Below, one piece after another: positions 1-64,000 of a stretch of 64,000 bases of DNA. Position 1 is the first letter of the stretch. The number at the start of each line of letters is the position of its first letter. This stretch comes from Eukaryota sp. GEM-RC1 (taxonomy: Eukaryota). The stretch lies in the NCBI GenBank assembly GCA_040285855.1, contig JAUFOQ010000006.1:558001-622000 (forward strand), in the 5' to 3' direction. Made by a program: the position numbers and the translations under genes. The notes beneath the pieces were generated by a model. It was not told where the DNA came from and did no database searches. It saw only the letters and a list, made by a program, of their open reading frames with translations.

Positions 1-286
1 CTTTAGTGAAGCCTGCTTCAAACGGTGATATTCCCATTACTACTTATGTAAAACGCAATCCACAACACAGGGCTCAAGCGAGTGATTAAAAAACAGTTCA
101 GTGCATCTTCATCATGTTGTGAAACAATAAAAATATTTAAATCATCGCAATTGTTTATTTTTGTATTGCAAATACGGCACTTATTATTTATTCTAGTGTA
201 CTAAAATACGGCAATTATTGATTTTGCTTTATTCAGAGTGCATTAATGTATTAAAATCATTTTTAAACAGCCCTGCTTCAAATATC

Positions 287-556
287 CTAAAAAAGCACCC
301 TCACGCAAATACCGAGCTTAGGAAAACCCAATTCCACCAATTTTAGAGCTGCAAATGAAGGACGATGAATGGAAAGCTTTTTCGACTCTACCAGCTCTGA
401 CAAAAACTCTGTACTCAAAGAGTTAAAACGACGACAAAGATCTACCGTGAGCTCAGGAGGTAACCCAAGTAAAAAATGATTGACTTTACCTGCAAAACAA
501 ACTTGCAAAGTGGCAAAGGATAATTGTTTACCTACATTCAAATTTAACACATTTCT
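287..556 (-). pseudogene. Non-LTR retrotransposon remnant (CRE-like, region C-terminal to the RT)
   Basis: Translation KQLSFATLQVCFAGKVNHFLLGLPP resembles the Q..F..L..C...K..H.LR..PP segment of CRE-clade elements; REL-domain remnants occur elsewhere in the window. Confidence 0.4.
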
Positions 557-817
557 CAACTTTTGATCAAGAGAATCAATTTTTTCTCCAGCATACTCAT
601 AATTTGAGAGCAATAACCAATAAAGTTTCCAAAAACTTGATACATACCGAAAATAGAAGTTAAAGATGAGACATACATAAATACTGTATAAGTTGTGGCA
701 TCATGTACCAGGGCTATCATACACAAGTACAGAACAACACCGACCAGAGAGACCATCATTTCGATGGCAATCAATTGTTGGTGAGATCAGGGGATGTTTC
801 CAATTTTTCCTTCCATC

Positions 818-1175
818 ATGCGTCTCCTTCTGGCTCTATTGTGTCTTCTTGTGGTCTCACAATGTGCCCTGTATTAAGTTCAGATACACAATCGTTCAAT
901 ATATCCCATGAACTACATAAAGTCAGGTACAACATGTAAATCAAACAAGCTTTAAATTTACAACAGGTTCCTGGGAAACGCGTCCCGATCAAACTATCCA
1001 AAGATTGAGGTATTCCAACGCAGCCAGTACAGGATCTTTTACTTCGATTACGTATATGGGTAATCAGAGGACGGCAGTGATCCGGTATGGGGATTATGGC
1101 ATCGCGTGTGATGGATGTGGTTGCACAATTGTCCCTGTGTCATCCACCTCTTTCAAGTTGTACTTATCTTGCTAA
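818..1175 (+). pseudogene. Small secreted Cys-containing protein, paralog of 42264..42619; one in-frame TAA; 31-nt intron 936..966
   Basis: MRLLLALLCLLVVSQCALY*VQIHNRSIYPMNY...CDGCGC...LYLSC aligns end to end with the paralog; GT..AG intron at the same position. Confidence 0.65.
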
Positions 1176-2097
1176 TTTCGTGTTCATACATTGTTCATTT
1201 TTTCTCATCTTACAAAGAGTGTTTCAACATGATTGGGAATGGTTGTGGACATAACCATCATTTAAATCTTTAAAAGACTCATATATGGTTAGCTACTCAA
1301 TTCAGTTTTTTAATCCAACAGAACCGTTTTAAACAGACTATTCTTTTCCAATGCGTTCTTGAAACAAGAAATGGACTTAGACCTGGACTGTTGCGCCAAA
1401 ATCAATTTTAGAAATGCCATGCCCGATGGTGTATGGATTCTGACCGGATTATACACTGGAACTAACAACTTTCTGAAGAGTTTGGTCAACACTTGCATTT
1501 TGTGAAAGACTTAACGTAGTTGTTCATTTGACGTATTCAGTAAATTGAATGATGCCAACAACTGAAAGAGCAAGGATCGTCAGTTGAAATGATATCTACA
1601 AAACTCAATTTTATGTGATGTTATTGTTGTGATATTTAGCATCACAAACACTACTAGTAGGAATGTTAATTAGTTCAGTTCACAAAAATGTTAACTGATC
1701 TGAATCAGTTCATATACTTCCATGAACTGAACTGTACCACACAAACAAATGTTCGTTCCGGTATTGTATTCTATCCGTCTTGATAACCATGTCATATATT
1801 GTTTGATCACATATAATTAGTTAGCCATTGATGTTTGGACATTCATCCAGAGTGTAATCAACAATGTAAGCAAACAAATGATTGGAACATATCTTTTCTT
1901 GGATTGGTACTAGTACGACATGAATCTCATTCTCGACTTGGTTTCCATATGTACTGATACGACTGTTCTGAAGACAGTAACAATATAAAGTGTTTTGTGA
2001 AACAGTTTCACATAAATGTGCGATACAAGTTTTGAAAAACAAGTATTTAGGACGTAAATGCAAATAACTGCATGTACAGTTAGAAAACTTTTGCTTA

Positions 2098-2169
2098 TCG
2101 GTCATATTATAGTGGTGAGTATCCACGCCTGTCACGCGGGAGGCCGGAGTTCGATTCCCCGTGACCGAG
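2098..2169 (+). tRNA. tRNA-Asp(GTC), with three stem mismatches
   Basis: 7-bp acceptor TCGGTCA/TGACCGA, D loop AGTGGTGA, anticodon loop CTGTCAC, T loop TTCGATT, downstream T-run Pol III terminator. Confidence 0.9.
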
Positions 2170-2789
2170 ATATATTTTTTGCATTCTTGGAAAACCATGT
2201 CATGAACATCATATAACATGATGATTTTTAAACAAACTGAAGCGTTTCTCCATCAAATTATGATCTGAATTGAGTCGTTTTACATCATACTTGGATATCA
2301 CACTTTTTGCAAACCAAAATGAAATATCTCCACTTGATTTCTCGGAACAATACAAGAGAAACAAATATGATGAACCACTGACTGCTCTTAAACATATTAG
2401 ACATGTTGAGTGCAAATTATGTCCTTTTGCATTTTCAATCTATGGTCGACTGGTCGACATGGTAAAGATGCTTCTTGTTTTCTCTCTCATTTTGAAAAAG
2501 TTGTCAAAAACAGAATGAACAAGAAGTTTGATTAGACGTTTTGGTTGAATCGTATTGTCTTTACAATATTTAATTCAATTCCTACTATGACTTCAAAAGC
2601 CCTGTTAGTTCTCAGTGTGTTATATGAAGAAACAGCTGATGTGAGTTTTAATGGCAATGAATGTTGCTTTAATGATATTGAGTTCTAGTTTTTGTAACTA
2701 CTAGTATGTTACTGTTTTTGCTCCATAAACCAAATTAATCAAACAAAGTGTGATACCCAAGTATGTACATGTTTTCAAAATGAACAAGA

Positions 2790-3799
2790 TTACCCATCTT
2801 TCGTCGTTGCTCCATGTTTGTCAACTGTTGCGTTCATCTCTTCTGGTTTAAATACCGGTAAATCTAATAGTCTGAAAATGTCATCTATTCGACTTGGAAC
2901 TCTCTTCTTTAGCTCTATTTTCGCATCGTGATCTAATGGTTCAATCCCATGATTACTCAGCGAATACCCTTTGTTTTTAGCCCATGAACGAATAGATATG
3001 TTGAATGTGACTGAGCCTAGTCTACCTAAAAGTTGAAATGGATACTCTTTCTCACTAGTAAACCAGACGTCAACCTGTCTAGCTGGATGATGTGGGTCCA
3101 ATTGTATCACCATATATGCAAGATCCTTGGATTCAGCAATCAAATCCAATAGCAGGCCCTTTTGTTTTAGTTGTTCCAACACAGCCTTCTTCACCTCTTG
3201 ATGAGCTTTACGATCACTTCTAGAGTTCATTTGGACAAGAATGTCCAAGTTTCCTGCCTCTTTGTATCCTCGTCTGAAACTACCAACAATCTCGACTGAT
3301 TTGACCTCGGCAGAATGTGCAAGGTACAATTCCCGTATCACTTCAAAGATCTGTTCTGCTTCATCTAAGGGAATACGTTTCTGCAAGTCCAAATGATGCT
3401 TCAATCCGATTTTTTGCATTGATGTCAGTTTTTCAAAATGTTCACTTTTTTCAAGTTGTCAATGGACTTTATCCCTTTGTTCCAGTATTCTTCTGCTGTT
3501 GTTGGTCCAAATCCCAATACATCAGAAAGTTCTTTAATAAATTTGGATTTAGGATCCATTACAGTTGTTCTCAAACTCCCCCTTTGCAGAATTTCTTTGA
3601 TCTTCTCCCGTGTTCTAACTCCAATGCCCTTCACGTCTTTGACATCATTTTCACTTTGGATCTCGAATGGAAGTGCTTTAATAATAGCAGCAGCTCGTCT
3701 GTTGGCTTGTGCTCTATATCTATCATGCTTAGCACTGCATATGGATGCCAGTTTGAACAACTCTGAAGAGATTAGAGTATTGTTTTCAAATTGCGACAT
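2790..3799 (-). CDS. DNA polymerase family X (Pol beta-like), split by a 1-nt indel in an A-run near 3445
   Basis: HhH motifs VKGIG and VLGFGP, VGSFRRG, palm NLD..RQVD, thumb GYSLSNHGI; ORFs 3425..3799 and 2790..3419 join if A6 becomes A7. Confidence 0.9.
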
Positions 3800-4149
3800 T
3801 GGAAAGCAAAAGGATTTCTCTTTTTGATTGATTAATGACTGTTGACGTCATTTTGTCTTTGAGAAGATCAGAACAATGAAGCTCCTTCGATGGTATTTCC
3901 AAGAACAACGTCTATTTTTGAACTACAAAGTATTCGAAATTGCTTTGTATCATCTCATTTCTTGATTGAGTGCCAACCAGGTCTAGGTTTGATGTATAAG
4001 CCAATGTGACGGTTTACAATTTATTAAATTGATCGAACTTCACTCAAACTCAAATCAAATTTAGACGAATTAATCAAGTAATACAGTAATAAAACTAATG
4101 AAAAAACTACAAAAATAATAACTTAGAAATTTTAATCATTAAGGTCATT

Positions 4150-5271
4150 CTAATGATTCATGTTCTTTTCATCAAGCAAAACTCCATTTAATTCATAGAT
4201 ATCCAAATGCAATGACTTCCGAATATCCATAAACATTTGAAGACCTTGTTTTTCAGGAGGACTTGGACAAATCATTAGAGCTAAGGGCATAGGTTCAGCA
4301 TCATCACGAAGAGGCGGTAGAAGATAAATCACATTCGATGGCAGCTTAAACAAACGGAAACCACATCTCTTGTAAAACCCAATTCTCCTAAGAGCCATAT
4401 CTTTCCCTGCTTCATCCTCCATATACTCAGGGAGCTCCACTTCCAGTACTAATGGATGACGAGTGTTTGTGTTTAGTACCTGCTTCAAGCATCTTAATAC
4501 TGCTTTACCAACACCACCGTTTCTGAATTGTTTAGATATAGCAAACAGTTCAACGAAATCATATTCTGGAGTTCTGAAAAAACTAATTAGACCAACTCGT
4601 TGCTTTTGTTTTGTATGTATCAGAAGCATGTAATAACAAGCTCTGTGTGATTTTGGTCCTTTCTTTATTAAATCCCAATGTACGTGTGGTTCTGGAAACT
4701 CTTCAGGTGGGAATGATGTCTGCAGTAATGAATGGGAGTAGTCCAACTCCGATCTATTAGAGACAACGGTGAAAAAGAGAGTGTTGGTGATACGTTGTGT
4801 CTTGTTATTGACTAGATTAAAGCCAGATCCAAAGAAAACGCTGGAATATAGTAGATTGAAAGTAATTGTCGTGTAAATGTCAATGATATCATCGTAGTTT
4901 TTAGGCAGTGGAAAGAAAGCGAAGTGACGGTAGACTGTTAGGGTGTCAATGGTTAGAGCTAGACAAGCAGATGTGCAGAGAGGGACAGACAGTACAAGAG
5001 GCGATGTGTGAGCGGAATTAAGACGAGCTTGAAGTGTCGATAAGAGGAATTTGAAGACAGCTTCAGAAAGAAAATTACCAGCCACAGCGTCCGACGTTGA
5101 GTGATTAGTAGTGAATTGAGAGATGTAAAACGCATTTTCAAGAGGAAGTATTGAGACATCAATGGAATCAATCGACCAATCTAGGTCTGGATTGAGTTCA
5201 ATAGTTTCAGTATAAGGAGATAGATGGTCAGGTATTGATCCATTTATGAAGGGGCAGTGGAATGAAGGCAT
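4150..5271 (-). CDS. GNAT-family N-acetyltransferase domain protein (copy 1)
   Basis: FAISKQFRNGGVG acetyl-CoA motif A, LVLEVE, RRIGFYKRCGF; ATG at 5271 matches the start of copy 2; the upstream ORF extension lies in a hAT end. Confidence 0.8.
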   Translation of the reverse strand: MPSFHCPFINGSIPDHLSPYTETIELNPDLDWSIDSIDVSILPLENAFYISQFTTNHSTSDAVAGNFLSEAVFKFLLSTLQARLNSAHTSPLVLSVPLCTSACLALTIDTLTVYRHFAFFPLPKNYDDIIDIYTTITFNLLYSSVFFGSGFNLVNNKTQRITNTLFFTVVSNRSELDYSHSLLQTSFPPEEFPEPHVHWDLIKKGPKSHRACYYMLLIHTKQKQRVGLISFFRTPEYDFVELFAISKQFRNGGVGKAVLRCLKQVLNTNTRHPLVLEVELPEYMEDEAGKDMALRRIGFYKRCGFRLFKLPSNVIYLLPPLRDDAEPMPLALMICPSPPEKQGLQMFMDIRKSLHLDIYELNGVLLDEKNMNH

Positions 5272-5291
5272 GAATCTAGATGACTGTTGAT

Positions 5292-6462
5292 TAGGGCTGT
5301 CAATTTCTCCCATTTCTCCCAACTCCCACCCAACTCCCATCTCCCATGACCCTTGGGAGTGGGAGTGGGAGCTTCAGTAGCAATTTTTGGGAGTGGGAGT
5401 GGGAGTGGGAGCTCTCCGTTGGGAGGTGGGAACTCCCAAAATCTCCCATCTCCCATTTACAGACACAACTCTAACTTCAATTTAAAACAGAAACAAGCTA
5501 GCTAGACAAATACAGTTATAATTTTTCTAGAATATTAATAGGACTAGGTTTATTACATTTTTACTGTCTTTGTTTTGTTTTATTTATTTTCGTTTTATAA
5601 AGAGCGTGGTTGTTTATCTGTAAATTTCAACCAATGTCATCGCTTGATTTATCTGAAGATCCTGAAAACTCTGGTCTGTTTAAACATCCTGATTTTATTG
5701 AATTTGTTTCCTCTCTTTCAGTTTCAAAATTCCAAAAAGAACCACGATAAGAAATGATATGTTGAATGTTTATGAGTCATTTAAAGGATACTTGATAGAT
5801 AAATTCAAAAATGTGTGTAATTCTTCTAAAGTATCTATTAGGATTGATAGATGGACATCGAATACAAACAAGCATTTTAATGGGGTAACAGTTCACTGTA
5901 TTGAAGACTGGAATTTAAACATTTACAATGTACGTCCACGGTTTTAAGCACCTGAAAGAAAACCACACTGCCATCAACATTGCCGATGCTGTGGAAGAAA
6001 TTATTACTGAATTTGGTTTAAAATACAAAATGTGTTGTGTTTCAACAGGTATTCACGACTATCCGCATACATTGTATGCTAAGAACTTTATGACAACACA
6101 AGCCTCATCAGTTCCAAGTGAACAGTTATTTTCTCAGGCAGGGTGTGTTGTTACGAAGTTACGAGCATCCTTGAGTAGTGATTCTATTGAAGCAGTCCTT
6201 TGTTTGAAATCATGGTTCAAAGGTCGGGAGATGAGAGAGTTGTTCATGAATCAGAGATAGAGTTAGTGATTGTTATGTTTATAAAGTAAAGTGTCATTGT
6301 ACTAGAAGATACAAAAATGGGAGTTGGGGGGGAGTTGGGAGAATTTGTTGGGAGTGGGAGTGGGAGTGGGAGTCTCACCTATGACAAGTGGGAGGTGGGA
6401 GTGGTAGTGGGAAAACACGTGTTGGGAGTGGGAGAAACTCCCATCTCCCATTAACAGCCCTA
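5292..6462 (+). mobile_element. Internally deleted hAT DNA transposon
   Basis: TIR TAGGGCTGT/ACAGCCCTA, perfect 8-bp TSD CTGTTGAT, subterminal GGGAGT repeats, transposase remnants (IDRWTS; ASSVPSEQLFSQAG...LCLKSW). Confidence 0.92.
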
Positions 6463-7038
6463 CTGTTGATGCGATCAAAAAGAGTTCCCTCATCAAAACT
6501 AGAATGTTTTTCCATGTTCCTCCACTCACCAACACTTCTCAACTCCATATTCACCTTGGTCATTTGCTTCGTCTTAGAATTCTTCATCATCAAATTCAGG
6601 GAATTCAACAGGTTGATACCCTCTCTCAACACTTGCTAACCAATTGCGACCATTGCTTACTCTGTTTCCCCGTCCTTGTTGCAATGATGTCAATTGTCAT
6701 CTTTATCTTCCCTGGTGGATTATCTTAGTTCTCAAGAAAGACGGTTTTTTGCTGTCTTCATCTGCATATGTCTGATCTGGTGGGCCAAGAAGATCTGATA
6801 GACAATGGTGTATATAAGAATTTATCATTGTATATCAGTACATATAGTTGTCTTTGGCATGTGACTCACATGCTGTGAGTATATGTTCCAGACGATCTCC
6901 TGTCTTCAATGTCAGTTCTCGAGCTGTTTCCCAATCTGCTACATGGATGATGGTCCAGAAGCTCAAGCATTAACAAATCTAAAAATTTAAAATATTCCAG
7001 ATTTTTAGTCAAACAACGTTCATTTAGTTAGAATCATT

Positions 7039-8159
7039 CTAATGATTCATGTTCTTTTCATCAAGCAAAACTCCATTTAATTCATAGATATCCAAATGCA
7101 ATGACTTCCGAATATCCATAAACATTTGAAGTCCTTGTTTTTCAGGAGGACTTGGGCAAATCATTAGAGCTAGGGGCATAGGTTCAGCATCATCACGAAG
7201 AGGCGGTAGAAGATAAATCACATTTGATGGCAGCTTAAACAAACGGAAGCCACATCTCTTGTAAAACCCAATTCTCCTAAGAGCCATATCTTTCCCCGCT
7301 TCATCCTCCATATACTCAGGGAGCTCCACTTCCAGTACTAATGGATGACGAGTGTTTGTGTTTAGTACCTGTTTCAAGCATCTTAAAACAGCTTTACCCA
7401 CACCACCGTTTCTGAATTGTTTAGATATAATAAAGAAATCAACGAAATCATATTCTGGAGTTCTGAAAAAACTTATAAGGCCAACTCGTTGTTGTTGTTT
7501 TGTATGTATCAAAAGCATGTAATAACAAGCTCTGTGTGATTTTGGTCCTTTCTTTATTAAATCCCAATGTACATGTTGTTCTGGATACTCATCCAAATGA
7601 AATGAAGATTCAAGTAATGAATATGAGTAGTCTAACTCCGATCTATTAGAGACAACGGTGAAAAGAGAGTGTTGGTGATACGTTGTGTCTTGTTGTTGAC
7701 TAGATTAAAGCCAGATCCAAAGAAAACGCTGGAATATAGTAGATTAAAAGTAATAGTGGTGTAAATGTCAATGATATCATCGTAGTTTTTAGGCAGTGGA
7801 AAGAACGCGAAGTGACGGTAGACTGTCAGTGTGTCAACGGTTAGAGCTAGACAAGCAGATGTGCAGAGAGGGACAGACAGTACAAGAGGCGATGTGTGAG
7901 CGGAATTAAGACGAGCTTGAAGTGTCGATAAGAGGAATTTGAAGACAGCTTCAGAAAGGAAATTACCAGCAACAGCATCCGAAGTTGAGTGATTAGTGGT
8001 GAATTGAGAAATGTAAAACGCATTTTCAAGAGGAAGTACTGAGGCATCAATGGAATCAATCGACCAATCTAGGTCTGGATTGAGTTCAATAGTTTCAGTA
8101 AAAGGAGATAGACGGTCAGGTATTGATCCATTTATGAAGGGGCAGTGGAATGAAGGCAT
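7039..8159 (-). CDS. GNAT-family N-acetyltransferase domain protein (copy 2), 1-nt indel near 7660
   Basis: Near-identical to 4150..5271; A4 versus A5 run explains the split into ORFs 7632..8159 and 7039..7596. Confidence 0.8.
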
Positions 8160-8169
8160 TCAATCACTA

Positions 8170-8310
8170 CAAAAAGTATTTAAGGAAATTCTTCAGTCTG
8201 TGAATTTCTCTTAAGATGAATTCCCCATAACGAATTATGGACATTCATCTACACTCACAGTGCACATGGGCTGTGGCGGTTCTATCCCTTGCGGGTCCGC
8301 CACTGTTTCT
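8170..8310 (-). ncRNA. Candidate Fanzor omega RNA scaffold overlapping the Fanzor stop codon
   Basis: Minus strand: GUGGCGG..CCC-GCAA-GGG..CCGCCAC (GNRA loop), AGAUGAAU..CCAUAA-UUCG-UUAUGG..AUUCAUCU (UUCG loop), UUAAG-GAAAUUC/GAAUUUC-CUUAA hairpin; position matches TnpB/Fanzor omega RNAs. Confidence 0.65.
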
Positions 8311-11256
8311 GTTATTGAATCTTCATTGTTGTTTGTACTCTTTGCTGCTCTCTTCCGTCTTTCTTCAGCTAACTTGTCAGAGAAACACATTGGTCGATCC
8401 TCACCAGCGAGAGTACACTCAACAATCTTTAGAATATTCAAACAGCTATTGAAGTCTCGATTCCAGAGTTTATGACATTTTTTACAACGCACTAAACCCC
8501 AACACTTGACTTCATCGGGCTCTTCCTGCCACAACAGCTTATCATCTTCGTCCGTCCAACTAGACCAATTCCTCAGCGCTAATAGGCGATTTGCCTTCTT
8601 GTCAACTCTTCGCTTCTTCTTCCGGAAGTTTGGATCCTTGACTTTAAGGAAGGTTTCCGTTTCCCCTTCGTCATTGTTGTTCTCAGAACATCCGTGGCAC
8701 TGAAGAGATGTCCTGAATTCGTTAACCAGAAGAACCTGATAGCCAGCTTTTTTGAACAACTTTCTCGATCCTTTCCCCATGGATGGAGGCTTGTATTTCC
8801 TATGCCTTGACTGACTCCAATCACCTATGGCCAACCACGTATTGGTTGGATCTCCGTAAACTTGACGGAATCGATGGAGCATTTTACGTTCACTTTTTTC
8901 CTTGTATACTGATTTCCAATAGCTCCATTTGCGCCATTTAGATTGATGGTACAGAGACTCCATTCTATTTGCATACTTGTAGAATTGTTGGACGTACGCT
9001 TTAAATTTTGAAAAATTTGTTGTTTTGGAAGTAAATTCTGAAAATTCTGTCTGAATCTGTTCAGCTGTCAGTTGTCTTCCTGAAATTTCGTTAAAAGAAT
9101 AGTTTTTGAAGGCTTGGTTCTGAAGTACATTGTATTTTTTTTGTTTTCCTTCGTGCCTTCGAGTTCCTTGAGTATATCTCATTTTTTTGAATTGATTTTT
9201 CTTTTGAAGTGGTCTCTTTTTACTTGATTTTTTGACCTCATTATTCTCTTTTTGGAACTGGGCTTTATGCCTTTTAATTTCTTTCAATCTCTTCTTTTCA
9301 TATGTTTTTGAGATTTTTGGGTCAAGTGGGGAGCACAATGCCCAGGATTATCAATTTCTTCCTGGGTTTTTCTTCCAACCAAGTACAGAATATCCCATTG
9401 GTTAGGGTCCCCCACCACGACTTTTTTTATTTTTTAAATCCTCTAATTTTTCAGGATGTAAATCTTCCACATACTCCTCTTTTTCCTCCGGAGACTTGGC
9501 AGAGTATGGTTTGAACAGTAGATCATTTCTGGTCATCATGAGACTGATTGATTCACCATTGGTAGTTATCTGGTGACCAAATGAATACATCTTTTTGAAG
9601 GTGTTCAAGTATTTGTGATCAAGATTCAAATACTGGCTCCAAATTTGATTTTTAAATAAATTAATGTTTTCGCTTAGATGTTTTCGATTATAACCTTGAA
9701 CTTGAGGTTTAAATAAATTAATCATAGCTAGCGTATCCAATCGAAGGTGATCAGGAATTAAGCTGGTGGATTGTGGAAACATGCGGTACATCTTTGGTGG
9801 AATCTCATTACAGGAAGGGTTATTCTCAATCAATTTGTTGAGAACGAAGGCCTCTGGTAAGAGCTCCAAAGGCTTTACCTTTAATTGGTATTTGAGTCCT
9901 TTAGAGTCTGGCTTAAAGTTTTTGACAAATGTAATGAAATTTTGATGTTCATCTGATGGATTTTGCCAGATCTCGGTAAAATCAATATCGGATCCTCTGC
10001 CTTCTAAAATTTCTTTAAGGATATTATTGGACAACTTTTGCAACTGGTCTTTTTCGACTTTTTTTAAGTGCATTGTTTTTAATAATTTTTAGTTGTCCAT
10101 TTAAATTAAAGAAGAGTTCCCATGTTTTTTCCAAATATTCAATAAAACGGGATGAAATATTATTTTGATACATTGTAACAATCTCAGTAGCTGTATAATT
10201 CAATGTACGAGACATATCAGAGTACATGACATTGGGAATTTCCATATCCACGGGGAGAAGAATTTGGATATAGAAGCATCCCAGTTGAATTTTCAAAGCA
10301 TTGTGCTTTTTGCCTGGAGTACTTTGAACAATCTCAGTTACCCATTTGAGAATTTCACTTCCATCAATATTTTCCTCATTTTTAAATCTTTGATGAGCTA
10401 ATGGAGACAAGTATCCAATAGTCCAGAGCAATTGTTGGACACTCTCTTTGGTCCATTCTACTGGATTCAATTCCTGATTATCAAAAGAGTTCATGCAAAA
10501 GCCTTGAAGTAGCAGCAATGCACGTTGTTTAATTCGGTGATGATTTATAGAAATTTCATTTACCAATATGTTGTTATCAGTCCACACAGATTTTAGGGTT
10601 ACTTTAACCGTTTTTTCACCCGGGCATCTTAGCAATTCTTGTGTTTCGACTTGAAGGAAATACACAAAAAGGCTTTGTAATTCAACAATATCGTTAAAAT
10701 GTTCACGTAAACATTTCAAGTTTTGTTCAGATGTGAAATCTGTAGAAACTGGTGTGGGAACTGAATAACTTTCATTTTTTAAAATGTTCTTTACAACAGT
10801 AACCCAATTCAAAGATTTTCCAGTTCTAGGTCTGTAATAATTTCTAATAACACGGCCCAAATCTATTAGCTGAATTTTTGAATTTTTGAATTGTTTTAAA
10901 AAATATTTGTAAAAGAGAGGACACTGAATATTTGAACAATTCTCTGATTTTAAATTAAATTCATCCAACGTAGAACTTGCATCATAACCAATTATCAGAC
11001 CACAGTCAGTTAAAACTAAATAATCATTAAACGCACTAATCATAGATTCCTCTTGATTAAACGCTTGAACATTCACTCTAGCATGCTCAGAATTAGGTGA
11101 CAGAACTGAATCGCAACTTTGTTGTGTAGTGAATATAATTGATTCTACAATTGAAATTACTTGGTCCTGGACCTGAACTGTTTGAGTGATTATTGATGTG
11201 ATTATTATTTTGTCTTTTTTCTTTTTTAGTTTCTTTAGTAGCTGCTGAAGCTTCAA
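8235..11256 (-). CDS. Fanzor1-type (eukaryotic TnpB/OMEGA) RNA-guided endonuclease, split by homopolymer indels
   Basis: RuvC-I VVVGDPN (D at 9407-9409, in a frame missed by the ORF track), LAIGDWS, RuvC-II LVNEFRTS, zinc finger CHGC...CKKC, RuvC-III WNRDFNSCLNI; upstream ITTNGESIS and YQNNI segments resemble Fanzor1 N-terminal regions. Confidence 0.88.
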
Positions 11257-12160
11257 TCATTTTTACAAAAATGCATTTAATCGAGTGTTTGTGATCTAAC
11301 ATTAAGGTTACGTTTTCGAAAGGATCTTTTCTTTTTTTAGACTTAACTGGTGATTCTTTTTCGTTTGTTTTTTCATTTGTTTTTACTGCCAATGGGCATT
11401 TTCTTATATCATGACCAGTGTTTCTACACTTTGAACATTTACGCCCAATTGGTTTTTTCACCAGTTGAGGTTCGTTTTCATTATTATTGTTTGATCGTTT
11501 TTGTTTTCTTGGAGGCATATTGCTGACAGTGGCAAGCCTTTTTCCTGGATTAACGTGGCTGTCCAGTTTCAAGTTCAATCTGATACGAAATTGAGAGGGA
11601 TCAAATTGATGATGCATAATTTCATTTTGAAAATCTGTCATCATTATACAGTGATCAATGTGACCAATTGTTTCAACATTAAATGTCTTAAATAATACTT
11701 CAATAAAAAACAGAACAAATATGCCACAATCATAACCATTGTCCTGTTTCACAGTATTAATGTGACAATGGTAAAAATGGTTTGGGCAAAACGATTGTAT
11801 AAAATCAATTTTTGAGGACAACAAATTACTATTAGAGATAGAATCCATGAAGTATAACGTGTCAGTCATGAAATCTATAACACATAGTCCCCAGTGAGTT
11901 CCAGCAAATCCGTCAATAATACCATTGTTCATGAGAATAAGAACAAGCCGACAATCTGCATTTTTTTCTCTTATATCATGATAAATAACATCTTTCTCTA
12001 CCGTTAGAAAGTTATATACATGATAAAAATCCAATAGTTTGATTGGCGAGTGGGTAATCCAAACTGATATGATTTATGGAAAAAGAAGGTGGAATAGCTC
12101 TAACCATTCACATTCAGACAACAATGTTATGTCTTCAAATTCATGTGAGTTAAATGATAC
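11093..12160 (-). CDS. C48 (Ulp1/NEDP1-SENP8-like) cysteine protease plus CCHC zinc knuckle; probable N-terminal part of the Fanzor polyprotein
   Basis: DITLLSECEWL, GTHWGL (His), YFMDS (Asp), QDNGYDCG (Gln/Cys); CSKCRNTGHDIRKC knuckle at about 11394..11443. Confidence 0.82.
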
Positions 12161-12184
12161 CGGTCCGGGATTCGACTCGATATC
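12161..12184 (-). other. 2A-like ribosome-skipping (StopGo) motif DIESNPGP
   Basis: LFVVDLTNDGDIESNPG|P exactly matches D(V/I)ExNPGP with a preceding G and a hydrophobic upstream segment. Confidence 0.85.
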
Positions 12185-12409
12185 ACCATCGTTGGTTAAA
12201 TCTACCACAAACAAATGAATCAAACAAAATTTGAAATTGTGTTTATTCTCCAAATCAAAAGTGAATTGCTTTTGTCGAGTTTTACAACAAGACACGGACC
12301 ACTGCGGTATTAACTCATCAGGAGTTGCAGATATCAAGCTGTTAGCCTCTTCTCTGCAACTGCCCTGAGTTGTTAATCCTGGGTTAGGGCCGTAGTCCCC
12401 ACCCAAATT

Positions 12410-12694
12410 CATAACTGAAAGGACGGAACTTTCAGTCTCAACTGGATACAAAACATCCAGCCGAGGAGGATTGGAACCTCTTATAGTGTTAGGAGGATTG
12501 GAACCTTCCTGAACACATAACTGAAAGGACGGAACTTTCAGTCTCAACTGGATACAAAACATCCAGCCGAGGAGGATTGGAACCTCTTATAGTGTTAGGA
12601 GGATTGGAACCTCCTGAACACATAACTGAAAGGATGGAACTTTCAGTCTCAACTGGATACAAAACATCCAGCCGAGGAGGATTGGAACCTCTTA
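12410..12694. repeat. About 2.7 copies of a 105/106-bp tandem repeat rich in hairpins
   Basis: Units start at 12411, 12517 and 12622; near-identical; encodes 35-aa RGSNPPRLDVLYPVETESSVLSVMCSGGSNPPNTI on the minus strand. Confidence 0.95.
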
Positions 12695-13693
12695 CTGTGT
12701 GAGACATCAACAAACCTGATGGAGTCATGAGACGGAAATAAGTCACTGTCGACATTGTTATTGATTGTTCATCACTTTCCTCTCAGCAGGATTCCGTTTC
12801 ATAGGGGATTTTGATTTTACCAACAGTTTTCTTTTCACTTTTTACTGCTACTGATGCAGCTTTCTCAGGTATCAGCGTCTTGCTAGTCCTAACACGCTGT
12901 GATTGACTTACTTTCTTTCTTGAAGGTGTTCGCTATATATGCACTGACTGGTGCTACAGGTCTTATTGCTGTCTTCTATGATGCTGTTAGATTTAAGGAA
13001 TACGAGCTTCTTCTCATTCTGGCTTTTGGAATTCTTTCACCATTTGCTGAACTTGTCTGCAAGGACGACAATAGCTTCGACTCTTCTTCAGGTCTAGAAA
13101 TCATGGTTAAGTTGCTGCGTTGTGTACAAGTGGTTTATGTCTTCCTATAATGCTATTCCACATTGACAATATAGCCGCCATCCCTCTAACTATTGATTTA
13201 AGCGGGCTATGCTTTTCTACTCCTCGGTATTCATTTTTGTTGAGAAAGTTGCTCCTGACAACGACTCCTTTTAGTTCCTGTTTTGTTCATTGTAGATAAA
13301 CTCAATCAAACAGTATCCATTTTATCTTCGTATCCGTCTCTTCCTTATAGTGTCTCTGTAATAGTGTGATTCCTTTGAGTGTGGGTATACACTTTTGACA
13401 TGATCAATGCTAAATATCACACATCAGTCTTGTTACTTGTTCTCTTCTTAAATCAAGACGCTCTTTCATACCCTAGATAAACAAAATGATAGCTATGGAT
13501 TGTACAGAGTTTATTGATTCTATACATCTAGATAATGCACACAAAACTTAAACGTTGCAAAACGGAGGTGTTAGTGGTATCAAAAGAAAGCTGTCACATA
13601 AACCTATGTCTGTATAAAACACATCACATTTTAACAATGTCTACAAGGAGACATTGACATTTGACATTTGTATTGGCTATACGTCGTCAGCAA

Positions 13694-15931
13694 ATGTCAC
13701 TAGCATTCGGTTTGGGCAAAAACAAATTCTTCAGTTGTTCCCAAACCATTCCAACAAATGCTCCTTCTGCAATGAACTTACCGAAATTTGCAGATTCAGC
13801 CAATGTCAAGGTCGTTACAAGATGTCGACCTGTTGTCAATGATAAGTCTGTTGCACAAATATCTGGTGACACCATTACTTTGTCAGATAATTCTACTGAT
13901 GAACCTATAGAACGTACTTTCCAGTTTGACAAAGTCTTTCCGAGTAACACGGACCAACCTGAGTTTTTCAACGATGTTGGTAAAGAACTTTGTGATGTTG
14001 TTCTTAACGGCTTCAATGCTTGTATTCTTGCATACGGTCAAACTTCTTCAGGAAAGACCTACAGTATCGTTGGAGAATGTCCCGAAACCAGGGGCATTAT
14101 TCCTCTCTCCTGTGAATATCTCTTCTCCCAAGCAACTAGACGATCTCCTTACTTCAATGTTACCATCTCAATGTCCATACTCGAGATCTTTCTCAACCAA
14201 ATGATGGATCTTGGTCGGGAAGCTGTCCAAAAGCTCAAAAACTTTCCATCATCTCGGATTAGTTACTCTCCTGCTGCAGTAATTCCCTCCCCAGCACCTC
14301 CTTCCTACTCACAGGATGACGTTTGCATCCCTCCTCCTCCAATGGTGCGTCCTGCTTCTGCCAAAGATCCATCGACCTTCTCTCCTCCATCGCAGAACCT
14401 TGTTATCAGGGAAGAGTCGAAAGGAAAAACACATCTTCATGGACTAGCTCAAATAACAGTCACTTCAATCGACGAAGTCTCTAGAATTCTCACTGAAGCT
14501 CTTAAAGTACGTCATTCAGCTCACACACTTCTCAATTCCCACTCTTCACGTTCTCACCTCGTGGTAACCTTCTCTGTTACTCAAACCTCCATCCGCAACA
14601 CCTCCAACCAAGCAGCAATCACTGGAAGTCTATCCGTAGTAGATCTAGCTGGCAGTGAGCGTATCAAGAAGAGTCATGGAATGGAGGTGACTACAGAACG
14701 TAGAAGGGAAGCCGCTAGTATCAACTCAAGTCTTTCCGTCCTAGGAAACGTAGTATCATCACTTTCTGGAGGTAGCTCTCACGTTCCCTTTAGAGATTCA
14801 AAACTAACACGTGTTTTACAGTCATTGGGGTTAGGTCAAGGTGGTAATTCTTATATTATACTGTTAGCAACTCTATATCCATTGGCTGCTCACTTTTCTG
14901 AGACTCTGAATACGTTAACCTTTGCTAATAGGTGTTTGGCTATTCAGACTGGTCCGAGAGTTAATTATAATCTTTTAGATGAGCATTCTTATCAATCTAA
15001 ACTACGTGAGCTGCAGGATACGATTGTCCAAATGACTGGGAAGATCAATCAATTACAAGAAGAGCTCAGCGAACGTGATGAAAGATTACAAATGAAACAA
15101 AGTATGGGTGTGGTTGAAGGTCAAAAAGATGACGTTAATTTGAACTATGATGATGTGGCAATGTCACGTCAAGCGATTAATACAATCAATAAGCTCGAGA
15201 ACAGGTTCAGGACTGCTCAGGGTAATAACGTTGCTGCTTTAGTACGGCAAGTTCAACGGACGTTAAAGTACAAGAATGAGGTTGTTGAGGTGTCTGATGA
15301 AAATTCACGACTTTTGAGCGAATCACGTGAGCTTTTGAGCCGGCAGAATGATTTGTATCAAAGTGAATTGTCCCATGCCTCTCAGTTGACTGCTGAATTA
15401 ATGCATCAATGTGATGAACTGAAGACAAAACATCAGTTAGAGGGAATTAGAGCACAAACTGCTATTCAATCGTCACGAAGTGGTTTGCTGTCGAGTAATT
15501 TTAAGAGTTCTAAAAATTTAAATAATTCAAAAGTTGATGGAGTCACGAACTCTAATTATAACAGACTCTTGGAGCAAAAAGACTCGGAGATCGCCCAGTT
15601 GAAATCACAAATCAGTCAAATGCAATCAGGTCACGATACTCAGATTAAATCAATTTCAAAAGAGGCTCAAAAACTGTTTAAATTAATGAGGCAACGTGAT
15701 AGGGTCATTAATGACGTCATCACCGGTCGTCTATCAGATCATATTCATTTTGGTGGTATTAAAGGCCGATTTCTTGATTTGCCGGTCAGTCAGAAACCTG
15801 CCACTTTCAACGTTTCTGAGTTTAAAGAGCTCTATAAGCTGACGTCATTGATTAGTGATGACGATAGGATATTATCGGTTCCAAATTTTAGAAAAAGAAG
15901 ACCGAGGTCAGCTGCTCCGTCGTGGGTTTGA
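13694..15931 (+). CDS. Kinesin motor protein with C-terminal coiled coil
   Basis: VVTRCRP, FQFDKVF, P-loop AYGQTSSGKT, NSHSSRSH, VDLAGSE, HVPFRDSKLT; start could also be ATG 13772. Confidence 0.95.
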   Translation: MSLAFGLGKNKFFSCSQTIPTNAPSAMNLPKFADSANVKVVTRCRPVVNDKSVAQISGDTITLSDNSTDEPIERTFQFDKVFPSNTDQPEFFNDVGKELCDVVLNGFNACILAYGQTSSGKTYSIVGECPETRGIIPLSCEYLFSQATRRSPYFNVTISMSILEIFLNQMMDLGREAVQKLKNFPSSRISYSPAAVIPSPAPPSYSQDDVCIPPPPMVRPASAKDPSTFSPPSQNLVIREESKGKTHLHGLAQITVTSIDEVSRILTEALKVRHSAHTLLNSHSSRSHLVVTFSVTQTSIRNTSNQAAITGSLSVVDLAGSERIKKSHGMEVTTERRREAASINSSLSVLGNVVSSLSGGSSHVPFRDSKLTRVLQSLGLGQGGNSYIILLATLYPLAAHFSETLNTLTFANRCLAIQTGPRVNYNLLDEHSYQSKLRELQDTIVQMTGKINQLQEELSERDERLQMKQSMGVVEGQKDDVNLNYDDVAMSRQAINTINKLENRFRTAQGNNVAALVRQVQRTLKYKNEVVEVSDENSRLLSESRELLSRQNDLYQSELSHASQLTAELMHQCDELKTKHQLEGIRAQTAIQSSRSGLLSSNFKSSKNLNNSKVDGVTNSNYNRLLEQKDSEIAQLKSQISQMQSGHDTQIKSISKEAQKLFKLMRQRDRVINDVITGRLSDHIHFGGIKGRFLDLPVSQKPATFNVSEFKELYKLTSLISDDDRILSVPNFRKRRPRSAAPSWV

Positions 15932-16752
15932 GAAGTTTTAAATATTTGGAATTTTTGTTACTATTTCCAGAGTTTTTGTTTTATAATGTTCAATTTATTG
16001 ATCTTTCGGGGTTTTCTTCTTCTTTGTATTATACTATTTTCAGGTTTTCTTCGTCAATTCAATGTACTTTACAAATTTATTGCTAGAACTTTTGTCAAAT
16101 TTCCTTGTTTTGGATTCCTAAACTTACTTTTTCGACCGATGTACTTTGGAACTACTTTGTAAACTTCTGCCGGTATTTTCTGTATGTGGATATTTGTCAA
16201 ACCTATCATAATTCCTGATTTCTTCTACATCGATTTCTTCTACATCGATTGTGGAAGTATTTACTTTAAAGTTTGATGTTTCAATTGTTTGTTACATGTG
16301 ATGATTGAAAACAAATAAACGACATTTACCTTCTTTAAGCTTTTCAAGTACAGACAGTACAGTAGTATGCGTTACAGTTATTCATATAATATGAGCAAGT
16401 TTCCGGAGGGAAGATGATGTCTCTATATCAAATGGTTTTATCTTCAGGCAACTCTGTGGCACACTGATTAGGCTCAGCATCTTAATTTTAAATATTGGCA
16501 ATGTTAAACGACTATCCATCTGAAAGTAATAATGAAAAAATACACCATCAGGCTGAACTATATTGTTTACTCTCAGTGTGGTTATAGTGGACTGACCAAC
16601 AGAACGGTTTGTTCATAAACTAACCACAAATGTTTTTCTTCTAGTAGATTATCGGAATAAAGAATTCAAACCAATTAACCCTAATTGACGTTGTCCTAGT
16701 TTTACTTGAATTTAGAATTGTATTTGGTCTTGAAAGAAAGTTGTGTTTTACA

Positions 16753-17310
16753 CATGGAACGCAAATGTTCCGTACCGCGGCGATTTTAGGCGTACCGTAC
16801 CGTACGTATGTACGTATGGTACAAGTACCGGTACTGTACTTTTGACCGACTAATTAATACTTTTTTGAAGATGATAATCCAATGTGAGATTTTAACAGTT
16901 ACCATCGTAATACATTCTACTGTTAAACAAAGCTCAGGATATCAAGATCGTGACTGTCACACTTGTCCAAATTTAAGGTACGTCATTTGCTGACCACAAC
17001 TTCCCCAAAATAACATTTCTACGTCAGCAAACACACGAAATCCACAATAGTAGTAGCGTCTTGGAATCACAATGCATTTGACGAGTGACTACGACGTAAT
17101 ATAACAATGATAAAGGGCCCAAAAACCCACAGATTGGATTTCGAAACGATCAGAAGATGCAGTACCAATTTGAACTAGTACTGTGTTTGACTAGTGAATG
17201 AACCTCCACTTAAAAAATAGTATTTATAAATCCATTTAGAATATTCATAAATGGACTTTTTATAAAATCAAATGACATCGGTACGGATAAAATAAATCGG
17301 TACGTACCAA
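16753..17310 (+). mobile_element. hAT-type MITE family A (CATGGAACGCAAATG end), right end truncated
   Basis: Homologous to the copies at 26218, 29969 and 63938. Confidence 0.8.
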
Positions 17311-17402
17311 TCCGATGAATGAATTTCACTGGGTATCAATGCCTTTTACGTTATACTGTTTAAATTTTTGTTAAAAAATTCAAATCGAATTTGTTAATAC
17401 AA

Positions 17403-19760
17403 CTACAACAATTTTCGTCGTTTCAATCGATCAATAAATTCATGGTCTGCTAATTCATCAAGCAATCTTTCCCAGTGACTTGCCGTGTCAAAATCACATT
17501 GGGTTCCAATTCCTTTCATATAACACAGTATAACTTCTTTCACCCCATTTTCATTATTCAATTCTGCTGACTTTTGGAAACAGTTCAAAGGCGATTTGAT
17601 GGTTTTGATCGACCCCAGTACCATTCTTATACCTTACACCCATGATACACATTGCAACTGAACATCCATGATCAACCGCCATCTGAAAATATTTGATTGC
17701 CTTGTCGAAGTCCCTTTCAACTGCGTCTCCTTGTAAGTAAACATATCCTAAATCAGTCATTGCACCAGCATTGCCCAACTCAACAGCATACCTCAACAGT
17801 TGAACACCTTCTTCGAGAATTTGATCGATTCCATGGCCATATCTAAGACAATTTGACAACCAATAGAGACCTTCAGAATTATTCAGATCAGCGGACTTGT
17901 TAAACCAATTGAATGCTTGTTCGAGGGATTCATCGACACCTATACCATCATAGAAACAATATCCTATATTAATCATACCATAAACATGTCCCAACTCAGC
18001 AGATTTTTTAAAATAGTGAGCTGCCTTTTCTAAATTCAATTCAATCCCTAAACCTAAATAATAACAGCACCCTAATTTAAAAATTGATTCAACATGATGC
18101 AAATTTGCAGCTTTTAAAAAGAGCACAAATGATTTATCATAGTTTTGTGTTACTTCGTTTCCATTAAAGAAATCCATTCCCAATGAAAACAGAACTTCTT
18201 CCACTTTTTTCGTCGGGTCAACAAGATTCTCCAAGACGTTGATATCATTCTTCTGGGACGACAAGATCTTCAGTGACTTCGTGGCGACGTAAGAGTTGAT
18301 GAAAGATTTAAGGGCTTTGTCAGTATTTAATTTCATTAAAAAAGATAAAAACTCAAATTTGTTTACATCATCAACAGAAATGGACTTCACACAAAGAATA
18401 AAAGAATCAATTGTCCAGGACAGGTTGAATTCTTCAGAATGTGTCCAGGAATTGACCAGACATCTTCCTGACCATAAGCCATAATCACTGGGCAGATTTT
18501 GACAGAAAAGTGTAAGACACGTGGGGGAGAAACAAATATTGTTTTCATTCGCCAAAGACTCAGGAGAGTTGACAGAAGGAAACACTTGACAAAGAAACTT
18601 TAAATGTTTTTGCAAAAGTGGGGTTCTATCAACGTGGCGTAATAATATAAGAAACCAAGAAGCTGGAATATTCCTAAAGTTCTGTACATTTTTGAAAATC
18701 CTCAAAGTCCATTCAACCAATGTGGTTCGGAAATCCGGATTCTCAAATAATGGAACCAAAATATCAAATATATCAAATAATTGGGTTTCCGAAATAGTTA
18801 CGATATTCAATATTGAAGCCAATTCCGTATCCAAAAAGCCTGAATTGTTATAAAGTTTCATTAAACAATTGAACATCCAACGCGTATCAATAAAAGGAAT
18901 CAAATACACGATGAAAGAAACTCTTAAGGGAATTGGGTTTTCCGTGACATTTGAAATTTTAAATATTTGGATATTTTCCTTTAGAAAATAGAACTGATTT
19001 CGTTCGCTGGAAATCTGCAGTAGATGAATCAAATCTGGTTCTGAAAAACTATTATTTAATAGAAACTGACAACAAGCCAATTTAAGATCATCAACTTGGA
19101 AATACACTGATAATTGGAAAAAATCCAAGATATTTGGAAACAGTTAATATAATTGATTGAAAGTGGAATAGATCAAAAAACTGTGAGAAAGTGTCTTCAG
19201 CAACACCTGGAAATTGATCAGAGTATTCAAAACTTCGCACATCTGAATCTGCAAATTCACAAGTAAAGGAATTATAGAAAAAACTGGAAAATAAAGACAA
19301 TAAAACAGAATTCATCATACATGTGGTATCCTTGTAAGAAACACGCACGTCACTAGGCCGTGATTCGACAATTTTGGAAATTATAACCATTGAATCCAGT
19401 TTAAAATTGTTTTCTTTTAAGTTGTCCAGTCCCTTGGCCATTCTCTCGGTAACAAACTCACTTAGCTCCTGGAACTGGAAGCAAAGAAGCAATGATGGAA
19501 AGAGGGGGAAGGGATTTAGTAGTGACAGGTAAACAATGACCATAGAAAGTAGATAAAACCAAGAAGAAAAGGTCAGGATCTGAAAGAAAAGGAAGTGGGG
19601 GAAACTCTACTGAGGAAGATCTAAACAGTTTTTCTTTGAGAACAGAACTGAAGGTACTTGCAACGAAAGAATGACAATGAAAAGGAACATCATCAAAGAG
19701 GATGATAGTGTCTGTGAGAATATTGTCCTTTTGAAAGAGTGCAGCTTGTTGCAGAAACAA
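17403..19760 (-). CDS. Tandem BTB/POZ-domain protein with C-terminal Sel1-like repeats, several frameshifts
   Basis: LTDTIILFDDVPFHCHSFVASTFS and NSVLLSLFSSFF...FADS (BTB-like); repeated LG.CY..G.G......A Sel1 motifs; may extend upstream to about 19990. Confidence 0.75.
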
Positions 19761-20010
19761 GTGGTCGTGAAGAAGAAGTTCGATTGACCAGTAGTATTTG
19801 TATTTACAGCAGACGGAGAAGCAGATGTTACGTCTTTTTCGCGAACAGACTCAGTTGAGAAACGGTGAGCTTGGTGAAGAGAAGGGATTGCAACGGTTGA
19901 AGTTGTGGATGTGTCACTGTCATCATCATCATCATCGAGTGCTGAACAGGATGTCACAAACGAAACAATGAATGGATGTGGCTCATCTTCATCCGTAGAA
20001 GAACGGTAGA

Positions 20011-20111
20011 TGGAGCGTGGACAAGTGTATAGATAATTATTGTGGATATCAGCTAATCCTTGATCGGTGGAGCGTGGACAAGTGTATAGATAATTATTAT
20101 GGATATCAGCT
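20011..20111. repeat. 57-bp period direct duplication
   Basis: TGGAGCGTGGACAAGTGTATAGATAATTATT(G/A)TGGATATCAGCT at 20011 and 20068. Confidence 0.85.
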
Positions 20112-20194
20112 TCGGTCCTGTCGAAATCAGAACCTGGAAACATTTTTGTTGAGTTGGAAGAGAATATTATCACTACATTTGTGGCTTCTAATTA

Positions 20195-20717
20195 CACTCT
20201 TCACAACAATTAGTCTGAATCAGACTAATTATGAATGTCCATCGAAACAGTACCAAACAATAATTAGTCTGATTTAGAGTAATTTCTGATTCAGACTAAT
20301 TAATGACTGGGAAAATTAGTCTGAATCAGAGTAATTATGAATATTCATATTTAGTTTGAATCAATATCCCAAACAATAAATGATGTGTTGTACATCAGGA
20401 TCGTTGCTGGCACCTAAAATAGAGGTATAAGACTGACTGAAGAATTCAGAAACAGGACAGATCCGCCATCGAAATACCTCTTTAAAATTGATTAGTGACC
20501 GAATTGTCTTTCAAACTAGTACCAGTAATGGATGACACGGGCTGTATATGGCAATTCAACCAAAGTTTCTAGGAAGAAAAGTAAAAAGGGGATGTACAAC
20601 ACAGTTTCACTGAAAAATATTGGACACTCCTAACTTGGTCAAACAATAATTAGTCTGATTCAGACTAATAAGTGACTCAGACTAATTTTGAATTCAGACT
20701 ATTTGTTGTGAAGAGTG
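20195..20717. mobile_element. MITE with CACTCTTCACAACAA TIRs flanked by TA
   Basis: 15-bp TIR, TA on both sides, internal ATTAGTCTGA palindromic subrepeats; related to 60842..61208. Confidence 0.85.
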
Positions 20718-21327
20718 TAATGTGGGCAAATCACACACGTTGCGTCACGTTGCATCACAAGTTTTTACGTGACGTGACGCAACGCAGAATAGTTCCGCGT
20801 CACCTGTTACGTAGCGTCACGTCACGTCGACGTACGTCGTAACGAGACTCTTTTAAAAATATAAAATACAATACGTTGTTTAAGAAATTATTTGAAGTCA
20901 TGTACTCCAAAATTTGAGAGTCCAAATTGACAATTCCTACCTCACATGAGCACTTTCACAGCCTATTTGTTTTGTTTATTGAACGTAAAACACCTGGAAC
21001 TTTCAACACCGAATCTTTATTTCCGGATGTACAAAAACAGTATCATCTACTAGTATATGTCGAACAGATGACAGAATCTTCTTCATCTTCACCGGATACT
21101 TGTGATAGATTTACCGACGATTCGGATGTTGAAGATGTCGAAACTCATGAAGCTGAGTTGTGTGTGTATTTGAAGGATACACTTGAGACACCGACTTACT
21201 GGAATCTCGATTTTCTTGGCAGCTGTTGCCAAAGACTTCTGACCAATTCAAGCCACACGGGTTCTTTATCAAATTGCTGTAGAGTACAATCAACACGAGA
21301 GTTGAGTCTTCACCTTTTAAAAATGGT

Positions 21328-23082
21328 TTATTTTTCCAAAATATGGAAGTGTAGAATAAACAGATTAAACAATGAAAGAGTACAAAGTACAGTTACTCCC
21401 CAATTGATACTTTTAGTACCTTTATCACTAGCATGAGTGGCAAAGTACATTATAATTGCCATGTTGATTCCTCGTGATAAAGACATTAACATTAAAGTAG
21501 ACACCAGCGAAACAACAAGTGGTAATAGATTGACAGTTCGACAATCAATTTCACTGAAAACTCTCGCAATTGCTGTAGCTGTTGAGAAAATTAAACTTCC
21601 AGAGGCTTCAGAGGGAAATAGGTCAATGAAGGGCGGAAAAAGTAGAAATATGAAGTAACAACTTGCTGCAACAATACTAGACAGTCCAGATACTGCTCCT
21701 ATGTTAATTCCAATTAAACTCTGAACTAAAACTGAAGGAGGAATGGAGTGGAAAAGAGGAGAGACGATGTTGCTTAGAGAATCAATTACTAACAATCTAT
21801 ACATCATTTTGTAATGAGTCTCATCAAATGGGGAGAATTCTGGATTTGGAATATATGAACGTTTCCAGAAAGGTCCAAACCTAGACTGTGATGGAACCTT
21901 GAAGTCTTCAGAAGTCAAGCTAGTAGGGGAAGGTGTATTTCCATAACATGGAAGAGGTGGTATTGCAATGGAAAACTCGTTGTCTTGAACATCTGGTGTA
22001 GTAACTTCGCCAGGAACACTTTCTGACAAAAAGTTCATCTCTTGTCTAGTGTGGATGGTTTCTTTTTCACTATGATAACTACATGAAACACCATCAGGAG
22101 AATTAGCTTCACGTCGTCTGGATGTCAAACTTGATTCATTTTTGAAATATTGACCTTTGACTGAAACTTGGAACGTGCCAGTCGGAGTTTGAACCAACAC
22201 GTCATCTCTGCTGGAAAGAGCTTCGTTGATTGAAGTCAGAGTGGCAATACTGGAAAGAGTTCGACCTGTGATTAGCTACAATTAATTAAATCATACTGAG
22301 TGTAAACTCAAGAGCAGCCAGTACGTGTTTCAAATTGAAAGAAATTGAAAGAGTGAAGAAATTTGAAATATCCCAAGTAAACCAATCATGAGTGATGATC
22401 TGAGTATTAGTTAATCTCCGTACAATCAGTGAAAAGGGAATGACAGCGCACATAGCATATAGAGAAGCTTTCCACTTCTGTTGAAGCCGAAGGCTCAAAA
22501 GACAAGTAGAAACAGACCAATAACAGATACTCTAAAGATTGGACTTGGTTGTCCAAGATGAAACTCACCAGAATCAGATTGAACAAGAACTTCCATGGCT
22601 ATAAGCCCGAGAAGACATAGAAAAAGTTCAATAGTAAGGACAATGTTGTACCAAAAGGGTTTGCTAAGTGAAGTGAGAAGAAGTTTGATGACACCGGATA
22701 CCACGATAAGGAAATACAACACACCACTAGTGAACAAAACCCCTAAAACTTCTTTAAAGGAGAACCCAATGTTGAGAAGGGTTTGAATCTCGAAAACCTG
22801 GCTCATTTGAGGGGTGAATATAACAGGTGCATTGGCATAGGTGCTTGAAAGGATGGTGAAGATGAGGCTCATGAGCAGGGAACCTTCAAATGAGGAGGAA
22901 TGGTCCTCTTCAGCAACAGAAGAAACAAACAAGGGGTAATTAGCAAACACTGAGATAGTAACAATGGTTTGGAGAATCCCGGCAACAAACTCAGTGAACA
23001 GAGTACCGCCTCTGTCCTCAACAGAAAAGTAGTTAGCAAGGAAAGCGTTGGAGCGTTTGAGGGCCACAGCACAGCTCCTCAT
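21328..23082 (-). CDS. AzgA-like nucleobase (xanthine/uracil/adenine) permease, split over three ORFs
   Basis: N-terminal YFSVEDRGGTLFTEFVAG matches the AzgA-family start; multiple TM segments; exact exon structure and 3' end unresolved. Confidence 0.6.
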
Positions 23083-23380
23083 TGAAAGTGTTTATACTTC
23101 ACTGTAAAGGCCCTGAAGATTTCCTTATGGACAACAGTTAGTAATACATAGACAGGAGGTGTTAGTACACACACTACGAAACGGCATCAATCAGAAATAG
23201 CGTATAGTTGTTAGACAAGGTCTTCACTGTTGTGTTTGACATTGTACATTGTTCTGCAATGTAGAGCAAAGCAGTGTTACCACTAGGCTGTAACGGGTGA
23301 GGAAAAGATCTTTGTAAACATACCTAGGAAATAAACGAAAACCTCTCCAAATACAGATAGATACATGTTTAGGAGAACGG

Positions 23381-25757
23381 CTATCCGTGTGACAAATGAA
23401 ATTTGTAATTCTTATTTGTGTGACAAACATGAACATTATAGATGGGAGCCGGCTCAAATTTTGCTCACGGCTCAGCTGCAGGTACTAGTTAGCCGGCTAT
23501 GGCTTCCAACATAGTTTAGCCGGCTCAAGCCGGCTTTAGCCGGCTCAGCCGCAATGAGTTTGATGTAGATTTATTGTTTAACTGTTTTGTCAAAGCATAT
23601 GCTTTCAGTGTCTTCTCTTTGATAGATTTGTTTTATGTGGTTCATTATTGTTATACACAAATTCTACCCTATTCTTCAATTATCGCTACTCTACTCATCG
23701 TCTTTCTGATCTTCTTCGTTCAAAAGCCAGCACCGCAAACACATTAATGCAGTTACCGTGGTGTCATCTAACCGGGAACGCTTCTTAGTTATTACGTTAC
23801 CAGTTTGTGAAAACAATCGTTCACTACTAACGGAGGTCGCTTGAACAGCTAACATATCCCTTGCAAATTTGCTCATCAGAGGAAAGTTTTCAGAGTTTAC
23901 TCTCCACCAATCTAAGGGATTGTCATTCTCGGCCGAAAACATAGAAAGATACGTATCTAACTCCTTTTCAACTGATAGATCCTCAGAGTCAGAACGTTCA
24001 TCTGTGGTACTGTTCTGGGACACAGATTCTTTGATGATCTTAAGCTTAGCTCTGAAGGATTTGGTCTTCTTTCTCACTTCTCTTCCTCCATTTTCACTGC
24101 TATACTCCTCCTGAAGGCGTGTTAATAGCAGATGTCTAACTTCCTGCAAGTTCACATGCGTTGGCCACATTAAAGGACTTAACTTGATAGACGGATCCAT
24201 CACAGTTGCAATCTTGGTCGTGTCATTCAGTACATTGGCATCGTACTTAGCAATGATTTTCTTCATAAAGATGCTACAAAAACCGGTTACTTTGTTTGGA
24301 TATACCTCACTCAATTCCTGCATCTTTTTGTGCAGGTCTGACTTCCGGCGAATATTCTCCAATTCTGCCAAATTGCTGTTTAGTACTCCTTGGCCAAATT
24401 TGGCAATTTCAACATCTAGCACTTCTTTTATGGTTTCCCAATACAGAATTGTATGGGAAATTGTCACGTCAGATGCAGATGAAAGATCGGTTGTGATATC
24501 ATAGAATGGTTTCAACAGTTTCAACAGCTTTGACAATGTTACTGTTTCAAAGTCAGATAATATTAGTTCAGTAATTTGCTCATTTTGTAAGAAGTAATTA
24601 ATGATAGCCAACTGGTCGTGATACGTTTTTAGCATGAGATATGTACTATTCCAGCGAGTAGGAACGTCAGAGGGAATTCTTTGAAATTTTTGCCTGTGTC
24701 TTTGGCGCAAGTTTTGAGCTTTTCATTCAATGAACTGGACATATGGGTTTTAGACGTCAATTTTTGAATCTTAAGTATACTGGCTTGTATAAAGGGCAAT
24801 CCATTCTGGACCATGATGTTTAAAACATGAGCAAAGCATCGCTGATTTTCAGACCTTTCGTTCAGTAAATCAACTGCATTCACAATGTTCCCAGCATTGT
24901 CAGTTGTCCATGATTGTGTCTTGGTTTGAAGCCCATAATCAGCAATAATGGTGTTCAGTTTCGCTGAAATCATTTCTGCGGTATGCGGAAAAGGCAAGTA
25001 AGTTGATGTTCATTGTTGATGTTCATTGAACATCAACTTTTATCCGTGTGACAAGTCATAGTGTTTTGTATATTGAATAGAACATCTTGTCGTGCAAATA
25101 TCAGGAAGCAAATGTTCCTGAAGGAATGCTTTGAAGCATGACTCTTGGGGTTGTTCAGAGATTTGGGACTTTTTGGTTCGAAATGTATGATTCATCAAGT
25201 AGTGTAGACTTATAGTGTGTCAATTAGTGTACCGTTGTCAGATGGGATGTAGATGTCTTCTCTGAACACTAAGAGAGGTTTCAGAACACAAACAAAAAGT
25301 TGAATCCGGTTGGTGTACAGCTTCTAATGTTTCGGAAGATCTTCATCGCGATAATGATAGTTCATATTAACTAAGACGTATCAGTTTCAACGTTTGAGTA
25401 GTGGTCTACGATTCAAACTAAACAGAATCAATGTTTCTGCCTACAAGTCAGAGTATAACTACTATAAAGCAAGCATCACAACCCTTGCAAAGACACACAG
25501 AAAATCGTCAGAATTTATGGACAAAATAAGAAAATGAAGTTGTGTAGAAGCTAGAAGGTTAAAAGATGCTTAAGAAGACAGTGAGTCCATTACACCTTAG
25601 ATACAGATGTGTGATGTGAAGGTTTTACTAGTAGGTAAACTGAGAAGATGATAGCAAGATAACTTCCGTCTAGGTCTATATGTGGTGTCTTGGTAAAATC
25701 CAATTCAAATTCTGTCACACGGATAAGAATTCCAAAATTCATTTGTCACACGGGTAG
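23381..25757. mobile_element. TIR element (about 45-bp imperfect TIRs CTA(T/C)CCGTGTGACAAATGAA) containing a nested hAT fragment
   Basis: 23381..23425 is the reverse complement of 25713..25757 with few mismatches; no TSD seen. Confidence 0.65.
23691..24997 (-). pseudogene. hAT transposase, 5'-truncated, one frameshift
   Basis: TTDNAGN, CFAHVLN, DVPTRWNS, PLDWW, ATSVSSERLFS dimerisation domain; AGCCGGCT subterminal repeats at 23447-23550. Confidence 0.9.
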
Positions 25758-26217
25758 ATCTACCCCATGTTTAGATACAAAAATACAGATACAATGACAT
25801 CATTGGTCACAAGATTCTACTGTTGACGTAGCATTGTACTTCTGATTGTTGTCCAGATCTAGAGCTAATGATAACTGGACATCCCAAGATGGATCATTCC
25901 AATGCTACCAGACCAAATGGCTCAGACTCTGACGGCAGTAGGAAAACACTTGCTGCTGAGAAAGCATTAGTTGTCTCTTCTCTAGAGAGAAATCCAATTA
26001 GGACAATCTGTTTGTTCTCAGGGATTCAATAACGGGACATTGTGTTGTTCAGCCGAGTAGAGTACTCACAGGCAGAATGCCCACTGCCACAGATGATTAC
26101 AGGTCGGTGTTCTTCACAAATACTGCAGCATACCTGCAGCATTTTGTTAAATAATTCTGCGTGGCCTAAAAATGTACTAATACATATACAGTACATGAAC
26201 TGTATGTAGGTTTATAC

Positions 26218-27506
26218 CATGGAACGCAAATGTTCCGTACTGGAGCGATTTGAGGCGTACCGTACCGTACCGTACCGTAAGTACGTACGGTACAAGTGCC
26301 GGTACTGTACTGTTGACCGACTAAAATACATTATAACTATTTTGAACATGATGATCCAATGTGAGATTATAACCATACCTGGAAAATACACTTTTCTGTA
26401 TTTTCTGTATTTTTGTATTTCGTGTATTTGTATTTTTTATTTTTTATTTTTCAGTATTAAAATACTGTATTTTTTTAGGAATACGTTTCTGAACTTACTG
26501 CCTGTAAAGTACCTCTTTTGGATGTACATGTAGTTCTTTTATCTCCAATTTTTCTTCATATGATTTATAGAAGTAAATAAAAACATGATGTCAATCAACA
26601 TACAAGACGAAGTAGTTGTAGCAGTTTATTTGCAACCAAAACAGAAAACAGATGAACAAACTACAGTAGTCTCCTGGATTAGGTCGAGGAATAATTGGAG
26701 GAAGAATTGCTCCTTGATTGTCTTTCTCCAAAGGTAGGACACATAATACGTGCCAAAACCTGCCAACAAGACCAAAAGCAGAATTGAGTCTGACCAGGAG
26801 TGACAGACAATTGATCAGTCTCTATTTACTGAAGGAATTATAGTTTAACTTAAGTATTAGTAGAAACGAATCTAAATACATGTACATGTAGGCGATCATT
26901 TAACATCATTGTTGTCGATGTCCACTACTAAAAATACAGATAATATAACATCATTGCCTTTGTATTTTTGTATTTTAATCTGTATCTGTATTTTTGTATT
27001 TTTGTATTTGTATTTTGTTCAACCCTTGTATTTTCCAGGTATGATTATAACAGTTACTTGGTCATACATTCTACCGTTAAACATCACTCGGGATATCAAT
27101 ATCGTGATTATCACACTTATTCAAATTTAGGGTACATTGTACGTCATTTGCTGACCAGAACTTCCCCAAAATGACATTTCTACGTACGAAGCTCAGCAAT
27201 TGCCCGAAAAATCAACAATAGTAGTAGCGTCGTCGAATCACAATGCATTTAACGAGTGACTACTACGTTATATAACAGTGATAAAAGGCCCAAAAACCCC
27301 CAGATTGCATTTTGAAACGATCAGAAGATGCGGTAGCAATTTGCACTAGTACTGTGTTTGACTAGTGAATGATCCTCCACTTAAAAAATAGTATTTATAA
27401 ATCCATTTAGAATATTCATAAATGGACTTTTTATAAAATCAAAGGACACCGGTACGGATAAGACAAATCAATACGTACGGTACGTACCAAAGATTTGCGC
27501 ACATTG
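26218..27506 (+). mobile_element. hAT-type MITE family A, complete, with nested MITE
   Basis: Imperfect TIRs CATGGAACGCAAATG / ATTTGCGCACATTG; 8-bp TSD GTTTATAC. Confidence 0.9.
26374..27043. mobile_element. hAT-type MITE nested in family A
   Basis: Perfect 17-bp TIR CATACCTGGAAAATACA; 8-bp TSD ATTATAAC; TGTATT subterminal repeats. Confidence 0.92.
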
Positions 27507-27550
27507 GTTTATACACGTATTAAATAAACGTAAAATAGTTTTTTTAATAT

Positions 27551-27880
27551 TTGAATGTAGGTTGTACTTCAAATGATCCACTGACGGATGCTGAGAACAC
27601 TAAGATGTCAAAGTACAGACAATTAGTTGCTGCAATTGTCTTTCAGCCTTTTGCGGTATCTTTATACGGAAATTTCTTTTCTTCTACTGAGGAGTTTTTA
27701 ATTTTGTTTGAAAAATTGTGCTCAGAATTTGAAGGGAAGTTTAACTGATCGTACTGAAAGAGTAAAACTCCTTTTTCGGTTTTTAAATCTTTGTATAGAT
27801 ATTTGATTCCATTTTGTCCAAGTTGTTTGGTGGTAACTACTTTTCGGAATTAGGTAGTTCGTTTTATAATTTGTTTCAAT
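27551..27880 (+). pseudogene. 3' remnant of REL-endonuclease non-LTR retrotransposon
   Basis: AENTKMSKY...FQPFAVSLYG REL tail motif; homologous DNA at about 52340-52540 and 62200-62290. Confidence 0.6.
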
Positions 27881-28156
27881 AGTCGTTATTTATTATTATT
27901 TTTTTTCTTGCTGTGTTTTTTTCCCGCAAATATAGCCACTTTTTAAAATACAGCTTTGGCTATTGTAATTACATGTACTTGCAACAAGTTTTTGAGTCAA
28001 CTAGACTGTCTTGCTTCTAACTACACCATCTCAAATTACACAAATTGTGTGAAGTTCTACTGTTGAATTCAAAACGTTAAGAGTCATTCATTTTGTGCTT
28101 CTAGTTTATCCTGGAATTCTGTATTCTCAGCTGTCTGTTTTGCTTTTTTCAACTCA

Positions 28157-28805
28157 ATGAATAGCTCATTTGTGCTAACAGCACTCCATCCTAGAGCAGG
28201 GACTCCACCAGTTTTTCCCCCTTCCCAAAAACAGCAACCTCCCTCTCCATATACTGCTCCGCTCCAAGTCAAAACTAATTCATTTCCATCTAGATCACAT
28301 ACTCCATCCTTTCTTCGATCTCCTTCACGAAGACACAAACCAGAATCACCCTATACCGCTCCCCCTCAAAGTTAAGCCGAAATCTTACTCCTCTGAACTC
28401 CGCAACATCACTACCTCTGCTCACAACCGACGAGCACAAAGCCGTCAACAAATAAGCAGAATCAGGCAAGAAGAGGATGAGAAAATGAACCGCCTCCTAT
28501 ACTCCTCTGCTCTACACATATCTTACTTCACCAGAGACCTCACAAACCACCAAGGCATCAACAAATCCGATTCAAAGTCAAAAGAGGCCAATTTTGAAGC
28601 TCGTAATGATGTTCTATTGATGAGAAAGCGGCAACTTCTACGAAGTAGGCAAGTTCCAAAGTCTGCTCATCCTAAGGTAATCAACACTAAGAAAGAAGCA
28701 CATCGACGTTTTGAACTGCCTAAAATGTCTAGGATGTCGCGTGCTGTGTCTGCACCTTTGTATCGTGTGGAGGATCTTTCTAAAGAGTTTGTCAAGGATT
28801 TGTAA
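28157..28805 (+). CDS. Hypothetical Pro/Ser-rich basic protein (two ORFs, junction unresolved)
   Basis: Coding-like composition, ATG start, duplicated SPYTAP motif; no family recognised. Confidence 0.4.
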
Positions 28806-29968
28806 TTTTTTAAATTTTTGAGGGTATTGACTCTATTTTGTATATTTGTTCAGGTGAATTTGTCTCTTGAAAACACGAGTTATTGCACAAACACGTGGAA
28901 TTGTATAGTTGTACATGTTTATTAATTTTCACATATTTTGTTTTAATCTATCAAGATTTGAATTTTGTCCTTCTTTATTATTGCTTTTTCAATATTTAAT
29001 CATTATTTATAACAATTCAAATTCGCATCAGCTCAGTGGTTATTCAAAGAAGTCCAGTAGATAATGCATTTTGTCGCTGATTTAAATTTAAAATAGGAAA
29101 TAAAATTATTGGTTTACTGTGTGTTCTCATTTACGAATTCCTTTATGTTCTGTACAACAAATAGTCATTGAGCTCCAAACTTATATTTTTTCTAATGCAA
29201 TATTTTCCCTTAAAATTAAGACACAAGAATGAAGAAAACAGAGGCATCAATAATCCAATTAAGTATTCTGAACATATTTTGCATGGATGTACGAAGTAAT
29301 TGCAAATAAGAGATACACTTTTGTCTTATTAAGTGAAAAGTATGGATAAAAACGCATACAACAAAAAAGTCTAACGCAGACACACAATGTGGCAAAATTA
29401 TAACTTAGTCCTACCCTAATATTATCACCGTTTTGATTTCAATGTACTAGTACAGTAAGTTGTTTGTATTAAATGTTCTTAAATGGGTCCAGTTCCTACT
29501 GTTTAATCTCAAACTGTTTTCAATGATGTTCTCGATTCAATAAAATTGTACATGTCAAAAGTGTTCCACTCAATTTGTTTCGGGAGGTGAGGGTGTTCAG
29601 TACCATTGTGTTTTGAAAACAGAATCAATTCAGTGACAATTCTTAACACTTCCTCCAAAATACATTTCTTCTAGAAACAGTTTTGTAGCTGACAAGGTCA
29701 TTGTGCATTCTATAGCTTGACTCAAAATTTGGAAACATCATCAAGTAGGTTTACATACATGTAGTTCTTCATTGCTAAGGGTTTTACGGTAACAATCTAG
29801 AAAAAAAATTTAAACATTTGGACAAAATCGATGGTCAAAACAAATTTCTTCAAAAATACAGCGCGCTGATACAAAGTCACAAGGTATTATAGAGACCAGT
29901 TTACTGAAACTTCAAGATATGTACTTGTATTTGTATTTTCCAAGTACCAGAAATAATGTAGTACTAGG

Positions 29969-30771
29969 CATGGAACGCAAATGTTCCGAACCGCGGCGAT
30001 TTTAGGTTTACCCTACTGTACTTTTGACCGATTAACATACAGTCAACTACCGAATAGAGCCCCTTCCGCATATGGCTCTATTCGGTAGTTTTTTCTATGA
30101 AAAGGAGCCATAATCAATACAGGGGAGGAGTTTTTTGACTTTATGCTCATAAATAGTCAGATAATAAAAAACAGTAAATAATGATTTTATTTAATGTTAT
30201 ATATGAATACGTCAAATAATAAGTTATTTTCAGGAACTGGCTCTATACGGTAGGGCTCAAATTTAGAGCCCCTATCAGTTGGGGCTCTATTCGGTAGGGG
30301 CTCTATTTGGTAGTTGACTGTATATTAGTACTAATTTGAACTTAATAATCCAATGTGAGATTTAAACAGTTACCATCGTCATACATTCTACCGTTAAACA
30401 TAGCCCATGATATCAAAATCACGATGGCCACACTTATTTAAATTTAGGGTACATCATTTGCTGACCACAACTGTCCCAAAATGACAATGCTATATACAAA
30501 GCTCAGGAATCGCATGAAAACAACAATAGTAGCATCTTCGACTCACAATGCACTTAACGAGTGAATGGTACGAGATATAACAATAATAAAGTTCCCAAAA
30601 CCCAAAGTAACTCTAAACGATAAGAAAATGCAGAAGCAAATTGTAATAGTACAGTGTTTGACGAAACAATGAACCTCCACTCCAAAAATAGTATTGTAAA
30701 TTCATTTAGATCATTCATAAACACGACTTTATATTAAATCAAATGACGGAACCAAAGATTTGCGCACATTG
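29969..30771 (+). mobile_element. hAT-type MITE family A with nested Tc1/pogo-like MITE
   Basis: Same termini as the 26218 copy; 8-bp TSD GTACTAGG. Confidence 0.9.
30040..30320. mobile_element. Tc1/mariner-pogo-type MITE
   Basis: TIR CAGTCAACTACCGAATAGAGCCCC (1 mismatch) with TA TSD. Confidence 0.9.
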
Positions 30772-31639
30772 GTACTAGGACAAAAGGTGGTCCCAAATCC
30801 AAAACAGACTGTGTGTATTTTCTGTAGATAAATACAATCCTGTTATAAAGTTATGAATGACACAGACTGAAGGAAAGTACATCAAAAGCTAAAGCCTACT
30901 AGAAGTAGTGTACTGCTACTTTAGACTTGCCCAAAGTAATAATATATTAATATAAAATATTGTATTACAATCCACTCTCAGACTGACTTTGACAAGTCAG
31001 TTTTTCAATGGGTGGTAAATATAAAGAGAACTTAGATTCTGAGTGCTGCTGATGATCGTTCCTTGTCACATGGATGTATTGTCACTGTTGGAACGAAAAG
31101 CAAATCTCTGGAACACAGAATTGTAGGATCCAAACTATCAACCGTTAGAACCGCTACCTATTGTGATGTGATTGAAACACTCCTGCTGGTGTGGGTCCAA
31201 ATAATGTCCAAATCTACAAGACCAAGCACTTTGGGCGCTTAACTTGATCAATTCAGTTTCAGACATCAGGATGGACGATGGATTGATCAGGAACCCGCTA
31301 CAATGTTGTTGTGATGTCAGATATAATTTGAGATAGTGGACTGATCAGAACTATTGGGGATAGGGAGCAATGCTGATGGCAGGATGGTCGTCAACAGCCC
31401 TTCGCTACTTCGTGGACCGTGGCAGCATTCACAACAGAAAATGTGCGCGTGTCTCTCACAAAACAAGTTGTATGGGCAAGGACCAATGAAAGTGAGCGCA
31501 ATGGGGTATCAAATTGAATGCATGATGAGGTATACATATGTAGAAGACTACTACTGCAAGCAAAGTAGTAGTAGGTGAAAGTGTAACACAAACCCAGTTA
31601 GTAACCTTCACGTATCGAATTTGATTGTTAACCGCCCAT

Positions 31640-32908
31640 ATGTTACCTCTCAAAGTCTCAAAGTGTCTTAAACCCCACAAGTCAATCTTACAACGATTCA
31701 AGATCGTCGTTCTGCTACTGACTGCACTGTTTCTCCTTTTGGTTGTGGTCCTCCAACTGAGTGATGTTACTTCTACCACTGGAGATACTTCGCATCAGTT
31801 ACCACCGGCAAGTCCAACCGTAGAACCTCATTCGAATAACCCTCCTCCATTGAGACAGTTCCTCCGTCTTGAATCTATTATGGATGACCAAGTTACTCTC
31901 ATTAGCGCATCTCTTGCATCAACCGAGCGTCTTGTTGTTGTTGGCTTTCATCATTACAAGAAGCCAATCACTTCCTTTCATTGCTCCATCTTGGTTGGAG
32001 AATGTTCCTTTCTACAGAAAAAGGGCACAAACAGGTATAATGTGCGTTACGTCTCGTTCACTCTCCACTTTAAAATTCAGGTGCCTGACTTGTCATCCAT
32101 TCAGTCAGTTTCCATAACTCCAGCTGGTTCTGCCTCTGCTGTTTCTGTTCCAATAAATCCCCATGTTTCTTACAATCTAACGGCGTGTCTTCCTACCATG
32201 TTTAATATGAATTTAGAAAGAGTTGCGGATTGGTTAAACTATTATCACAATGAGTTTCAAATGGAATCTGCAATTCTATACGTTTTGCCAAGTTTTACTG
32301 AGCAAAATTATACTGCTCTGATGGAATCTATTACATAGAATTTAGACATTGTAGTTCTACAGCAACCTGCATACTTGAACAATCGTAAAGATTTTCATTA
32401 TTTAGGACAATACCAAGTAATTCACGATTGCTGGATGAGGTCAATGGGGTCAGAGTTTGTCTTCTTTCCGGATTATGACGAGTTTCTTACTTTCTTGTCG
32501 CCTTTATCAATTTATGATTTATTTACTTCTGAAATTGGATCTGTTTCTTTTGGGAGTCAGTTTTACTCAACTAAGTATTGTTTTAAAAACGATTTCAGTA
32601 TTCCAGTTACTAAAAGAATGCCTATTCCTATAGATCCTTTCCCAGAGTGTAAAGACAGTAAGTTTGATCCTTTCAATTGCCCGCAACAACACGGAAGGAG
32701 GAAGTTCATTGCTAGACCAACTGTGATTGGTGGTTTAAACCTTAATTCGTGTTCAATTATTGAGGACAAATTTGACATATTGGATCTTGATGCTCGTGTT
32801 GCTGTTCTACGTCACTATAGAGGATATATACGGATTGACTTAGACGTTTGTACAAAATTGTTATCATCATCTCATTACAAAATCAAAGTGTCATCACGTC
32901 ATCATTAA
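31640..32908 (+). CDS. Type II membrane glycosyltransferase, GT92/DUF23-like; in-frame TAG at 32336-32338
   Basis: N-terminal TM helix, LTACLPTMF..WLNYY, GQYQVIHDC, DYDEF (DxD), RKFIARP, HYR; the two ORFs are in the same frame. Confidence 0.7.
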
Positions 32909-33802
32909 CAGCAAGAAATCCATTTTTAAATTAATCGTAGTACATGTACATTTGTTTGCATTTGCAAACAGAATTTGTACAGAATCTATTTCTGTACAAA
33001 AGTACATGTGTTGTAACAATGGCACATGAAATTTTATCACAGCTGTCGCAACATGCTAACTTTTTCTTCTGTTTCTGCAAATTTCTCTAGATCGTTACTG
33101 ATTTAAGACTGACAATAAAAAGTCAACAAATCTGACCTGACTGTTTGTACTACGCACCATCGTAAATTTCTTCTAATACAGACCACTTCAAATTTAATAC
33201 AAGCAATTACATTTGTTTGCTTGTAATGAGATCATTGTTTGTGTTTAAGGCGCCAAAGCGTTGTTCTCAAGATTATACTGTATTACTTCCGATATTTCTT
33301 GTTGTTGGATTGGTTTTTCGGCCGCAGACAAAAATTGACAAACAAAAGTATTGTTACAATGCATTACAATTGTACGCCATATCTGTTCCTTTTATGAACT
33401 ATTTAGAAGTTACTGTAACGGTTTAATCCAGATAACCGCTTTGTTTTTATAGTTATTGTATTTATTCCGAATGTAATAGACTAAACAACTAAAATTTGGT
33501 ATCGTTAAAACAACACCCATCACAATCAAATCTTACAACAGCTTTGTCCTCATAACAGGAACTCACATCGAATAAAGCATTGGAGATGAGTAGGGGAACC
33601 GCTTTGTTATAATTTATCCAACTTTAAGATTCAGTCACATTCTTGATGACGTGACGGCTTCCATAAAGCGACAGTCATAAATGGCATCCAATTAGTGAGG
33701 CCAAGAAGTTGAAAATTTGTCTAACACGCGTTTGCAAGTGTGGAATACATTGTATGTGCGTTCTTTGGTTAAAAATGATAGAAGTCAGTTTAGATTTCCT
33801 CA

Positions 33803-35875
33803 ATGTCAATACCTTCACTTCCCAATTACACTTTAGTGCGGCTCGTTGGATCTGGAGCCCACGGGAGCGTCTACTATGGCTATCACAATAAGACCAAACA
33901 AGAATGTGCTGTGAAAGTCACAAATAATCGAAAACGTGTCTCATCTGCCGAATTCCGTCAAGAAGTTGCTCTTCTTAAACGTCTATCTCATCCTAACATT
34001 CGTCGATTGTATGATGTCATTGAAGATTCAAAGAATCAACTTTTCATAGTTCTTGAGTTCTGTGACTGGGAGTTGTTAAGAGAGTCTGACATTGGAACCT
34101 CACATACTAGTTTTGGACTTAGCTCTCTCAGAGACATCTTCCTTCAAATTTGTACAGCATTGTCTTATATCCATTCTCAAGGTGTTGTTCATAAAGATGT
34201 CAAGCCTTCTAATATCTTAGTTGCTCGTACAGGTGCTGCTGGAAATGCTGACAAACGTATAGTACTCAGTGATTTCGGCATATCTTCATACATTGAAGAT
34301 GATATTGAGTCTACGATGCAAGGAACACCTCTATTTATGGCACCAGAACTTCTCTCTCCTGGAGTATCTTCGGAGGACATGAATAACCCTGCTGTTGATA
34401 TGTGGGCTGCTGGTGTTTCCTTCTACATCCTTGCCTTTGGAGTATCTCCTTGGGGAAATGTTACAAATCGCCAGGAACTCTTCTCTATTGTGTTGGCATA
34501 TGCTTCTGACAATTTCTCCATCGATTTTCCTCCCGTAGACCCATTTCTCAAAGATTTGTTGTTGAAATGCCTTGATCCGAACCCTTTAACCCGAATTTCC
34601 TCCTTCCAAGCACTTAAACATTGTTGGTTCAGTGAAGGTGAATGTTCTTCGTCCATTCCGGATTCCTTTGAAACAATTGGAGACTTTTCACAAGAGGAAT
34701 TAGATACTGCTGTTACATATGTCTCTGAAATGGCATTTCAAACAAATCCCCGAAAGATTGAACAATGGAATTTGCCAACTTTAACTGAAGCTCAAAAAAC
34801 CTTATTGCTATTGGAATCTACTGTTCAACTATTCAACCTTTGCAACAACACCATTTCTATGGCTCCAGATGACGTCAACACTCCCGCACGCAGAGATCTT
34901 GACAACAAAGTCACTGCTCTATTGAAGGAGGCCCGTGGAATGAACGTTTCTCCCAATATGGATGATCTTATGGATCTATTCAGGAGATGGGTGGAGGTAG
35001 TTGAAAGAGATGCTAGGTATGGAGCGGAAGAATCTCCAAATCCCTGTCAGTTATCAACTAAGCATTTAAAGTATATATTGGATAATGTTCTGCCTGTTAT
35101 CAGACATTACCTCGATGAGTTTTCCAGTAAGTTAGACTCTTGTACCACTGGTAGTTGTGAAGGGAAATGTGCAGGCAAATGGTCTTCTGTTGATGCTAGT
35201 AAGTTCCGTCAGTTTTTCCAAAAGTCATTCAATATTATTAGGTCCAATCCAATGTGTAACACGTGTATTCGCTTCGTTTGCAACAACAACGTCGTTCTTG
35301 AAGAACGTCCAAACATTCCATTCCACACAATTGTTCTTGATGTTGGATCGTCGACTAACCCATGGTCTTCTTCTTCGTCGTTTGATGAACTGCTTGAAGA
35401 ATCAAGAATTGGTCACATGGTGATTATGCCTTCTGTGGCAATGGACGTTCTAGCTGAGATCCTAACCATGTCGTTGAGGTTCTCCCCTCCTGGATCTGTT
35501 ATTAGAGCAGCAATCTGGAATGACACAAACGACGATGGAAAACGTCTGCGTATTGTTTGCCAAGACTTCTCTGGTGGAATTAATGATGCTACTACTACAG
35601 ATTGTCAAGAAGGATTATCTAAAGGTGATTCGGTGGCTAAGTGTTCCATAATCACTGAAACCTTCCTCAATGGAACGTTTACTTACACAGAGGATGTAGG
35701 TTATGGTATTATTGACATCAATGTCCCTGTTCCTGAGTCATATAGTCTACATGTTCCAATTACAAAGGAAAGTTCCTTTCTACTTAAATTAGATAGCATG
35801 TACACTGAAACGGTGGAGTTTGTGAGCACAATTTCCGATACAATGTACAGTACCATTTTGAGTTCATTGAGGTAG
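33803..35875 (+). CDS. Ser/Thr protein kinase with C-terminal degenerate HATPase-like region (copy 1)
   Basis: GSGAHG, AVK, HKDVKPSN, DFG, GTPLFMAPE, DMWAAG. Confidence 0.92.
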   Translation: MSIPSLPNYTLVRLVGSGAHGSVYYGYHNKTKQECAVKVTNNRKRVSSAEFRQEVALLKRLSHPNIRRLYDVIEDSKNQLFIVLEFCDWELLRESDIGTSHTSFGLSSLRDIFLQICTALSYIHSQGVVHKDVKPSNILVARTGAAGNADKRIVLSDFGISSYIEDDIESTMQGTPLFMAPELLSPGVSSEDMNNPAVDMWAAGVSFYILAFGVSPWGNVTNRQELFSIVLAYASDNFSIDFPPVDPFLKDLLLKCLDPNPLTRISSFQALKHCWFSEGECSSSIPDSFETIGDFSQEELDTAVTYVSEMAFQTNPRKIEQWNLPTLTEAQKTLLLLESTVQLFNLCNNTISMAPDDVNTPARRDLDNKVTALLKEARGMNVSPNMDDLMDLFRRWVEVVERDARYGAEESPNPCQLSTKHLKYILDNVLPVIRHYLDEFSSKLDSCTTGSCEGKCAGKWSSVDASKFRQFFQKSFNIIRSNPMCNTCIRFVCNNNVVLEERPNIPFHTIVLDVGSSTNPWSSSSSFDELLEESRIGHMVIMPSVAMDVLAEILTMSLRFSPPGSVIRAAIWNDTNDDGKRLRIVCQDFSGGINDATTTDCQEGLSKGDSVAKCSIITETFLNGTFTYTEDVGYGIIDINVPVPESYSLHVPITKESSFLLKLDSMYTETVEFVSTISDTMYSTILSSLR

Positions 35876-35973
35876 TTCATTTTTTGATCTGTATCTTTTG
35901 TCTAACAAGATAATTGAGTAACAAGTTGTGAATTTAGGTTGTCTTTATATTTTTTGTTTGGGAACATGTCTAC

Positions 35974-36667
35974 CATAGTTCGAAATGCGAACGTGTTATT
36001 CAGTTGCCGTATGGAGTACGGCAGAACACGTGCGAGAATACCGTATTCTTACATAAACACGTGTTGCATTTCTTTTATCATATGGTCCATTACATTAGAA
36101 CATTGTACTGATGCTGTAAATGAGTTTTATGATTTCGAGAACAAACGTAGCTTTTACAAAAAACCATCATCAAAATCTTTGTGGGAAAAAATTGGCTCAC
36201 GAGGTCGTATTCTTCGTAGGTGGCAGCTTCTACTGGTGCTGCCGAGAGAAATTGGATTGTACAATCCATCATTAAAAAGAGAAACACAATAGGATGAAAG
36301 CTTCACTGAATGATTTGGTATTTCTTTACGCCACTCAAACACTGAAACACCAGATTATTCAAATCGCTCAAAAAGATCTTGTGGTCCCCAGAGAAATTGA
36401 TCACCTTATTGCTGAACCTCAAGATGAGGACCATGCCATTCTTGAAGAAGAACCAGAACATCGTATTGTTGTGAATCTCTACCTTAATGAAGAGTTGTAG
36501 TTTTTGTTTCATCAATAGTAATGTATAATATAAAATAGGTGCTGGTTAACAGAAAAGAGTATTAAAAAGAAGAATACGTTGGAATACGGTAAAAAGAAGC
36601 CGCACGTATTCCGCACGTGCGCGTACGGAGTACGTTACCGAAGGTGCCGTACGCATTTCGAACTATG
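35974..36667. mobile_element. hAT-type non-autonomous element
   Basis: 16-bp TIR CATAGTTCGAAATGCG; 8-bp TSD ATGTCTAC. Confidence 0.92.
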
Positions 36668-36987
36668 ATGTCTACCCATTTTGTTATTACAAATTAGCAA
36701 TTTACATGTATGTCATGGCAAACGGAATATCATTAAATATTTCAACAACATGGTTTTTTACAGTTTTGATAGTAAATCAATAGTAAAGCTGCTAATCAAT
36801 ATGGGTGTAATGATGCAATGAATTAGGGCTGTTAATGGATGGATGGATGTGGACGACAATACTTTCATCCATCATCCACGTGGATCAACGAAAACTAATC
36901 CACCGTCCATCCACTGTCATTGATGGATGACTATATAGATTACTTGAAAAAATAATTTAACGATTAATACAGTTCTTTATTTAAAAA

Positions 36988-37142
36988 AACGGGGTTTATG
37001 ATCAATCAGTGAAATAAATGCATTTGCAGAAATTAATAACTAACAGACACTAACTAAAGTATCTAAACTATGATCCTTCTGCCCATCACCGAACAACTTA
37101 CCTAAAACTAAATTAAAATATCTGTGCATTGAACGAAACAAC
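36988..37142 (+). repeat. Dispersed ~150-bp repeat, second copy at about 60507..60660
   Basis: TTTATGATCAATCAGTGAAATAAATGCATTTGC...GTGCATTGAACGAAACAAC shared with few substitutions. Confidence 0.85.
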
Positions 37143-37646
37143 GCAAACATCAATCTACACCAATCGGTTTAAATAGTCTGAATCAGACTATTTCTAGTCC
37201 AGACTAATTCTTTATCCAGACTAATTAAACCGTTTGGTGTACTTAACTCAAAAATTTTTCATTGAAAACTCTACCGTGTTGTATGACAGAGAAGATGGTA
37301 AAGGAGAACTGTTGTCATCGTCACCATCAATGTTAATCATAGTTAGGAAAACAGTATACTAGAACAAGAATGCAAAGAAAAATTGTTCTTTCTTCCAAAT
37401 AGAATCATTTTAGTACTACAGTTGCATTCCATGATCAAATATAACTAACATACATGTAAATACGGTATATACTCTGTAAACCCAAGGAAACTAACTGTAT
37501 TCGGTACCCAAAAAGGCACCCTTCCTAGGGGAATATATATTTGCAAAAACAAGGAAATGTAATGAGTTGTTACTGTACAATAAACAAATTTACAAAAAAA
37601 GATGAAAATAAACAAATCTCCTAGTCCTATCTCGAAAGAAAGAACT

Positions 37647-39728
37647 TTATATCGATGAACTCAAGATAGTGCTGTACATTGTATCAGAAACTGTACTCAC
37701 AAATTCTACCGTTTCAGTACACATGTTGTCCAACCGAAGTAGAAAGGAACTTTCCTTTGTGCATGGAACATGTAGACTATATGACTCAGGAACAGGAACA
37801 TTGATGTCAATAATACCATAACCTATATCCTCTGTATAAGTAAGCCTTCCATTGAGAAAGGTTTCAGTGATTACACAACACTTAGCCAAGGAAGCACCTT
37901 TAGATGATCCTTCTTGACCCTCAGCAGTAGTAGCATCATTAATTCCACCAGAGAAGTCTTGGCAAACAATACGCAGACGTTTTCCATCGTCGTTTGTGTC
38001 ATTCCAGATTGCTGCTCTAATAACAGATCCAGGAGGAGAGAACCTCAACGACATGGTTAGGATCTCAGCTAGAACGTCCATTGCTACAGAAGGCATAATC
38101 ACAACATGACCGATTCTTGATTCTTCGAGCAGTTCCTCAAAAGAAGACGATGAAGAAGAAGACCATGTGTTAGTTAATAATCCAACATCAAGAACAATTG
38201 TGTGGAATGGAATGTTTGGACGTTCTTCAAGAACGACGTTGTTGTTGCAAACGAAGCGAATACACGTGTTACACATTGGATTGGACCTAATAATATTGAA
38301 TGACTTTTGGAAAAACTGACGGAACTTACTAGCATCAACAGAAGACCATTTGCCTGCACATTTCCCTTCACAACTACCAGTGGTACAAGAGTCTAACTTA
38401 CTGGAAAACTCATCGAGGTAATGTCTGATAACAGGCAGAACATTATCCAATATATACTTTAAATGCTTAGTTGATAACTGACAGGGATTTGGAGATTCTT
38501 CCGCTCCATACCTAGCATCTCTTTCAACTACCTCCACCCATCTCCTGAATAGATCCATAAGATCATCCATATTGGGAGAAACGTTCATTCCACGGGCCTC
38601 CTTCAATAGAGCAGTGACTTTGTTGTCAAGATCTCTGCGTGCGGGAGTGTTGACGTCATCTGGAGCCATAGAAATGGTGTTGTTGCAAAGGTTGAATAGT
38701 TGAACAGTAGATTCCAATAGCAATAAGGTTTTTTGAGCTTCAGTTAAAGTTGGCAAATTCCATTGTTCAATCTTTCGGGGATTTGTTTGAAATGCCATTT
38801 CAGAGACATATGTAACAGCAGTATCTAATTCCTCTTGTGAAAAGTCTCCAATTGTTTCAAAGGAATCCGGAATGGACGAAGAACATTCACCTTCACTGAA
38901 CCAACAATGTTTAAGTGCTTGGAAGGAGGAAATTCGGGTTAAAGGGTTCGGATCAAGGCATTTCAACAACAAATCTTTGAGAAATGGGTCTACGGGAGGA
39001 AAATCGATGGAGAAATTGTCAGAAGCATATGCCAACACAATAGAGAAGAGTTCCTGGCGATTTGTAACATTTCCCCAAGGAGATACTCCAAAGGCAAGGA
39101 TGTAGAAGGAAACACCAGCAGCCCACATATCAACAGCAGGGTTATTCATGTCCTCCGAAGATACTCCAGGAGAGAGAAGTTCTGGTGCCATAAATAGAGG
39201 TGTTCCTTGCATCGTAGACTCAATATCATCTTCAATGTATGAAGATATGCCGAAATCACTGAGTACAACACGTTTACCAGCATTTCCAGTAGCACCTGTA
39301 CGAGCAACTAAGATGTTAGAAGGTTTGACATCCTTATGAACAACACCTTGTGAGTGTATATAAGACAATGCTGTGCAAATTTGAAAGAAGATGTCTCTGA
39401 GAGAGCTAAGTCCAAAACTAGTATGCGAGGTTCCAATGTCAGACTCTCGTAACAGCTCCCAGTCACAGAACTCAAGGACAATGAAAAGTTGATTGTTGGA
39501 ATCTTCGATAACATCATACAATTGACGAATGTTAGGATGAGATAGACGTTTAAGAAGAGCAACTTCTTGACGGAATTCGGTGGAAGATACGCGTTTTCTG
39601 TTGTTCATAACTTTGACGGCACATTCTTGTTTGGTATCGTTGTGGATCGCATAGTATACCGATCCGTGGGCTCCGACTCCTAAGAGTCTCACCAAAGTGT
39701 AATTGGGGATTGAGGGTAGAATCGGCAT
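37647..39728 (-). CDS. Ser/Thr protein kinase (copy 2, inverted duplicate of 33803..35875)
   Basis: Same kinase motifs; central region essentially identical to copy 1. Confidence 0.92.
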   Translation of the reverse strand: MPILPSIPNYTLVRLLGVGAHGSVYYAIHNDTKQECAVKVMNNRKRVSSTEFRQEVALLKRLSHPNIRQLYDVIEDSNNQLFIVLEFCDWELLRESDIGTSHTSFGLSSLRDIFFQICTALSYIHSQGVVHKDVKPSNILVARTGATGNAGKRVVLSDFGISSYIEDDIESTMQGTPLFMAPELLSPGVSSEDMNNPAVDMWAAGVSFYILAFGVSPWGNVTNRQELFSIVLAYASDNFSIDFPPVDPFLKDLLLKCLDPNPLTRISSFQALKHCWFSEGECSSSIPDSFETIGDFSQEELDTAVTYVSEMAFQTNPRKIEQWNLPTLTEAQKTLLLLESTVQLFNLCNNTISMAPDDVNTPARRDLDNKVTALLKEARGMNVSPNMDDLMDLFRRWVEVVERDARYGAEESPNPCQLSTKHLKYILDNVLPVIRHYLDEFSSKLDSCTTGSCEGKCAGKWSSVDASKFRQFFQKSFNIIRSNPMCNTCIRFVCNNNVVLEERPNIPFHTIVLDVGLLTNTWSSSSSSSFEELLEESRIGHVVIMPSVAMDVLAEILTMSLRFSPPGSVIRAAIWNDTNDDGKRLRIVCQDFSGGINDATTAEGQEGSSKGASLAKCCVITETFLNGRLTYTEDIGYGIIDINVPVPESYSLHVPCTKESSFLLRLDNMCTETVEFVSTVSDTMYSTILSSSI

Positions 39729-39941
39729 TGAGGAAATCAAAACTGACTCTGACCTTCATGTTAGGATTTTTGACTAGGAATGCAGAAACACGTGTTTGAC
39801 CAATTTTCTACTTGTTTGTGTCACTAGATCTGTCACTACAGGGAGATGTCACAATATCAAGGAAAGCAATTGGTTGCGCTGATGAAGTAGGTGGTCGCAG
39901 GAATATGTGAAGAGACGTTAGGGAGTATTGGGTTGCGGGTT

Positions 39942-40052
39942 GAGAGGAACCCTTGTATCAGACAATTGGTTTAAGCGGTTCTCTGAAACGGCATTGCTGC
40001 GAAGCTACGTTTGTTAGATTATAACTGAACGCCTCTAAGTTGGTATCCAGCC
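39942..40052 (+). rRNA. Isolated fragment of eukaryotic LSU (28S) rRNA 3' domain
   Basis: GAGAGGAACC (3' half of sarcin-ricin loop)...ATTGG...GGCATTGC.GCGAAGCTAC...CTGAACGCCTCTAAG; no other rDNA nearby. Confidence 0.8.
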
Positions 40053-41013
40053 AAGAACGATCCACAGGATCCTTTCCCATTTAACGAGGGAACGGACCTG
40101 GTGCTGAAAGACAGTTCTAAGCTCAGTTCGTAAATACAGCTTTTTCTACTTTTTTCTATACTGTATTGTGTAATGTTTGGACATTGTTTTTAATATACAA
40201 GTTTATAAATGTACGGGCATTTCCAAGTATTAAAGGTGTTTCATCCCTGAAGAAGACCTCAGATAAATGCTAGTAATCAAAAGAACTTACCAATTGTTGT
40301 TCAATCACACTAAGAAGCAGAATTACTAAGGAAAACAAAATTTGCAGCCCCGTTTACGAACAGAATCTTTTATGTGCTAGATCCCTTTGAATTGTTCGTA
40401 CAACTTTTGTGTGGATTTGTATCTCAGAAGTTTTGTGTTCAGAACATTATCTCAATATTTGCAAGCAGCAATAGACAGGTTCAAATGGAAATATCGAATA
40501 ATAGACCTCGAAACAGACTGCGGATTCAGAAGAAATTGAGTGAGTTAATTGATTGATTGATTGATTGAGTGAGTGAGTTAATGATTGATTGATGTGATAC
40601 TGTGTTCATTGATCAAGGCAAAAATTGAACCAAACTGTCTGCTGAAACAACAAAATCTTTCCTACAGCACATATATACAAATACATTATTTGAAATAATT
40701 ACAAACAAAGAAAAACAAAGTTGTTTAATCTCAGTCTGTCAGAACTGGTCCTCGCTTAAACTGATTTGTAGTTCTCAGCTGTAATACTAGCGTTTCTTCA
40801 GTAGAATTAGATCAACTTTAACACGTTCTAGAAACAATTGAATTTTCTCTATTTACGCAAGACACGGCCACACTGCCACACCTTGTGTCTGCTTTGGACG
40901 TTTTTGTATTATGTGTTTTCATCCATGCTTTTTAACTTAAAGACAAAAGTCCTCTAAATTGCAAATTACTTTGTCAATCCATTCAAAATATGTTCATAAC
41001 ACATACTATTAAT

Positions 41014-41572
41014 CATAGTTGTGAATCACACAAATTTGACTTTGTGAATTTGTGAGTCGCATCAATCACATCACAATCAATTTTTGTGATATTTGTGATT
41101 TAACATCACAATGATTGAACAAAATATATTCTGGAAAGTTAATGAGATGTAACAACTGAAGTAGGCGTCTTGTTCTTACGCATAATTGGGAAGAACTTTC
41201 GATGTTTATTAGTAGGGTCCGATAGTATTCCACATCCGATCTTTGAATAATAAAATCTTCACTATGTTGACTTTCCAGATGGGCTATCAGATTTCGTAAC
41301 TCTCCAATCGTAACCTAAAAGCCGTTCCTAAAGGAAGTTTGCGGATGAAAGCTAGTTATGTTCTTCCATGGAGTCTAAGATAGATGGGGAGTATTAAGAT
41401 ATATTTTTTAAAAAAACAAACATACAATAATTGCTTCTTCAGAACCGAATTCTTGTACTTAACATTGTTTATGATTGTAATAAACACAAGGTAATGTAAA
41501 ATCTAAAAAATTACATGTCACATTAATCACATCACAAAATCACATCACAAACATTTGTGATTCGCAACTATA
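41014..41572. mobile_element. hAT-type MITE
   Basis: TIR (C/T)ATAGTTG(T/C)GAATCACA; 8-bp TSD CTATTAAT; inserted in an older repeat homologous to about 29250-29395 (inverted). Confidence 0.88.
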
Positions 41573-42263
41573 CTATTAATGCTTCTGCGATTCATTCTTA
41601 TGGCGTTTATTAATATCTCACAATGCGTCAGGTGTGACACATGGATAATGAATGTGCCTCATTGTGTTTGCGTACCCTGGAATTTACACATCGTGGTAAT
41701 CCAAGTATGATGACTGATTTTGGAATACCATGGGTCAATGATTCTGTATTGATGATCCTTGAACAAACGACCAAAACCGATTTAAATGTTTCAATCTTGG
41801 GAGGACTCCTTCGGAAGCTGTCCACGACTTATTTGAGTCAAGATGAGAAAACTAACAGCCATCGGTTAATTTACACTGCACGGGTCTAATAAAAATCCTA
41901 CCGATTACGTTTATTATGTTTATTAGTTTGGACTGAACAAACAATTCACCAAAAACTCCATTTTGGTTAGACAACAATGACAACATAAGCATATTGATCA
42001 TTTATTCATCAACACGGCATCAAAGCCTTCCAAACAGCTCCTGTCCTTTTCGCCAGTGACTTGGTTCACATCAAAAAAGCAACTTCACATTATCTAATTA
42101 CCAAGCAACGGCGTAAACAATCCTATTTGATGTGCTACGCAATAGTAGCTACAAAAGACTTAGAAGTATTCGGTAGATACCGATGAGGTTCAAATGGAAA
42201 CACATTCCCAAACAGATTTTGCTTCGTTTCGAACAAAAGACTGAGAAAATGTATTAACGTTAA

Positions 42264-42619
42264 CTAACAAGAGAAGTACACCTTCCAAGATGTAGAAGAA
42301 ACCGTGGTAACCGAGCATCCACATCCATCACACTTGACGCCATTCTGACCAAACGCTACAGATGCTGTCTTCAAATTTCCGATATATGTTAGGGAAGAAT
42401 AGGTTCCAGTGTTGGCGGCGTTACTCCACGTTCCAGGAAAAATTGTTTTTGCAGGACGATTCTCCCAAACACCTGTAATCAATAAGTCTCACATGATGTA
42501 CCTGTAGTTGTGAATTGTTTGTAGTTCATTGGGTAAATTGAACGGTTGTGTACTTGCACTTGATAAACAGTACATTGAGAGAGTACAAGAAGACTCAGAA
42601 GAACAAGAAGAAGACGCAT
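42264..42619 (-). CDS. Small secreted Cys-containing protein of unknown family; 29-nt intron 42473..42501
   Basis: Signal peptide MRLLLVLLSLLVLSQC; splicing gives an open frame ending ...CDGCGCSVTTVSSTSWKVYFSC*; paralog at 818. Confidence 0.75.
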
Positions 42620-43547
42620 GATGGAAGGAAAACTTGGAAACTCATTTCTCGGTCAGTCAATTGACTTTTTCTGTTAAGTTGAGTGATTGCTCTGGTAGAT
42701 GTTGACACACACCTGAAAACGTCGACAACATTCGTTTCTTTGGGAGGCCATCCCCAATAGGATAAAACCACTTCATTAACAACTGAACTGAGTTCCATCA
42801 AGATATCAACCAATGTGGAGCATTTTATTGACAGACTACGCGTATGCGTAGTGTTGTAGTTTTACCTAAATCAGAACAAAAATCGTGGAACGGCAGCTTT
42901 GGTGATTTCTTCTGTGGTCTATTTCAGTTCAATTTTGGGCAGTACGTATTCTTTGTTGTCATATTTTAGTTGTTACACTTTGAATTTTTGAAATGATTTC
43001 AGAAAAATCGTCAAAAATCGCATGTACAACGCTTTGATCATACATAATGGTTGAATTGTATAGTGTTTACTGTTTTTAAATCAAGTATTTTAATCGTCTC
43101 CAAAGCTTTACTAGCTGTGAGTTCCTGTAATGAGGACATACCTGTGAACGTTTTGATAGCGACGGATGTTGTTTTAATGATTGCACATCTTAGTTCCTGT
43201 AGTATATTACTTTTTGGAATACAAAGAGTATTTTTGTTTTTGCACTTACTGGTAACTAAATACACTGAACACAACAAATATTTGTCAAAAATTGAACCAT
43301 TTCTAAAATACTGTCGTGAAGTAACTGCTCTAACCTTAAACCACCCTTTAACAAATAGCAAACTCCTTTGTAGTGTGATCCATGTAACAGGTAAGAAAGA
43401 AAATAAACAGAAATACAATCTTTATGTGGCAAATTTGAGACAAAGACTATAAATCCAAAGATTTTTGGACAATAAGTAAAGATAAAAAATCTCACAAATT
43501 TAAGATTCGAAAATCAATGGATGGATGTATGGAAAAGAATTGAAAAC

Positions 43548-46500
43548 TTAATTCTCAGAAATTTTCAAAATACTCCACAAATGCCTGCAATTCATTGCTT
43601 CAGCTCTCACCATCCTATTACAGTCATCTAGTAAGGGAACAAGTGCCTGAATGACACTCTTTTTGTGTTTCAGTAACAATACTGGTGACAATGACTTCAC
43701 ACAAAAAGACAGACATTGTACAAATCTAAATCGAACAACTGAAGAATTGGAAAAACAACTTGTTTCATGAGCGGTTGTAATAGAAAAATAGAAGATTTGG
43801 CCAAATGATTTAACCATGACGTTTTCAATTAATTTGTTAATAAACATCTTTAGATCATCTGATAGATTGTAAATACTGGAAATTATTTCGACACAAATAG
43901 ATTGTCCTATAACACTATCTGAATCACGAGGTACAGCCTGGTTTGACGATCCAAAAGTTTTTGCAATTAAAATAGGCAAAACATTTAAAAATTTAGAAGA
44001 ATGGATAGACGGCGACACACCATTCTGGACAGCACAAGTCAAAAGTCCAAATAGATGATTTAACTGCGTACAGCTATCTGATTTGTTAGAAATAATTGAT
44101 TCGCAAACTTTCATTATGAACGAGTTGCGAATAATAGTTTTCATCATGTCACCTCCAAATTTGGAGACGTAACCAATCAACGATGGCAGGCAGGGGTTTT
44201 TAACTGCCATTGATTCGTTGATTACTTTCCGTGCTAAACTTCTAATGGAAGGTGTGATATCTGATTGATTTTTGTGTGAGAAACCCAAAAGTAGTGAGTA
44301 GACAACAAAAATATTGGTAGTATTTGAAAACTGTTCGAAATTTTGAATAGCAGATGAAATGTAACTAGTTAGAGCTGATGCTTGGACATCATTAGAAATT
44401 GTTGCTAGCTTTGAAATAATTGATAAATACGGAATTATTTCAAAAAAATCATGTTCAAATGATCTAAAGTAATTAGAATAAAAATTCAAATAATTCTGGA
44501 TATTTTGAGTCTCAATGTGATACGTGACCTCTGCTAGGATGGCATTAAACAGATCAGAAGCAGGCAACCACGGAAGTAATAAATCAATAATTTTAATCAC
44601 ATGTAAGTTCTTCAAATTTGTTAAATATTTGGACACACTGTGACAGAATGACACCGATACATCACAATGTTCGGAATTATCCACAAAGCACTGTAAAACT
44701 TCAAATATCAACCCACATTCATTCTGGTTAGCTAGGGTTTCAACAATTTTTAATAATTCTGAACAAGAGTCTTCGGAAATCTGGAACGACTTCCGTTGAC
44801 CAAACACACATAAACACTCAGTAATAGCAGTAACCAACCAATCAAGATTTCCATCAAATGCCAAGGATAAAAATGAAGAATAGATATTTAAAATATTGGG
44901 AGAAAAACACGCGACAGTGAACAAATGTCGTTTGATTAAGTCAATATTGTACTGGTCTGCCGTTGTACTCATCTGAACCCCTGACAGAAATTCACATGAA
45001 ATATTGAAAAACTCGGAAATATTTGGTTCAAAATATTGTAATTTTGCCAAAACACAACATGTAGTAATCGCTGCAAACTTAATTCCATGATCATCATTAT
45101 TGAAGTTACAAGATAATGTATTCATAAAGTAAGCGAATTTCTGCCGGCAAAGATCCATCACATCATGATTTGATTGGAAAGAAAACAACAAACCAATGAG
45201 AGACAGACCGGAAATCTTTCCCATTCTGGAGACTTTCCCTTTCTGAGCATTGGTATCGTCATCACTCAAAAGTGATTCGGTCAAATAAAACAACGGTCGT
45301 GTATACGTTTTACTGATTAGACCAGCAGTGTTTTCAATCAAATCAATAGAAAACTGATGACCCTCAATGATCCCTTTTAGCACGAAAACGGCAAGTATAG
45401 CACAATCAGTTCGCGTTGTATGTGGCAAGTCTTCAACCCCGCCAGAATCAACATCCCCTAAACAAGAAAGTATCACATGAAGAACTGAATCAACAGAGCT
45501 CATCAACACGTCATCAATTCCAATCACATCACGATTAGAGAAGGTCTGCTTAATACAATTCCTATAACAATCTCTTAAAACAGCTCCTGCCTCTTCTTTT
45601 TCAGAGCTAATGGCCAAACCTACTCCTTCTAAAGTGTTTCTACAGCAGACAGAGAGAAAGCTGTGGTAAAGCCGTTGGAGAACCTTTGGGAAGGATTGTA
45701 GTTTTGTAGTAATGTCATTTAAAAAAATCTGAAACTTTTAAAATAGTGGGAATGGAGGTTCGTTTCATTAAAGTACTAATCAGTGAGGAATTATCACTTT
45801 TTGATTGGCTAAGTGACGCAACCTTTCTCTCGTAAACAGAAGGTTGATAATCAGCAATCAATTTTAATAACTGCAAGGAATCATTAAGTGAAATTTCCTC
45901 TTCTTCAGAGGAAAACACTTCAATGGCAAATGGAAAGCTATGTATAGCAAGATCATAAGAACACGACAATGCTTTTAAAAGAGATTCTCTTAAGGAGCTA
46001 TGAGTGATACCTTGAGAGGCAAGATCTTTCGGAGGTTGATAAGTGAGTGGGAAGTATGACGTCAGCAGCTCAAAAAGAGACATGACATGAAGTTGAGGGA
46101 CAGATGGAAGTATGGGATCAAGATTGGATATTAGAGAGAACAGAGGAGAGAGACAACGAGGATCAGTCTCATGAGCGAAGTAAGAAACTAGAAGAGAAGA
46201 GATGGTTGTTGGTTCAACATCATTGAGAGATTTGGAGATGATCGAATCAATGAAAGTTAAAAAGGAAGCTCTACAAGGAGCAGGTAACTTAGAGATGGGT
46301 AGATCTGATAGTAGAAGTGAGTCGAGGGAATGAATGAAGGAAGAATCGAAAGAGAAAAGAGCAGGGAAAAGAGAAAGAATTGCTGTAGCTTGGCTGAGTA
46401 CTCTTAGATTTGTTTTGTCAGTGGGATCAAGAGAAAGAACAGAGATTGTGGCTGATAGGACATCATTGTAGTTAGCAGATGGAAGTTTAACAGCTTGTGG

Positions 46501-46710
46501 TGGCTTTGAAGTTTGATGAAGATAGAGGATCAGTAGAGAAAGGCAACGGTGAAGTTGATCGATATTATGTGTTTGTTTTGCAGTGATAATTGAGGTGGAG
46601 AGAGTTTGAAGAAAATCAGCTACTGAAGATGAATCAGAAACAACATTGAGGAAAAGATGGTGATTCTCAGACGACAAAATATCTGTCTCGGTATTGAATA
46701 AAGAATCCAT
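43548..46710 (-). CDS. MMS19: MMS19/MET18 cytosolic Fe-S assembly targeting factor (HEAT repeats), split near 45720
   Basis: ETDPRCL..LF and YFPLTY match the MMS19 N-terminal motifs; C-terminal LDDCNRMVRAEA..CR..W; joined by a 1-nt T-run correction or a 52-nt intron. Confidence 0.78.
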
Positions 46711-46775
46711 GGAAAAGCGAGACTACAATGAAGCAACAATGAAGAAGTCAGAAGTCAAAAACTTCCCTTCAAAAC

Positions 46776-47597
46776 ATGTCTTCTCTTGTAGATGTTTCTC
46801 ACACTGGTGTTGACTTTGATGTAGCTCTTCGTTCAGCCTTCGATTACCATCCCGTTGAAATTACTGATGTACCCTCCAGAGCCCGAGACATTACTCAAAT
46901 GCTGATCAACAAACTATTTTCTCTACCTGCATGCATCAATCAAGAAGACGTTGGTAAAATAGTGGACCTCCCAAAACCTACACATCCTCTTCCTCGTGCT
47001 AAACCCATTCCTACACCAAAACCTCCCACTAAATGGGAAGAATTCTCCAAGAAAAAGGGAATCATGAAACACAAACGTTTGTCGTTCTACCATTTATTCA
47101 TTTAAGGAGATCGTATGATCGTTGATGAAGTTACGCAAGAACTCCGTCCCCGCTTTGGGTATAAGCGTGCTGGAACTCTCAATGAAGTTCCATTTGTTGA
47201 AGCCAAACCAACAGATCTTCCCGGCAGTGATCCGTTCACTGAAGCTGAAACTGGCAAGAAAGAGAGAGTGAAAAAGAATTTAAAGAACAAAATGAACAAC
47301 GAGCAGCGTAATCTAACTGCTGGAGACAAACGTAGAATCGCATTGGGTTCTTCCATCAAACTGACTTCAATTGCAACTGCATCTATGGGTAAGTTTAACA
47401 AAACTAAAAAGGGTGAACCTCAGTATAAGAGGAAGAATAACGGGGAAACAGCTGAGGCTAACACTGTCTCTCTTGAGGAAAAACAAAGAGATAAGAAGGT
47501 CCTGGGTCGTATCTTGTCAAAGAAGCCTGCTGTGGATAAAGAACGTGCTGGTAATCTACATACTGAGAAGACCAATCGATCAAAACGACGATCCTAA
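46776..47597 (+). CDS. RRS1: Ribosome biogenesis regulatory protein RRS1; 30-nt intron 47077..47106
   Basis: ARDITQMLINKLF, LPRAKPIP..KPPTKWEEF.KKKGI, PRFGYK, ATASMGKF. Confidence 0.92.
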
Positions 47598-47788
47598 GTA
47601 TTTAATTTGATTTAGTTTTCTAGTCTTTTTTTTTCATTTTGTCTTCAGATTGTTATCAGTTCCTGAGATAAACAATCTTTTTGTCTTTAGCAGTGAAGTA
47701 GAGTGGATTATCAGAATGAAAGAACTAGAAAAATGTTTCATTGTTGCTTTTCTTGTACACACACTCCTCAAAACTTTGCTTCCTCCAA

Positions 47789-48586
47789 ATGTCATTTGCT
47801 GAATCTGACACTTATTCCCCTTCAAATATCAAATATCACAATGCCAAGATCGATACACATTTCAAGCTTGAAACTTCTCGATTTCCAGACAACCAAGATG
47901 GTGTTCTTAAAGTAACAGCTCAGTCGTTCCCCAACCATCTTGCTCAGTCAATCTTTCGCCTCTTCGTTAATCCTCAACGTGATTCTGTGCAGCTTACAGC
48001 TGTATCCAGCGCCATACAAAACCTAGTGTCAGCAGTTGAACTCTTTAAGCAGCAAAGCGATACTCCTTTCTATCAACTGAATGAACTAGGATCCTTTGAT
48101 GCTGGTTCTGATTATATCCCGGCAGTTGAAGGTCATGATCGCATACACGTTCCAAAACCGCTAGCATTCATGTCTATAACACTTAGTCGCAAAAAGCCAG
48201 AAGGAGAAATCCAGGAACCATCAGATCATCAAGAACGTAATCCAATTCGATCTGCTGACTTCTTTATGGATCGACAACATGACCGATCCTTCCGAGGTGG
48301 ACGACGTAGTTTCAGACCACGTGGAGGATTCCGGTCGCGTGGGGGTTTAGGTCACGTGGAGGATTCCGGGGGAGAGGTGAACGCTTTCAACGCCGTGGAG
48401 GATTTGGTGGAAGAAGGGGTTTTAATGGTGAAAGGGGATCCGGACGCCGTTTTAGTTTTAGTAGTGATAGAGGTTCCGAACGTGGTTTCCAGTAGCGAAA
48501 GGGGATCTAGACGTGGATTTGGTGGAAGAGGACGTGGTCGACGTCCTCAACGTGGCTCCAGGCCTTTTCCTACTCCCGAGTTCTAA
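47789..48586 (+). CDS. Alba-domain (Rpp25-like) nucleic-acid-binding protein with RGG tail
   Basis: VQLTAVSSAIQNLVSAVELFK and MSITLSR Alba motifs; RGG-rich tail with probable compensating indels. Confidence 0.7.
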   Translation: MSFAESDTYSPSNIKYHNAKIDTHFKLETSRFPDNQDGVLKVTAQSFPNHLAQSIFRLFVNPQRDSVQLTAVSSAIQNLVSAVELFKQQSDTPFYQLNELGSFDAGSDYIPAVEGHDRIHVPKPLAFMSITLSRKKPEGEIQEPSDHQERNPIRSADFFMDRQHDRSFRGGRRSFRPRGGFRSRGGLGHVEDSGGEVNAFNAVEDLVEEGVLMVKGDPDAVLVLVVIEVPNVVSSSERGSRRGFGGRGRGRRPQRGSRPFPTPEF

Positions 48587-48689
48587 TGTGAGTCCTAATG
48601 TCTGTTGTCTCACTCAATGTCCTATGTATTTGAGTAATAAAACCCATCTAGATGATTCCTTCTATTTATTTCAAAAATATGAAATATAT

Positions 48690-49643
48690 TTAATCCTGAT
48701 GGTCTGTCATTGAATCTGGAAAGGCAGATGAAGACCTTCCAAGAATTCCACTGACAAAGTCAATAATCCAGGATCCGACAATGATTCTACAAAAGCCCAG
48801 TAAACATGCAGTCATTCCAGCATCAACACATGTTGTAAACGGAACCTTGATAGCATTGAAAGCCACTCGTACGACTAACTTTGGTTTTGAACCAAATATT
48901 TTAAAAATGTGATAGAAATAATGGCGCTGAGGCATTCCAATCATGTTGGTCACGAAATTTGTCTTAGTTAAGCCAGGACGAACACAAACAACATCAATGT
49001 TGTTTTTCCTCGCCTCCCAGTAAAATCCTTTAGAAAAACCATCCAGCAAGGATTTAGAAGCGCTATATGTACAGCCCTTGGGTAAGGTTACTTGAGAGCA
49101 GATTGAACTAACGAATATGAACAATCCCTCGCCACGATTTTGGTCAAGAAGTCTCTTGTAGAAATGCTTAGTCAGTTGTAATGAGGAAAGAACATGAGTA
49201 ACTAATAGAGAATAGTCATCGTAAAATGATGTGTTATGGAAAGAACCATATAAAAGATAACCAGCATTGTTGACAACAATACGTATGTCCAGATGAGAAC
49301 ACCGAGAAATGATGAGAGATGCTCCACTTGAAGGATTAACGAACTTTGACAGATCGCAAACAATAACTTCGATCGAAATCTGGGCATTGAGATGTTTCAG
49401 TCTTGCAGCCGCTTCTTGTAAGCCAGAGCGATCACGCCCTACTATAACAAGATTATATCCAGCAGAGGCTAGTTCATAAGCAAATTGGAATCCAATGCCA
49501 GAAGATGCACCAGTCACCAAAGCATATGATCCGGGAGCAATATTAAGAGTCGGACGTCGTAAGTGAATATAGACATGGACACATAGATAGCAAAGAAGCC
49601 GGAAGAATATAAATAAAATGACTAGAAGAAAGGGCCAAAGCAT
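48690..49643 (-). CDS. Short-chain dehydrogenase/reductase (3-ketoacyl-CoA reductase/17beta-HSD12-like)
   Basis: N-terminal TM, ALVTGASSGIG, VNNAG, catalytic S...YSASK. Confidence 0.9.
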   Translation of the reverse strand: MLWPFLLVILFIFFRLLCYLCVHVYIHLRRPTLNIAPGSYALVTGASSGIGFQFAYELASAGYNLVIVGRDRSGLQEAAARLKHLNAQISIEVIVCDLSKFVNPSSGASLIISRCSHLDIRIVVNNAGYLLYGSFHNTSFYDDYSLLVTHVLSSLQLTKHFYKRLLDQNRGEGLFIFVSSICSQVTLPKGCTYSASKSLLDGFSKGFYWEARKNNIDVVCVRPGLTKTNFVTNMIGMPQRHYFYHIFKIFGSKPKLVVRVAFNAIKVPFTTCVDAGMTACLLGFCRIIVGSWIIDFVSGILGRSSSAFPDSMTDHQD

Positions 49644-50407
49644 GTCCTTAACAAAAATTGAAATTGAGTAGATCCAATTTGGATTAACATTTAATCAGAC
49701 CATTTAATTAACACAAAGTTGTATCAGAACTGTGGTACTGTTGACCAGGAATTTTCTGTGTCTCAGTGTTTCATAGCTTATATTATGATATGTATTTTTG
49801 TGCCCTTCACGAGTGTTTTAAAGCAAAAATGGATGTTTTGATTGATAAACTGTTTAATCAGACCTGATGTCATTGTTAACATATGAATATTGTAGTTGAT
49901 TGTCGGACGGAGAATTTAAATAAGTCAATTTCACACTGTCATAATTGGACTTTCTGTAACAATTTGAAACTGTCAATTGGTGTCCCAGTTTGTGTCATTA
50001 ATTACGACAAATCCATATGACTGTGGGGTTGCTGGTCAATTTCATTCGATTCCTATTGTTTCATTGAAGATTTCATTTCTTGTCACTATAAAAATCCTTG
50101 ATTTGAAAGAAAGAATATAGTGGTCAGTTGTCATGTCGTGACTGGAAATTGATCTCAATATATACTAATGGTAATTATTGCCGGATAACCCAAAAATAAT
50201 TACCATTGTGACCTGAATTATGTACGAAAACAGAAGACGTGCTGGATATGTAACCATTAAGCTGAGTGAGGGGAAAGCTCTAAAAGGATCTGTGATGTCT
50301 TGGCTGCCAGCAAATGATGCGCTGGCATCTGCCACGTCACCAGTTGTACATGCCACATCACTAACTGGTTAGATGGAAAGAATTACATTCAACCACATTT
50401 TCTCCAA

Positions 50408-51363
50408 ATGCCACAAGATTACTATGATCTTCTAGGAGTTTCTCGTTCTGCTACTGACAAAGAAATATCAAAAGCTTATCGTAAACTTGCTCTTAAATAC
50501 CATCCAGACAAAAATCCAAACAATCCTGAGGCCGAAGACAAATTCAAACAAATAGCTAACGCCTATGACGTTCTCAGTAATCCAGAAAGACGTAGAATCT
50601 ACGATCAATTTGGTGAAGAAGGCCTAAAGGGAGGTGTCCATGATTCTTCAACAGGAACACCTTTCTCTGGTTATTCTTTCAACCCAGACTCTGCCTGGGA
50701 CATCTTTGAACAATTCTTTGGTGGTCGATCCCCTTTCTCAAGCTTCTTTTCTGATGATACTTCCCCTTTCTCGGCCTTTTGGCACTGGTGGATTCCATCA
50801 CATGGGAGGCTTTGGCCAGCAAAAGCCTGCAGACGTCATCCACGAAGTCCAAGTAGATCTAGCCGACCTCCTCTACGGACGTAACAAAACGGTCAAAATC
50901 TCTAATCTATCACGTTTCCGAAGCGATGGAACCATGTATACTGAAGACAAAACCTTTAGAGTTGAAGTTCGTCCAGGATATAAGGATGGTACTAAGATTA
51001 GATACAAGGGCGAAGGTCCTCAACAATTAAACACCCCGCCCTCAGACATTGTCTTTATAGTCAGAGTGAAAGCTCATCCTAATTTTGATAGGGACGGTGA
51101 CAATCTCTTGACTACTGTGCATATACCTCTCTCAACTGCTTTGTGTGGTGGTGTGATGAATGTACCAACATTAGACGGGAGGGTTCTACATCAGTCAATT
51201 AATGAGATCACTGAACCTGGAGCAGAGAGATTGTTGAAAGGGGGAAGGTATGCCTAATCCTAGAACTGGAATTAGGGGTTCTTTGGTAGTCAAGATTGCT
51301 GTTGATTTTCCAAAGTATCTTTCGGATCATCAAAAAGCATCGTTAAAGTCGATTTTAGGTTGA
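50408..51363 (+). CDS. Class B DnaJ/Hsp40 (Sis1/DNAJB-like), two homopolymer indels
   Basis: J domain with HPD, G/F region, C-terminal [24 protein letters not shown]; extra T near 50780 and extra G near 51243. Confidence 0.92.
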
Positions 51364-52339
51364 GTTGTTGCGATATATGAGTAATTGGTATCGTTCTTAC
51401 TTGTGTTAATGTACAGTTTAAAGGTGACGTCATTAGAAGTAATCACTAGTGACAGTTTGCAGTTGTAGTATGTTCATTTTTTTGGGAGTTTGACATTCTG
51501 TTTTTTTTATCGGAGAGTCCTTTAGTTTATTTAAAAATGTTTTAGACTATAAATTATCTCAAAAAGATGAATTAGTTACATGTTCTGGGTAGTGGTTAAC
51601 AATTTTTAAAAAATTACCAAATTCACAATTGTTACCAATCATGTTTTTGATTTTGATCTATTAGAATGTACTTGCGTTCTTTTGGAGATTCTTCTGTTTG
51701 TTTCAGCCGGATATAGAAAAACTATGATTTTGTCTTTCAGAGTCATAAAGGAAGTGTTGTGGTGGTTCAGGTCCAATATGATATGAATAATGTCCACTAT
51801 TTTACAATATAGATCATTTTAATGTGTAACAATCTGTTAATGTAATTTATGCTCTAAACTATTTTATGTACTCGCAATTGTTCTAAGCAGATTCAAAACA
51901 AAACAGTAATTATTTGAATGTATTGATAACAGCGCAAATCAAACATGTTAGTCGAGTTCAAGTAGGGGATGCGCTTCTTAACTTTGAAGTACTGTTCAAG
52001 CATGATCCTTGCTCATTGAATCAGTAGAAATTCTATATTGTGGTAGCAACATTGGCAGTTAATTTTCAGTTAATTTTTTTTTGACAGTCATGGTCGCACA
52101 TTGACATCAAATCATCACTATAATAACTTTCATCTCAAGAGTTTCCGATGGTCTATCTTTTGAATCGTAAATCCTTTCCACACGAGATTTCTTATATATT
52201 TCGATTTTTCGACGAAAACTTTAAATAAGGATGGAAGCTCCCTGCCTTCTTTATTATTACTTGCCATGTTTCGTTCAGTTAGTATTATTAGAGATTTTTG
52301 TAACGGTTACTTACTGTGATGGAAATCAAGAATTTAGAC

Positions 52340-52540
52340 ATTATGGAAATTTCAGTTCTTTCACTAAAGAATTTCTTGTTTTGTATGCACAATTGTGTTC
52401 AGAATTCGGTAAGAAGTTTAACAGGTCGTAATGGAAGACTGATGTTTAAATCAATGTACATATGTATTGATTCCATTTGGACCAAGTTGTTTGGTGTTAA
52501 CTACTTAGAATTGGGTAGTTTGTTAGACAATTTGTTTTAA
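52340..52540 (+). pseudogene. 3' remnant of REL non-LTR element
   Basis: Homologous to 27660-27880. Confidence 0.55.
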
Positions 52541-53464
52541 TAGTCTTTAGTTATATGTTTTTGCCACAACCCAACATATCTAAAATCGAATTAACATATC
52601 TGTACATGGAACGGAACAGTGCAAACGTTAACGTACCCAACCAAAAATTTTGATTGAAAAATATACATACATTGTTGCTATTAATTAACAAAGATCATCA
52701 CTATTACAGGATTATAGAAATATAATATTGTTGTGGTTGTTACAACTAATTATGACACTGAATTTATATATTCTCAAACTACTGAAGGGTTTAAAACACT
52801 TTCCAATATTGCACTTCCACTAAATCACAATCGTGGTTCATCAAATCAATGGTGGATTCTATTCTCGAGGTCCTTTCTTTTCCAAGATTGATGACCTTTT
52901 GATTGATGACGTGATGGCAATCAGATCCCCAGAAAGTGGGGAATTTTGAAAAAAAAATTAAAAAGACTCAACAATTATTCAAATATCTTTTAATATTTTA
53001 ATGCGCTCCTTCTCACTTAACCCTGCTCTGGTTATTACGTGGGTCTTCATTAGTCTCCCAGTACTAGACCTTCAGTACCCTTCTTCAGCCCTGGAAGTGA
53101 TGTGCTCTCCCATCACTGACTCCGCTTGGAATATCTGCTGTTGTTGTGGTACAGATAACAAAAGATATGTCCACGTCAATCATTAACTTTCATTATTCAC
53201 TCTTGTTTACAGTGTATCTGGTTTAAATATATATAATCATATGAATCTTATTTTAAACTTTGATTTTGAGAAATTGTTATCTCCAGTGTTTGTAATCGTT
53301 TACGCGTTGCCGACCAGCCAGTTCCTGTATGGCCGACAGTGTTTATCAACTGCTGTGATGTTCTTTACACTACTATGATGTGGTATATCCACACGAACAC
53401 GTGGATTCGAACCCACGTAATCATTAGTTAAATGATAGAGTTGGTCAAGCTTATCGACAAAACA

Positions 53465-53645
53465 TCATTGTGTCTACCACTGATGGTTTTCAGGGAAGAA
53501 AGGCAGATGTGGTGTTCATAAGTACAGTACGTACTTTCAACAAAAAGAAAAAAAGTTCAACGTCTTGGTTTTTTGACTGACCATCGAAGGATGAACGTCA
53601 TGTTGACGAGAGCACGATTCAGCAATGTCATCTTTGGAGATGTAC
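53465..53645 (+). pseudogene. Fragment of Upf1/Sen1-like SF1 helicase C-terminal domain
   Basis: STTDGFQGRKADVVFISTVR and RRMNVMLTRAR (motifs V and VI), frameshifted and isolated. Confidence 0.7.
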
Positions 53646-54298
53646 AACTGCTGACGACAAAGCACCTGTGATCTTGAAGACTCAATGGAGAATCAATCAA
53701 TCTCGAATTATGATCCTTGACTATCGTCAACAAAGTGTAAACTCAAGTATTTGTTTGTTCCTGGGTTATTCAAAGTGACGTAAGACTTGAAGTTGTTCAA
53801 AAATTCTGCACCCGTCTAAAATACAACTACAGAAATTTAACTTTGATTAATGGAACTAAACAGAAGTCAAGTAGTTACAGTGGATATTAAAATAAGAAAA
53901 TTGAAGTAAAATTAGAAAAGTGAGAAATTCTGAGTAGTGAAAATTGCTTCCTCCACTGAATAGAACTACCCAAATATGTGATTGCTTACTTAGTAAACGT
54001 GACCATCACGCGATAATGATACAGGCGACAAGGATCTTGATCATAGAAAACTCCACGACAAAAATGATAGGACCCTCGAAAACCCAAAAAAAAGTTCTGC
54101 TGTAGAATCTAACTACTAGAAACTCTCTTTATATCAGGAATTAAATGTGAGTTCAGACGATCTCGATATTAACAGATTAAAATAACCAAATACATTTCCT
54201 TTCCACAACACAACCACTTCTGAAATGACCGAGCCATTCGCAAATTCCAATAGAAATTTAAAAATTAATTAGACAACTTGGTTAAAATTCCAACCATT

Positions 54299-55495
54299 CT
54301 AATCTTCAGTCAAAGATAATAAATCTGGAAGAAATAAATTCTCCTCAAATAAGCCAACCTTTTCAGTTGACGTCACATCGTAATCAATCACCAAATCCAA
54401 TCCAAGAACCTTCCCAAAATTAAGGATTGATTGACAGTCAGTAAAGTCCCGATCCAAAGTGATTATCCAGAAGGAATCCCAGCCACCAGCACCACTGAAA
54501 CCCGTTAAAAGAAAAGAGGATTGGGAAAACAAATTTAAATTAATTAGGGAGAATAAAAGAAAGATAGGAACGGGAATAATTGGAACTCCAGAACATTGAG
54601 AAAGGTCAAAAGCAGATTTGATCACTCCCCAGCACGATTTCTGACACAATTTAAAATTTTGAACAGAAATTGTTTGAAGAATTGATTTAAAACTCTCTAC
54701 AAACACTTCACACTCCCTGCAATAAACATCAAACTTGTGCTTCACCAACTTAGATCCACTTATTACCTGTAGTAACTTTCGTGAAGAAACTCCGGAGCTC
54801 ATAGACTCGGGAGTAACTACTCTTACTGTAGAAACAGTTAGTGTGGAGGGGAGAACAAAGGGAGAAGGATTGGAGGAGGAGAAAAAAGAAGAACCAAAGA
54901 TAGCAGCGTAAATGTCAAATCCCGATCCTGATCCCGTTTGAGCTCTTTTATGAGCTTCTTGGCAATGGTCAAAGACTTCCTTAGTAAAAGGACATGACTG
55001 GGGTAGACCCATTGCTTTCTGTAAACAACGAAGTACTGAAGCAAAACAAGTAACAGTGATGACGGCGGATGATCCTAGTCCAGTTTTAGGAGAGGATTCA
55101 GGGATGGGTGGGAAGAGAGTGGGAGAGGAACAACCGGAGTGAAAAGGGGAAGTAAGAAAGGTATGTAGAACGAGACGACCTGAGGGAAGAGAAGAGGAAG
55201 AGAGATAACGGAGGACTTCGATCACTGCATTCTCGATGAAGGGGTTGGAGTCAGATGAGCTGGAGAGAGAAAGATCGGAAAGATCTAAGGCAAAGACCCA
55301 TGACATCTTACGTTGGATGAAGTAACAAACCACGGTGAGACTGTTATCATCTGATGGGGCCGGATGGAATACTGCGTTTGTATAGCCTCTGGCATGAGAG
55401 CTTAGGACAATTCCTGTAGAGTTCGGAGTCAGAATGCAATACCCTCCAACAATGAGAACTTTCCCAGGTGCAGAGAAAGTACTGGAGATCGCCAT
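54299..55495 (-). CDS. ERG8: Phosphomevalonate kinase, ERG8/GHMP type
   Basis: SAPGKVLIVGGY, KTGLGSSA, AQ..SGSGFD, GAGGWD. Confidence 0.85.
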   Translation of the reverse strand: MAISSTFSAPGKVLIVGGYCILTPNSTGIVLSSHARGYTNAVFHPAPSDDNSLTVVCYFIQRKMSWVFALDLSDLSLSSSSDSNPFIENAVIEVLRYLSSSSLPSGRLVLHTFLTSPFHSGCSSPTLFPPIPESSPKTGLGSSAVITVTCFASVLRCLQKAMGLPQSCPFTKEVFDHCQEAHKRAQTGSGSGFDIYAAIFGSSFFSSSNPSPFVLPSTLTVSTVRVVTPESMSSGVSSRKLLQVISGSKLVKHKFDVYCRECEVFVESFKSILQTISVQNFKLCQKSCWGVIKSAFDLSQCSGVPIIPVPIFLLFSLINLNLFSQSSFLLTGFSGAGGWDSFWIITLDRDFTDCQSILNFGKVLGLDLVIDYDVTSTEKVGLFEENLFLPDLLSLTED

Positions 55496-55575
55496 TGTGC
55501 ATAAGAGAATTAGCGTTCATCGAATTCGCAGAGGATCGAACAAAATCTTCCTCCATCCTTTCTTAACATATCATC

Positions 55576-55847
55576 ATGGAAGTTGACGCTGTCGTTCAAC
55601 GCTACTCTGCCAAATACTATGACAACAACTACGAGTATCGGTATGACACCCCATCTCCTCTCATTATAGAAATGTTGTGTTAACGAAAGATGCTGCTAAC
55701 CGAGTCCCCAAAGATCGTGTTATGACTGAAGCAGAATGGCGCCGACTCGGAGTTCGACAATCACGAGGATGGGAACACTTCGCTATCCACAAACCGGAAC
55801 CCCACATATTGCTTTTCCGCAGACCTCTGTCAAGCTCTCAACATTAA
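55576..55847 (+). CDS. CKS1: Cyclin-dependent kinase regulatory subunit; 29-nt intron 55641..55669
   Basis: Spliced product [17 protein letters not shown]...[31 protein letters not shown]; absent from the ORF track. Confidence 0.95.
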
Positions 55848-56258
55848 TTGTACCTTACTTTCTTTCTGTGAGTGATTTAGTTAATTCGAAAGCACTACAC
55901 ATGACCAATTTCTTCATTTGTTTCCAATAAATGTGTTTTGTATTTATTCTGGCCATGTTGCATCTGGAAATGTGGTTTGAGAGACTGTTTAGCATATATG
56001 AGTTTTGTCATTCTCAAAGAGCTTGACAATCACAATAAAGAGTGCTTCCTAGATGGACATCAACTGTGAGCGGTTCTGGAATGTCTCAACAAACAATCAC
56101 TGGCTCATCTTTACGATGGTCTTATGAATTTTGAATCACTGAAATTGAAAAAATGAGTTGGATGTGATGTATCTAAATTAAAAACTGTATGTGTAACAAT
56201 TTAGAATTTAGAAGTTTATTCGGTACATACTATTGTACCCAAACAGTTACCGTCCTGA

Positions 56259-57022
56259 CAGGGCCTGATGAAAAATATTTGTATTTAAATATTTGAAATA
56301 AATATAGTTGAAATATTTATTTTCTCCAGAAGACAAGTTCCAATATTTATTTTTCCGTATGTAAAATAAGCAAATATTTTTATACGTGTTTCATGGCTAC
56401 TTTCTGGGTTGTAATACTTACACAGCTGAAGATTCCAACATCCTTCACTCAATCTCATTTGAGACAGGTTTTGTGAAAGTGTTGAAAGGCAGATAAAATG
56501 AGTTAATCGAGGATGAACGACAGTCCTTAGGTAGATTTGAAAGAGAGCCCTGTAATCCTCAATTGAACCAAGTGAACTTCGATATTGTGTCCCAATTGAA
56601 TGAGTCTGCCAACCGTATGTCCATTGCTTCTCGCTACATTAACCTCTCTTTCATTCCCGGGACTCCGAATGAGTGCGAGAGATTGTTCTCTACAGTGCGC
56701 CGAACAATTGGTGAGCATCGCTTTGGTCTCACAACTGGATCGTTGGAAAACAACTTTTCCTTCATTACAACCGGTTCTGGTGGAGCTCCCAAACCGTTAG
56801 AGCTGTAATGAGGAAGATCAACCCTTGTGAAAGTGTCATTGATGTAAGTGATCAGTTATTAGATTAGTTGTTTAATAAAAATAGATGCTTGTCTGTTTTA
56901 AGTTTGAACAAAAAATATTTCAATATTTTTCATATTTATTTATACAAAATAAATATCGTAGCTATTTATTTTTTGAGCAAAAGTTTGGTATATTTTATTT
57001 AAATATTTTTTAGCACCCCCTG
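56259..57022 (+). mobile_element. Degenerate hAT-like element
   Basis: CAGGG...CCCTG termini, imperfect TSD CGTCCTGA/CGTCATGT, remnant FIPGTPNECERLFS. Confidence 0.65.
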
Positions 57023-57064
57023 CGTCATGTATAAATAGGAATTTGTAAAAACAAACAAGTACAT

Positions 57065-58097
57065 TAGGGGTGGGCAAAAGTTAACCCACTAAAGTCAAAC
57101 TAAGCTAGACTAATGACGCACCAAAGTGAAACGGTAAATTCATTAGTTGCACTAACACTAAACTAACAAGCAATTAGTCGGGTGAAAACTAAATTCAGAT
57201 TCCTTTAGTCGGGTGAAAACTAAACTAAATTGAATTTTGGTGCACTAAACCAAAAGTTAGTGTGAATTAACGTACGTTAAACTAACATTGTATAATTTGT
57301 AATTACATGTATGTGTTCAAACAAAAACTTATCCGTCTGTTATTCAAACAACTAATAAGATCACACTAAAATCAATAATCATCTTCAACTACATTGTACA
57401 CTATCGATCATCTATTCGTCCCAATTTCCAATGTCCAACCACAATTTCAAACACAATTGACTTCTAACCGTTGTGTCGGAAGGACAACTTCTCTTAAGCG
57501 ATACTAAGTTACCAGCACTGGCAAAAACACGTGCACATGGTACAGAGGTAGGTTGGATTCAATTTTGAGGGGCTTTTTTGAGAGAAAAGCTATAGGGCTC
57601 ACTGTCAGACTCAACCTCAATGAAACTAGGCTTTTTAGAAGATGGTGAATTCATTGAACTAGTTGTTATGAGGTTAAGAGGATGTAAGACATCCAATTTT
57701 GAAGCTCAAAATTATAAGATTAGTGACTCATCATTACAATGTTGTTGATTTACGAGCTTTATTTATCTTTAGAATTTACTTTTACCTTACCCCTTATAAA
57801 CCTAGGTTCAACTCGAACTCTAATACTAGTGTAGCCCTAGGAAAAGTCAACAGTGTAAAAACAAATTAGTTTAATTTGAGTTAACCCACACTAAATGTCT
57901 TTAGTTGGGTGAAAACTAAATTCTGATTTCCTTAGTCGGGTGAAAACTAAACTAAACTGTCATTAGTTGGGTGAAAACTAAATTCTGATTTCATTAGTCA
58001 CACCAAAGTTAAACCAAAGTATGTGCACCAATTGGTGCACCAAAGTTAACTTTTAGTACCGGGTTAACCTACCAAATTGACTTTATGCCCACCCCTA
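57065..58097 (-). mobile_element. Internally deleted hAT element
   Basis: TIR TAGGGGTGGGCA; 8-bp TSD AAGTACAT; minus-strand remnant PTSVPCARVFASAG...LCLKLW. Confidence 0.92.
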
Positions 58098-58652
58098 AAG
58101 TACATGTATGTAATAGTAAGAATAAATCCACATGACTTCATCCCAAACGTGTCAATGTTGGACACTGGTTTGTCTATCTGGTGTTATGGAGACTAAATTA
58201 GTAGTTTTGAACAAATTTTAACTTTCTTTATACAGTCTGCCCTGTAAATGTCAATTATACAAACTATTAGTCCTTGGAATTCGCAGCCCCAGCAATACAC
58301 CCAGGATCTTTGCCACAATTTCGTGAACAACATGGTGCATTTGAGTGATGTTTCATTGTCAATCAAAATCTACAGAGAAACCACGTACAACCATACAGAA
58401 ACAGCCGATCATGATTTTTAGAAGAACACTACTCGTACATTGTATCTGATATTGGAAAGATTCGATACACACTATAATTAATACTGCACTACACTGTAAT
58501 CTGGTTTGGTAATGAAGCTTCATCAGTTCCAACAAAAGACACCAAGAACACCAAAGCGTATAGTGAATTAGTATAAATATATGTTTTCGATAGAAGACGG
58601 AAATATATTACGATATCACTGAAGAAATGATTCATTTTTTAAGATACCCATG

Positions 58653-60296
58653 TTACTCACGAAATTCAAATGAAGCATCAGAGTCATCCAATTCCACACA
58701 CTTTTCATACCAGTACGTAGCTTGTGATTGGTCCTTTTTGACTCCATGCCCATTTTTGTAACAAAGAGACAAGTTGTACATTGCATCAGAATCACCCAAA
58801 TCGGCAGCCTTCTTATACCAGTACACAGCCTTTGAGTGGTTTTCGCGGACTCCTTCTCCATTGTAGTAACAATCACCGAGATTATTCATAGCATCAGAAT
58901 CACCCAATTTGGCAGCCTTTTTATACCAGTGCACAGCCTTTGAGTGGTCTTCGCGGATTCCTTCTCCATTGTAGTAACAATCACCGAGATTATTCATAGC
59001 ATCAGAATCACCCAAATTGGCAGCGTTTTTATACCAGTGCACAGCCTTTGAGTGGTCTTCGCGGACTCCTTCTCCATTGTAGTAACAATCACCGAGAATA
59101 TTCATAGCATCAGAATCACCCAATTTGGCAGCCTTTTTATACCAGTACACAGCCTTTGAGTGGTCTTCGCGGATTCCTTCTCCATTGTAGTAACAATCAC
59201 CAAGATAAACCATGGCTTTAGCATCACCTCGTCCTGCAGCTTCTTGGTAACCTTCAAAAGCTAATTCATCGTTTCTTTTCTCTATTTGAAGGTCGTTTGC
59301 TAGACAACTGTTCAAATCAAATACTTCAATGTTTCCTTGCATGTCTTTCAACTCATTCAGTACATCATTAATAGAAGGTCTTTCACAAAGATTAACTGAA
59401 AGACATTTGTTAATCAAAGATGAAACTGGCTTAGGAAAATCTCTAGGAAACCTCAATATAAATCCTTTTTGTTTAGCCATAGCTACTTCAACACCTCGCA
59501 TTCCTTCAAAGGCAAGTCTATTAGTAAACAATTCATAAAACAATATTCCAAGACTATACACGTCAAAAGCCGGGCCATAAATCTGCCTGAAAGCTTCAGG
59601 AGCAGTGTACTTGGGAGCAACCTCGAGAGTAGAAGTATAGTAATGCATGGTCCGAGCAGAACCAAAATCAGCAAGTTTGACCTGTGAGTTTACCAAGATA
59701 ACATTTTGGGGCGTGATATCATGGTGGACAATTCCTTTAGAATGCAAGTACTTCACAGCGGAACATATCTCAATAGCTTGAGCAAGGGTGGAGGGAGAAA
59801 GAGATGTTGGAACTTGTAAATGTCCAGTACCCAGCTCCATCAAGATACCAATGTGCTCCGGAAGTCTGGTTATACCAAACACTCGAATGACAAAAGGATG
59901 AGACAGAGAGGCCATACGCGAGACTTCCTGCAAGAGTTTTGCCTCGTTCTGATCAGATGTACAGAAGAGTTTCAAAGCAACACTGGTGTCAGCCCATTTA
60001 CAGAGATAGACAGTTCCGCTGATTCCGCTACCCAATTCAATTTTGATGTTGAAATTGAGGTCTTCAAACGGTATCACGGGTAATACGGCGGGATAGCTAC
60101 CAAGGGCATCAACAGCTTTACGGATAACATAACATGGCGAAATATCAATCATAAAGGCCTTCTGATGACAAATCGGACAATAATGTTTTTGTTTGACCCA
60201 TTGGGTTAAACATGACAGACAAAAACAATGGCCGCAAGGAAGCGTACAAGCTTTGTCAAAGATTGAGGTGCATATTGAACAATCTAAGTGAAGCAT
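58653..60296 (-). CDS. RING finger - TKL-like kinase - Sel1-repeat protein
   Basis: C3HC4 RING CSIC..CGHCFC..C..CPIC; GSGISG, VALK, HHDITPQN, DFG, YTAPE; near-identical 36-aa Sel1 repeats. Confidence 0.88.
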   Translation of the reverse strand: MLHLDCSICTSIFDKACTLPCGHCFCLSCLTQWVKQKHYCPICHQKAFMIDISPCYVIRKAVDALGSYPAVLPVIPFEDLNFNIKIELGSGISGTVYLCKWADTSVALKLFCTSDQNEAKLLQEVSRMASLSHPFVIRVFGITRLPEHIGILMELGTGHLQVPTSLSPSTLAQAIEICSAVKYLHSKGIVHHDITPQNVILVNSQVKLADFGSARTMHYYTSTLEVAPKYTAPEAFRQIYGPAFDVYSLGILFYELFTNRLAFEGMRGVEVAMAKQKGFILRFPRDFPKPVSSLINKCLSVNLCERPSINDVLNELKDMQGNIEVFDLNSCLANDLQIEKRNDELAFEGYQEAAGRGDAKAMVYLGDCYYNGEGIREDHSKAVYWYKKAAKLGDSDAMNILGDCYYNGEGVREDHSKAVHWYKNAANLGDSDAMNNLGDCYYNGEGIREDHSKAVHWYKKAAKLGDSDAMNNLGDCYYNGEGVRENHSKAVYWYKKAADLGDSDAMYNLSLCYKNGHGVKKDQSQATYWYEKCVELDDSDASFEFRE

Positions 60297-60657
60297 TGTT
60301 GCAAGATAATACAACAGTAAATCTGTTGCAAATTAAAAAAACAGTGTTGAACCATGACCGCCATAACTGCCATGCGTGCCTTTTAGGCGCATGGCTTTTT
60401 CTGGTTATGCCCGTGTGGTTATGTCGTGTTATCACCTGTTGCTATTACAACAATGACATTGTTACAACATGTCGTATGATACACATACATGTACAATGTA
60501 TGAAACAACGGGATTTATGATCAATCAGTGAAATAAATGCATTTGCAAAAGTTAATAACTAGCAGACACTAGCTAAAGTATCTAAACTATGATCCTTCTG
60601 CCCATCACCGAACAACTTACCTAAAATTGAATTAAAATATCTGTGCATTGAACGAAA

Positions 60658-60686
60658 CAACCCCAACCCCAACCCTAACCCCAACC
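60658..60686. repeat. Short telomere-like tract (AACCCC/AACCCT)
   Basis: AACCCCAACCCCAACCCTAACCCCAACC. Confidence 0.6.
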
Positions 60687-60841
60687 GGGTTAATAATTAA
60701 ACCGGATTAACGTGGCAATCTTAGTTAAGAACACTACCCATACTGTTTTCTGGCCATCATTGTATTATCTTTGGTCATTGATGACTTGTAAGAAAGTTTA
60801 TGAAAACAGATTTGCAAATACAAACTAAGAATACGTAAATA

Positions 60842-61208
60842 CACTGGTTACAGGAATTAGTCTAAGTAAGACTAATTCATAACCTACACTGGTCACAACA
60901 ATTAGTCTCACTGAGACTAATTTTCATCTAGCGGAATTTGCCTCTAAAATGTCGAAAAGGACGCAAAACATAAATTAGTCTCAGTGAGACTAATTTTGAA
61001 CTGAGACAAATTTTCCACTGAGACTAAATATTGTGACCAGTGTAGTTTCCAAATGGTTTATTCAACAATTATTCTCACTGAGACTAATTCTCATCTGAAG
61101 AAATTTGCCTCCAATAATCCCACACAAGACAAAACATAAAATAGTCTCAGTGAGACTAATTCTGAACTGAAACTAATTTTCCACTGACAGTAAATATTGT
61201 GACCAGTG
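60842..61208. mobile_element. CACTGG-ended MITE with a related copy nested at 60887..61042
   Basis: TA-CACTGGT(T/C)ACA...TGTGACCAGTG-TA termini occur twice; TTAGTCTCAGTGAGACTAA palindromes. Confidence 0.8.
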
Positions 61209-61379
61209 TATATGATCATTTACGTCACATGAACTAACTTCTTTAGATATTCAAAATAATATTATAGCGGCATGCGTATTTTCGCGCCATGCGTCCGAAA
61301 GCCATGACCATAGGCCATCGGCGCATGACATTTGAAAATTCGGTTATAGTATAACACTGAAAAAAACACATTTTAGAAA

Positions 61380-61640
61380 GCGTAAACACTAATCTCTGCA
61401 TTAGGCTCTGTTGAACTTTTTTGTTCTCATTTGTCAAGTTGTAACGGCTACAAAACTTATCGAACTTGTATGTATGATGCCGTAAGAGACCAAATACGTG
61501 CAATGTATACGACCTATAAAATTGAATCTTTTGATGAATCACTTCTCAATTTTTTAGAATTATATAGTTACAATGCCGAAAAACAGAAGTTTTTGGTAGA
61601 TGTTATTGTCCATTCTTCTTCAGACAAATTGTAAATTGTC
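61380..61640 (+). pseudogene. REL non-LTR retrotransposon remnant (CCHC/RHD region)
   Basis: HLSSC...RTCMYDAVRDQI resembles the H....C...RHD.VRD segment preceding REL. Confidence 0.45.
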
Positions 61641-61912
61641 TATGTGGTGTCTGTGGATGACCGCAAAAGACTTCCTTAAAGAATGCTTATTCTGAAACTT
61701 CCCCTTTAGACATTTCTGAACAAGCCAAACAGGATAAGTACAAAAAACCATTAATCGCTCCAACATATGTAAAACATGTTGAATATGAATTACGTTCTTT
61801 TGCTGTTTCCAATTTACGGACGTTTAGGAAAAAGTGCACTGAATTATTTGAACGATTTCGGAAAAAATCGTTAAATATACGATGAACCAACGTTTTGATC
61901 ATATGTTATGGA

Positions 61913-62575
61913 TAGGGATGGGCGAACTCCAACTCGACTTCACTCCAAACAATCAATTTTACCAGTGAACTTCACTCCAACTTTTCTTCACTCCAACTCA
62001 GGTCACTTGTAGACTTCACTTCACACAAATTTGTTCAATTTTTGTCTTCATAAAATTCCTCTCATTTGACGCTTTTGGCACTTCTTTTAGGTATACACAA
62101 CGGTGACTCAATGTGATACGATTCACACTAAAACAAAAACTGTTCGATATACACCGTGGTGATGTCATCACAATGAATCTTTCTATTATTTTATGCAAGT
62201 TTCAGCGCTTACTAAAGAAGAGTTTCAGAAATTATTTCAAAATCTGTGTTCAGAATTTGGTATGAAGTTTAAACAGGTCTTGTATGACGATAGTTTTATT
62301 TTTTTTGGCCTTTTAAGCGAATGCATAGATAAGTATATTTTCTTTTTGGTCAATGATAACTACAAATGGTGTAACTGCCCTTGATATAGGTGCTTTTCGC
62401 AAATTGTGGATAATACTTACTTAGGAATTCTAATGAAATAGCAAGTTTCACTCCAACTCGACTTACTCGTAGAATTTTGACAGAACTCCAACTCGACTCC
62501 AACTCGTAGAAATTTGGAGTGAAGTGGAGTTTGGAGTCTTGGAGTAGAACTCGAGTGGAGTTTTGCCCATCCCTA
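61913..62575. mobile_element. hAT-type MITE carrying a non-LTR fragment
   Basis: TIR TAGGGATGGGC(G/A)AACTCC, partial TSD GTTAT, ACTCCA subrepeats. Confidence 0.8.
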
Positions 62576-63700
62576 GTTATTTTGATCTTTGGCTTGATCA
62601 TCGTTTTCTCTCATTCTCCCCGTGTTCATGGTTAATTGGTCTGCAAGATCAGATTGAGAACCTTGTTGGTGATATCTGGGCGTCTCTTTTCCCCATATCT
62701 GTTACTGAGATCCATCAAAGAAGTTTGTTCTCCTTACCACTATATGTCCGTAAATTGCAGAAGCAATTTATTAACTATCAGTTTGTTCATTTAAGATCAA
62801 TTATTCACAACAGTTTACGTGATCAATGTTTAGAATTGTTTACGAGCAATGATTTTCATGGGAAAATCGAACCATTTTTAAAAACCTTGTCTGACTCAAT
62901 TATGAGAGATAAGACCAGAGGTGATTTGATTGGTCCTTGGTTGTCCTGTCAAGAAATACTTATGGACTTTCCTACGGTTGATCCTTGTAACTCAACTTCT
63001 GTTAACAAAATTTTAGACGAAAACTATTCAGCTCTTGACAGTGCTGAAAGGAAAAATTTAAATCGTTATGGCGAATCAATTTCCAAGATGAAATCTCGCC
63101 GACACAATCCTTTTGTTTTCCATCCTTTTGCTATTTTTCTTTATGGAACGTTTGGTTGCTTCGATCAACAATTTCTCACAGATTTTGGCAAATTGTGTAA
63201 ACAGTATGGAAAGAAAAGGGGATGGTGACTTCTATATCTAGCGCTTTATTATCTCTTGGCAGACACTATGAGGATAAGGTAGGTGAGAATTTCCAGATAG
63301 GCAATCTGGACTTTGAACTTAAACTTCAGTTTAGATCGATTTAACACAATGCTGTTCGTGATGTTACGTATGAAATGTTTAAATTTCATGGGTTTAATGG
63401 GAAAATCGAACCTCTTCTTAAGCATTATAGTGATGATAATATTACCAATTCTTGACAAGGTGATCTCATTGTTCCATATCTTGATTCTTGTGAACCAGTG
63501 ATAGATTTTACTACTGTTGATCCATGTGCAAAAGTATGTTTGAATTCAGTTTCAAGTGACACTGAAAAACATTTATCCAAAGCTGAAAAAAGAAAGATTA
63601 GTACATATTCTGACACAATGAACAAACTGAATTCCAATTTGTATTCTTCTTTTAAGTTCATTCCTTTTGCTATTTCAATTCTTGGAAATACGTATTGGAA
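62576..63700 (+). pseudogene. Two adjacent REL-endonuclease non-LTR retrotransposon remnants
   Basis: HNSLRD..IEP..RGDL..D..TVDPC..AE.K..Y..F.PFA..G, repeated as HNAVRD..IEP..GDL..DFTTVDPC..AEKRK..Y..FIPFAISILG. Confidence 0.7.
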
Positions 63701-63937
63701 TTGCTGCTGAAAATTTCTTTGATGCCTTTTTACAGTTGTGCCGTAACCGTAGGTAAAATATGAATCAGTCTCTTTGGCGCAATCGCATTGTTTTTTCCTT
63801 ATATAGAAGTTTTCCAAGGTATTTGAATCGTATTCTAAACAAATTGTATCGTGGTAGTTCAAGATTAGATGTGTATCATTTAATAATTTTTAAGTACTAG
63901 TTGTTTGTATTTCGGTAATTTACTAGTATATCTGTAC

Positions 63938-64000
63938 CATGGAACGCAAATGTTCCGTACCGGAGCGATTTTCGGCGTACCGTACCGTACCGTACGTACG
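63938..64000 (+). mobile_element. Left end of hAT-type MITE family A (runs off the window)
   Basis: CATGGAACGCAAATGTTCCGTACC and CGTAC repeats. Confidence 0.85.

Follow-up and report, generated by a model that had tools for sequence, protein, structure and literature searches.

Fanzors are RNA-guided DNA endonucleases that are usually carried by eukaryotic transposons or large viruses. Accessory C48 or OTU proteases are carried by DNA transposons such as MuDR, Zisupton and Helentron. Most Fz1 proteins are single proteins of 600 to 700 aa, according to the available part of PMC11423790, and all of the complete relatives that were retrieved (21/21) were 601 to 714 aa in length. In the 64-kb window described here (the whole stretch of DNA that was analysed, from a single-celled eukaryote), Fanzor1 very probably forms the end of one polyprotein of about 1,500 aa. 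The domain order on the minus strand (12755 to 8238) is repeat leader, 2A, C48 protease, decayed 2A-like site, CCHC knuckle, exonuclease-like domain, Fanzor1 and folded 3′ RNA (Table 1). The leader, exonuclease, protease and knuckle modules were present in none of 54 other Fanzor1 loci.

Table 1. Features of the Fanzor1 cassette, in window coordinates.
Feature	Position	Strand	Remarks
ORFs	12489-12782, 12074-12586, 11093-12073, 10024-11256, 9402-10088, 8235-9347	-	abutting or overlapping
Polyprotein frame start with 35-aa repeats	12492-12755	-	Met 12755, alternative Met 12728
Array of three ~105-nt repeats	12410-12717	-	each unit four RNA hairpins, also coding for the 35-aa repeat
Degenerate 2A-like site GDYGPNPG/L	12374-12400	-	fails class A motif; invariant in 6/6 copies
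Canonical 2A/StopGo motif GDIESNPG/P and upstream tract	12161-12220	-	predicted; Pro at 12163 is first protease residue
Ulp1/C48 cysteine protease domain	11552-12163	-	204 codons; PF02902; His 11896, Asp 11845, Gln 11746, Cys 11728
In-frame TAA	12074-12076	-	within first third of protease; common to 6/6 copies
Decayed 2A-like site LKLDSHVNPG/K	11540-11572	-	protease C-terminus; 2A resemblance by eye
CCHC zinc knuckle CSKCRNTGHDIRKC	11396-11437	-	from sequence; PF00098 E 0.095, below cut-off
PolB-type 3′-5′ proofreading-exonuclease-like domain	10625-11270	-	one +1 break at ~11218-11233
Complete Fanzor1 nuclease	8235-10614	-	~790 aa, four frame pieces; breaks 10059-65, 9422-28, ~9290-9345
Short frame with VVVGDPN	9424-9340	-	between ORFs 9402-10088 and 8235-9347
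Candidate omega RNA / right end	8160-8256	-	two stem-loops in outer stem; overlaps last Fanzor codons

From Met 12755 to the last codon at 8238, the cassette spans 4,518 nt, or about 1,505 codons, of which only one is a stop codon, and it likely encodes the single polyprotein of ~1400 to 1500 aa proposed in the initial annotation. All of the parts named there were found on the minus strand, but an exonuclease-like domain of about 215 aa between the knuckle and Fanzor had been missed. The same-strand ORFs abut or overlap as described, but not all junctions are single-base frame changes: six breaks were found (~12508, TAA 12074-76, ~11218-11233, 10059-65, 9422-28 and ~9290-9345), one of which is the in-frame TAA. 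All six lie inside domains, and the domain borders lie within open frames; one unbroken frame each joins the 2A to the protease start, the protease to the knuckle, and the exonuclease-like domain to the Fanzor N terminus. Five other copies stay in frame from Met 12755 or 12728 up to the 2A. A polyprotein-type frame with a 2A at the protease N terminus and Fanzor1 at the C terminus is supported.

The Fanzor1 assignment was borne out by matches to SpuFz1 (E 2.3e-11) and PpFz1 (E 1.7e-10) and by a profile of 23 Fanzor1 proteins, which scored 339 bits over positions 18 to 610 of 619 and was colinear over three breaks. A REC/WED region of Fanzor1 length is present at the N terminus (profile position 18 onward; tblastn with the L001 protein from residue 12). 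The RuvC domain has all three acidic residues, as previously noted, in GDPN (9412), NEFRTS (8723) and NRD (8462), which complete the DPN/E/D triad (D 9409, E 8720, D 8456), and the four cysteines of the zinc finger are in CHGC (8699) and CKKC (8486). The D-P-N residues correspond to D383 and N385 of SpuFz1, which bind Mg according to the available part of PMC10432273. The Fanzor1 C-terminal motif D-X(125,275)-[TS]-[TS]-X-X-C4 finger-X(5,50)-RD, given in the available part of PMC3627910, is present if the protein is followed over two of the breaks: D 9409 is separated from TS at 8711 by about 232 residues, and then come CHGC/CKKC and, 5 residues on, RD. No close relative emerged when viral sequences were scanned with the Fanzor, the protease and the leader.

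The protease matched PF02902 at E 1.6e-10 to 3.9e-10 (41.6 bits, cut-off 20.7) with an Atlas score of 0.96 and C48 in 28 of 30 matches, and its His-Asp-Cys triad and oxyanion Gln are intact in alignment with Ulp1 and SENP8. PDB matches were to Ulp1, SENP8 and SENP1, of which SENP1 aligned colinearly over the TAA (query 11-159 to chain 37-196). The description of this protease as NEDP1-like is unsupported over Ulp1/SENP: because Ulp1 scored 25.9 bits and SENP8 25.1 bits, with generic C48 matches in the Atlas, the comparison indicates membership of C48 and no subfamily. No homologue was found among 600 candidates of 179 to 571 aa, and AlphaFold on the single sequence gave a mean pLDDT of 31.4 and no usable fold. 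Because the TAA is common to all six copies, the present-day family may have lost the protease, with the nuclease translated from Met 11518.

The hairpin array upstream consists of three 97-nt copies at 105- to 106-nt spacing, and it folds as the initial annotation had it (z -6.56 and -4.59; 0/200 shuffles as good), but it is also in-frame coding sequence. Copies of the element contain 2 to 3 repeat units, and the extra base at ~12508 is present in the window copy only, the other copies (5/5) being without that break. The pattern D[VI]ExNPGP has a single match in six frames of the window (12184-12161), and the class A motif GD(V/I)ExNPG/P at 12187-12161 is in frame with the downstream protein, invariant in 6/6 copies and 10 residues upstream of where the SENP1 match begins. 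The 2A is canonical and exactly at the protease start, but the in-frame NPG sites number three and not one; these are three of the 11 NPG tripeptides in the window and lie at leader or domain borders. Two of the three (12400, 11572) fail the class A motif, which by itself is no guarantee of activity (PMC3708506, available part, section 7). Met 11518 (MPPRKQKR, basic) is 8 codons past the decayed site.

The exonuclease-like domain scored 20.8 bits against PF03104 (E 2.7e-4; cut-off 23). With our own PolB profile, it scored 15.7 bits, the highest of 1,069 window segments (next, 4.0) and better than 1000 of 1000 shuffles, and Atlas leads were at 0.85 to 0.87. A narrow viral profile gave 4.6 bits and an hhalign probability of 2.8, and NCBIfam, PHROGs, PDB and phage searches with the exonuclease part gave no match. 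In the Exo II region, the alignment pairs IIGYD with iiGYN; the candidates for Exo I (VKMIE, 11266) and Exo III (HFND, 10701), placed by eye only, look degenerate, and the domain is probably degenerate. Because the match begins at residue 10 of a 410-aa frame of which the first Met is residue 72, the domain must be read from upstream. This frame had five matches among 1.84 billion representatives, none credibly covering the exonuclease part, and two of them (P0016 and P0017) were dropped as spurious on account of being repeat-rich; AlphaFold on its single sequence gave a mean pLDDT of 32.7 and no usable fold. A knuckle match in Fanzor1 locus L048 (E 0.005) was discarded because the knuckle motif is present in none of the loci.

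The 3′ RNA had fold z values of -2.7 to -3.5 (8140-8259, z -3.5; 0/200 shuffles as good) and adjoins the start codon (8159) of a host GNAT gene copy; a search of Rfam returned two matches, both at chance level. In agreement with the initial annotation, inverted matches between the cassette flanks did not exceed 8 nt and the junctions had no target-site duplication; no empty site was found, and there was no transposase, recombinase or reverse transcriptase in the cassette ORFs or in the 7 scanned ORFs (42 to 85 aa) of 18 listed upstream. Since no mobilising enzyme is encoded, the element needs a helper or some other route, and the suggestion that it is self-contained is not supported. A neighbouring hAT (5292-6462) was rejected as carrier, as the cassette lies outside it and it is bounded by ends and an 8-bp duplication of its own. 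Compared with either cassette flank, the flank of GNAT copy 1 matched no better than shuffles.

Pieces of the element were found at about 12 loci on five contigs, with 93 to 99% identity where compared. The Fanzor C-terminal piece has 4 members on 4 contigs (96 to 98% identical), and the leader has 6 members on 4 contigs; there are two further N-terminal pieces, and exact sequence look-ups found 2/10 and 1/10. The element is thus multi-copy and was likely recently mobile. The annotated copies are all fragments of 130 to 242 aa, none of which joins RuvC-I to RuvC-II. One piece was retrieved from each of 11 other loci, and where one contig has both leader and Fanzor pieces, their locus-tag numbers are 107 to 341 or more apart; therefore, the leader-to-Fanzor linkage is seen only in this window. 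The N, middle and C pieces of Fanzor itself are likewise unpaired at other loci, and the linkage evidence is weak both ways.

The mechanism that we propose, and consider slightly better than evenly balanced as a whole, is that of a multi-copy Fanzor1 element in which ribosome skipping splits a ~1,500-aa polyprotein and the nuclease cuts DNA under a guide RNA that the 3′ end supplies. The five frameshifts would be homopolymer miscalls in the assembly. StopGo at NPG/P would release a protease that begins at the domain border, and a knuckle-exonuclease-Fanzor product of ~1,090 aa would be delimited by the decayed site or by Met 11518. This product would bind the folded 3′ RNA and cut element-free sites beside a TAM, and the cutting of empty sites would favour element retention or copying, as proposed for other Fanzors. 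The knuckle and exonuclease fold may be extra nucleic-acid-binding modules and not catalysts, the protease might help against silencing by removing tags of the SUMO/NEDD8 type from proteins of the host, and an enzyme encoded outside the element would mobilise it in trans.

The initial annotation attributed the frame breaks to sequencing errors. This suits the five frameshifts, which are compatible with homopolymer errors of the kind seen in host genes (polX, GNAT copy 2, DnaJ (2) and the HEAT gene are broken at homopolymer runs), but not the TAA in the protease, which is common to 6/6 copies and would require a substitution or two errors that compensate each other, or else an intron or readthrough. 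Runs of five or more equal bases number 52 in the 4,518 nt of the cassette and 82 in the 21,138 nt of 13 host ORF spans, and breaks per run were 4-5/52 and 5/82, respectively. Two copies (P0015 and P0020) share a run-length break that the window copy lacks, and the break at 9422-28 is common to the window copy and P0008. An alternative genetic code was rejected because host ORFs of 693 to 757 aa are open under the standard code. It is unlikely, with an appreciable chance nonetheless, that the stop and some frameshifts are real and were fixed in a founder, so that a dead or non-autonomous family is copied in trans as a broken cassette, with no full protein today and a 3′ RNA that may still be used. 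The TAA in every copy, the break at 9422-28 in two copies, the six breaks within 4.5 kb and the fragmentary state of every annotated copy point in this direction, whereas the intact 2A motif and catalytic residues of both nuclease and protease, the breakage of homopolymer runs at about the host-gene rate and the presence of one stop codon only in about 1,505 codons argue against it.

That short unannotated introns take out the stop and some frame changes is the least probable of the readings considered: host RRS1 has a 30-nt GT-AG intron and a 48-nt GT-AG stretch over the TAA would preserve the frame, but SENP1 aligns over the stop at near-equal length (108 vs 106 residues), and the Fanzor profile crosses two breaks without surplus sequence. 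Marginally more credit, though still very little, is given to programmed recoding, in which the +1 breaks would be ribosomal frameshift sites that ration the nuclease on top of StopGo. Two +1 breaks have the same 12-nt context, TAAAAAAAGTCG, which occurs only these two times in the window, and one break is common to more than one copy; the Lys codon followed by AGT C, a context that yeast Ty frameshift sites resemble, would allow perfect +1 re-pairing. However, identical contexts would also predict identical basecalling errors, a run of 7 in the host HEAT gene likewise contains one base too many, and hardly any product would result from four or five successive shifts, of which one is -1. It is quite improbable, but less so than either of these, that a 2A-protease-knuckle leader of other elements was joined to Fanzor here only and that the cassette is not the spreading unit. 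The leader and Fanzor locus tags are never adjacent outside this window, and none of the 54 other Fanzor1 loci has the leader modules; against this, the borders keep the frame and coincide with domain ends, copy identity is similar for leader and Fanzor pieces, which are found on the same contigs, and the unpaired Fanzor pieces elsewhere indicate patchy annotation.

A more far-reaching version of the proposed mechanism is distinctly unlikely: an active element, free of transposase and organised in the manner of an RNA-virus polyprotein, in which StopGo (perhaps with +1 recoding) rations Fanzor, Fanzor's own exonuclease fold and knuckle process cut ends and drive homing copy-in, and a co-translated SUMO/NEDD8 protease disarms host silencing, making it a new class of eukaryotic RNA-guided mobile element. 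More generally, a Fanzor1 that combines a natural 2A-processed leader, a ubiquitin-like-modifier protease and a fused exonuclease-like domain would imply that translational recoding can set the dose of these nucleases and that counter-silencing and end-processing modules can accompany them. The use of 2A, a feature of RNA viruses and retrotransposons, would then extend to a DNA element that is RNA-guided, and those who engineer Fanzor editors would have a natural site for N-terminal fusions. The finding concerns one lineage and an error-prone assembly, with functions predicted from sequence.

As the initial annotation supposed, no such layout was found among the papers listed on Fanzor with protease and related topics; long fusions may be included in the Fanzor censuses that supplement PMC10530073, PMC10432273 and PMC10711439. 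The cassette is a new architectural variant of Fanzor1, for which skipping, cleavage and mobility are predictions. It shares with SpuFz1, PpFz1 and GtFz1, as described in the available parts of PMC10432273, PMC11423790 and PMC3627910, the REC/WED/RuvC/zinc-finger length, the D-P-N/E/D residues and the C4 finger, and likewise has a predicted RNA fold at the 3′ end, many near-identical copies and no transposase in the element (as in Spu-1). In contrast to these systems, it has about 700 aa extra at the N terminus (2A, C48 protease, knuckle and exonuclease-like domain), and terminal inverted repeats were not found at the cassette.

The extra modules have separate counterparts. The PolB exonuclease domain PF03104, including stand-alone Atlas clusters, matches the cassette domain in sequence pattern between the first strand region and the IIGY motif, whereas the cassette domain is below the family cut-off, has acidic motif residues partly replaced (by eye) and is fused to Fanzor without a polymerase domain. 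The non-LTR retrotransposons L1Tc, Ingi, Rex1, L2, CR1 and Crack, in the available part of PMC3708506, also have a class A 2A near the polyprotein N terminus and directly before the first enzyme domain, whereas the cassette has a cysteine protease and a predicted RNA-guided RuvC nuclease in place of a reverse transcriptase or APE endonuclease. DNA transposons with C48/OTU proteases, in the available part of PMC5751038, likewise carry a CCHC knuckle and a protease of the Ulp1 family as accessories; unlike them, the cassette is without a DDE or HUH transposase and has its protease between 2A-type borders, upstream of Fanzor.

The cassette lies on the minus strand and, with about 1,505 codons, is read in seven frame pieces between Met 12755 and 8238; the table lists its parts with neighbouring features. 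The parts named in the initial annotation (hairpin array, 2A, protease, zinc knuckle, Fanzor1 and candidate 3′ RNA) are all present, but the protease can be placed in the C48 family and not in NEDP1 in particular, and the order given there lacked the exonuclease-like domain that precedes Fanzor1.

Features of the cassette and of the surrounding DNA, in window positions
Feature	Position	Strand	Details
35-aa repeat	12410-12717	-	105-nt unit; four hairpins per unit
Degenerate 2A-like GDYGPNPG/L		-	After the repeat; followed by a 66-aa spacer
C48 protease		-	First residue is the 2A proline; PF02902, E 1.6e-10
Decayed 2A-like LKLDSHVNPG/K	Before Met 11518	-	3′ of the protease
Basic stretch, then CCHC knuckle	From Met 11518	-	
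Exonuclease-like sequence		-	~215 aa between CCHC knuckle and Fanzor1
Fanzor1	10614 to stop at 8235	-	Profile match
GNAT acetyltransferase copies	4145-5271; 7034-8159		Tandem; 95% identical, coding sequence only
Degenerate hAT	5292-6462		Ends TAGGGCTG/CAGCCCTA; 8-bp duplication CTGTTGAT; TGGGAG subterminal repeats
Second, larger hAT	23381-25757		Transposase frameshifted; subterminal repeats inverted
Ser/Thr kinase genes	33783-35885; 37635-39748		Inverted pair; 94% identical
RRS1-like gene (named from its translation), intron	47078-47107		30 nt, GT-AG
Dispersed repeat family, kind unassigned	16753-17307; 26218-27478; 29969-30747; 63935-64000		77-95% identical

The predicted RNA fold of the repeat unit (z -6.56) was matched by none of 200 shuffles. 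Amino-acid differences among the copies (L/S, N/D and V/I) map to hairpin loops, which, judged from proteins alone, hints that the RNA structure of the array may be under selection. Each repeat ends in Gly-Gly (VMCSGG, VMNLGG), where the C48 protease of the element may cleave. The canonical motif D[VI]ExNPGP occurs once in the window, after the 66-aa spacer, and the SENP1 match of the protease starts at residue 11; in a protein-cluster search the protease scored 0.96.

By every sequence test the nuclease is a Fanzor1. The final ORF shows similarity to SpuFz1 (E 2.3e-11) and PpFz1 (E 1.7e-10), and a profile built from P0001, P0003 and the 21 complete ORFs (601-714 aa) among 54 fetched Fanzor1 loci aligned with the four window pieces, joined by X at the breaks, over positions 18-610 of 619 (339 bits). 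The claim of a RuvC domain with all three acidic residues and a zinc finger was borne out (GDPN, E, D and four cysteines); the RuvC-I GDPN resembles D383/N385 of SpuFz1, as described in the available part of PMC10432273. An insert of about 50 aa, rich in lysine, follows RuvC-I, and the zinc finger contains another of about 35 aa. A predicted stable RNA fold spans the stop codon (z -3.5; -2.65 for the shorter 8165-8260) and stops just short of the start codon of one of the host GNAT copies.

The exonuclease-like region is probably homologous to the PolB exonuclease domain. PF03104 matched residues 10-93 of the 410-aa frame (10024-11256), which holds this region and the Fanzor N terminus, at E 2.3e-4 and 2.7e-4, under the cut-off. 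Our own PolB exonuclease profile, made from 35 regions after 3 of 38 loci lacking the motif were dropped, gave this frame 15.7 bits, more than any other of the 1,069 window segments (the next best reached 4.0); the X-joined region scored 16.8 bits, whereas 1000 shuffles reached at most 9.8. In the cluster search, stand-alone PolB-exonuclease/RNase H clusters came up with scores of 0.85-0.87, which that search itself classes as leads. However, with a narrow viral profile the score was 4.6 bits (E 0.7), hhalign gave a probability of 2.8, and no match was found in PDB, NCBIfam, PHROGs or phage searches. Judged by eye, we think that the active site is degenerate.

Each of the 2A-protease, protease-knuckle and exonuclease-Fanzor borders falls within an open frame. 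Of the breaks, three are in Fanzor, and the repeat, the protease and the beginning of the exonuclease-like part have one each. Because the exonuclease-like domain and the Fanzor N terminus share a single unbroken frame, their fusion is independent of how the breaks are explained. The first Met of that frame is residue 72, 3′ of the start of the exonuclease match, so entry from the knuckle frame is required; the knuckle-exonuclease junction is the weakest, since joining raises the profile score by only 1.6 bits.

It had been claimed that the frame changes are single-base and mostly at homopolymers, and this held for five frameshifts, whereas the sixth break is an in-frame TAA (12074-76). Host genes also break at homopolymer runs, namely polX, GNAT copy 2 (copy 1 is intact), HEAT and DnaJ twice, and a glycosyltransferase 92 has an in-frame TAG within its domain (window 3430, 7660, 45721, 50780, 51245 and 32336, respectively). 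Therefore, small assembly errors are frequent, which bears on other findings in the Eukaryota sp. GEM-RC1 genome. Runs of five or more bases number 52 in the 4,518 nt of the cassette and 82 in the 21,138 nt of 13 host ORF spans (excluding RRS1, the 47729 gene and the 21328-23091 gene, with one or two frame changes of the BTB gene undecided), and the breaks per run were 4-5/52 vs. 5/82; homopolymer error thus suffices to account for the five frameshifts. None of the five other leaders (the repeat and 2A part) has the extra base at 12508, and P0015 and P0020, two related proteins, share a run-length break that the window copy lacks. The 12-mer TAAAAAAAGTCG lies at two frameshifts and nowhere else in the window, and one frameshift is common to the window copy and the related P0008; these fit systematic miscalling, and +1 recoding less well. 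All six copies terminate at ELFHLLFP, at the TAA, and the SENP1 alignment runs across it with no length gap; the candidate explanations of the TAA are an intron, a nonsense change throughout the family and a systematic miscall.

Other copies are known here as annotated proteins alone. The C-terminal piece (8235-9347) has three further members on three other contigs (96-98% identity), the leader five and the middle piece one; there are also two more N-terminal pieces. Locus tags place these at 11 loci beyond the window cassette, on five contigs in all. None of the 11 has two adjacent cassette pieces (tags of neighbours on one contig are 107-341 apart), and leader-Fanzor linkage is evident in the window cassette only. 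We read the unpaired pieces as patchy annotation or truncation, because Fanzor's own pieces are unpaired too.

The window DNA is eukaryotic with the standard genetic code, and kinesin, kinases, a HEAT protein, DnaJ and polX (some named from their translations) flank the cassette. The two GNAT copies differ at 32 synonymous and 17 non-synonymous codons, each with a different mobile element directly upstream of its start codon. As claimed, no transposase, TIR pair or TSD was found in junction, flank and upstream-ORF checks: no inverted match over 8 nt joined the right junction to 12650-13720, no junction duplication was seen, and 7 scanned of 18 upstream ORFs had no match. The other GNAT copy's flank was rejected as an empty site on comparison with the cassette flanks, and the degenerate hAT was rejected as a carrier, being a separate element. 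Mobilization in trans is our default inference, because Fanzor1 is reported most often close to hAT, and non-autonomous elements are reported to carry it too (available part of PMC10530073), and Spu-1 has no transposase (available part of PMC10432273).

The order of the domains, their fusion and the number of copies are established here, and we infer all activities of the products and RNA. Most likely, a single transcript would yield a polyprotein from which StopGo would free the protease, which would likely target host SUMO/NEDD8-type tags. The ~1,090-aa knuckle-exonuclease-Fanzor product would load the 3′ RNA and cut element-free sites, helping the element to persist, while a separate enzyme would move it.

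None of the 54 Fanzor1 loci (viral and metagenome contigs, many short) matched the protease, exonuclease-like part or leader or had a 2A motif; a protein search at 649-2000 aa gave one match, an ordinary 755-aa Fanzor1, which is weak evidence. In two giant-virus loci (L002 7323-8444 and L003), a 373-aa ORF has a Tc1/mariner-like transposase N terminus in frame with a Fanzor1 C terminus, likely an internal deletion. Eukaryote-like metagenome contigs carry related broken Fanzor1 genes (L043 5798-7675, L046 5807-7675, L048, L049 and L036), one beside retrotransposon remains.

A Fanzor with 2A, protease or exonuclease domain was not described in the available main-text parts of PMC3627910, PMC10530073, PMC10432273, PMC11423790, PMC10711439, PMC10288648, PMC5751038, PMC6338049, PMC12338488, 10.64898/2026.09.24.754024 and PMC3708506; term matches in those of PMC12846837 and 10.64898/2026.06.17.732966 were one reference line. 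Literature searches turned up no such protein among the records listed. The architecture thus appears new, as had been suspected, being found neither in these relatives nor in those texts. Two of its components are already known separately, since retrotransposons can carry 2A and DNA transposons C48 (available parts of PMC3708506 and PMC5751038, respectively).

Follow-up and report, generated by a model that had tools for sequence, protein, structure and literature searches.

Hairpins across the stop codon of a broken Fanzor1 gene in Eukaryota sp. GEM-RC1 are a likely omega-RNA scaffold

The stretch of DNA analyzed here (the window) consisted of 64,000 nucleotides of contig JAUFOQ010000006.1 of Eukaryota sp. 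GEM-RC1, and its content was eukaryotic, with ORFs recognized by eye as kinesin, DnaJ and kinase-like, and with relics of hAT elements. It contained a Fanzor1 gene in four frame pieces, separated by three breaks, the annotation and organization of which are as follows:

8235..9338, minus strand: Fanzor1 C-terminal frame, with the GD of RuvC-II (8828-8817), the alternative Glu in NEFRTS (8723-8706), a C4 zinc finger and the RuvC-III WNRD (8465-8454)
9288..9433, minus strand: Fanzor1 RuvC-I segment with GDPN (9412-9401), in a shifted frame
9402..10073, minus strand: Fanzor1 middle frame, REC/WED, with TNG replacing the TDG motif at 9563-9555
10024..11256, minus strand: polB-exonuclease-like segment (~11229-10980, under the Pfam cut-off), followed in the same frame by the Fanzor1 N-terminus (from ~10614)
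11093..12034, minus strand: Ulp1/C48 protease domain and CCHC-knuckle-like motif, likely of the same polyprotein as Fanzor; copy P0047 reads into the exonuclease-like frame

The ORF ending at 8235 carried PF07282. A PDB profile search with the window protein and 17 relatives matched only SpuFz1, PpFz1 and GtFz1, and the single-sequence search matched PpFz1 and SpuFz1 with E-values of 1e-12 and 1.2e-11. The structure model had a mean pLDDT of 77; all seven of its Foldseek matches at E ≤ 0.001 were Fanzor1, while mimivirus Fanzor2 was reached only at E 0.018. Judging from its sequence (the alternative RuvC-II Glu stands just before the zinc finger) and from its modeled Fanzor1 fold, the gene adjoining the hairpins described below is Fanzor1. 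The catalytic D-E-D was present (GDPN at 9412, NEFRTS at 8723, WNRD at 8465), spread over the broken frames. The TDG motif in WED, given as a Fanzor1 feature (PMC10711439, in excerpt), was absent, and TNG was aligned at its position both here and in copy P0024. In addition, a lysine-rich stretch of ~190 nt (9390-9200, minus strand) with a frame change inside, either an insertion or an intron, separated RuvC-I from the bridge-helix motif; in relatives this gap takes up ~10 residues. A 30-residue insertion was present in the zinc-finger region.

Directly upstream of the Fanzor1 N-terminus, the region 12034-10024 (minus strand) encoded the Ulp1/C48 protease domain (E 7.9e-11), the CCHC-knuckle-like motif (11437-11396) and the polB-exonuclease-like segment (E 1.6e-4, under the cut-off). 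In copy P0047 the reading runs on from the Ulp1 frame, across the exonuclease-like part, to Fanzor; a Ulp1/exonuclease-like/Fanzor polyprotein of more than 1,200 aa is therefore likely from the reading frames. An open frame longer than 720 aa occurred in only one of 160 related loci. Among the matches listed, no paper contained both 'Fanzor' and a Ulp1/SUMO-protease term, and the excerpts of PMC3627910 made no mention of protease, OTU, Ulp1 or exonuclease. Further upstream, about three tandem repeats of 106 bp (12410-12703, minus strand) gave a very stable fold (z -6.65), each unit with four hairpins, two of them with a 7-nt loop resembling that of a tRNA T-arm, and another stable fold (12300-12420, minus strand, z -5.26) came after them. 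No tRNA was called in the tandem-repeat region, and Rfam gave no match at E ≤ 5 in 12000-13700. These folds are possibly the 5' end of the element.

Proteins near-identical to the pieces of this gene were retrieved under the label Eukaryota sp. GEM-RC1: four copies of the C-terminal piece (one being the window's own), two of the middle piece and three of the N-terminal piece. The copies were 94-99% identical and kept the D-E-D. Two of the three breaks in the window gene lay at A7 runs (10065 and 9428). The first break is bridged in P0045 and P0047, whose frames stop elsewhere, whereas P0024 has two breaks in common with the window gene; the breaks differ between copies, at or near A-runs, and all copy proteins retrieved were fragments. 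No full-length copy was found among proteins of 568-2000 aa, which is weak evidence, and the window held neither a second Fanzor nor a gene-less copy of the element end. Both assembly error and decay fit the frame breaks. In the four C-terminal copies, 14 of 242 columns were variable and none of these fell in the last 33, which is not statistically significant evidence of constraint (P 0.12, protein level). Given that the C-termini of the four copies are identical, the repeat unit extends at least to the stop codon.

On the 3' side of the Fanzor1 gene, two copies of a GNAT acetyltransferase gene (4145-5271 and 7034-8159, minus strand) were 95% identical, with homology from the ATG to 5 bp past the stop. 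The second copy, which neighbors Fanzor1, was broken by the loss of one base in a T-run (T5 to T4). A hAT relic with terminal inverted repeats (TAGGGCTGT...) occupied 5292-6462. Both copies of its 8-bp target duplication (CTGTTGAT, at 5284 and 6463) were present, and the insertion lies 12 bp upstream of the ATG of a GNAT gene. Elsewhere in the window, DNA polymerase beta-like and DnaJ-like genes split across frames and an inverted 2.1-kb duplication with two kinase-like genes were observed (2790-3799, 50408-51257, 33783-39748), together with a tRNA-Asp at 2098-2169.

The candidate RNA spans the end of the Fanzor1 gene and is read on the minus strand, the Fanzor sense strand. Its features are given below; in the model that we favor the scaffold would be closed by a basal stem, and in a rival model it would end at a local hairpin made of the same bases:

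8273..8303, minus strand: SL1, a 7-bp GC-rich stem with an inner hairpin, inside the last 22 Fanzor1 codons; predicted first stem-loop of the omega-RNA (from folding, the synonymous null and the 7-bp SL1 of PMC11423790, in excerpt)
8251..8262, minus strand: predicted 5' arm of the basal stem in the favored model, part of the local hairpin in the rival one (from folding)
8250..8264, minus strand: local hairpin UGCAC-UGUGA-GUGUA, like the terminal stem of viral relatives; scaffold end in the rival model (from a match to their end profile)
8215..8249, minus strand: hairpin 2, a 14-bp interrupted stem with a UUCG loop (from folding)
8180..8214, minus strand: hairpin 3, 11-12 bp with a 10-nt loop (from folding)
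8165..8179, minus strand: predicted 3' arm of the basal stem, containing the U5 run; predicted right end of the element near 8165-8160 (from folding and tail controls)
8145..8164, minus strand: putative guide in the favored model, made of flanking sequence that reaches into the GNAT acetyltransferase gene copy, whose ATG is at 8159

The three hairpins of the first-pass annotation were all found where it had placed them. In SL1, GUGGCGG (8303-8297) pairs with CCGCCAC (8279-8273) over 7 bp around the inner CCC-GCAA-GGG (8295-8286), with a pair probability of ~1.0 at all seven transcript ends tried. Hairpin 2 has arms at 8249-8235 and 8230-8215, the 5' arm holding the stop codon UAA (8237-8235), and its UUCG loop (8234-8231) is closed by an A-U pair. 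The extra-stable UUCG tetraloop has the form C(UUCG)G; hairpin 2 is not of this form because of its closing pair, and the loop loses the weight that had been put on it. Four bases past the stem of hairpin 3 lies the U5 run (8175-8171), and a scan for terminator-like sites returned none. Two extra stems with a common 5' arm had been overlooked: the local hairpin (8264-8250) and the basal stem (8262-8251/8179-8165). In longer folds a 14-bp long-range stem (8327-8314 with 8164-8149, minus strand) joined the region upstream of SL1 to the predicted guide. It may be due to chance; if real, it would mask the predicted guide in the unprocessed transcript.

The sense strand of 8170-8310 folded with -42.6 kcal/mol (z -4.32; none of 200 shuffles reached this), compared with z -3.33 and 2 of 200 shuffles for the antisense strand, and therefore the strand bias was only modest. 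Among 774 strand-tiles of 141 nt this region ranked 29th, many of the 28 higher tiles being in repeats; it must be noted that the scan covered the window up to 54,559 and that, with 10 shuffles per tile, it was noisy. The RNA fold is thus real yet not extreme, good but not exceptional in a repeat-rich window. When the last 25 codons were recoded synonymously, 8 of 1500 draws were as stable with the codon usage of the gene and 49 of 1500 with uniform codons. The codons of SL1 are rare in the gene (NCG in 3 of 7, against 12 of 137). In 7900-8700, Rfam returned eight matches at E ≤ 10, all of them far under the gathering scores. Exact-pattern scans for SL1 (viral contigs) and for the UUCG hairpin (prokaryote genomes and viral contigs) gave no hit, and no relative was found when viral contigs were searched with the locus as a single sequence.

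Relatives of the element were sought among Fanzor1 elements of giant-virus-like contigs, akin to the Bodo saltans virus Fanzor (P0015), at 160 loci (L001-L160) with 30-38% identity. The RuvC-III motif was scorable in 75 of 80 viral loci (31-38% identity), and 70 of these 75 had a shared terminal motif 180-311 nt past the RuvC-III W; at the window locus the corresponding distance to the end predicted by the favored model is 301. An inverted copy of the motif stood upstream in 24 of the 75. Within each of 11 groups that agree in their last 40 nt, the flanks differed, the variation beginning right after the terminal motif, which is therefore the element end. The alignment comprised 44 of 56 distinct ends, 12 having been dropped by eye before counting (four near-duplicates, one mis-called end, seven large indels). 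The RNA of the relatives consists of a 5' hairpin, a linker and a 4-bp basal stem closing two hairpins. This structure was hand-drawn and scored on the same alignment from which it was derived, being 85.3% paired against 70.4% when shuffled, with covariation of 0.425 against 0.169 (0 of 500 shuffles as good). The covariation support rests on the three hairpins, because the basal stem hardly varies (a double change in one of four pairs). The covariance model R2 matched 74 of 80 metagenome loci, some of which are the same contigs as in the training set. At the window locus neither R1 nor R2 gave a match, the best local score being 3.9 bits on the wrong strand.

The RNA of the window is therefore akin to that of the viral relatives in position and topology only. 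The two share a protein clade, a structured RNA across or just past the stop codon, the order of 5' hairpin, linker and basal stem, and internal U-runs. In contrast, the viral elements have terminal inverted repeats of ~20-35 nt and stand-alone ORFs of ~650 aa, and their RNA model has no score here. A stop codon fell within the last 105 nt of 48 of the 56 distinct relative ends, and runs of at least five U within the last 110 nt of 38 of them. Both being common, neither is special at the window locus, and the particular weight put on the U5 run finds no support.

The three Fanzor1 RNAs with solved structures provided a second comparison. In all three SL1 has 7 bp, as predicted here, while the remainder varies and the lengths range from 75 to 150 nt (PMC11423790, in excerpt). 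The GtFz1 omega-RNA of Guillardia theta (PDB 9cer) resembles the window RNA in its ~150 nt, in overlapping C-terminal codons (17 there, 22 here) and in having a 7-bp SL1 followed by three more stems (PMC11423790 and PMC10432273, both in excerpt). However, expression and cleavage were shown for GtFz1, whereas the window RNA is predicted, and the likeness is one of description. SpuFz1 and PpFz1 (PDB 8gkh, 9cf0), the best protein matches, have a 7-bp SL1, a short linker and a second stem abutting the guide, which for SpuFz1 is stem 2 (PMC10432273, in excerpt), and the scaffold of the rival model is PpFz1-sized. Spu-1 differs in its 30-nt inverted repeats and single-nuclease ORF; a search for inverted repeats in the window element found none, and its ORF is probably a longer fusion. 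According to the excerpts of PMC10530073, the RNA abuts the right end of the element, and those of PMC10711439 describe Fanzor1 RNAs as devoid of a pseudoknot, ending in bases that form a stem and reaching ~15 nt past the target duplication.

In attention to the above, the hairpins across the Fanzor1 stop codon are likely the scaffold of a predicted omega (guide) RNA. The structured RNA lies at the 3' end of the Fanzor gene on the sense strand, the protein is a Fanzor1, the first stem has 7 bp and relatives carry an RNA at the same place. We hold with good confidence that an omega-RNA module is present, wherever its boundary is set. This part of the initial reading stood, while the switch or pseudoknot and the emphasis on the U5 run and the UUCG loop did not.

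As regards the boundary, the end of the element should lie between 8235 and 8160, because the copies share sequence to 8235 and homology to the GNAT host gene begins at 8159, just past the end of the basal stem. For the 5' arm 8264-8251, pairing with 8179-8165, 8254-8250 or 8205-8198 gives folds that differ by no more than 3 kcal/mol. The favored model, to which we give somewhat better than an even chance, has the module closed by the basal stem and ending near 8165-8160, with the guide taken from the flank. For a scaffold ending at 8160 its fold has the lowest energy (-43.9), with a basal pair probability of 0.49, but the probability of the basal stem ranges from 0.0 to 0.49 depending on the 3' end, with two other folds within 3 kcal/mol, and 31 of 500 shuffled tails and 55 of 500 random genomic tails paired as well. 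Neither candidate terminal stem beats its control convincingly. We prefer the favored model on three grounds: no new biology has to be invoked, the two hairpins downstream are accounted for, and the model agrees with the C-termini shared by the copies, all four of which have in common the residues encoded past 8250 in the 3' direction, as a variable flank would not. Its topology is also that of the relatives. No left end was found, and inverted repeats to either candidate end did not rise above background. The pair 8165/11131, predicted and then found (a 10-mer unique in the window, expected 0.005-0.013 times for the region), suggested a CACTA/EnSpm element at 8165-11131 with a 3-bp duplication; this candidate was rejected, since the exonuclease-like Pfam match and copy P0047, which shares sequence to at least 11260, cross 11131.

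In the rival model, which we regard as rather unlikely, SL1 and the local hairpin (8267-8247) form a short, PpFz1-like scaffold of ~55 nt, 8250-8248 is an old transposon end, and a guide starting at ~8249-8247 lies inside a larger element and is the same in the copies, the downstream hairpins sequestering it or serving 3' processing. Against the end profile of the relatives, the 3' arm of the basal stem scored -15.5 bits, while 8256-8248 reached 3.1 bits, the best in the 315 nt past RuvC-III and a score attained by 0.12% of window positions; over ~100 positions, however, such a match arises by chance about once in nine, and its 5' arm, just upstream and paired in the register of the relatives, scored only -0.2 bits. 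The distance from the RuvC-III W to this end would be 216, close to the relatives' median of 219.5, SL2 of PpFz1 has 4 bp (PMC11423790, in excerpt) and the local hairpin has a probability of 0.09-1.0 depending on the 3' end. A 12-nt exact match to the 5' end of this guide (8249-8238) was found at 1847-1836 (minus strand), with an expectation of 0.02 for this 12-mer, but it emerged after four candidate guides had been tried and the surrounding sequence is dissimilar; the first 18 nt of the guide had no exact match in viral contigs. Moreover, this guide would be tied up in a stem (probability 0.99), and in published Fanzor systems the guide lacks conservation from copy to copy (PMC13565253, in excerpt). 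No fixed-guide Fanzor was found by title or abstract start among the matches listed. Quite improbable, in our judgment, is the fuller scenario in which a larger mobile element engulfed the end of a Fanzor1 transposon, giving rise by fusion to a 2A-Ulp1-zinc knuckle-exonuclease-Fanzor polyprotein, with the omega-RNA ending near 8250 and all copies carrying one fixed, hairpin-locked guide; the result would be a eukaryotic RNA-guided nuclease whose target is hard-wired rather than set by the flank. Alternatively, the local hairpin may be left over from an older end, its stem later re-paired to a new one.

It is unlikely that no working omega-RNA exists here and that the hairpins belong to a decayed relic, to a DNA-level end structure of the element or to the 3' end of an mRNA, the Fanzor family being dead. 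The good fold of the opposite strand, the 28 tiles that rank higher, the silence of the covariance models, the fragmentary copies and the TNG in place of TDG all point that way; on the other hand, the near-identity of the copies with D-E-D kept, the breaks that vary by copy at or near A-runs (these and the GNAT base loss fit assembly error as well as decay) and an SL1 that uses rare codons and beats the synonymous null argue against it. The first-pass annotation had also proposed that CUGUGA (8260-8255) and UCACAG (8203-8198) pair as a switch or pseudoknot, toggling the RNA between mRNA and guide states. The complementarity is there, extends to 8 bp (8260-8253/8205-8198) and gives the minimum-energy fold of 8310-8150 (-46.1), with a probability of 0.62 at that 3' end; at the other five ends that include it the probability was 0.19 once and 0.01-0.03 in four cases, and in 8140-8330 it was 0.009. 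In full, this pairing encloses hairpin 2 as a nested stem and disrupts hairpin 3, and with only four bases in a loop it is not a pseudoknot, a feature that Fanzor1 RNAs are in any case reported to lack (PMC10711439, in excerpt). Such a switch is very improbable. An omega-RNA of the TnpB/Fanzor2 type, in which the bases before the guide form a pseudoknot with the SL1 loop (PMC10711439, in excerpt), was discarded: the protein is a Fanzor1, and the proposed pairing involves neither the SL1 loop nor the bases before either candidate guide.

Under the favored model, and by analogy with other Fanzor systems, the omega-RNA would be cut out of the 3' transcript of the gene, ending near 8165-8160. As in the solved Fanzor1 complexes, SL1 (8303-8273) would dock on the RuvC/zinc-finger surface and, after a 10-nt linker, the basal stem (8262-8251/8179-8165) would close both long hairpins as a three-way junction against WED. 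About 15 flanking bases, starting near 8164-8160, would be taken as the guide. A guide beginning at 8159 would have 15 nt without mismatch to the paralogous GNAT gene at 5271, while one beginning at 8161 has two 5'-end mismatches to it. The nuclease would then cut the empty allele of the insertion site, repair favoring retention of the element; guides are not conserved among copies, and cutting of the empty site by such nucleases was shown for TnpB and IscB (PMC13565253, in excerpt). Because the frame is broken in the assembly, the omega-RNA of this copy would be loaded in trans by the protein of an intact copy, if one exists.

Among the matches listed, no paper joined 'Fanzor' with the strain label of protein P0003. 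The locus appears to work like, and probably is, a Fanzor1 omega-RNA, and hence a further example of a known system. It would add a lineage and a GC-rich, GNRA-capped SL1 to the known class, which is useful for tool mining and not surprising. The short scaffold, if true, would matter more, because the Fanzor guides published so far differ with the flanking sequence. More unusual than the RNA is the upstream Ulp1/exonuclease-like fusion, which, if real, would also matter more; the fusion and the fixed-guide reading are both worth following.

Follow-up and report, generated by a model that had tools for sequence, protein, structure and literature searches.

The question raised by this locus is whether a 2A (StopGo) peptide fixes the N-terminus of a chain that joins a protease to a Fanzor nuclease, as a preliminary description made from the DNA alone had proposed. 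The window analysed is the whole 64,000-nucleotide stretch of Eukaryota sp. GEM-RC1 (contig JAUFOQ010000006.1, positions 558,001 to 622,000), and the features of the element described below lie on its minus strand. Other copies were compared as annotated proteins, from records named Eukaryota sp. GEM-RC1. StopGo peptides have been described in RNA viruses and in non-LTR retrotransposons, and also in a small number of cellular genes.

The 2A motif and its position

Positions 12223-12161 of the minus strand encode LIHLFVVDLTNDGDIESNPG followed by P, with VSF coming next, which is a canonical StopGo/2A peptide of the DLTxDG class as defined in the available text of PMC12846837. It is the single occurrence of D[VI]ExNPGP within the six frames of the window, where the count of GD[VI]ExNPGP expected by chance is 1.2e-6, and the canonical 2A of the preliminary description is thereby confirmed. 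The core (D/G/C/N)(V/I)ExNPGP reads DIESNPGP at 12184-12161 and in 6/6 other copies, and the predicted skip falls between Gly (12166-12164) and Pro (12163-12161). The motif shares its frame with an ATG at 12412, 83 codons upstream of the skip site, and with the protease, a stop following 29-30 residues past the Pro in 7/7 copies. In a PDB search, the alignment with SENP1 (E 0.02) opened at residue 11 when the skip-site Pro is numbered 1, which places the start of the protease about 10 codons past the Pro, close to the 8 or so first estimated. Looser D...NPG matches number four against 0.23 expected per window, three of the four being in the frame of the 2A. Conservation and frame in other copies had been set beforehand as one point on which the claim could fall; GDIESNPGP proved to be in frame in all six other annotated leader-2A copies.

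It had further been proposed that skipping would give the protease-Fanzor chain a defined N-terminus whatever the upstream frame. This holds in one respect: leader length to the skip Gly ranges from 153 to 197 aa among copies, a variation that skipping would cancel by giving the protease a fixed Pro start. With regard to frame it does not hold, since StopGo works via the nascent peptide (PMC12846837) and only ribosomes in the 2A frame would skip.

Expected activity of the peptide

Motif 4 in PMC12846837 consists of WV(R/K)DLTx[acidic]G preceding D, p15 being Ser, and is described there as showing almost 100% StopGo, an activity that depends on the upstream residues. The peptide of this locus shares with that RNA-virus motif the run D-L-T-x-D-G-D-I-E-S-N-P-G-P, including D at p12 and S at p15, and matches the motif 4 upstream class over 13 residues. 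DLTxDG occurs in 7/7 copies (the window and six others), and the family form FVKDLT[NK]DGDIESNPGP, present in 6/6 other copies, fits motif 4 except for F instead of W at -16, a replacement found in all seven. The six other copies also share K at -14 and V at -15 with the viral motif, whereas the window has V at -14, its VVDLT being private. The host differs as well, being a chromosomal DNA repeat and not an RNA virus.

In the supplement to PMC13405545, ATEWLRDLTKDGDVESNPGP was scored as skipping in a sort-seq library, and of the 18 rows listed several further DLT peptides, altered in register or core, were non-skipping. The exact peptide did not occur in four supplements each of PMC13405545 and PMC12338488. 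In each of thirty viral loci fetched with the pattern DLTxxGD[VI]ESNPGP the motif lies within an ORF of 310-2880 aa; none of these loci matches the protease, exonuclease-like or Fanzor pieces. Judged from near-identical peptides tested elsewhere, the family form would likely skip, with less certainty for the V variant of the window.

Protease, zinc knuckle and exonuclease-like domain

Downstream of the skip site lies a Ulp1/C48 cysteine protease (11690..12136, minus strand; PF02902, E 3.9e-10), which scores 40.4 bits against a cut-off of 20.7 and whose core is matched in the PDB by yeast Ulp1 and SENP8 (E 8e-5 and 1e-4, respectively). Its catalytic residues are intact (His 11896, Asp 11845, the oxyanion Gln 11746, and Cys 11728). 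It shares the His-Asp-Cys triad and a QxNxxDC-type motif with Ulp1 and SENP8 (clan CE, C48), and differs from these proteases in starting directly at the predicted skip site, with an RNA-guided nuclease downstream. Ulp1-carrying transposons exist, for example NeSL, MULE, Zisupton, and Ginger. Just past the protease, a motif scan located a third degenerate motif, DSHVNPG followed by K (11540..11563, minus strand), possibly a relic second skip site.

A CCHC zinc knuckle of the form CX2CX4HX4C was read directly at 11396..11437 (minus strand), where PF00098 matches below cut-off (E 0.045). It is followed by a PolB-type 3'-5' exonuclease-like domain (10690..11263, minus strand; PF03104, E 1e-4 to 2e-4, just below cut-off), which is split by a frameshift at A6-G-A6, about 11215-11230, and whose first catalytic motif looks degenerate. 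Atlas feature matches of 0.85-0.86 for this domain serve as a lead only, a PDB search with the exonuclease-like ORF gave no match, and the single-sequence predicted fold of the region reached a pLDDT of 33. Searches of NCBIfam and PHROGs returned nothing useful. The exonuclease-like domain is held, together with the putative start of Fanzor, in a 410-aa ORF (10024-11256).

Fanzor and the right end

The N-terminal half of Fanzor is assigned to 9405..10218 (minus strand) from its position and from weak matches to P0005 and P0006 (E 5e-4 to 6e-4). BLAST showed no similarity to P0001, and of the five representative-search matches P0003 and P0004 were set aside as repetitive and spurious. This half is split by a frameshift at the A7 run 10059-10065 and is found in the other copies P0002, P0007, and P0015. 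The RuvC-I motif VVVG-D-P-N (9401..9412, minus strand) stands in a third frame between two frameshifts, one at A7 (9422-9428) and one within 9347-9290, and in this shifted frame it reads DPN and not DPG, the diagnostic Pro being kept and the Gly replaced. The C-terminal half (8235..9347, minus strand; PF07282, E 4e-7) comprises the RuvC-II Glu, a split C4 zinc finger and NRD, matches P0001 (E 1e-15), and is found in three other copies. All three RuvC residues of Fanzor are present. Read across two frameshifts, the chain agrees with the pattern D-X(125,275)-[TS][TS]-XX-C4-X(5,50)-RD given in PMC3627910, with about 231 codons from D to TS, then RTSLQCHGC and CKKCHKLWNRD. The Ealt fingerprint described in PMC10711439, a RuvC-II Glu six residues before the zinc finger, is seen as EFRTSLQCHGC at 8720-8688. 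Its size and insertions, together with Pfam matches that include no serine recombinase, lead us to assign the protein provisionally to the Fanzor1 type.

Hairpins are predicted over and past the Fanzor stop (8165..8260, minus strand; z -2.75, with 2/200 shuffles equally stable), where they rank 9-10 of 92 folding windows. They are a candidate omega-RNA scaffold and right end, omega-RNA being located downstream of Fanzor according to PMC10432273; the region has no Rfam match. A host gene starts at 8159, beside these hairpins. It is the second of two tandem GNAT acetyltransferase duplicates (4145-5271 and 7034-8159, 95% identical), with a 1-nt frameshift in a T run and a start codon about 75 nt past the Fanzor stop.

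The folded leader

The 5' part of the leader ORF (12492..12755, minus strand) contains ATGs at 12755 and 12728, which are the starts annotated in other copies, where leaders begin with MTPSG or MSTVT. About three tandem 105-nt units (12410..12717, minus strand), each made up of four abutting hairpins, encode a 35-aa repeat; other copies hold two or three in-frame units per leader, and in the window copy a private 1-nt insertion near 12506 shifts the repeat frame. The 105-nt repeat region folds with z -6.6 (0/200 shuffles equally stable), and its minus strand, as DNA, folds better than the plus strand. A second folded segment, past the repeats and with the in-frame ATG 12412 (12300..12412, minus strand), has z -5.6. 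Among 92 folding windows over 8100-13700, the five best-folding all fall in 12300-12719, and the leader values of z -5.6 to -6.6 stand against z -1.3 for the 2A-coding stretch and z +0.25 for the protease start.

The preliminary description had noted a degenerate second motif, GGDYGPNPGL, some 70 codons upstream of the 2A, and this is present at 12403-12374 in the same frame, 71 codons away. As a second 2A it is not borne out. Compared with D(V/I)ExNPGP it departs at three of eight core positions (V/I>Y, E>G, and P>L), so that the near-invariant E and the last P are lost, and its DNA lies as a hairpin in the folded leader. The functional core variants listed in PMC12846837 contain none of the three changes. 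GGDYGPNPGL is probably not a working StopGo on these residues; the stretch may come from an old 2A, and the preferred reading is an RNA hairpin that forms part of a strongly folded leader. Both the MFE and the centroid structures close the hairpin (12374..12403, minus strand) with C(UACG)G, and a second fold computation returned the same stem, capped by a loop of 7 nt. Loops of the UNCG type are unusually stable. GGDYGPNPGL is retained in 7/7 other leaders, P0017 included.

Over 12480-12300, all three amino-acid differences among copies fit the fold (two lie in loops and one is a C>U change that makes a G-U pair); this count leaves out three positions that a deletion in P0011 throws out of alignment. 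A change at 12286, outside the strong fold, breaks one pair. In the sibling P0017, Ser>Gly and Leu>Pro force a change from A-U to G-C at one stem pair, with 7/8 pairs still possible, pointing to one compensatory pair in its modelled leader. On these small numbers, the leader looks to be under selection as RNA. Rfam and ARAGORN gave no match on the leader. A hammerhead, an HDV-like ribozyme, and a tRNA were each rejected, with neither Rfam nor ARAGORN matching and the cores incomplete by eye.

The loops of the leader hairpins in 12410-12717 read UUCCAAU, in five copies of GGTTCCAATCC. These hairpins have the geometry of a tRNA T-arm (5 bp in the stem, 7 nt in the loop) and, apart from one change, look like a Pol III B box; seven B box-like matches with at most one mismatch occur in the window, against 0.85 expected. 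Upstream of the leader, the minus strand carries broken Ser/Lys-rich reading-frame remnants at 12760-13300, and the left end of the element lies between 12755 and a kinesin gene near 13690.

Stop codon and frameshifts

The continuous protease-Fanzor product first described finds no support in the assembly, in which an in-frame TAA (12074..12076, minus strand), beside a T5 run in the N-terminal part of the protease and 29 residues past the skip site, is joined by four frameshifts that leave the chain in five ORF pieces and three frames. In order, the pieces are the 2A frame to the knuckle, 10024-11256, 9402-10088, a short RuvC-I piece, and 8235-9347. Three of the four frameshifts fall at A6-A7 runs. 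In P0002 and P0007 the frame changes at an A run across which the window stays open; the RuvC-I frameshift is common to the window and P0015. The TAA is family-wide as annotated, standing at the same place in the window and in five of the six other copies (LLFP-stop); the sixth, P0016, ends in LLFHK, 30 residues past the skip site.

One shift at the TAA cannot rescue the protease, as either alternative frame runs into a stop within about 25 codons; readthrough, a point change, or two compensating indels would be needed. A PDB search with the alternative-frame 31-mer at the stop gave no match. An intron across the TAA was rejected: of 12 GT-AG candidates, one keeps an open frame, and it loses the WL motif and has a poor donor. 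A non-standard genetic code is ruled out by long ORFs that end in all three stops. Among 1125 candidates there was no fused protease of 572-2000 aa, which is weak evidence, and the searches showed no copy whose 2A-protease frame is open, the expected 446-571 aa lying between two length filters.

Short-read correction of a nanopore assembly is poorest in repeats. Homopolymer slips arise in replication too, at the same positions as expected from sequencing error, so that the location of the breaks does not show the copies to be intact. R9.4 nanopore reads with Illumina short-read correction underlie the assembly of the named copies (PMC11316075). Host genes break likewise at T runs, as in the GNAT paralogues (T5 vs T4), DnaJ, and 43551-46722, and one such break might be an intron. 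Frame changes at T runs occur in a DnaJ-like gene (50318-51254), a long helical protein (43551-46722), and a Sel1-repeat protein (17554-19606), which suggests residual assembly indels. These observations favour assembly error for some breaks of the element, but both assembly error and inherited decay are possible. In a separate case, an apparent single host gene at 31625-32905 has an in-frame TAG (32336-32338) with no GT-AG intron nearby, for which a pseudogene, an error, or readthrough is possible.

A multicopy family

The annotation contains six leader-2A ORFs (GEMRC1_011790, 011911, 012052, 003715, 007962, and 013702), each with GGDYGPNPGL and GDIESNPGP both in frame, and six Fanzor fragments (GEMRC1_007319, 013457, 011362, 003904, 011683, and 007621). 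By locus-tag number, none of the six fragments is near any of the seven annotated leaders, and the leader-Fanzor linkage is seen only in the window copy. Gene prediction was run after repeat masking (PMC11316075), and sparse, non-adjacent annotation is what this would produce. The seventh leader, P0017 (GEMRC1_008435, outside the window), is shared up to just before the 2A, has no canonical 2A, and continues into a different PolB-type exonuclease (PF03104, E 1.5e-5) with an intact-looking VDIET first motif; this has no similarity to the exonuclease-like ORF of the window, and its Atlas matches are leads only. A related element, sister or autonomous, is one possible identity of P0017; a mis-spliced gene model is another.

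Metagenome and viral scans returned no related loci. The ORF pieces of 8235-12782 have no Pfam or NCBIfam match to a reverse transcriptase (RT) or an APE/RLE endonuclease, and no transposase, TIRs, TSD or element ends were found at the locus; between the candidate right end and the left region, inverted matches reach 8 nt at most.

Comparison with known systems

A 2A near the start of non-LTR retrotransposon ORFs is reported for L1Tc, Ingi, CR1, L2, Rex1, and Crack (PMC3708506), in agreement with the preliminary description, and 2A-bearing ORF2p with DUB domains are described by Snell and Matreyek (bioRxiv 10.64898/2026.06.17.732966). Such elements share with this locus a 2A past a short leader, heading a mobile-element ORF that sometimes carries an isopeptidase domain. 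Their leaders are of 40-80 aa, compared with 83 aa (from the last ATG) or 153-197 aa (from the annotated starts) here, and in place of an APE endonuclease and an RT the present locus has Ulp1, CCHC, exonuclease-like and Fanzor domains downstream. Fanzor1c has been associated with a LINE (PMC10530073). Fanzor1 elements such as MCi-2 and CMe-1A (PMC3627910), which carry neither a transposase nor TIRs, have in common with this one the C-terminal Fanzor D...TS-xx-C4-RD, a variable 5' region, multiple copies, and no TIRs seen, whereas a 2A, a Ulp1 domain and a PolB-exonuclease fusion are not described in the available text of that paper.

In the retrieved text, the term 'protease' occurs 0 times in PMC3627910 and PMC10711439 and in the methods only in PMC10530073 and PMC10432273; 'Fanzor' occurs 0 times in the main text of three recent 2A surveys, and likewise in one supplement of a fourth. 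Among the papers listed by literature searches, none joins Fanzor with a 2A or a natural Ulp1 domain. Known, in sum, are the 2A at mobile-element ORF starts and Fanzor1 with exchangeable 5' regions, with no earlier 2A-Fanzor report found.

Proposed mechanism and alternatives

Taking the motif, its frame, its retention in the copies, the domain order at this locus, and the predicted leader fold together, we give an even chance to the reading that the window contains one copy of a multicopy Fanzor element, in which the 2A likely releases the leader and the protease-knuckle-exonuclease-like-Fanzor chain starts at a fixed Pro. Translation would enter in the folded leader, acting as a translation-entry or promoter element; StopGo would release the leader peptide, disposing of whatever peptide the RNA leader happens to encode; and the ribosome would restart at Pro to make the protease-knuckle-exonuclease-like-Fanzor product. 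The TAA and the four frameshifts would be homopolymer slips, either long-read errors or lesions of a master copy, and not part of the original design. The protease may remove SUMO or NEDD8, or cut the polyprotein, and Fanzor would be guided by an RNA from the right end, where the 3' hairpins are modest. The element, in which no transposase or RT was seen, would be moved in trans.

A stronger version, which we regard as doubtful, holds that the element is intact, currently spreading, and expressed in the manner of an RNA virus, its tandem-hairpin leader recruiting ribosomes, StopGo discarding the leader peptide, and all breaks being assembly errors. A sister element would use the same leader for a PolB-type exonuclease or polymerase, and a single polyprotein would run from a protease of the SUMO/NEDD8 type through a zinc knuckle and a dead exonuclease fold to an RNA-guided nuclease.

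If the proposed release of the leader is correct, Fanzors can be made from polyproteins, single-ORF Fanzor catalogues miss the true N-terminus and the bundled protease, and that protease may counter SUMO- or NEDD8-dependent silencing. The locus offers a natural StopGo test case in a deep-branching protist lineage and points to an undescribed structured RNA leader common to two element types. If the breaks are real, it is a fossil of a polyprotein design.

Of the alternatives, the one that survives best, although we consider it rather unlikely, is that the locus is composite, the leader, 2A, protease and knuckle forming the 5' end of a different, retrotransposon-like or PolB-carrying element and Fanzor being a passenger, separately translated or secondarily joined, so that the 2A is real but does not set the N-terminus of Fanzor. 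P0017, with the same leader on a different downstream gene, points in this direction, although it may be a mis-spliced gene model; so does the finding that annotated leaders and Fanzor fragments are never neighbours, although masking makes such annotation expected. Exchangeable 5' regions are known for the Fanzor families of MCi-2 and CMe-1A (PMC3627910), and a 2A near the N-terminus is a LINE feature (PMC3708506), sometimes accompanied by deubiquitinase domains (Snell and Matreyek). A search for a fused Fanzor of 649-2000 aa with such an extension gave one match, without the extension. Against a composite origin, the pieces in the window overlap, all on the same strand, and neither a spacer nor a repeat or TSD separates them; the exonuclease-like domain is joined to the putative Fanzor start in the single 410-aa ORF.

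It is improbable that the motif is a fossil or a chance match that does not skip and is carried in a dead, non-autonomous repeat family. Every copy seen is broken, the core motif alone is insufficient for activity (PMC3708506), and several DLT-type peptides in the library listing of PMC13405545 did not skip. Invariance of the motif among copies as young as these is not significant either (11 variable sites in 74, P 0.12-0.26), and selection on the 2A motif was accordingly rejected as a conclusion from invariance. The 13-residue match to a defined upstream class, a chance expectation for the core of 1e-6, and the placing of the motif exactly at a domain boundary all speak against this.

It is very unlikely that the TAA is a stop in use, with StopGo and a stop 29 codons on throttling a protease/Fanzor made at a low level by readthrough or reinitiation: its shared place in the window and five of six other copies, the alignment of SENP1 across it in the same frame (E 0.02), the lack of a convincing intron, the closure of both other frames within about 25 codons of a T-run shift, and the lowering of protein levels by many retrotransposon 2As (bioRxiv 10.64898/2026.06.17.732966) would fit, but it interrupts a folded domain, the RNA beyond it shows no structure (z +0.25), P0016 differs in frame at the site, and four further breaks would need explaining.

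Other features of the window

A hAT-type element occupies 5292-6461, with the TIR TAGGGCTGT, the 8-bp TSD CTGTTGAT, and a remnant of a hAT dimerisation domain, and a second transposase-like ORF remnant, hAT-looking by eye, lies at 23694-24722. A dispersed, non-coding-looking repeat family, 77-95% identical, is found at 16753-17307, 26215-27478, 29969-30747, and 63935-64000. An inverted pair of protein-kinase genes (33783-35885 and 37635-39748) is 94% identical, and both genes are intact.
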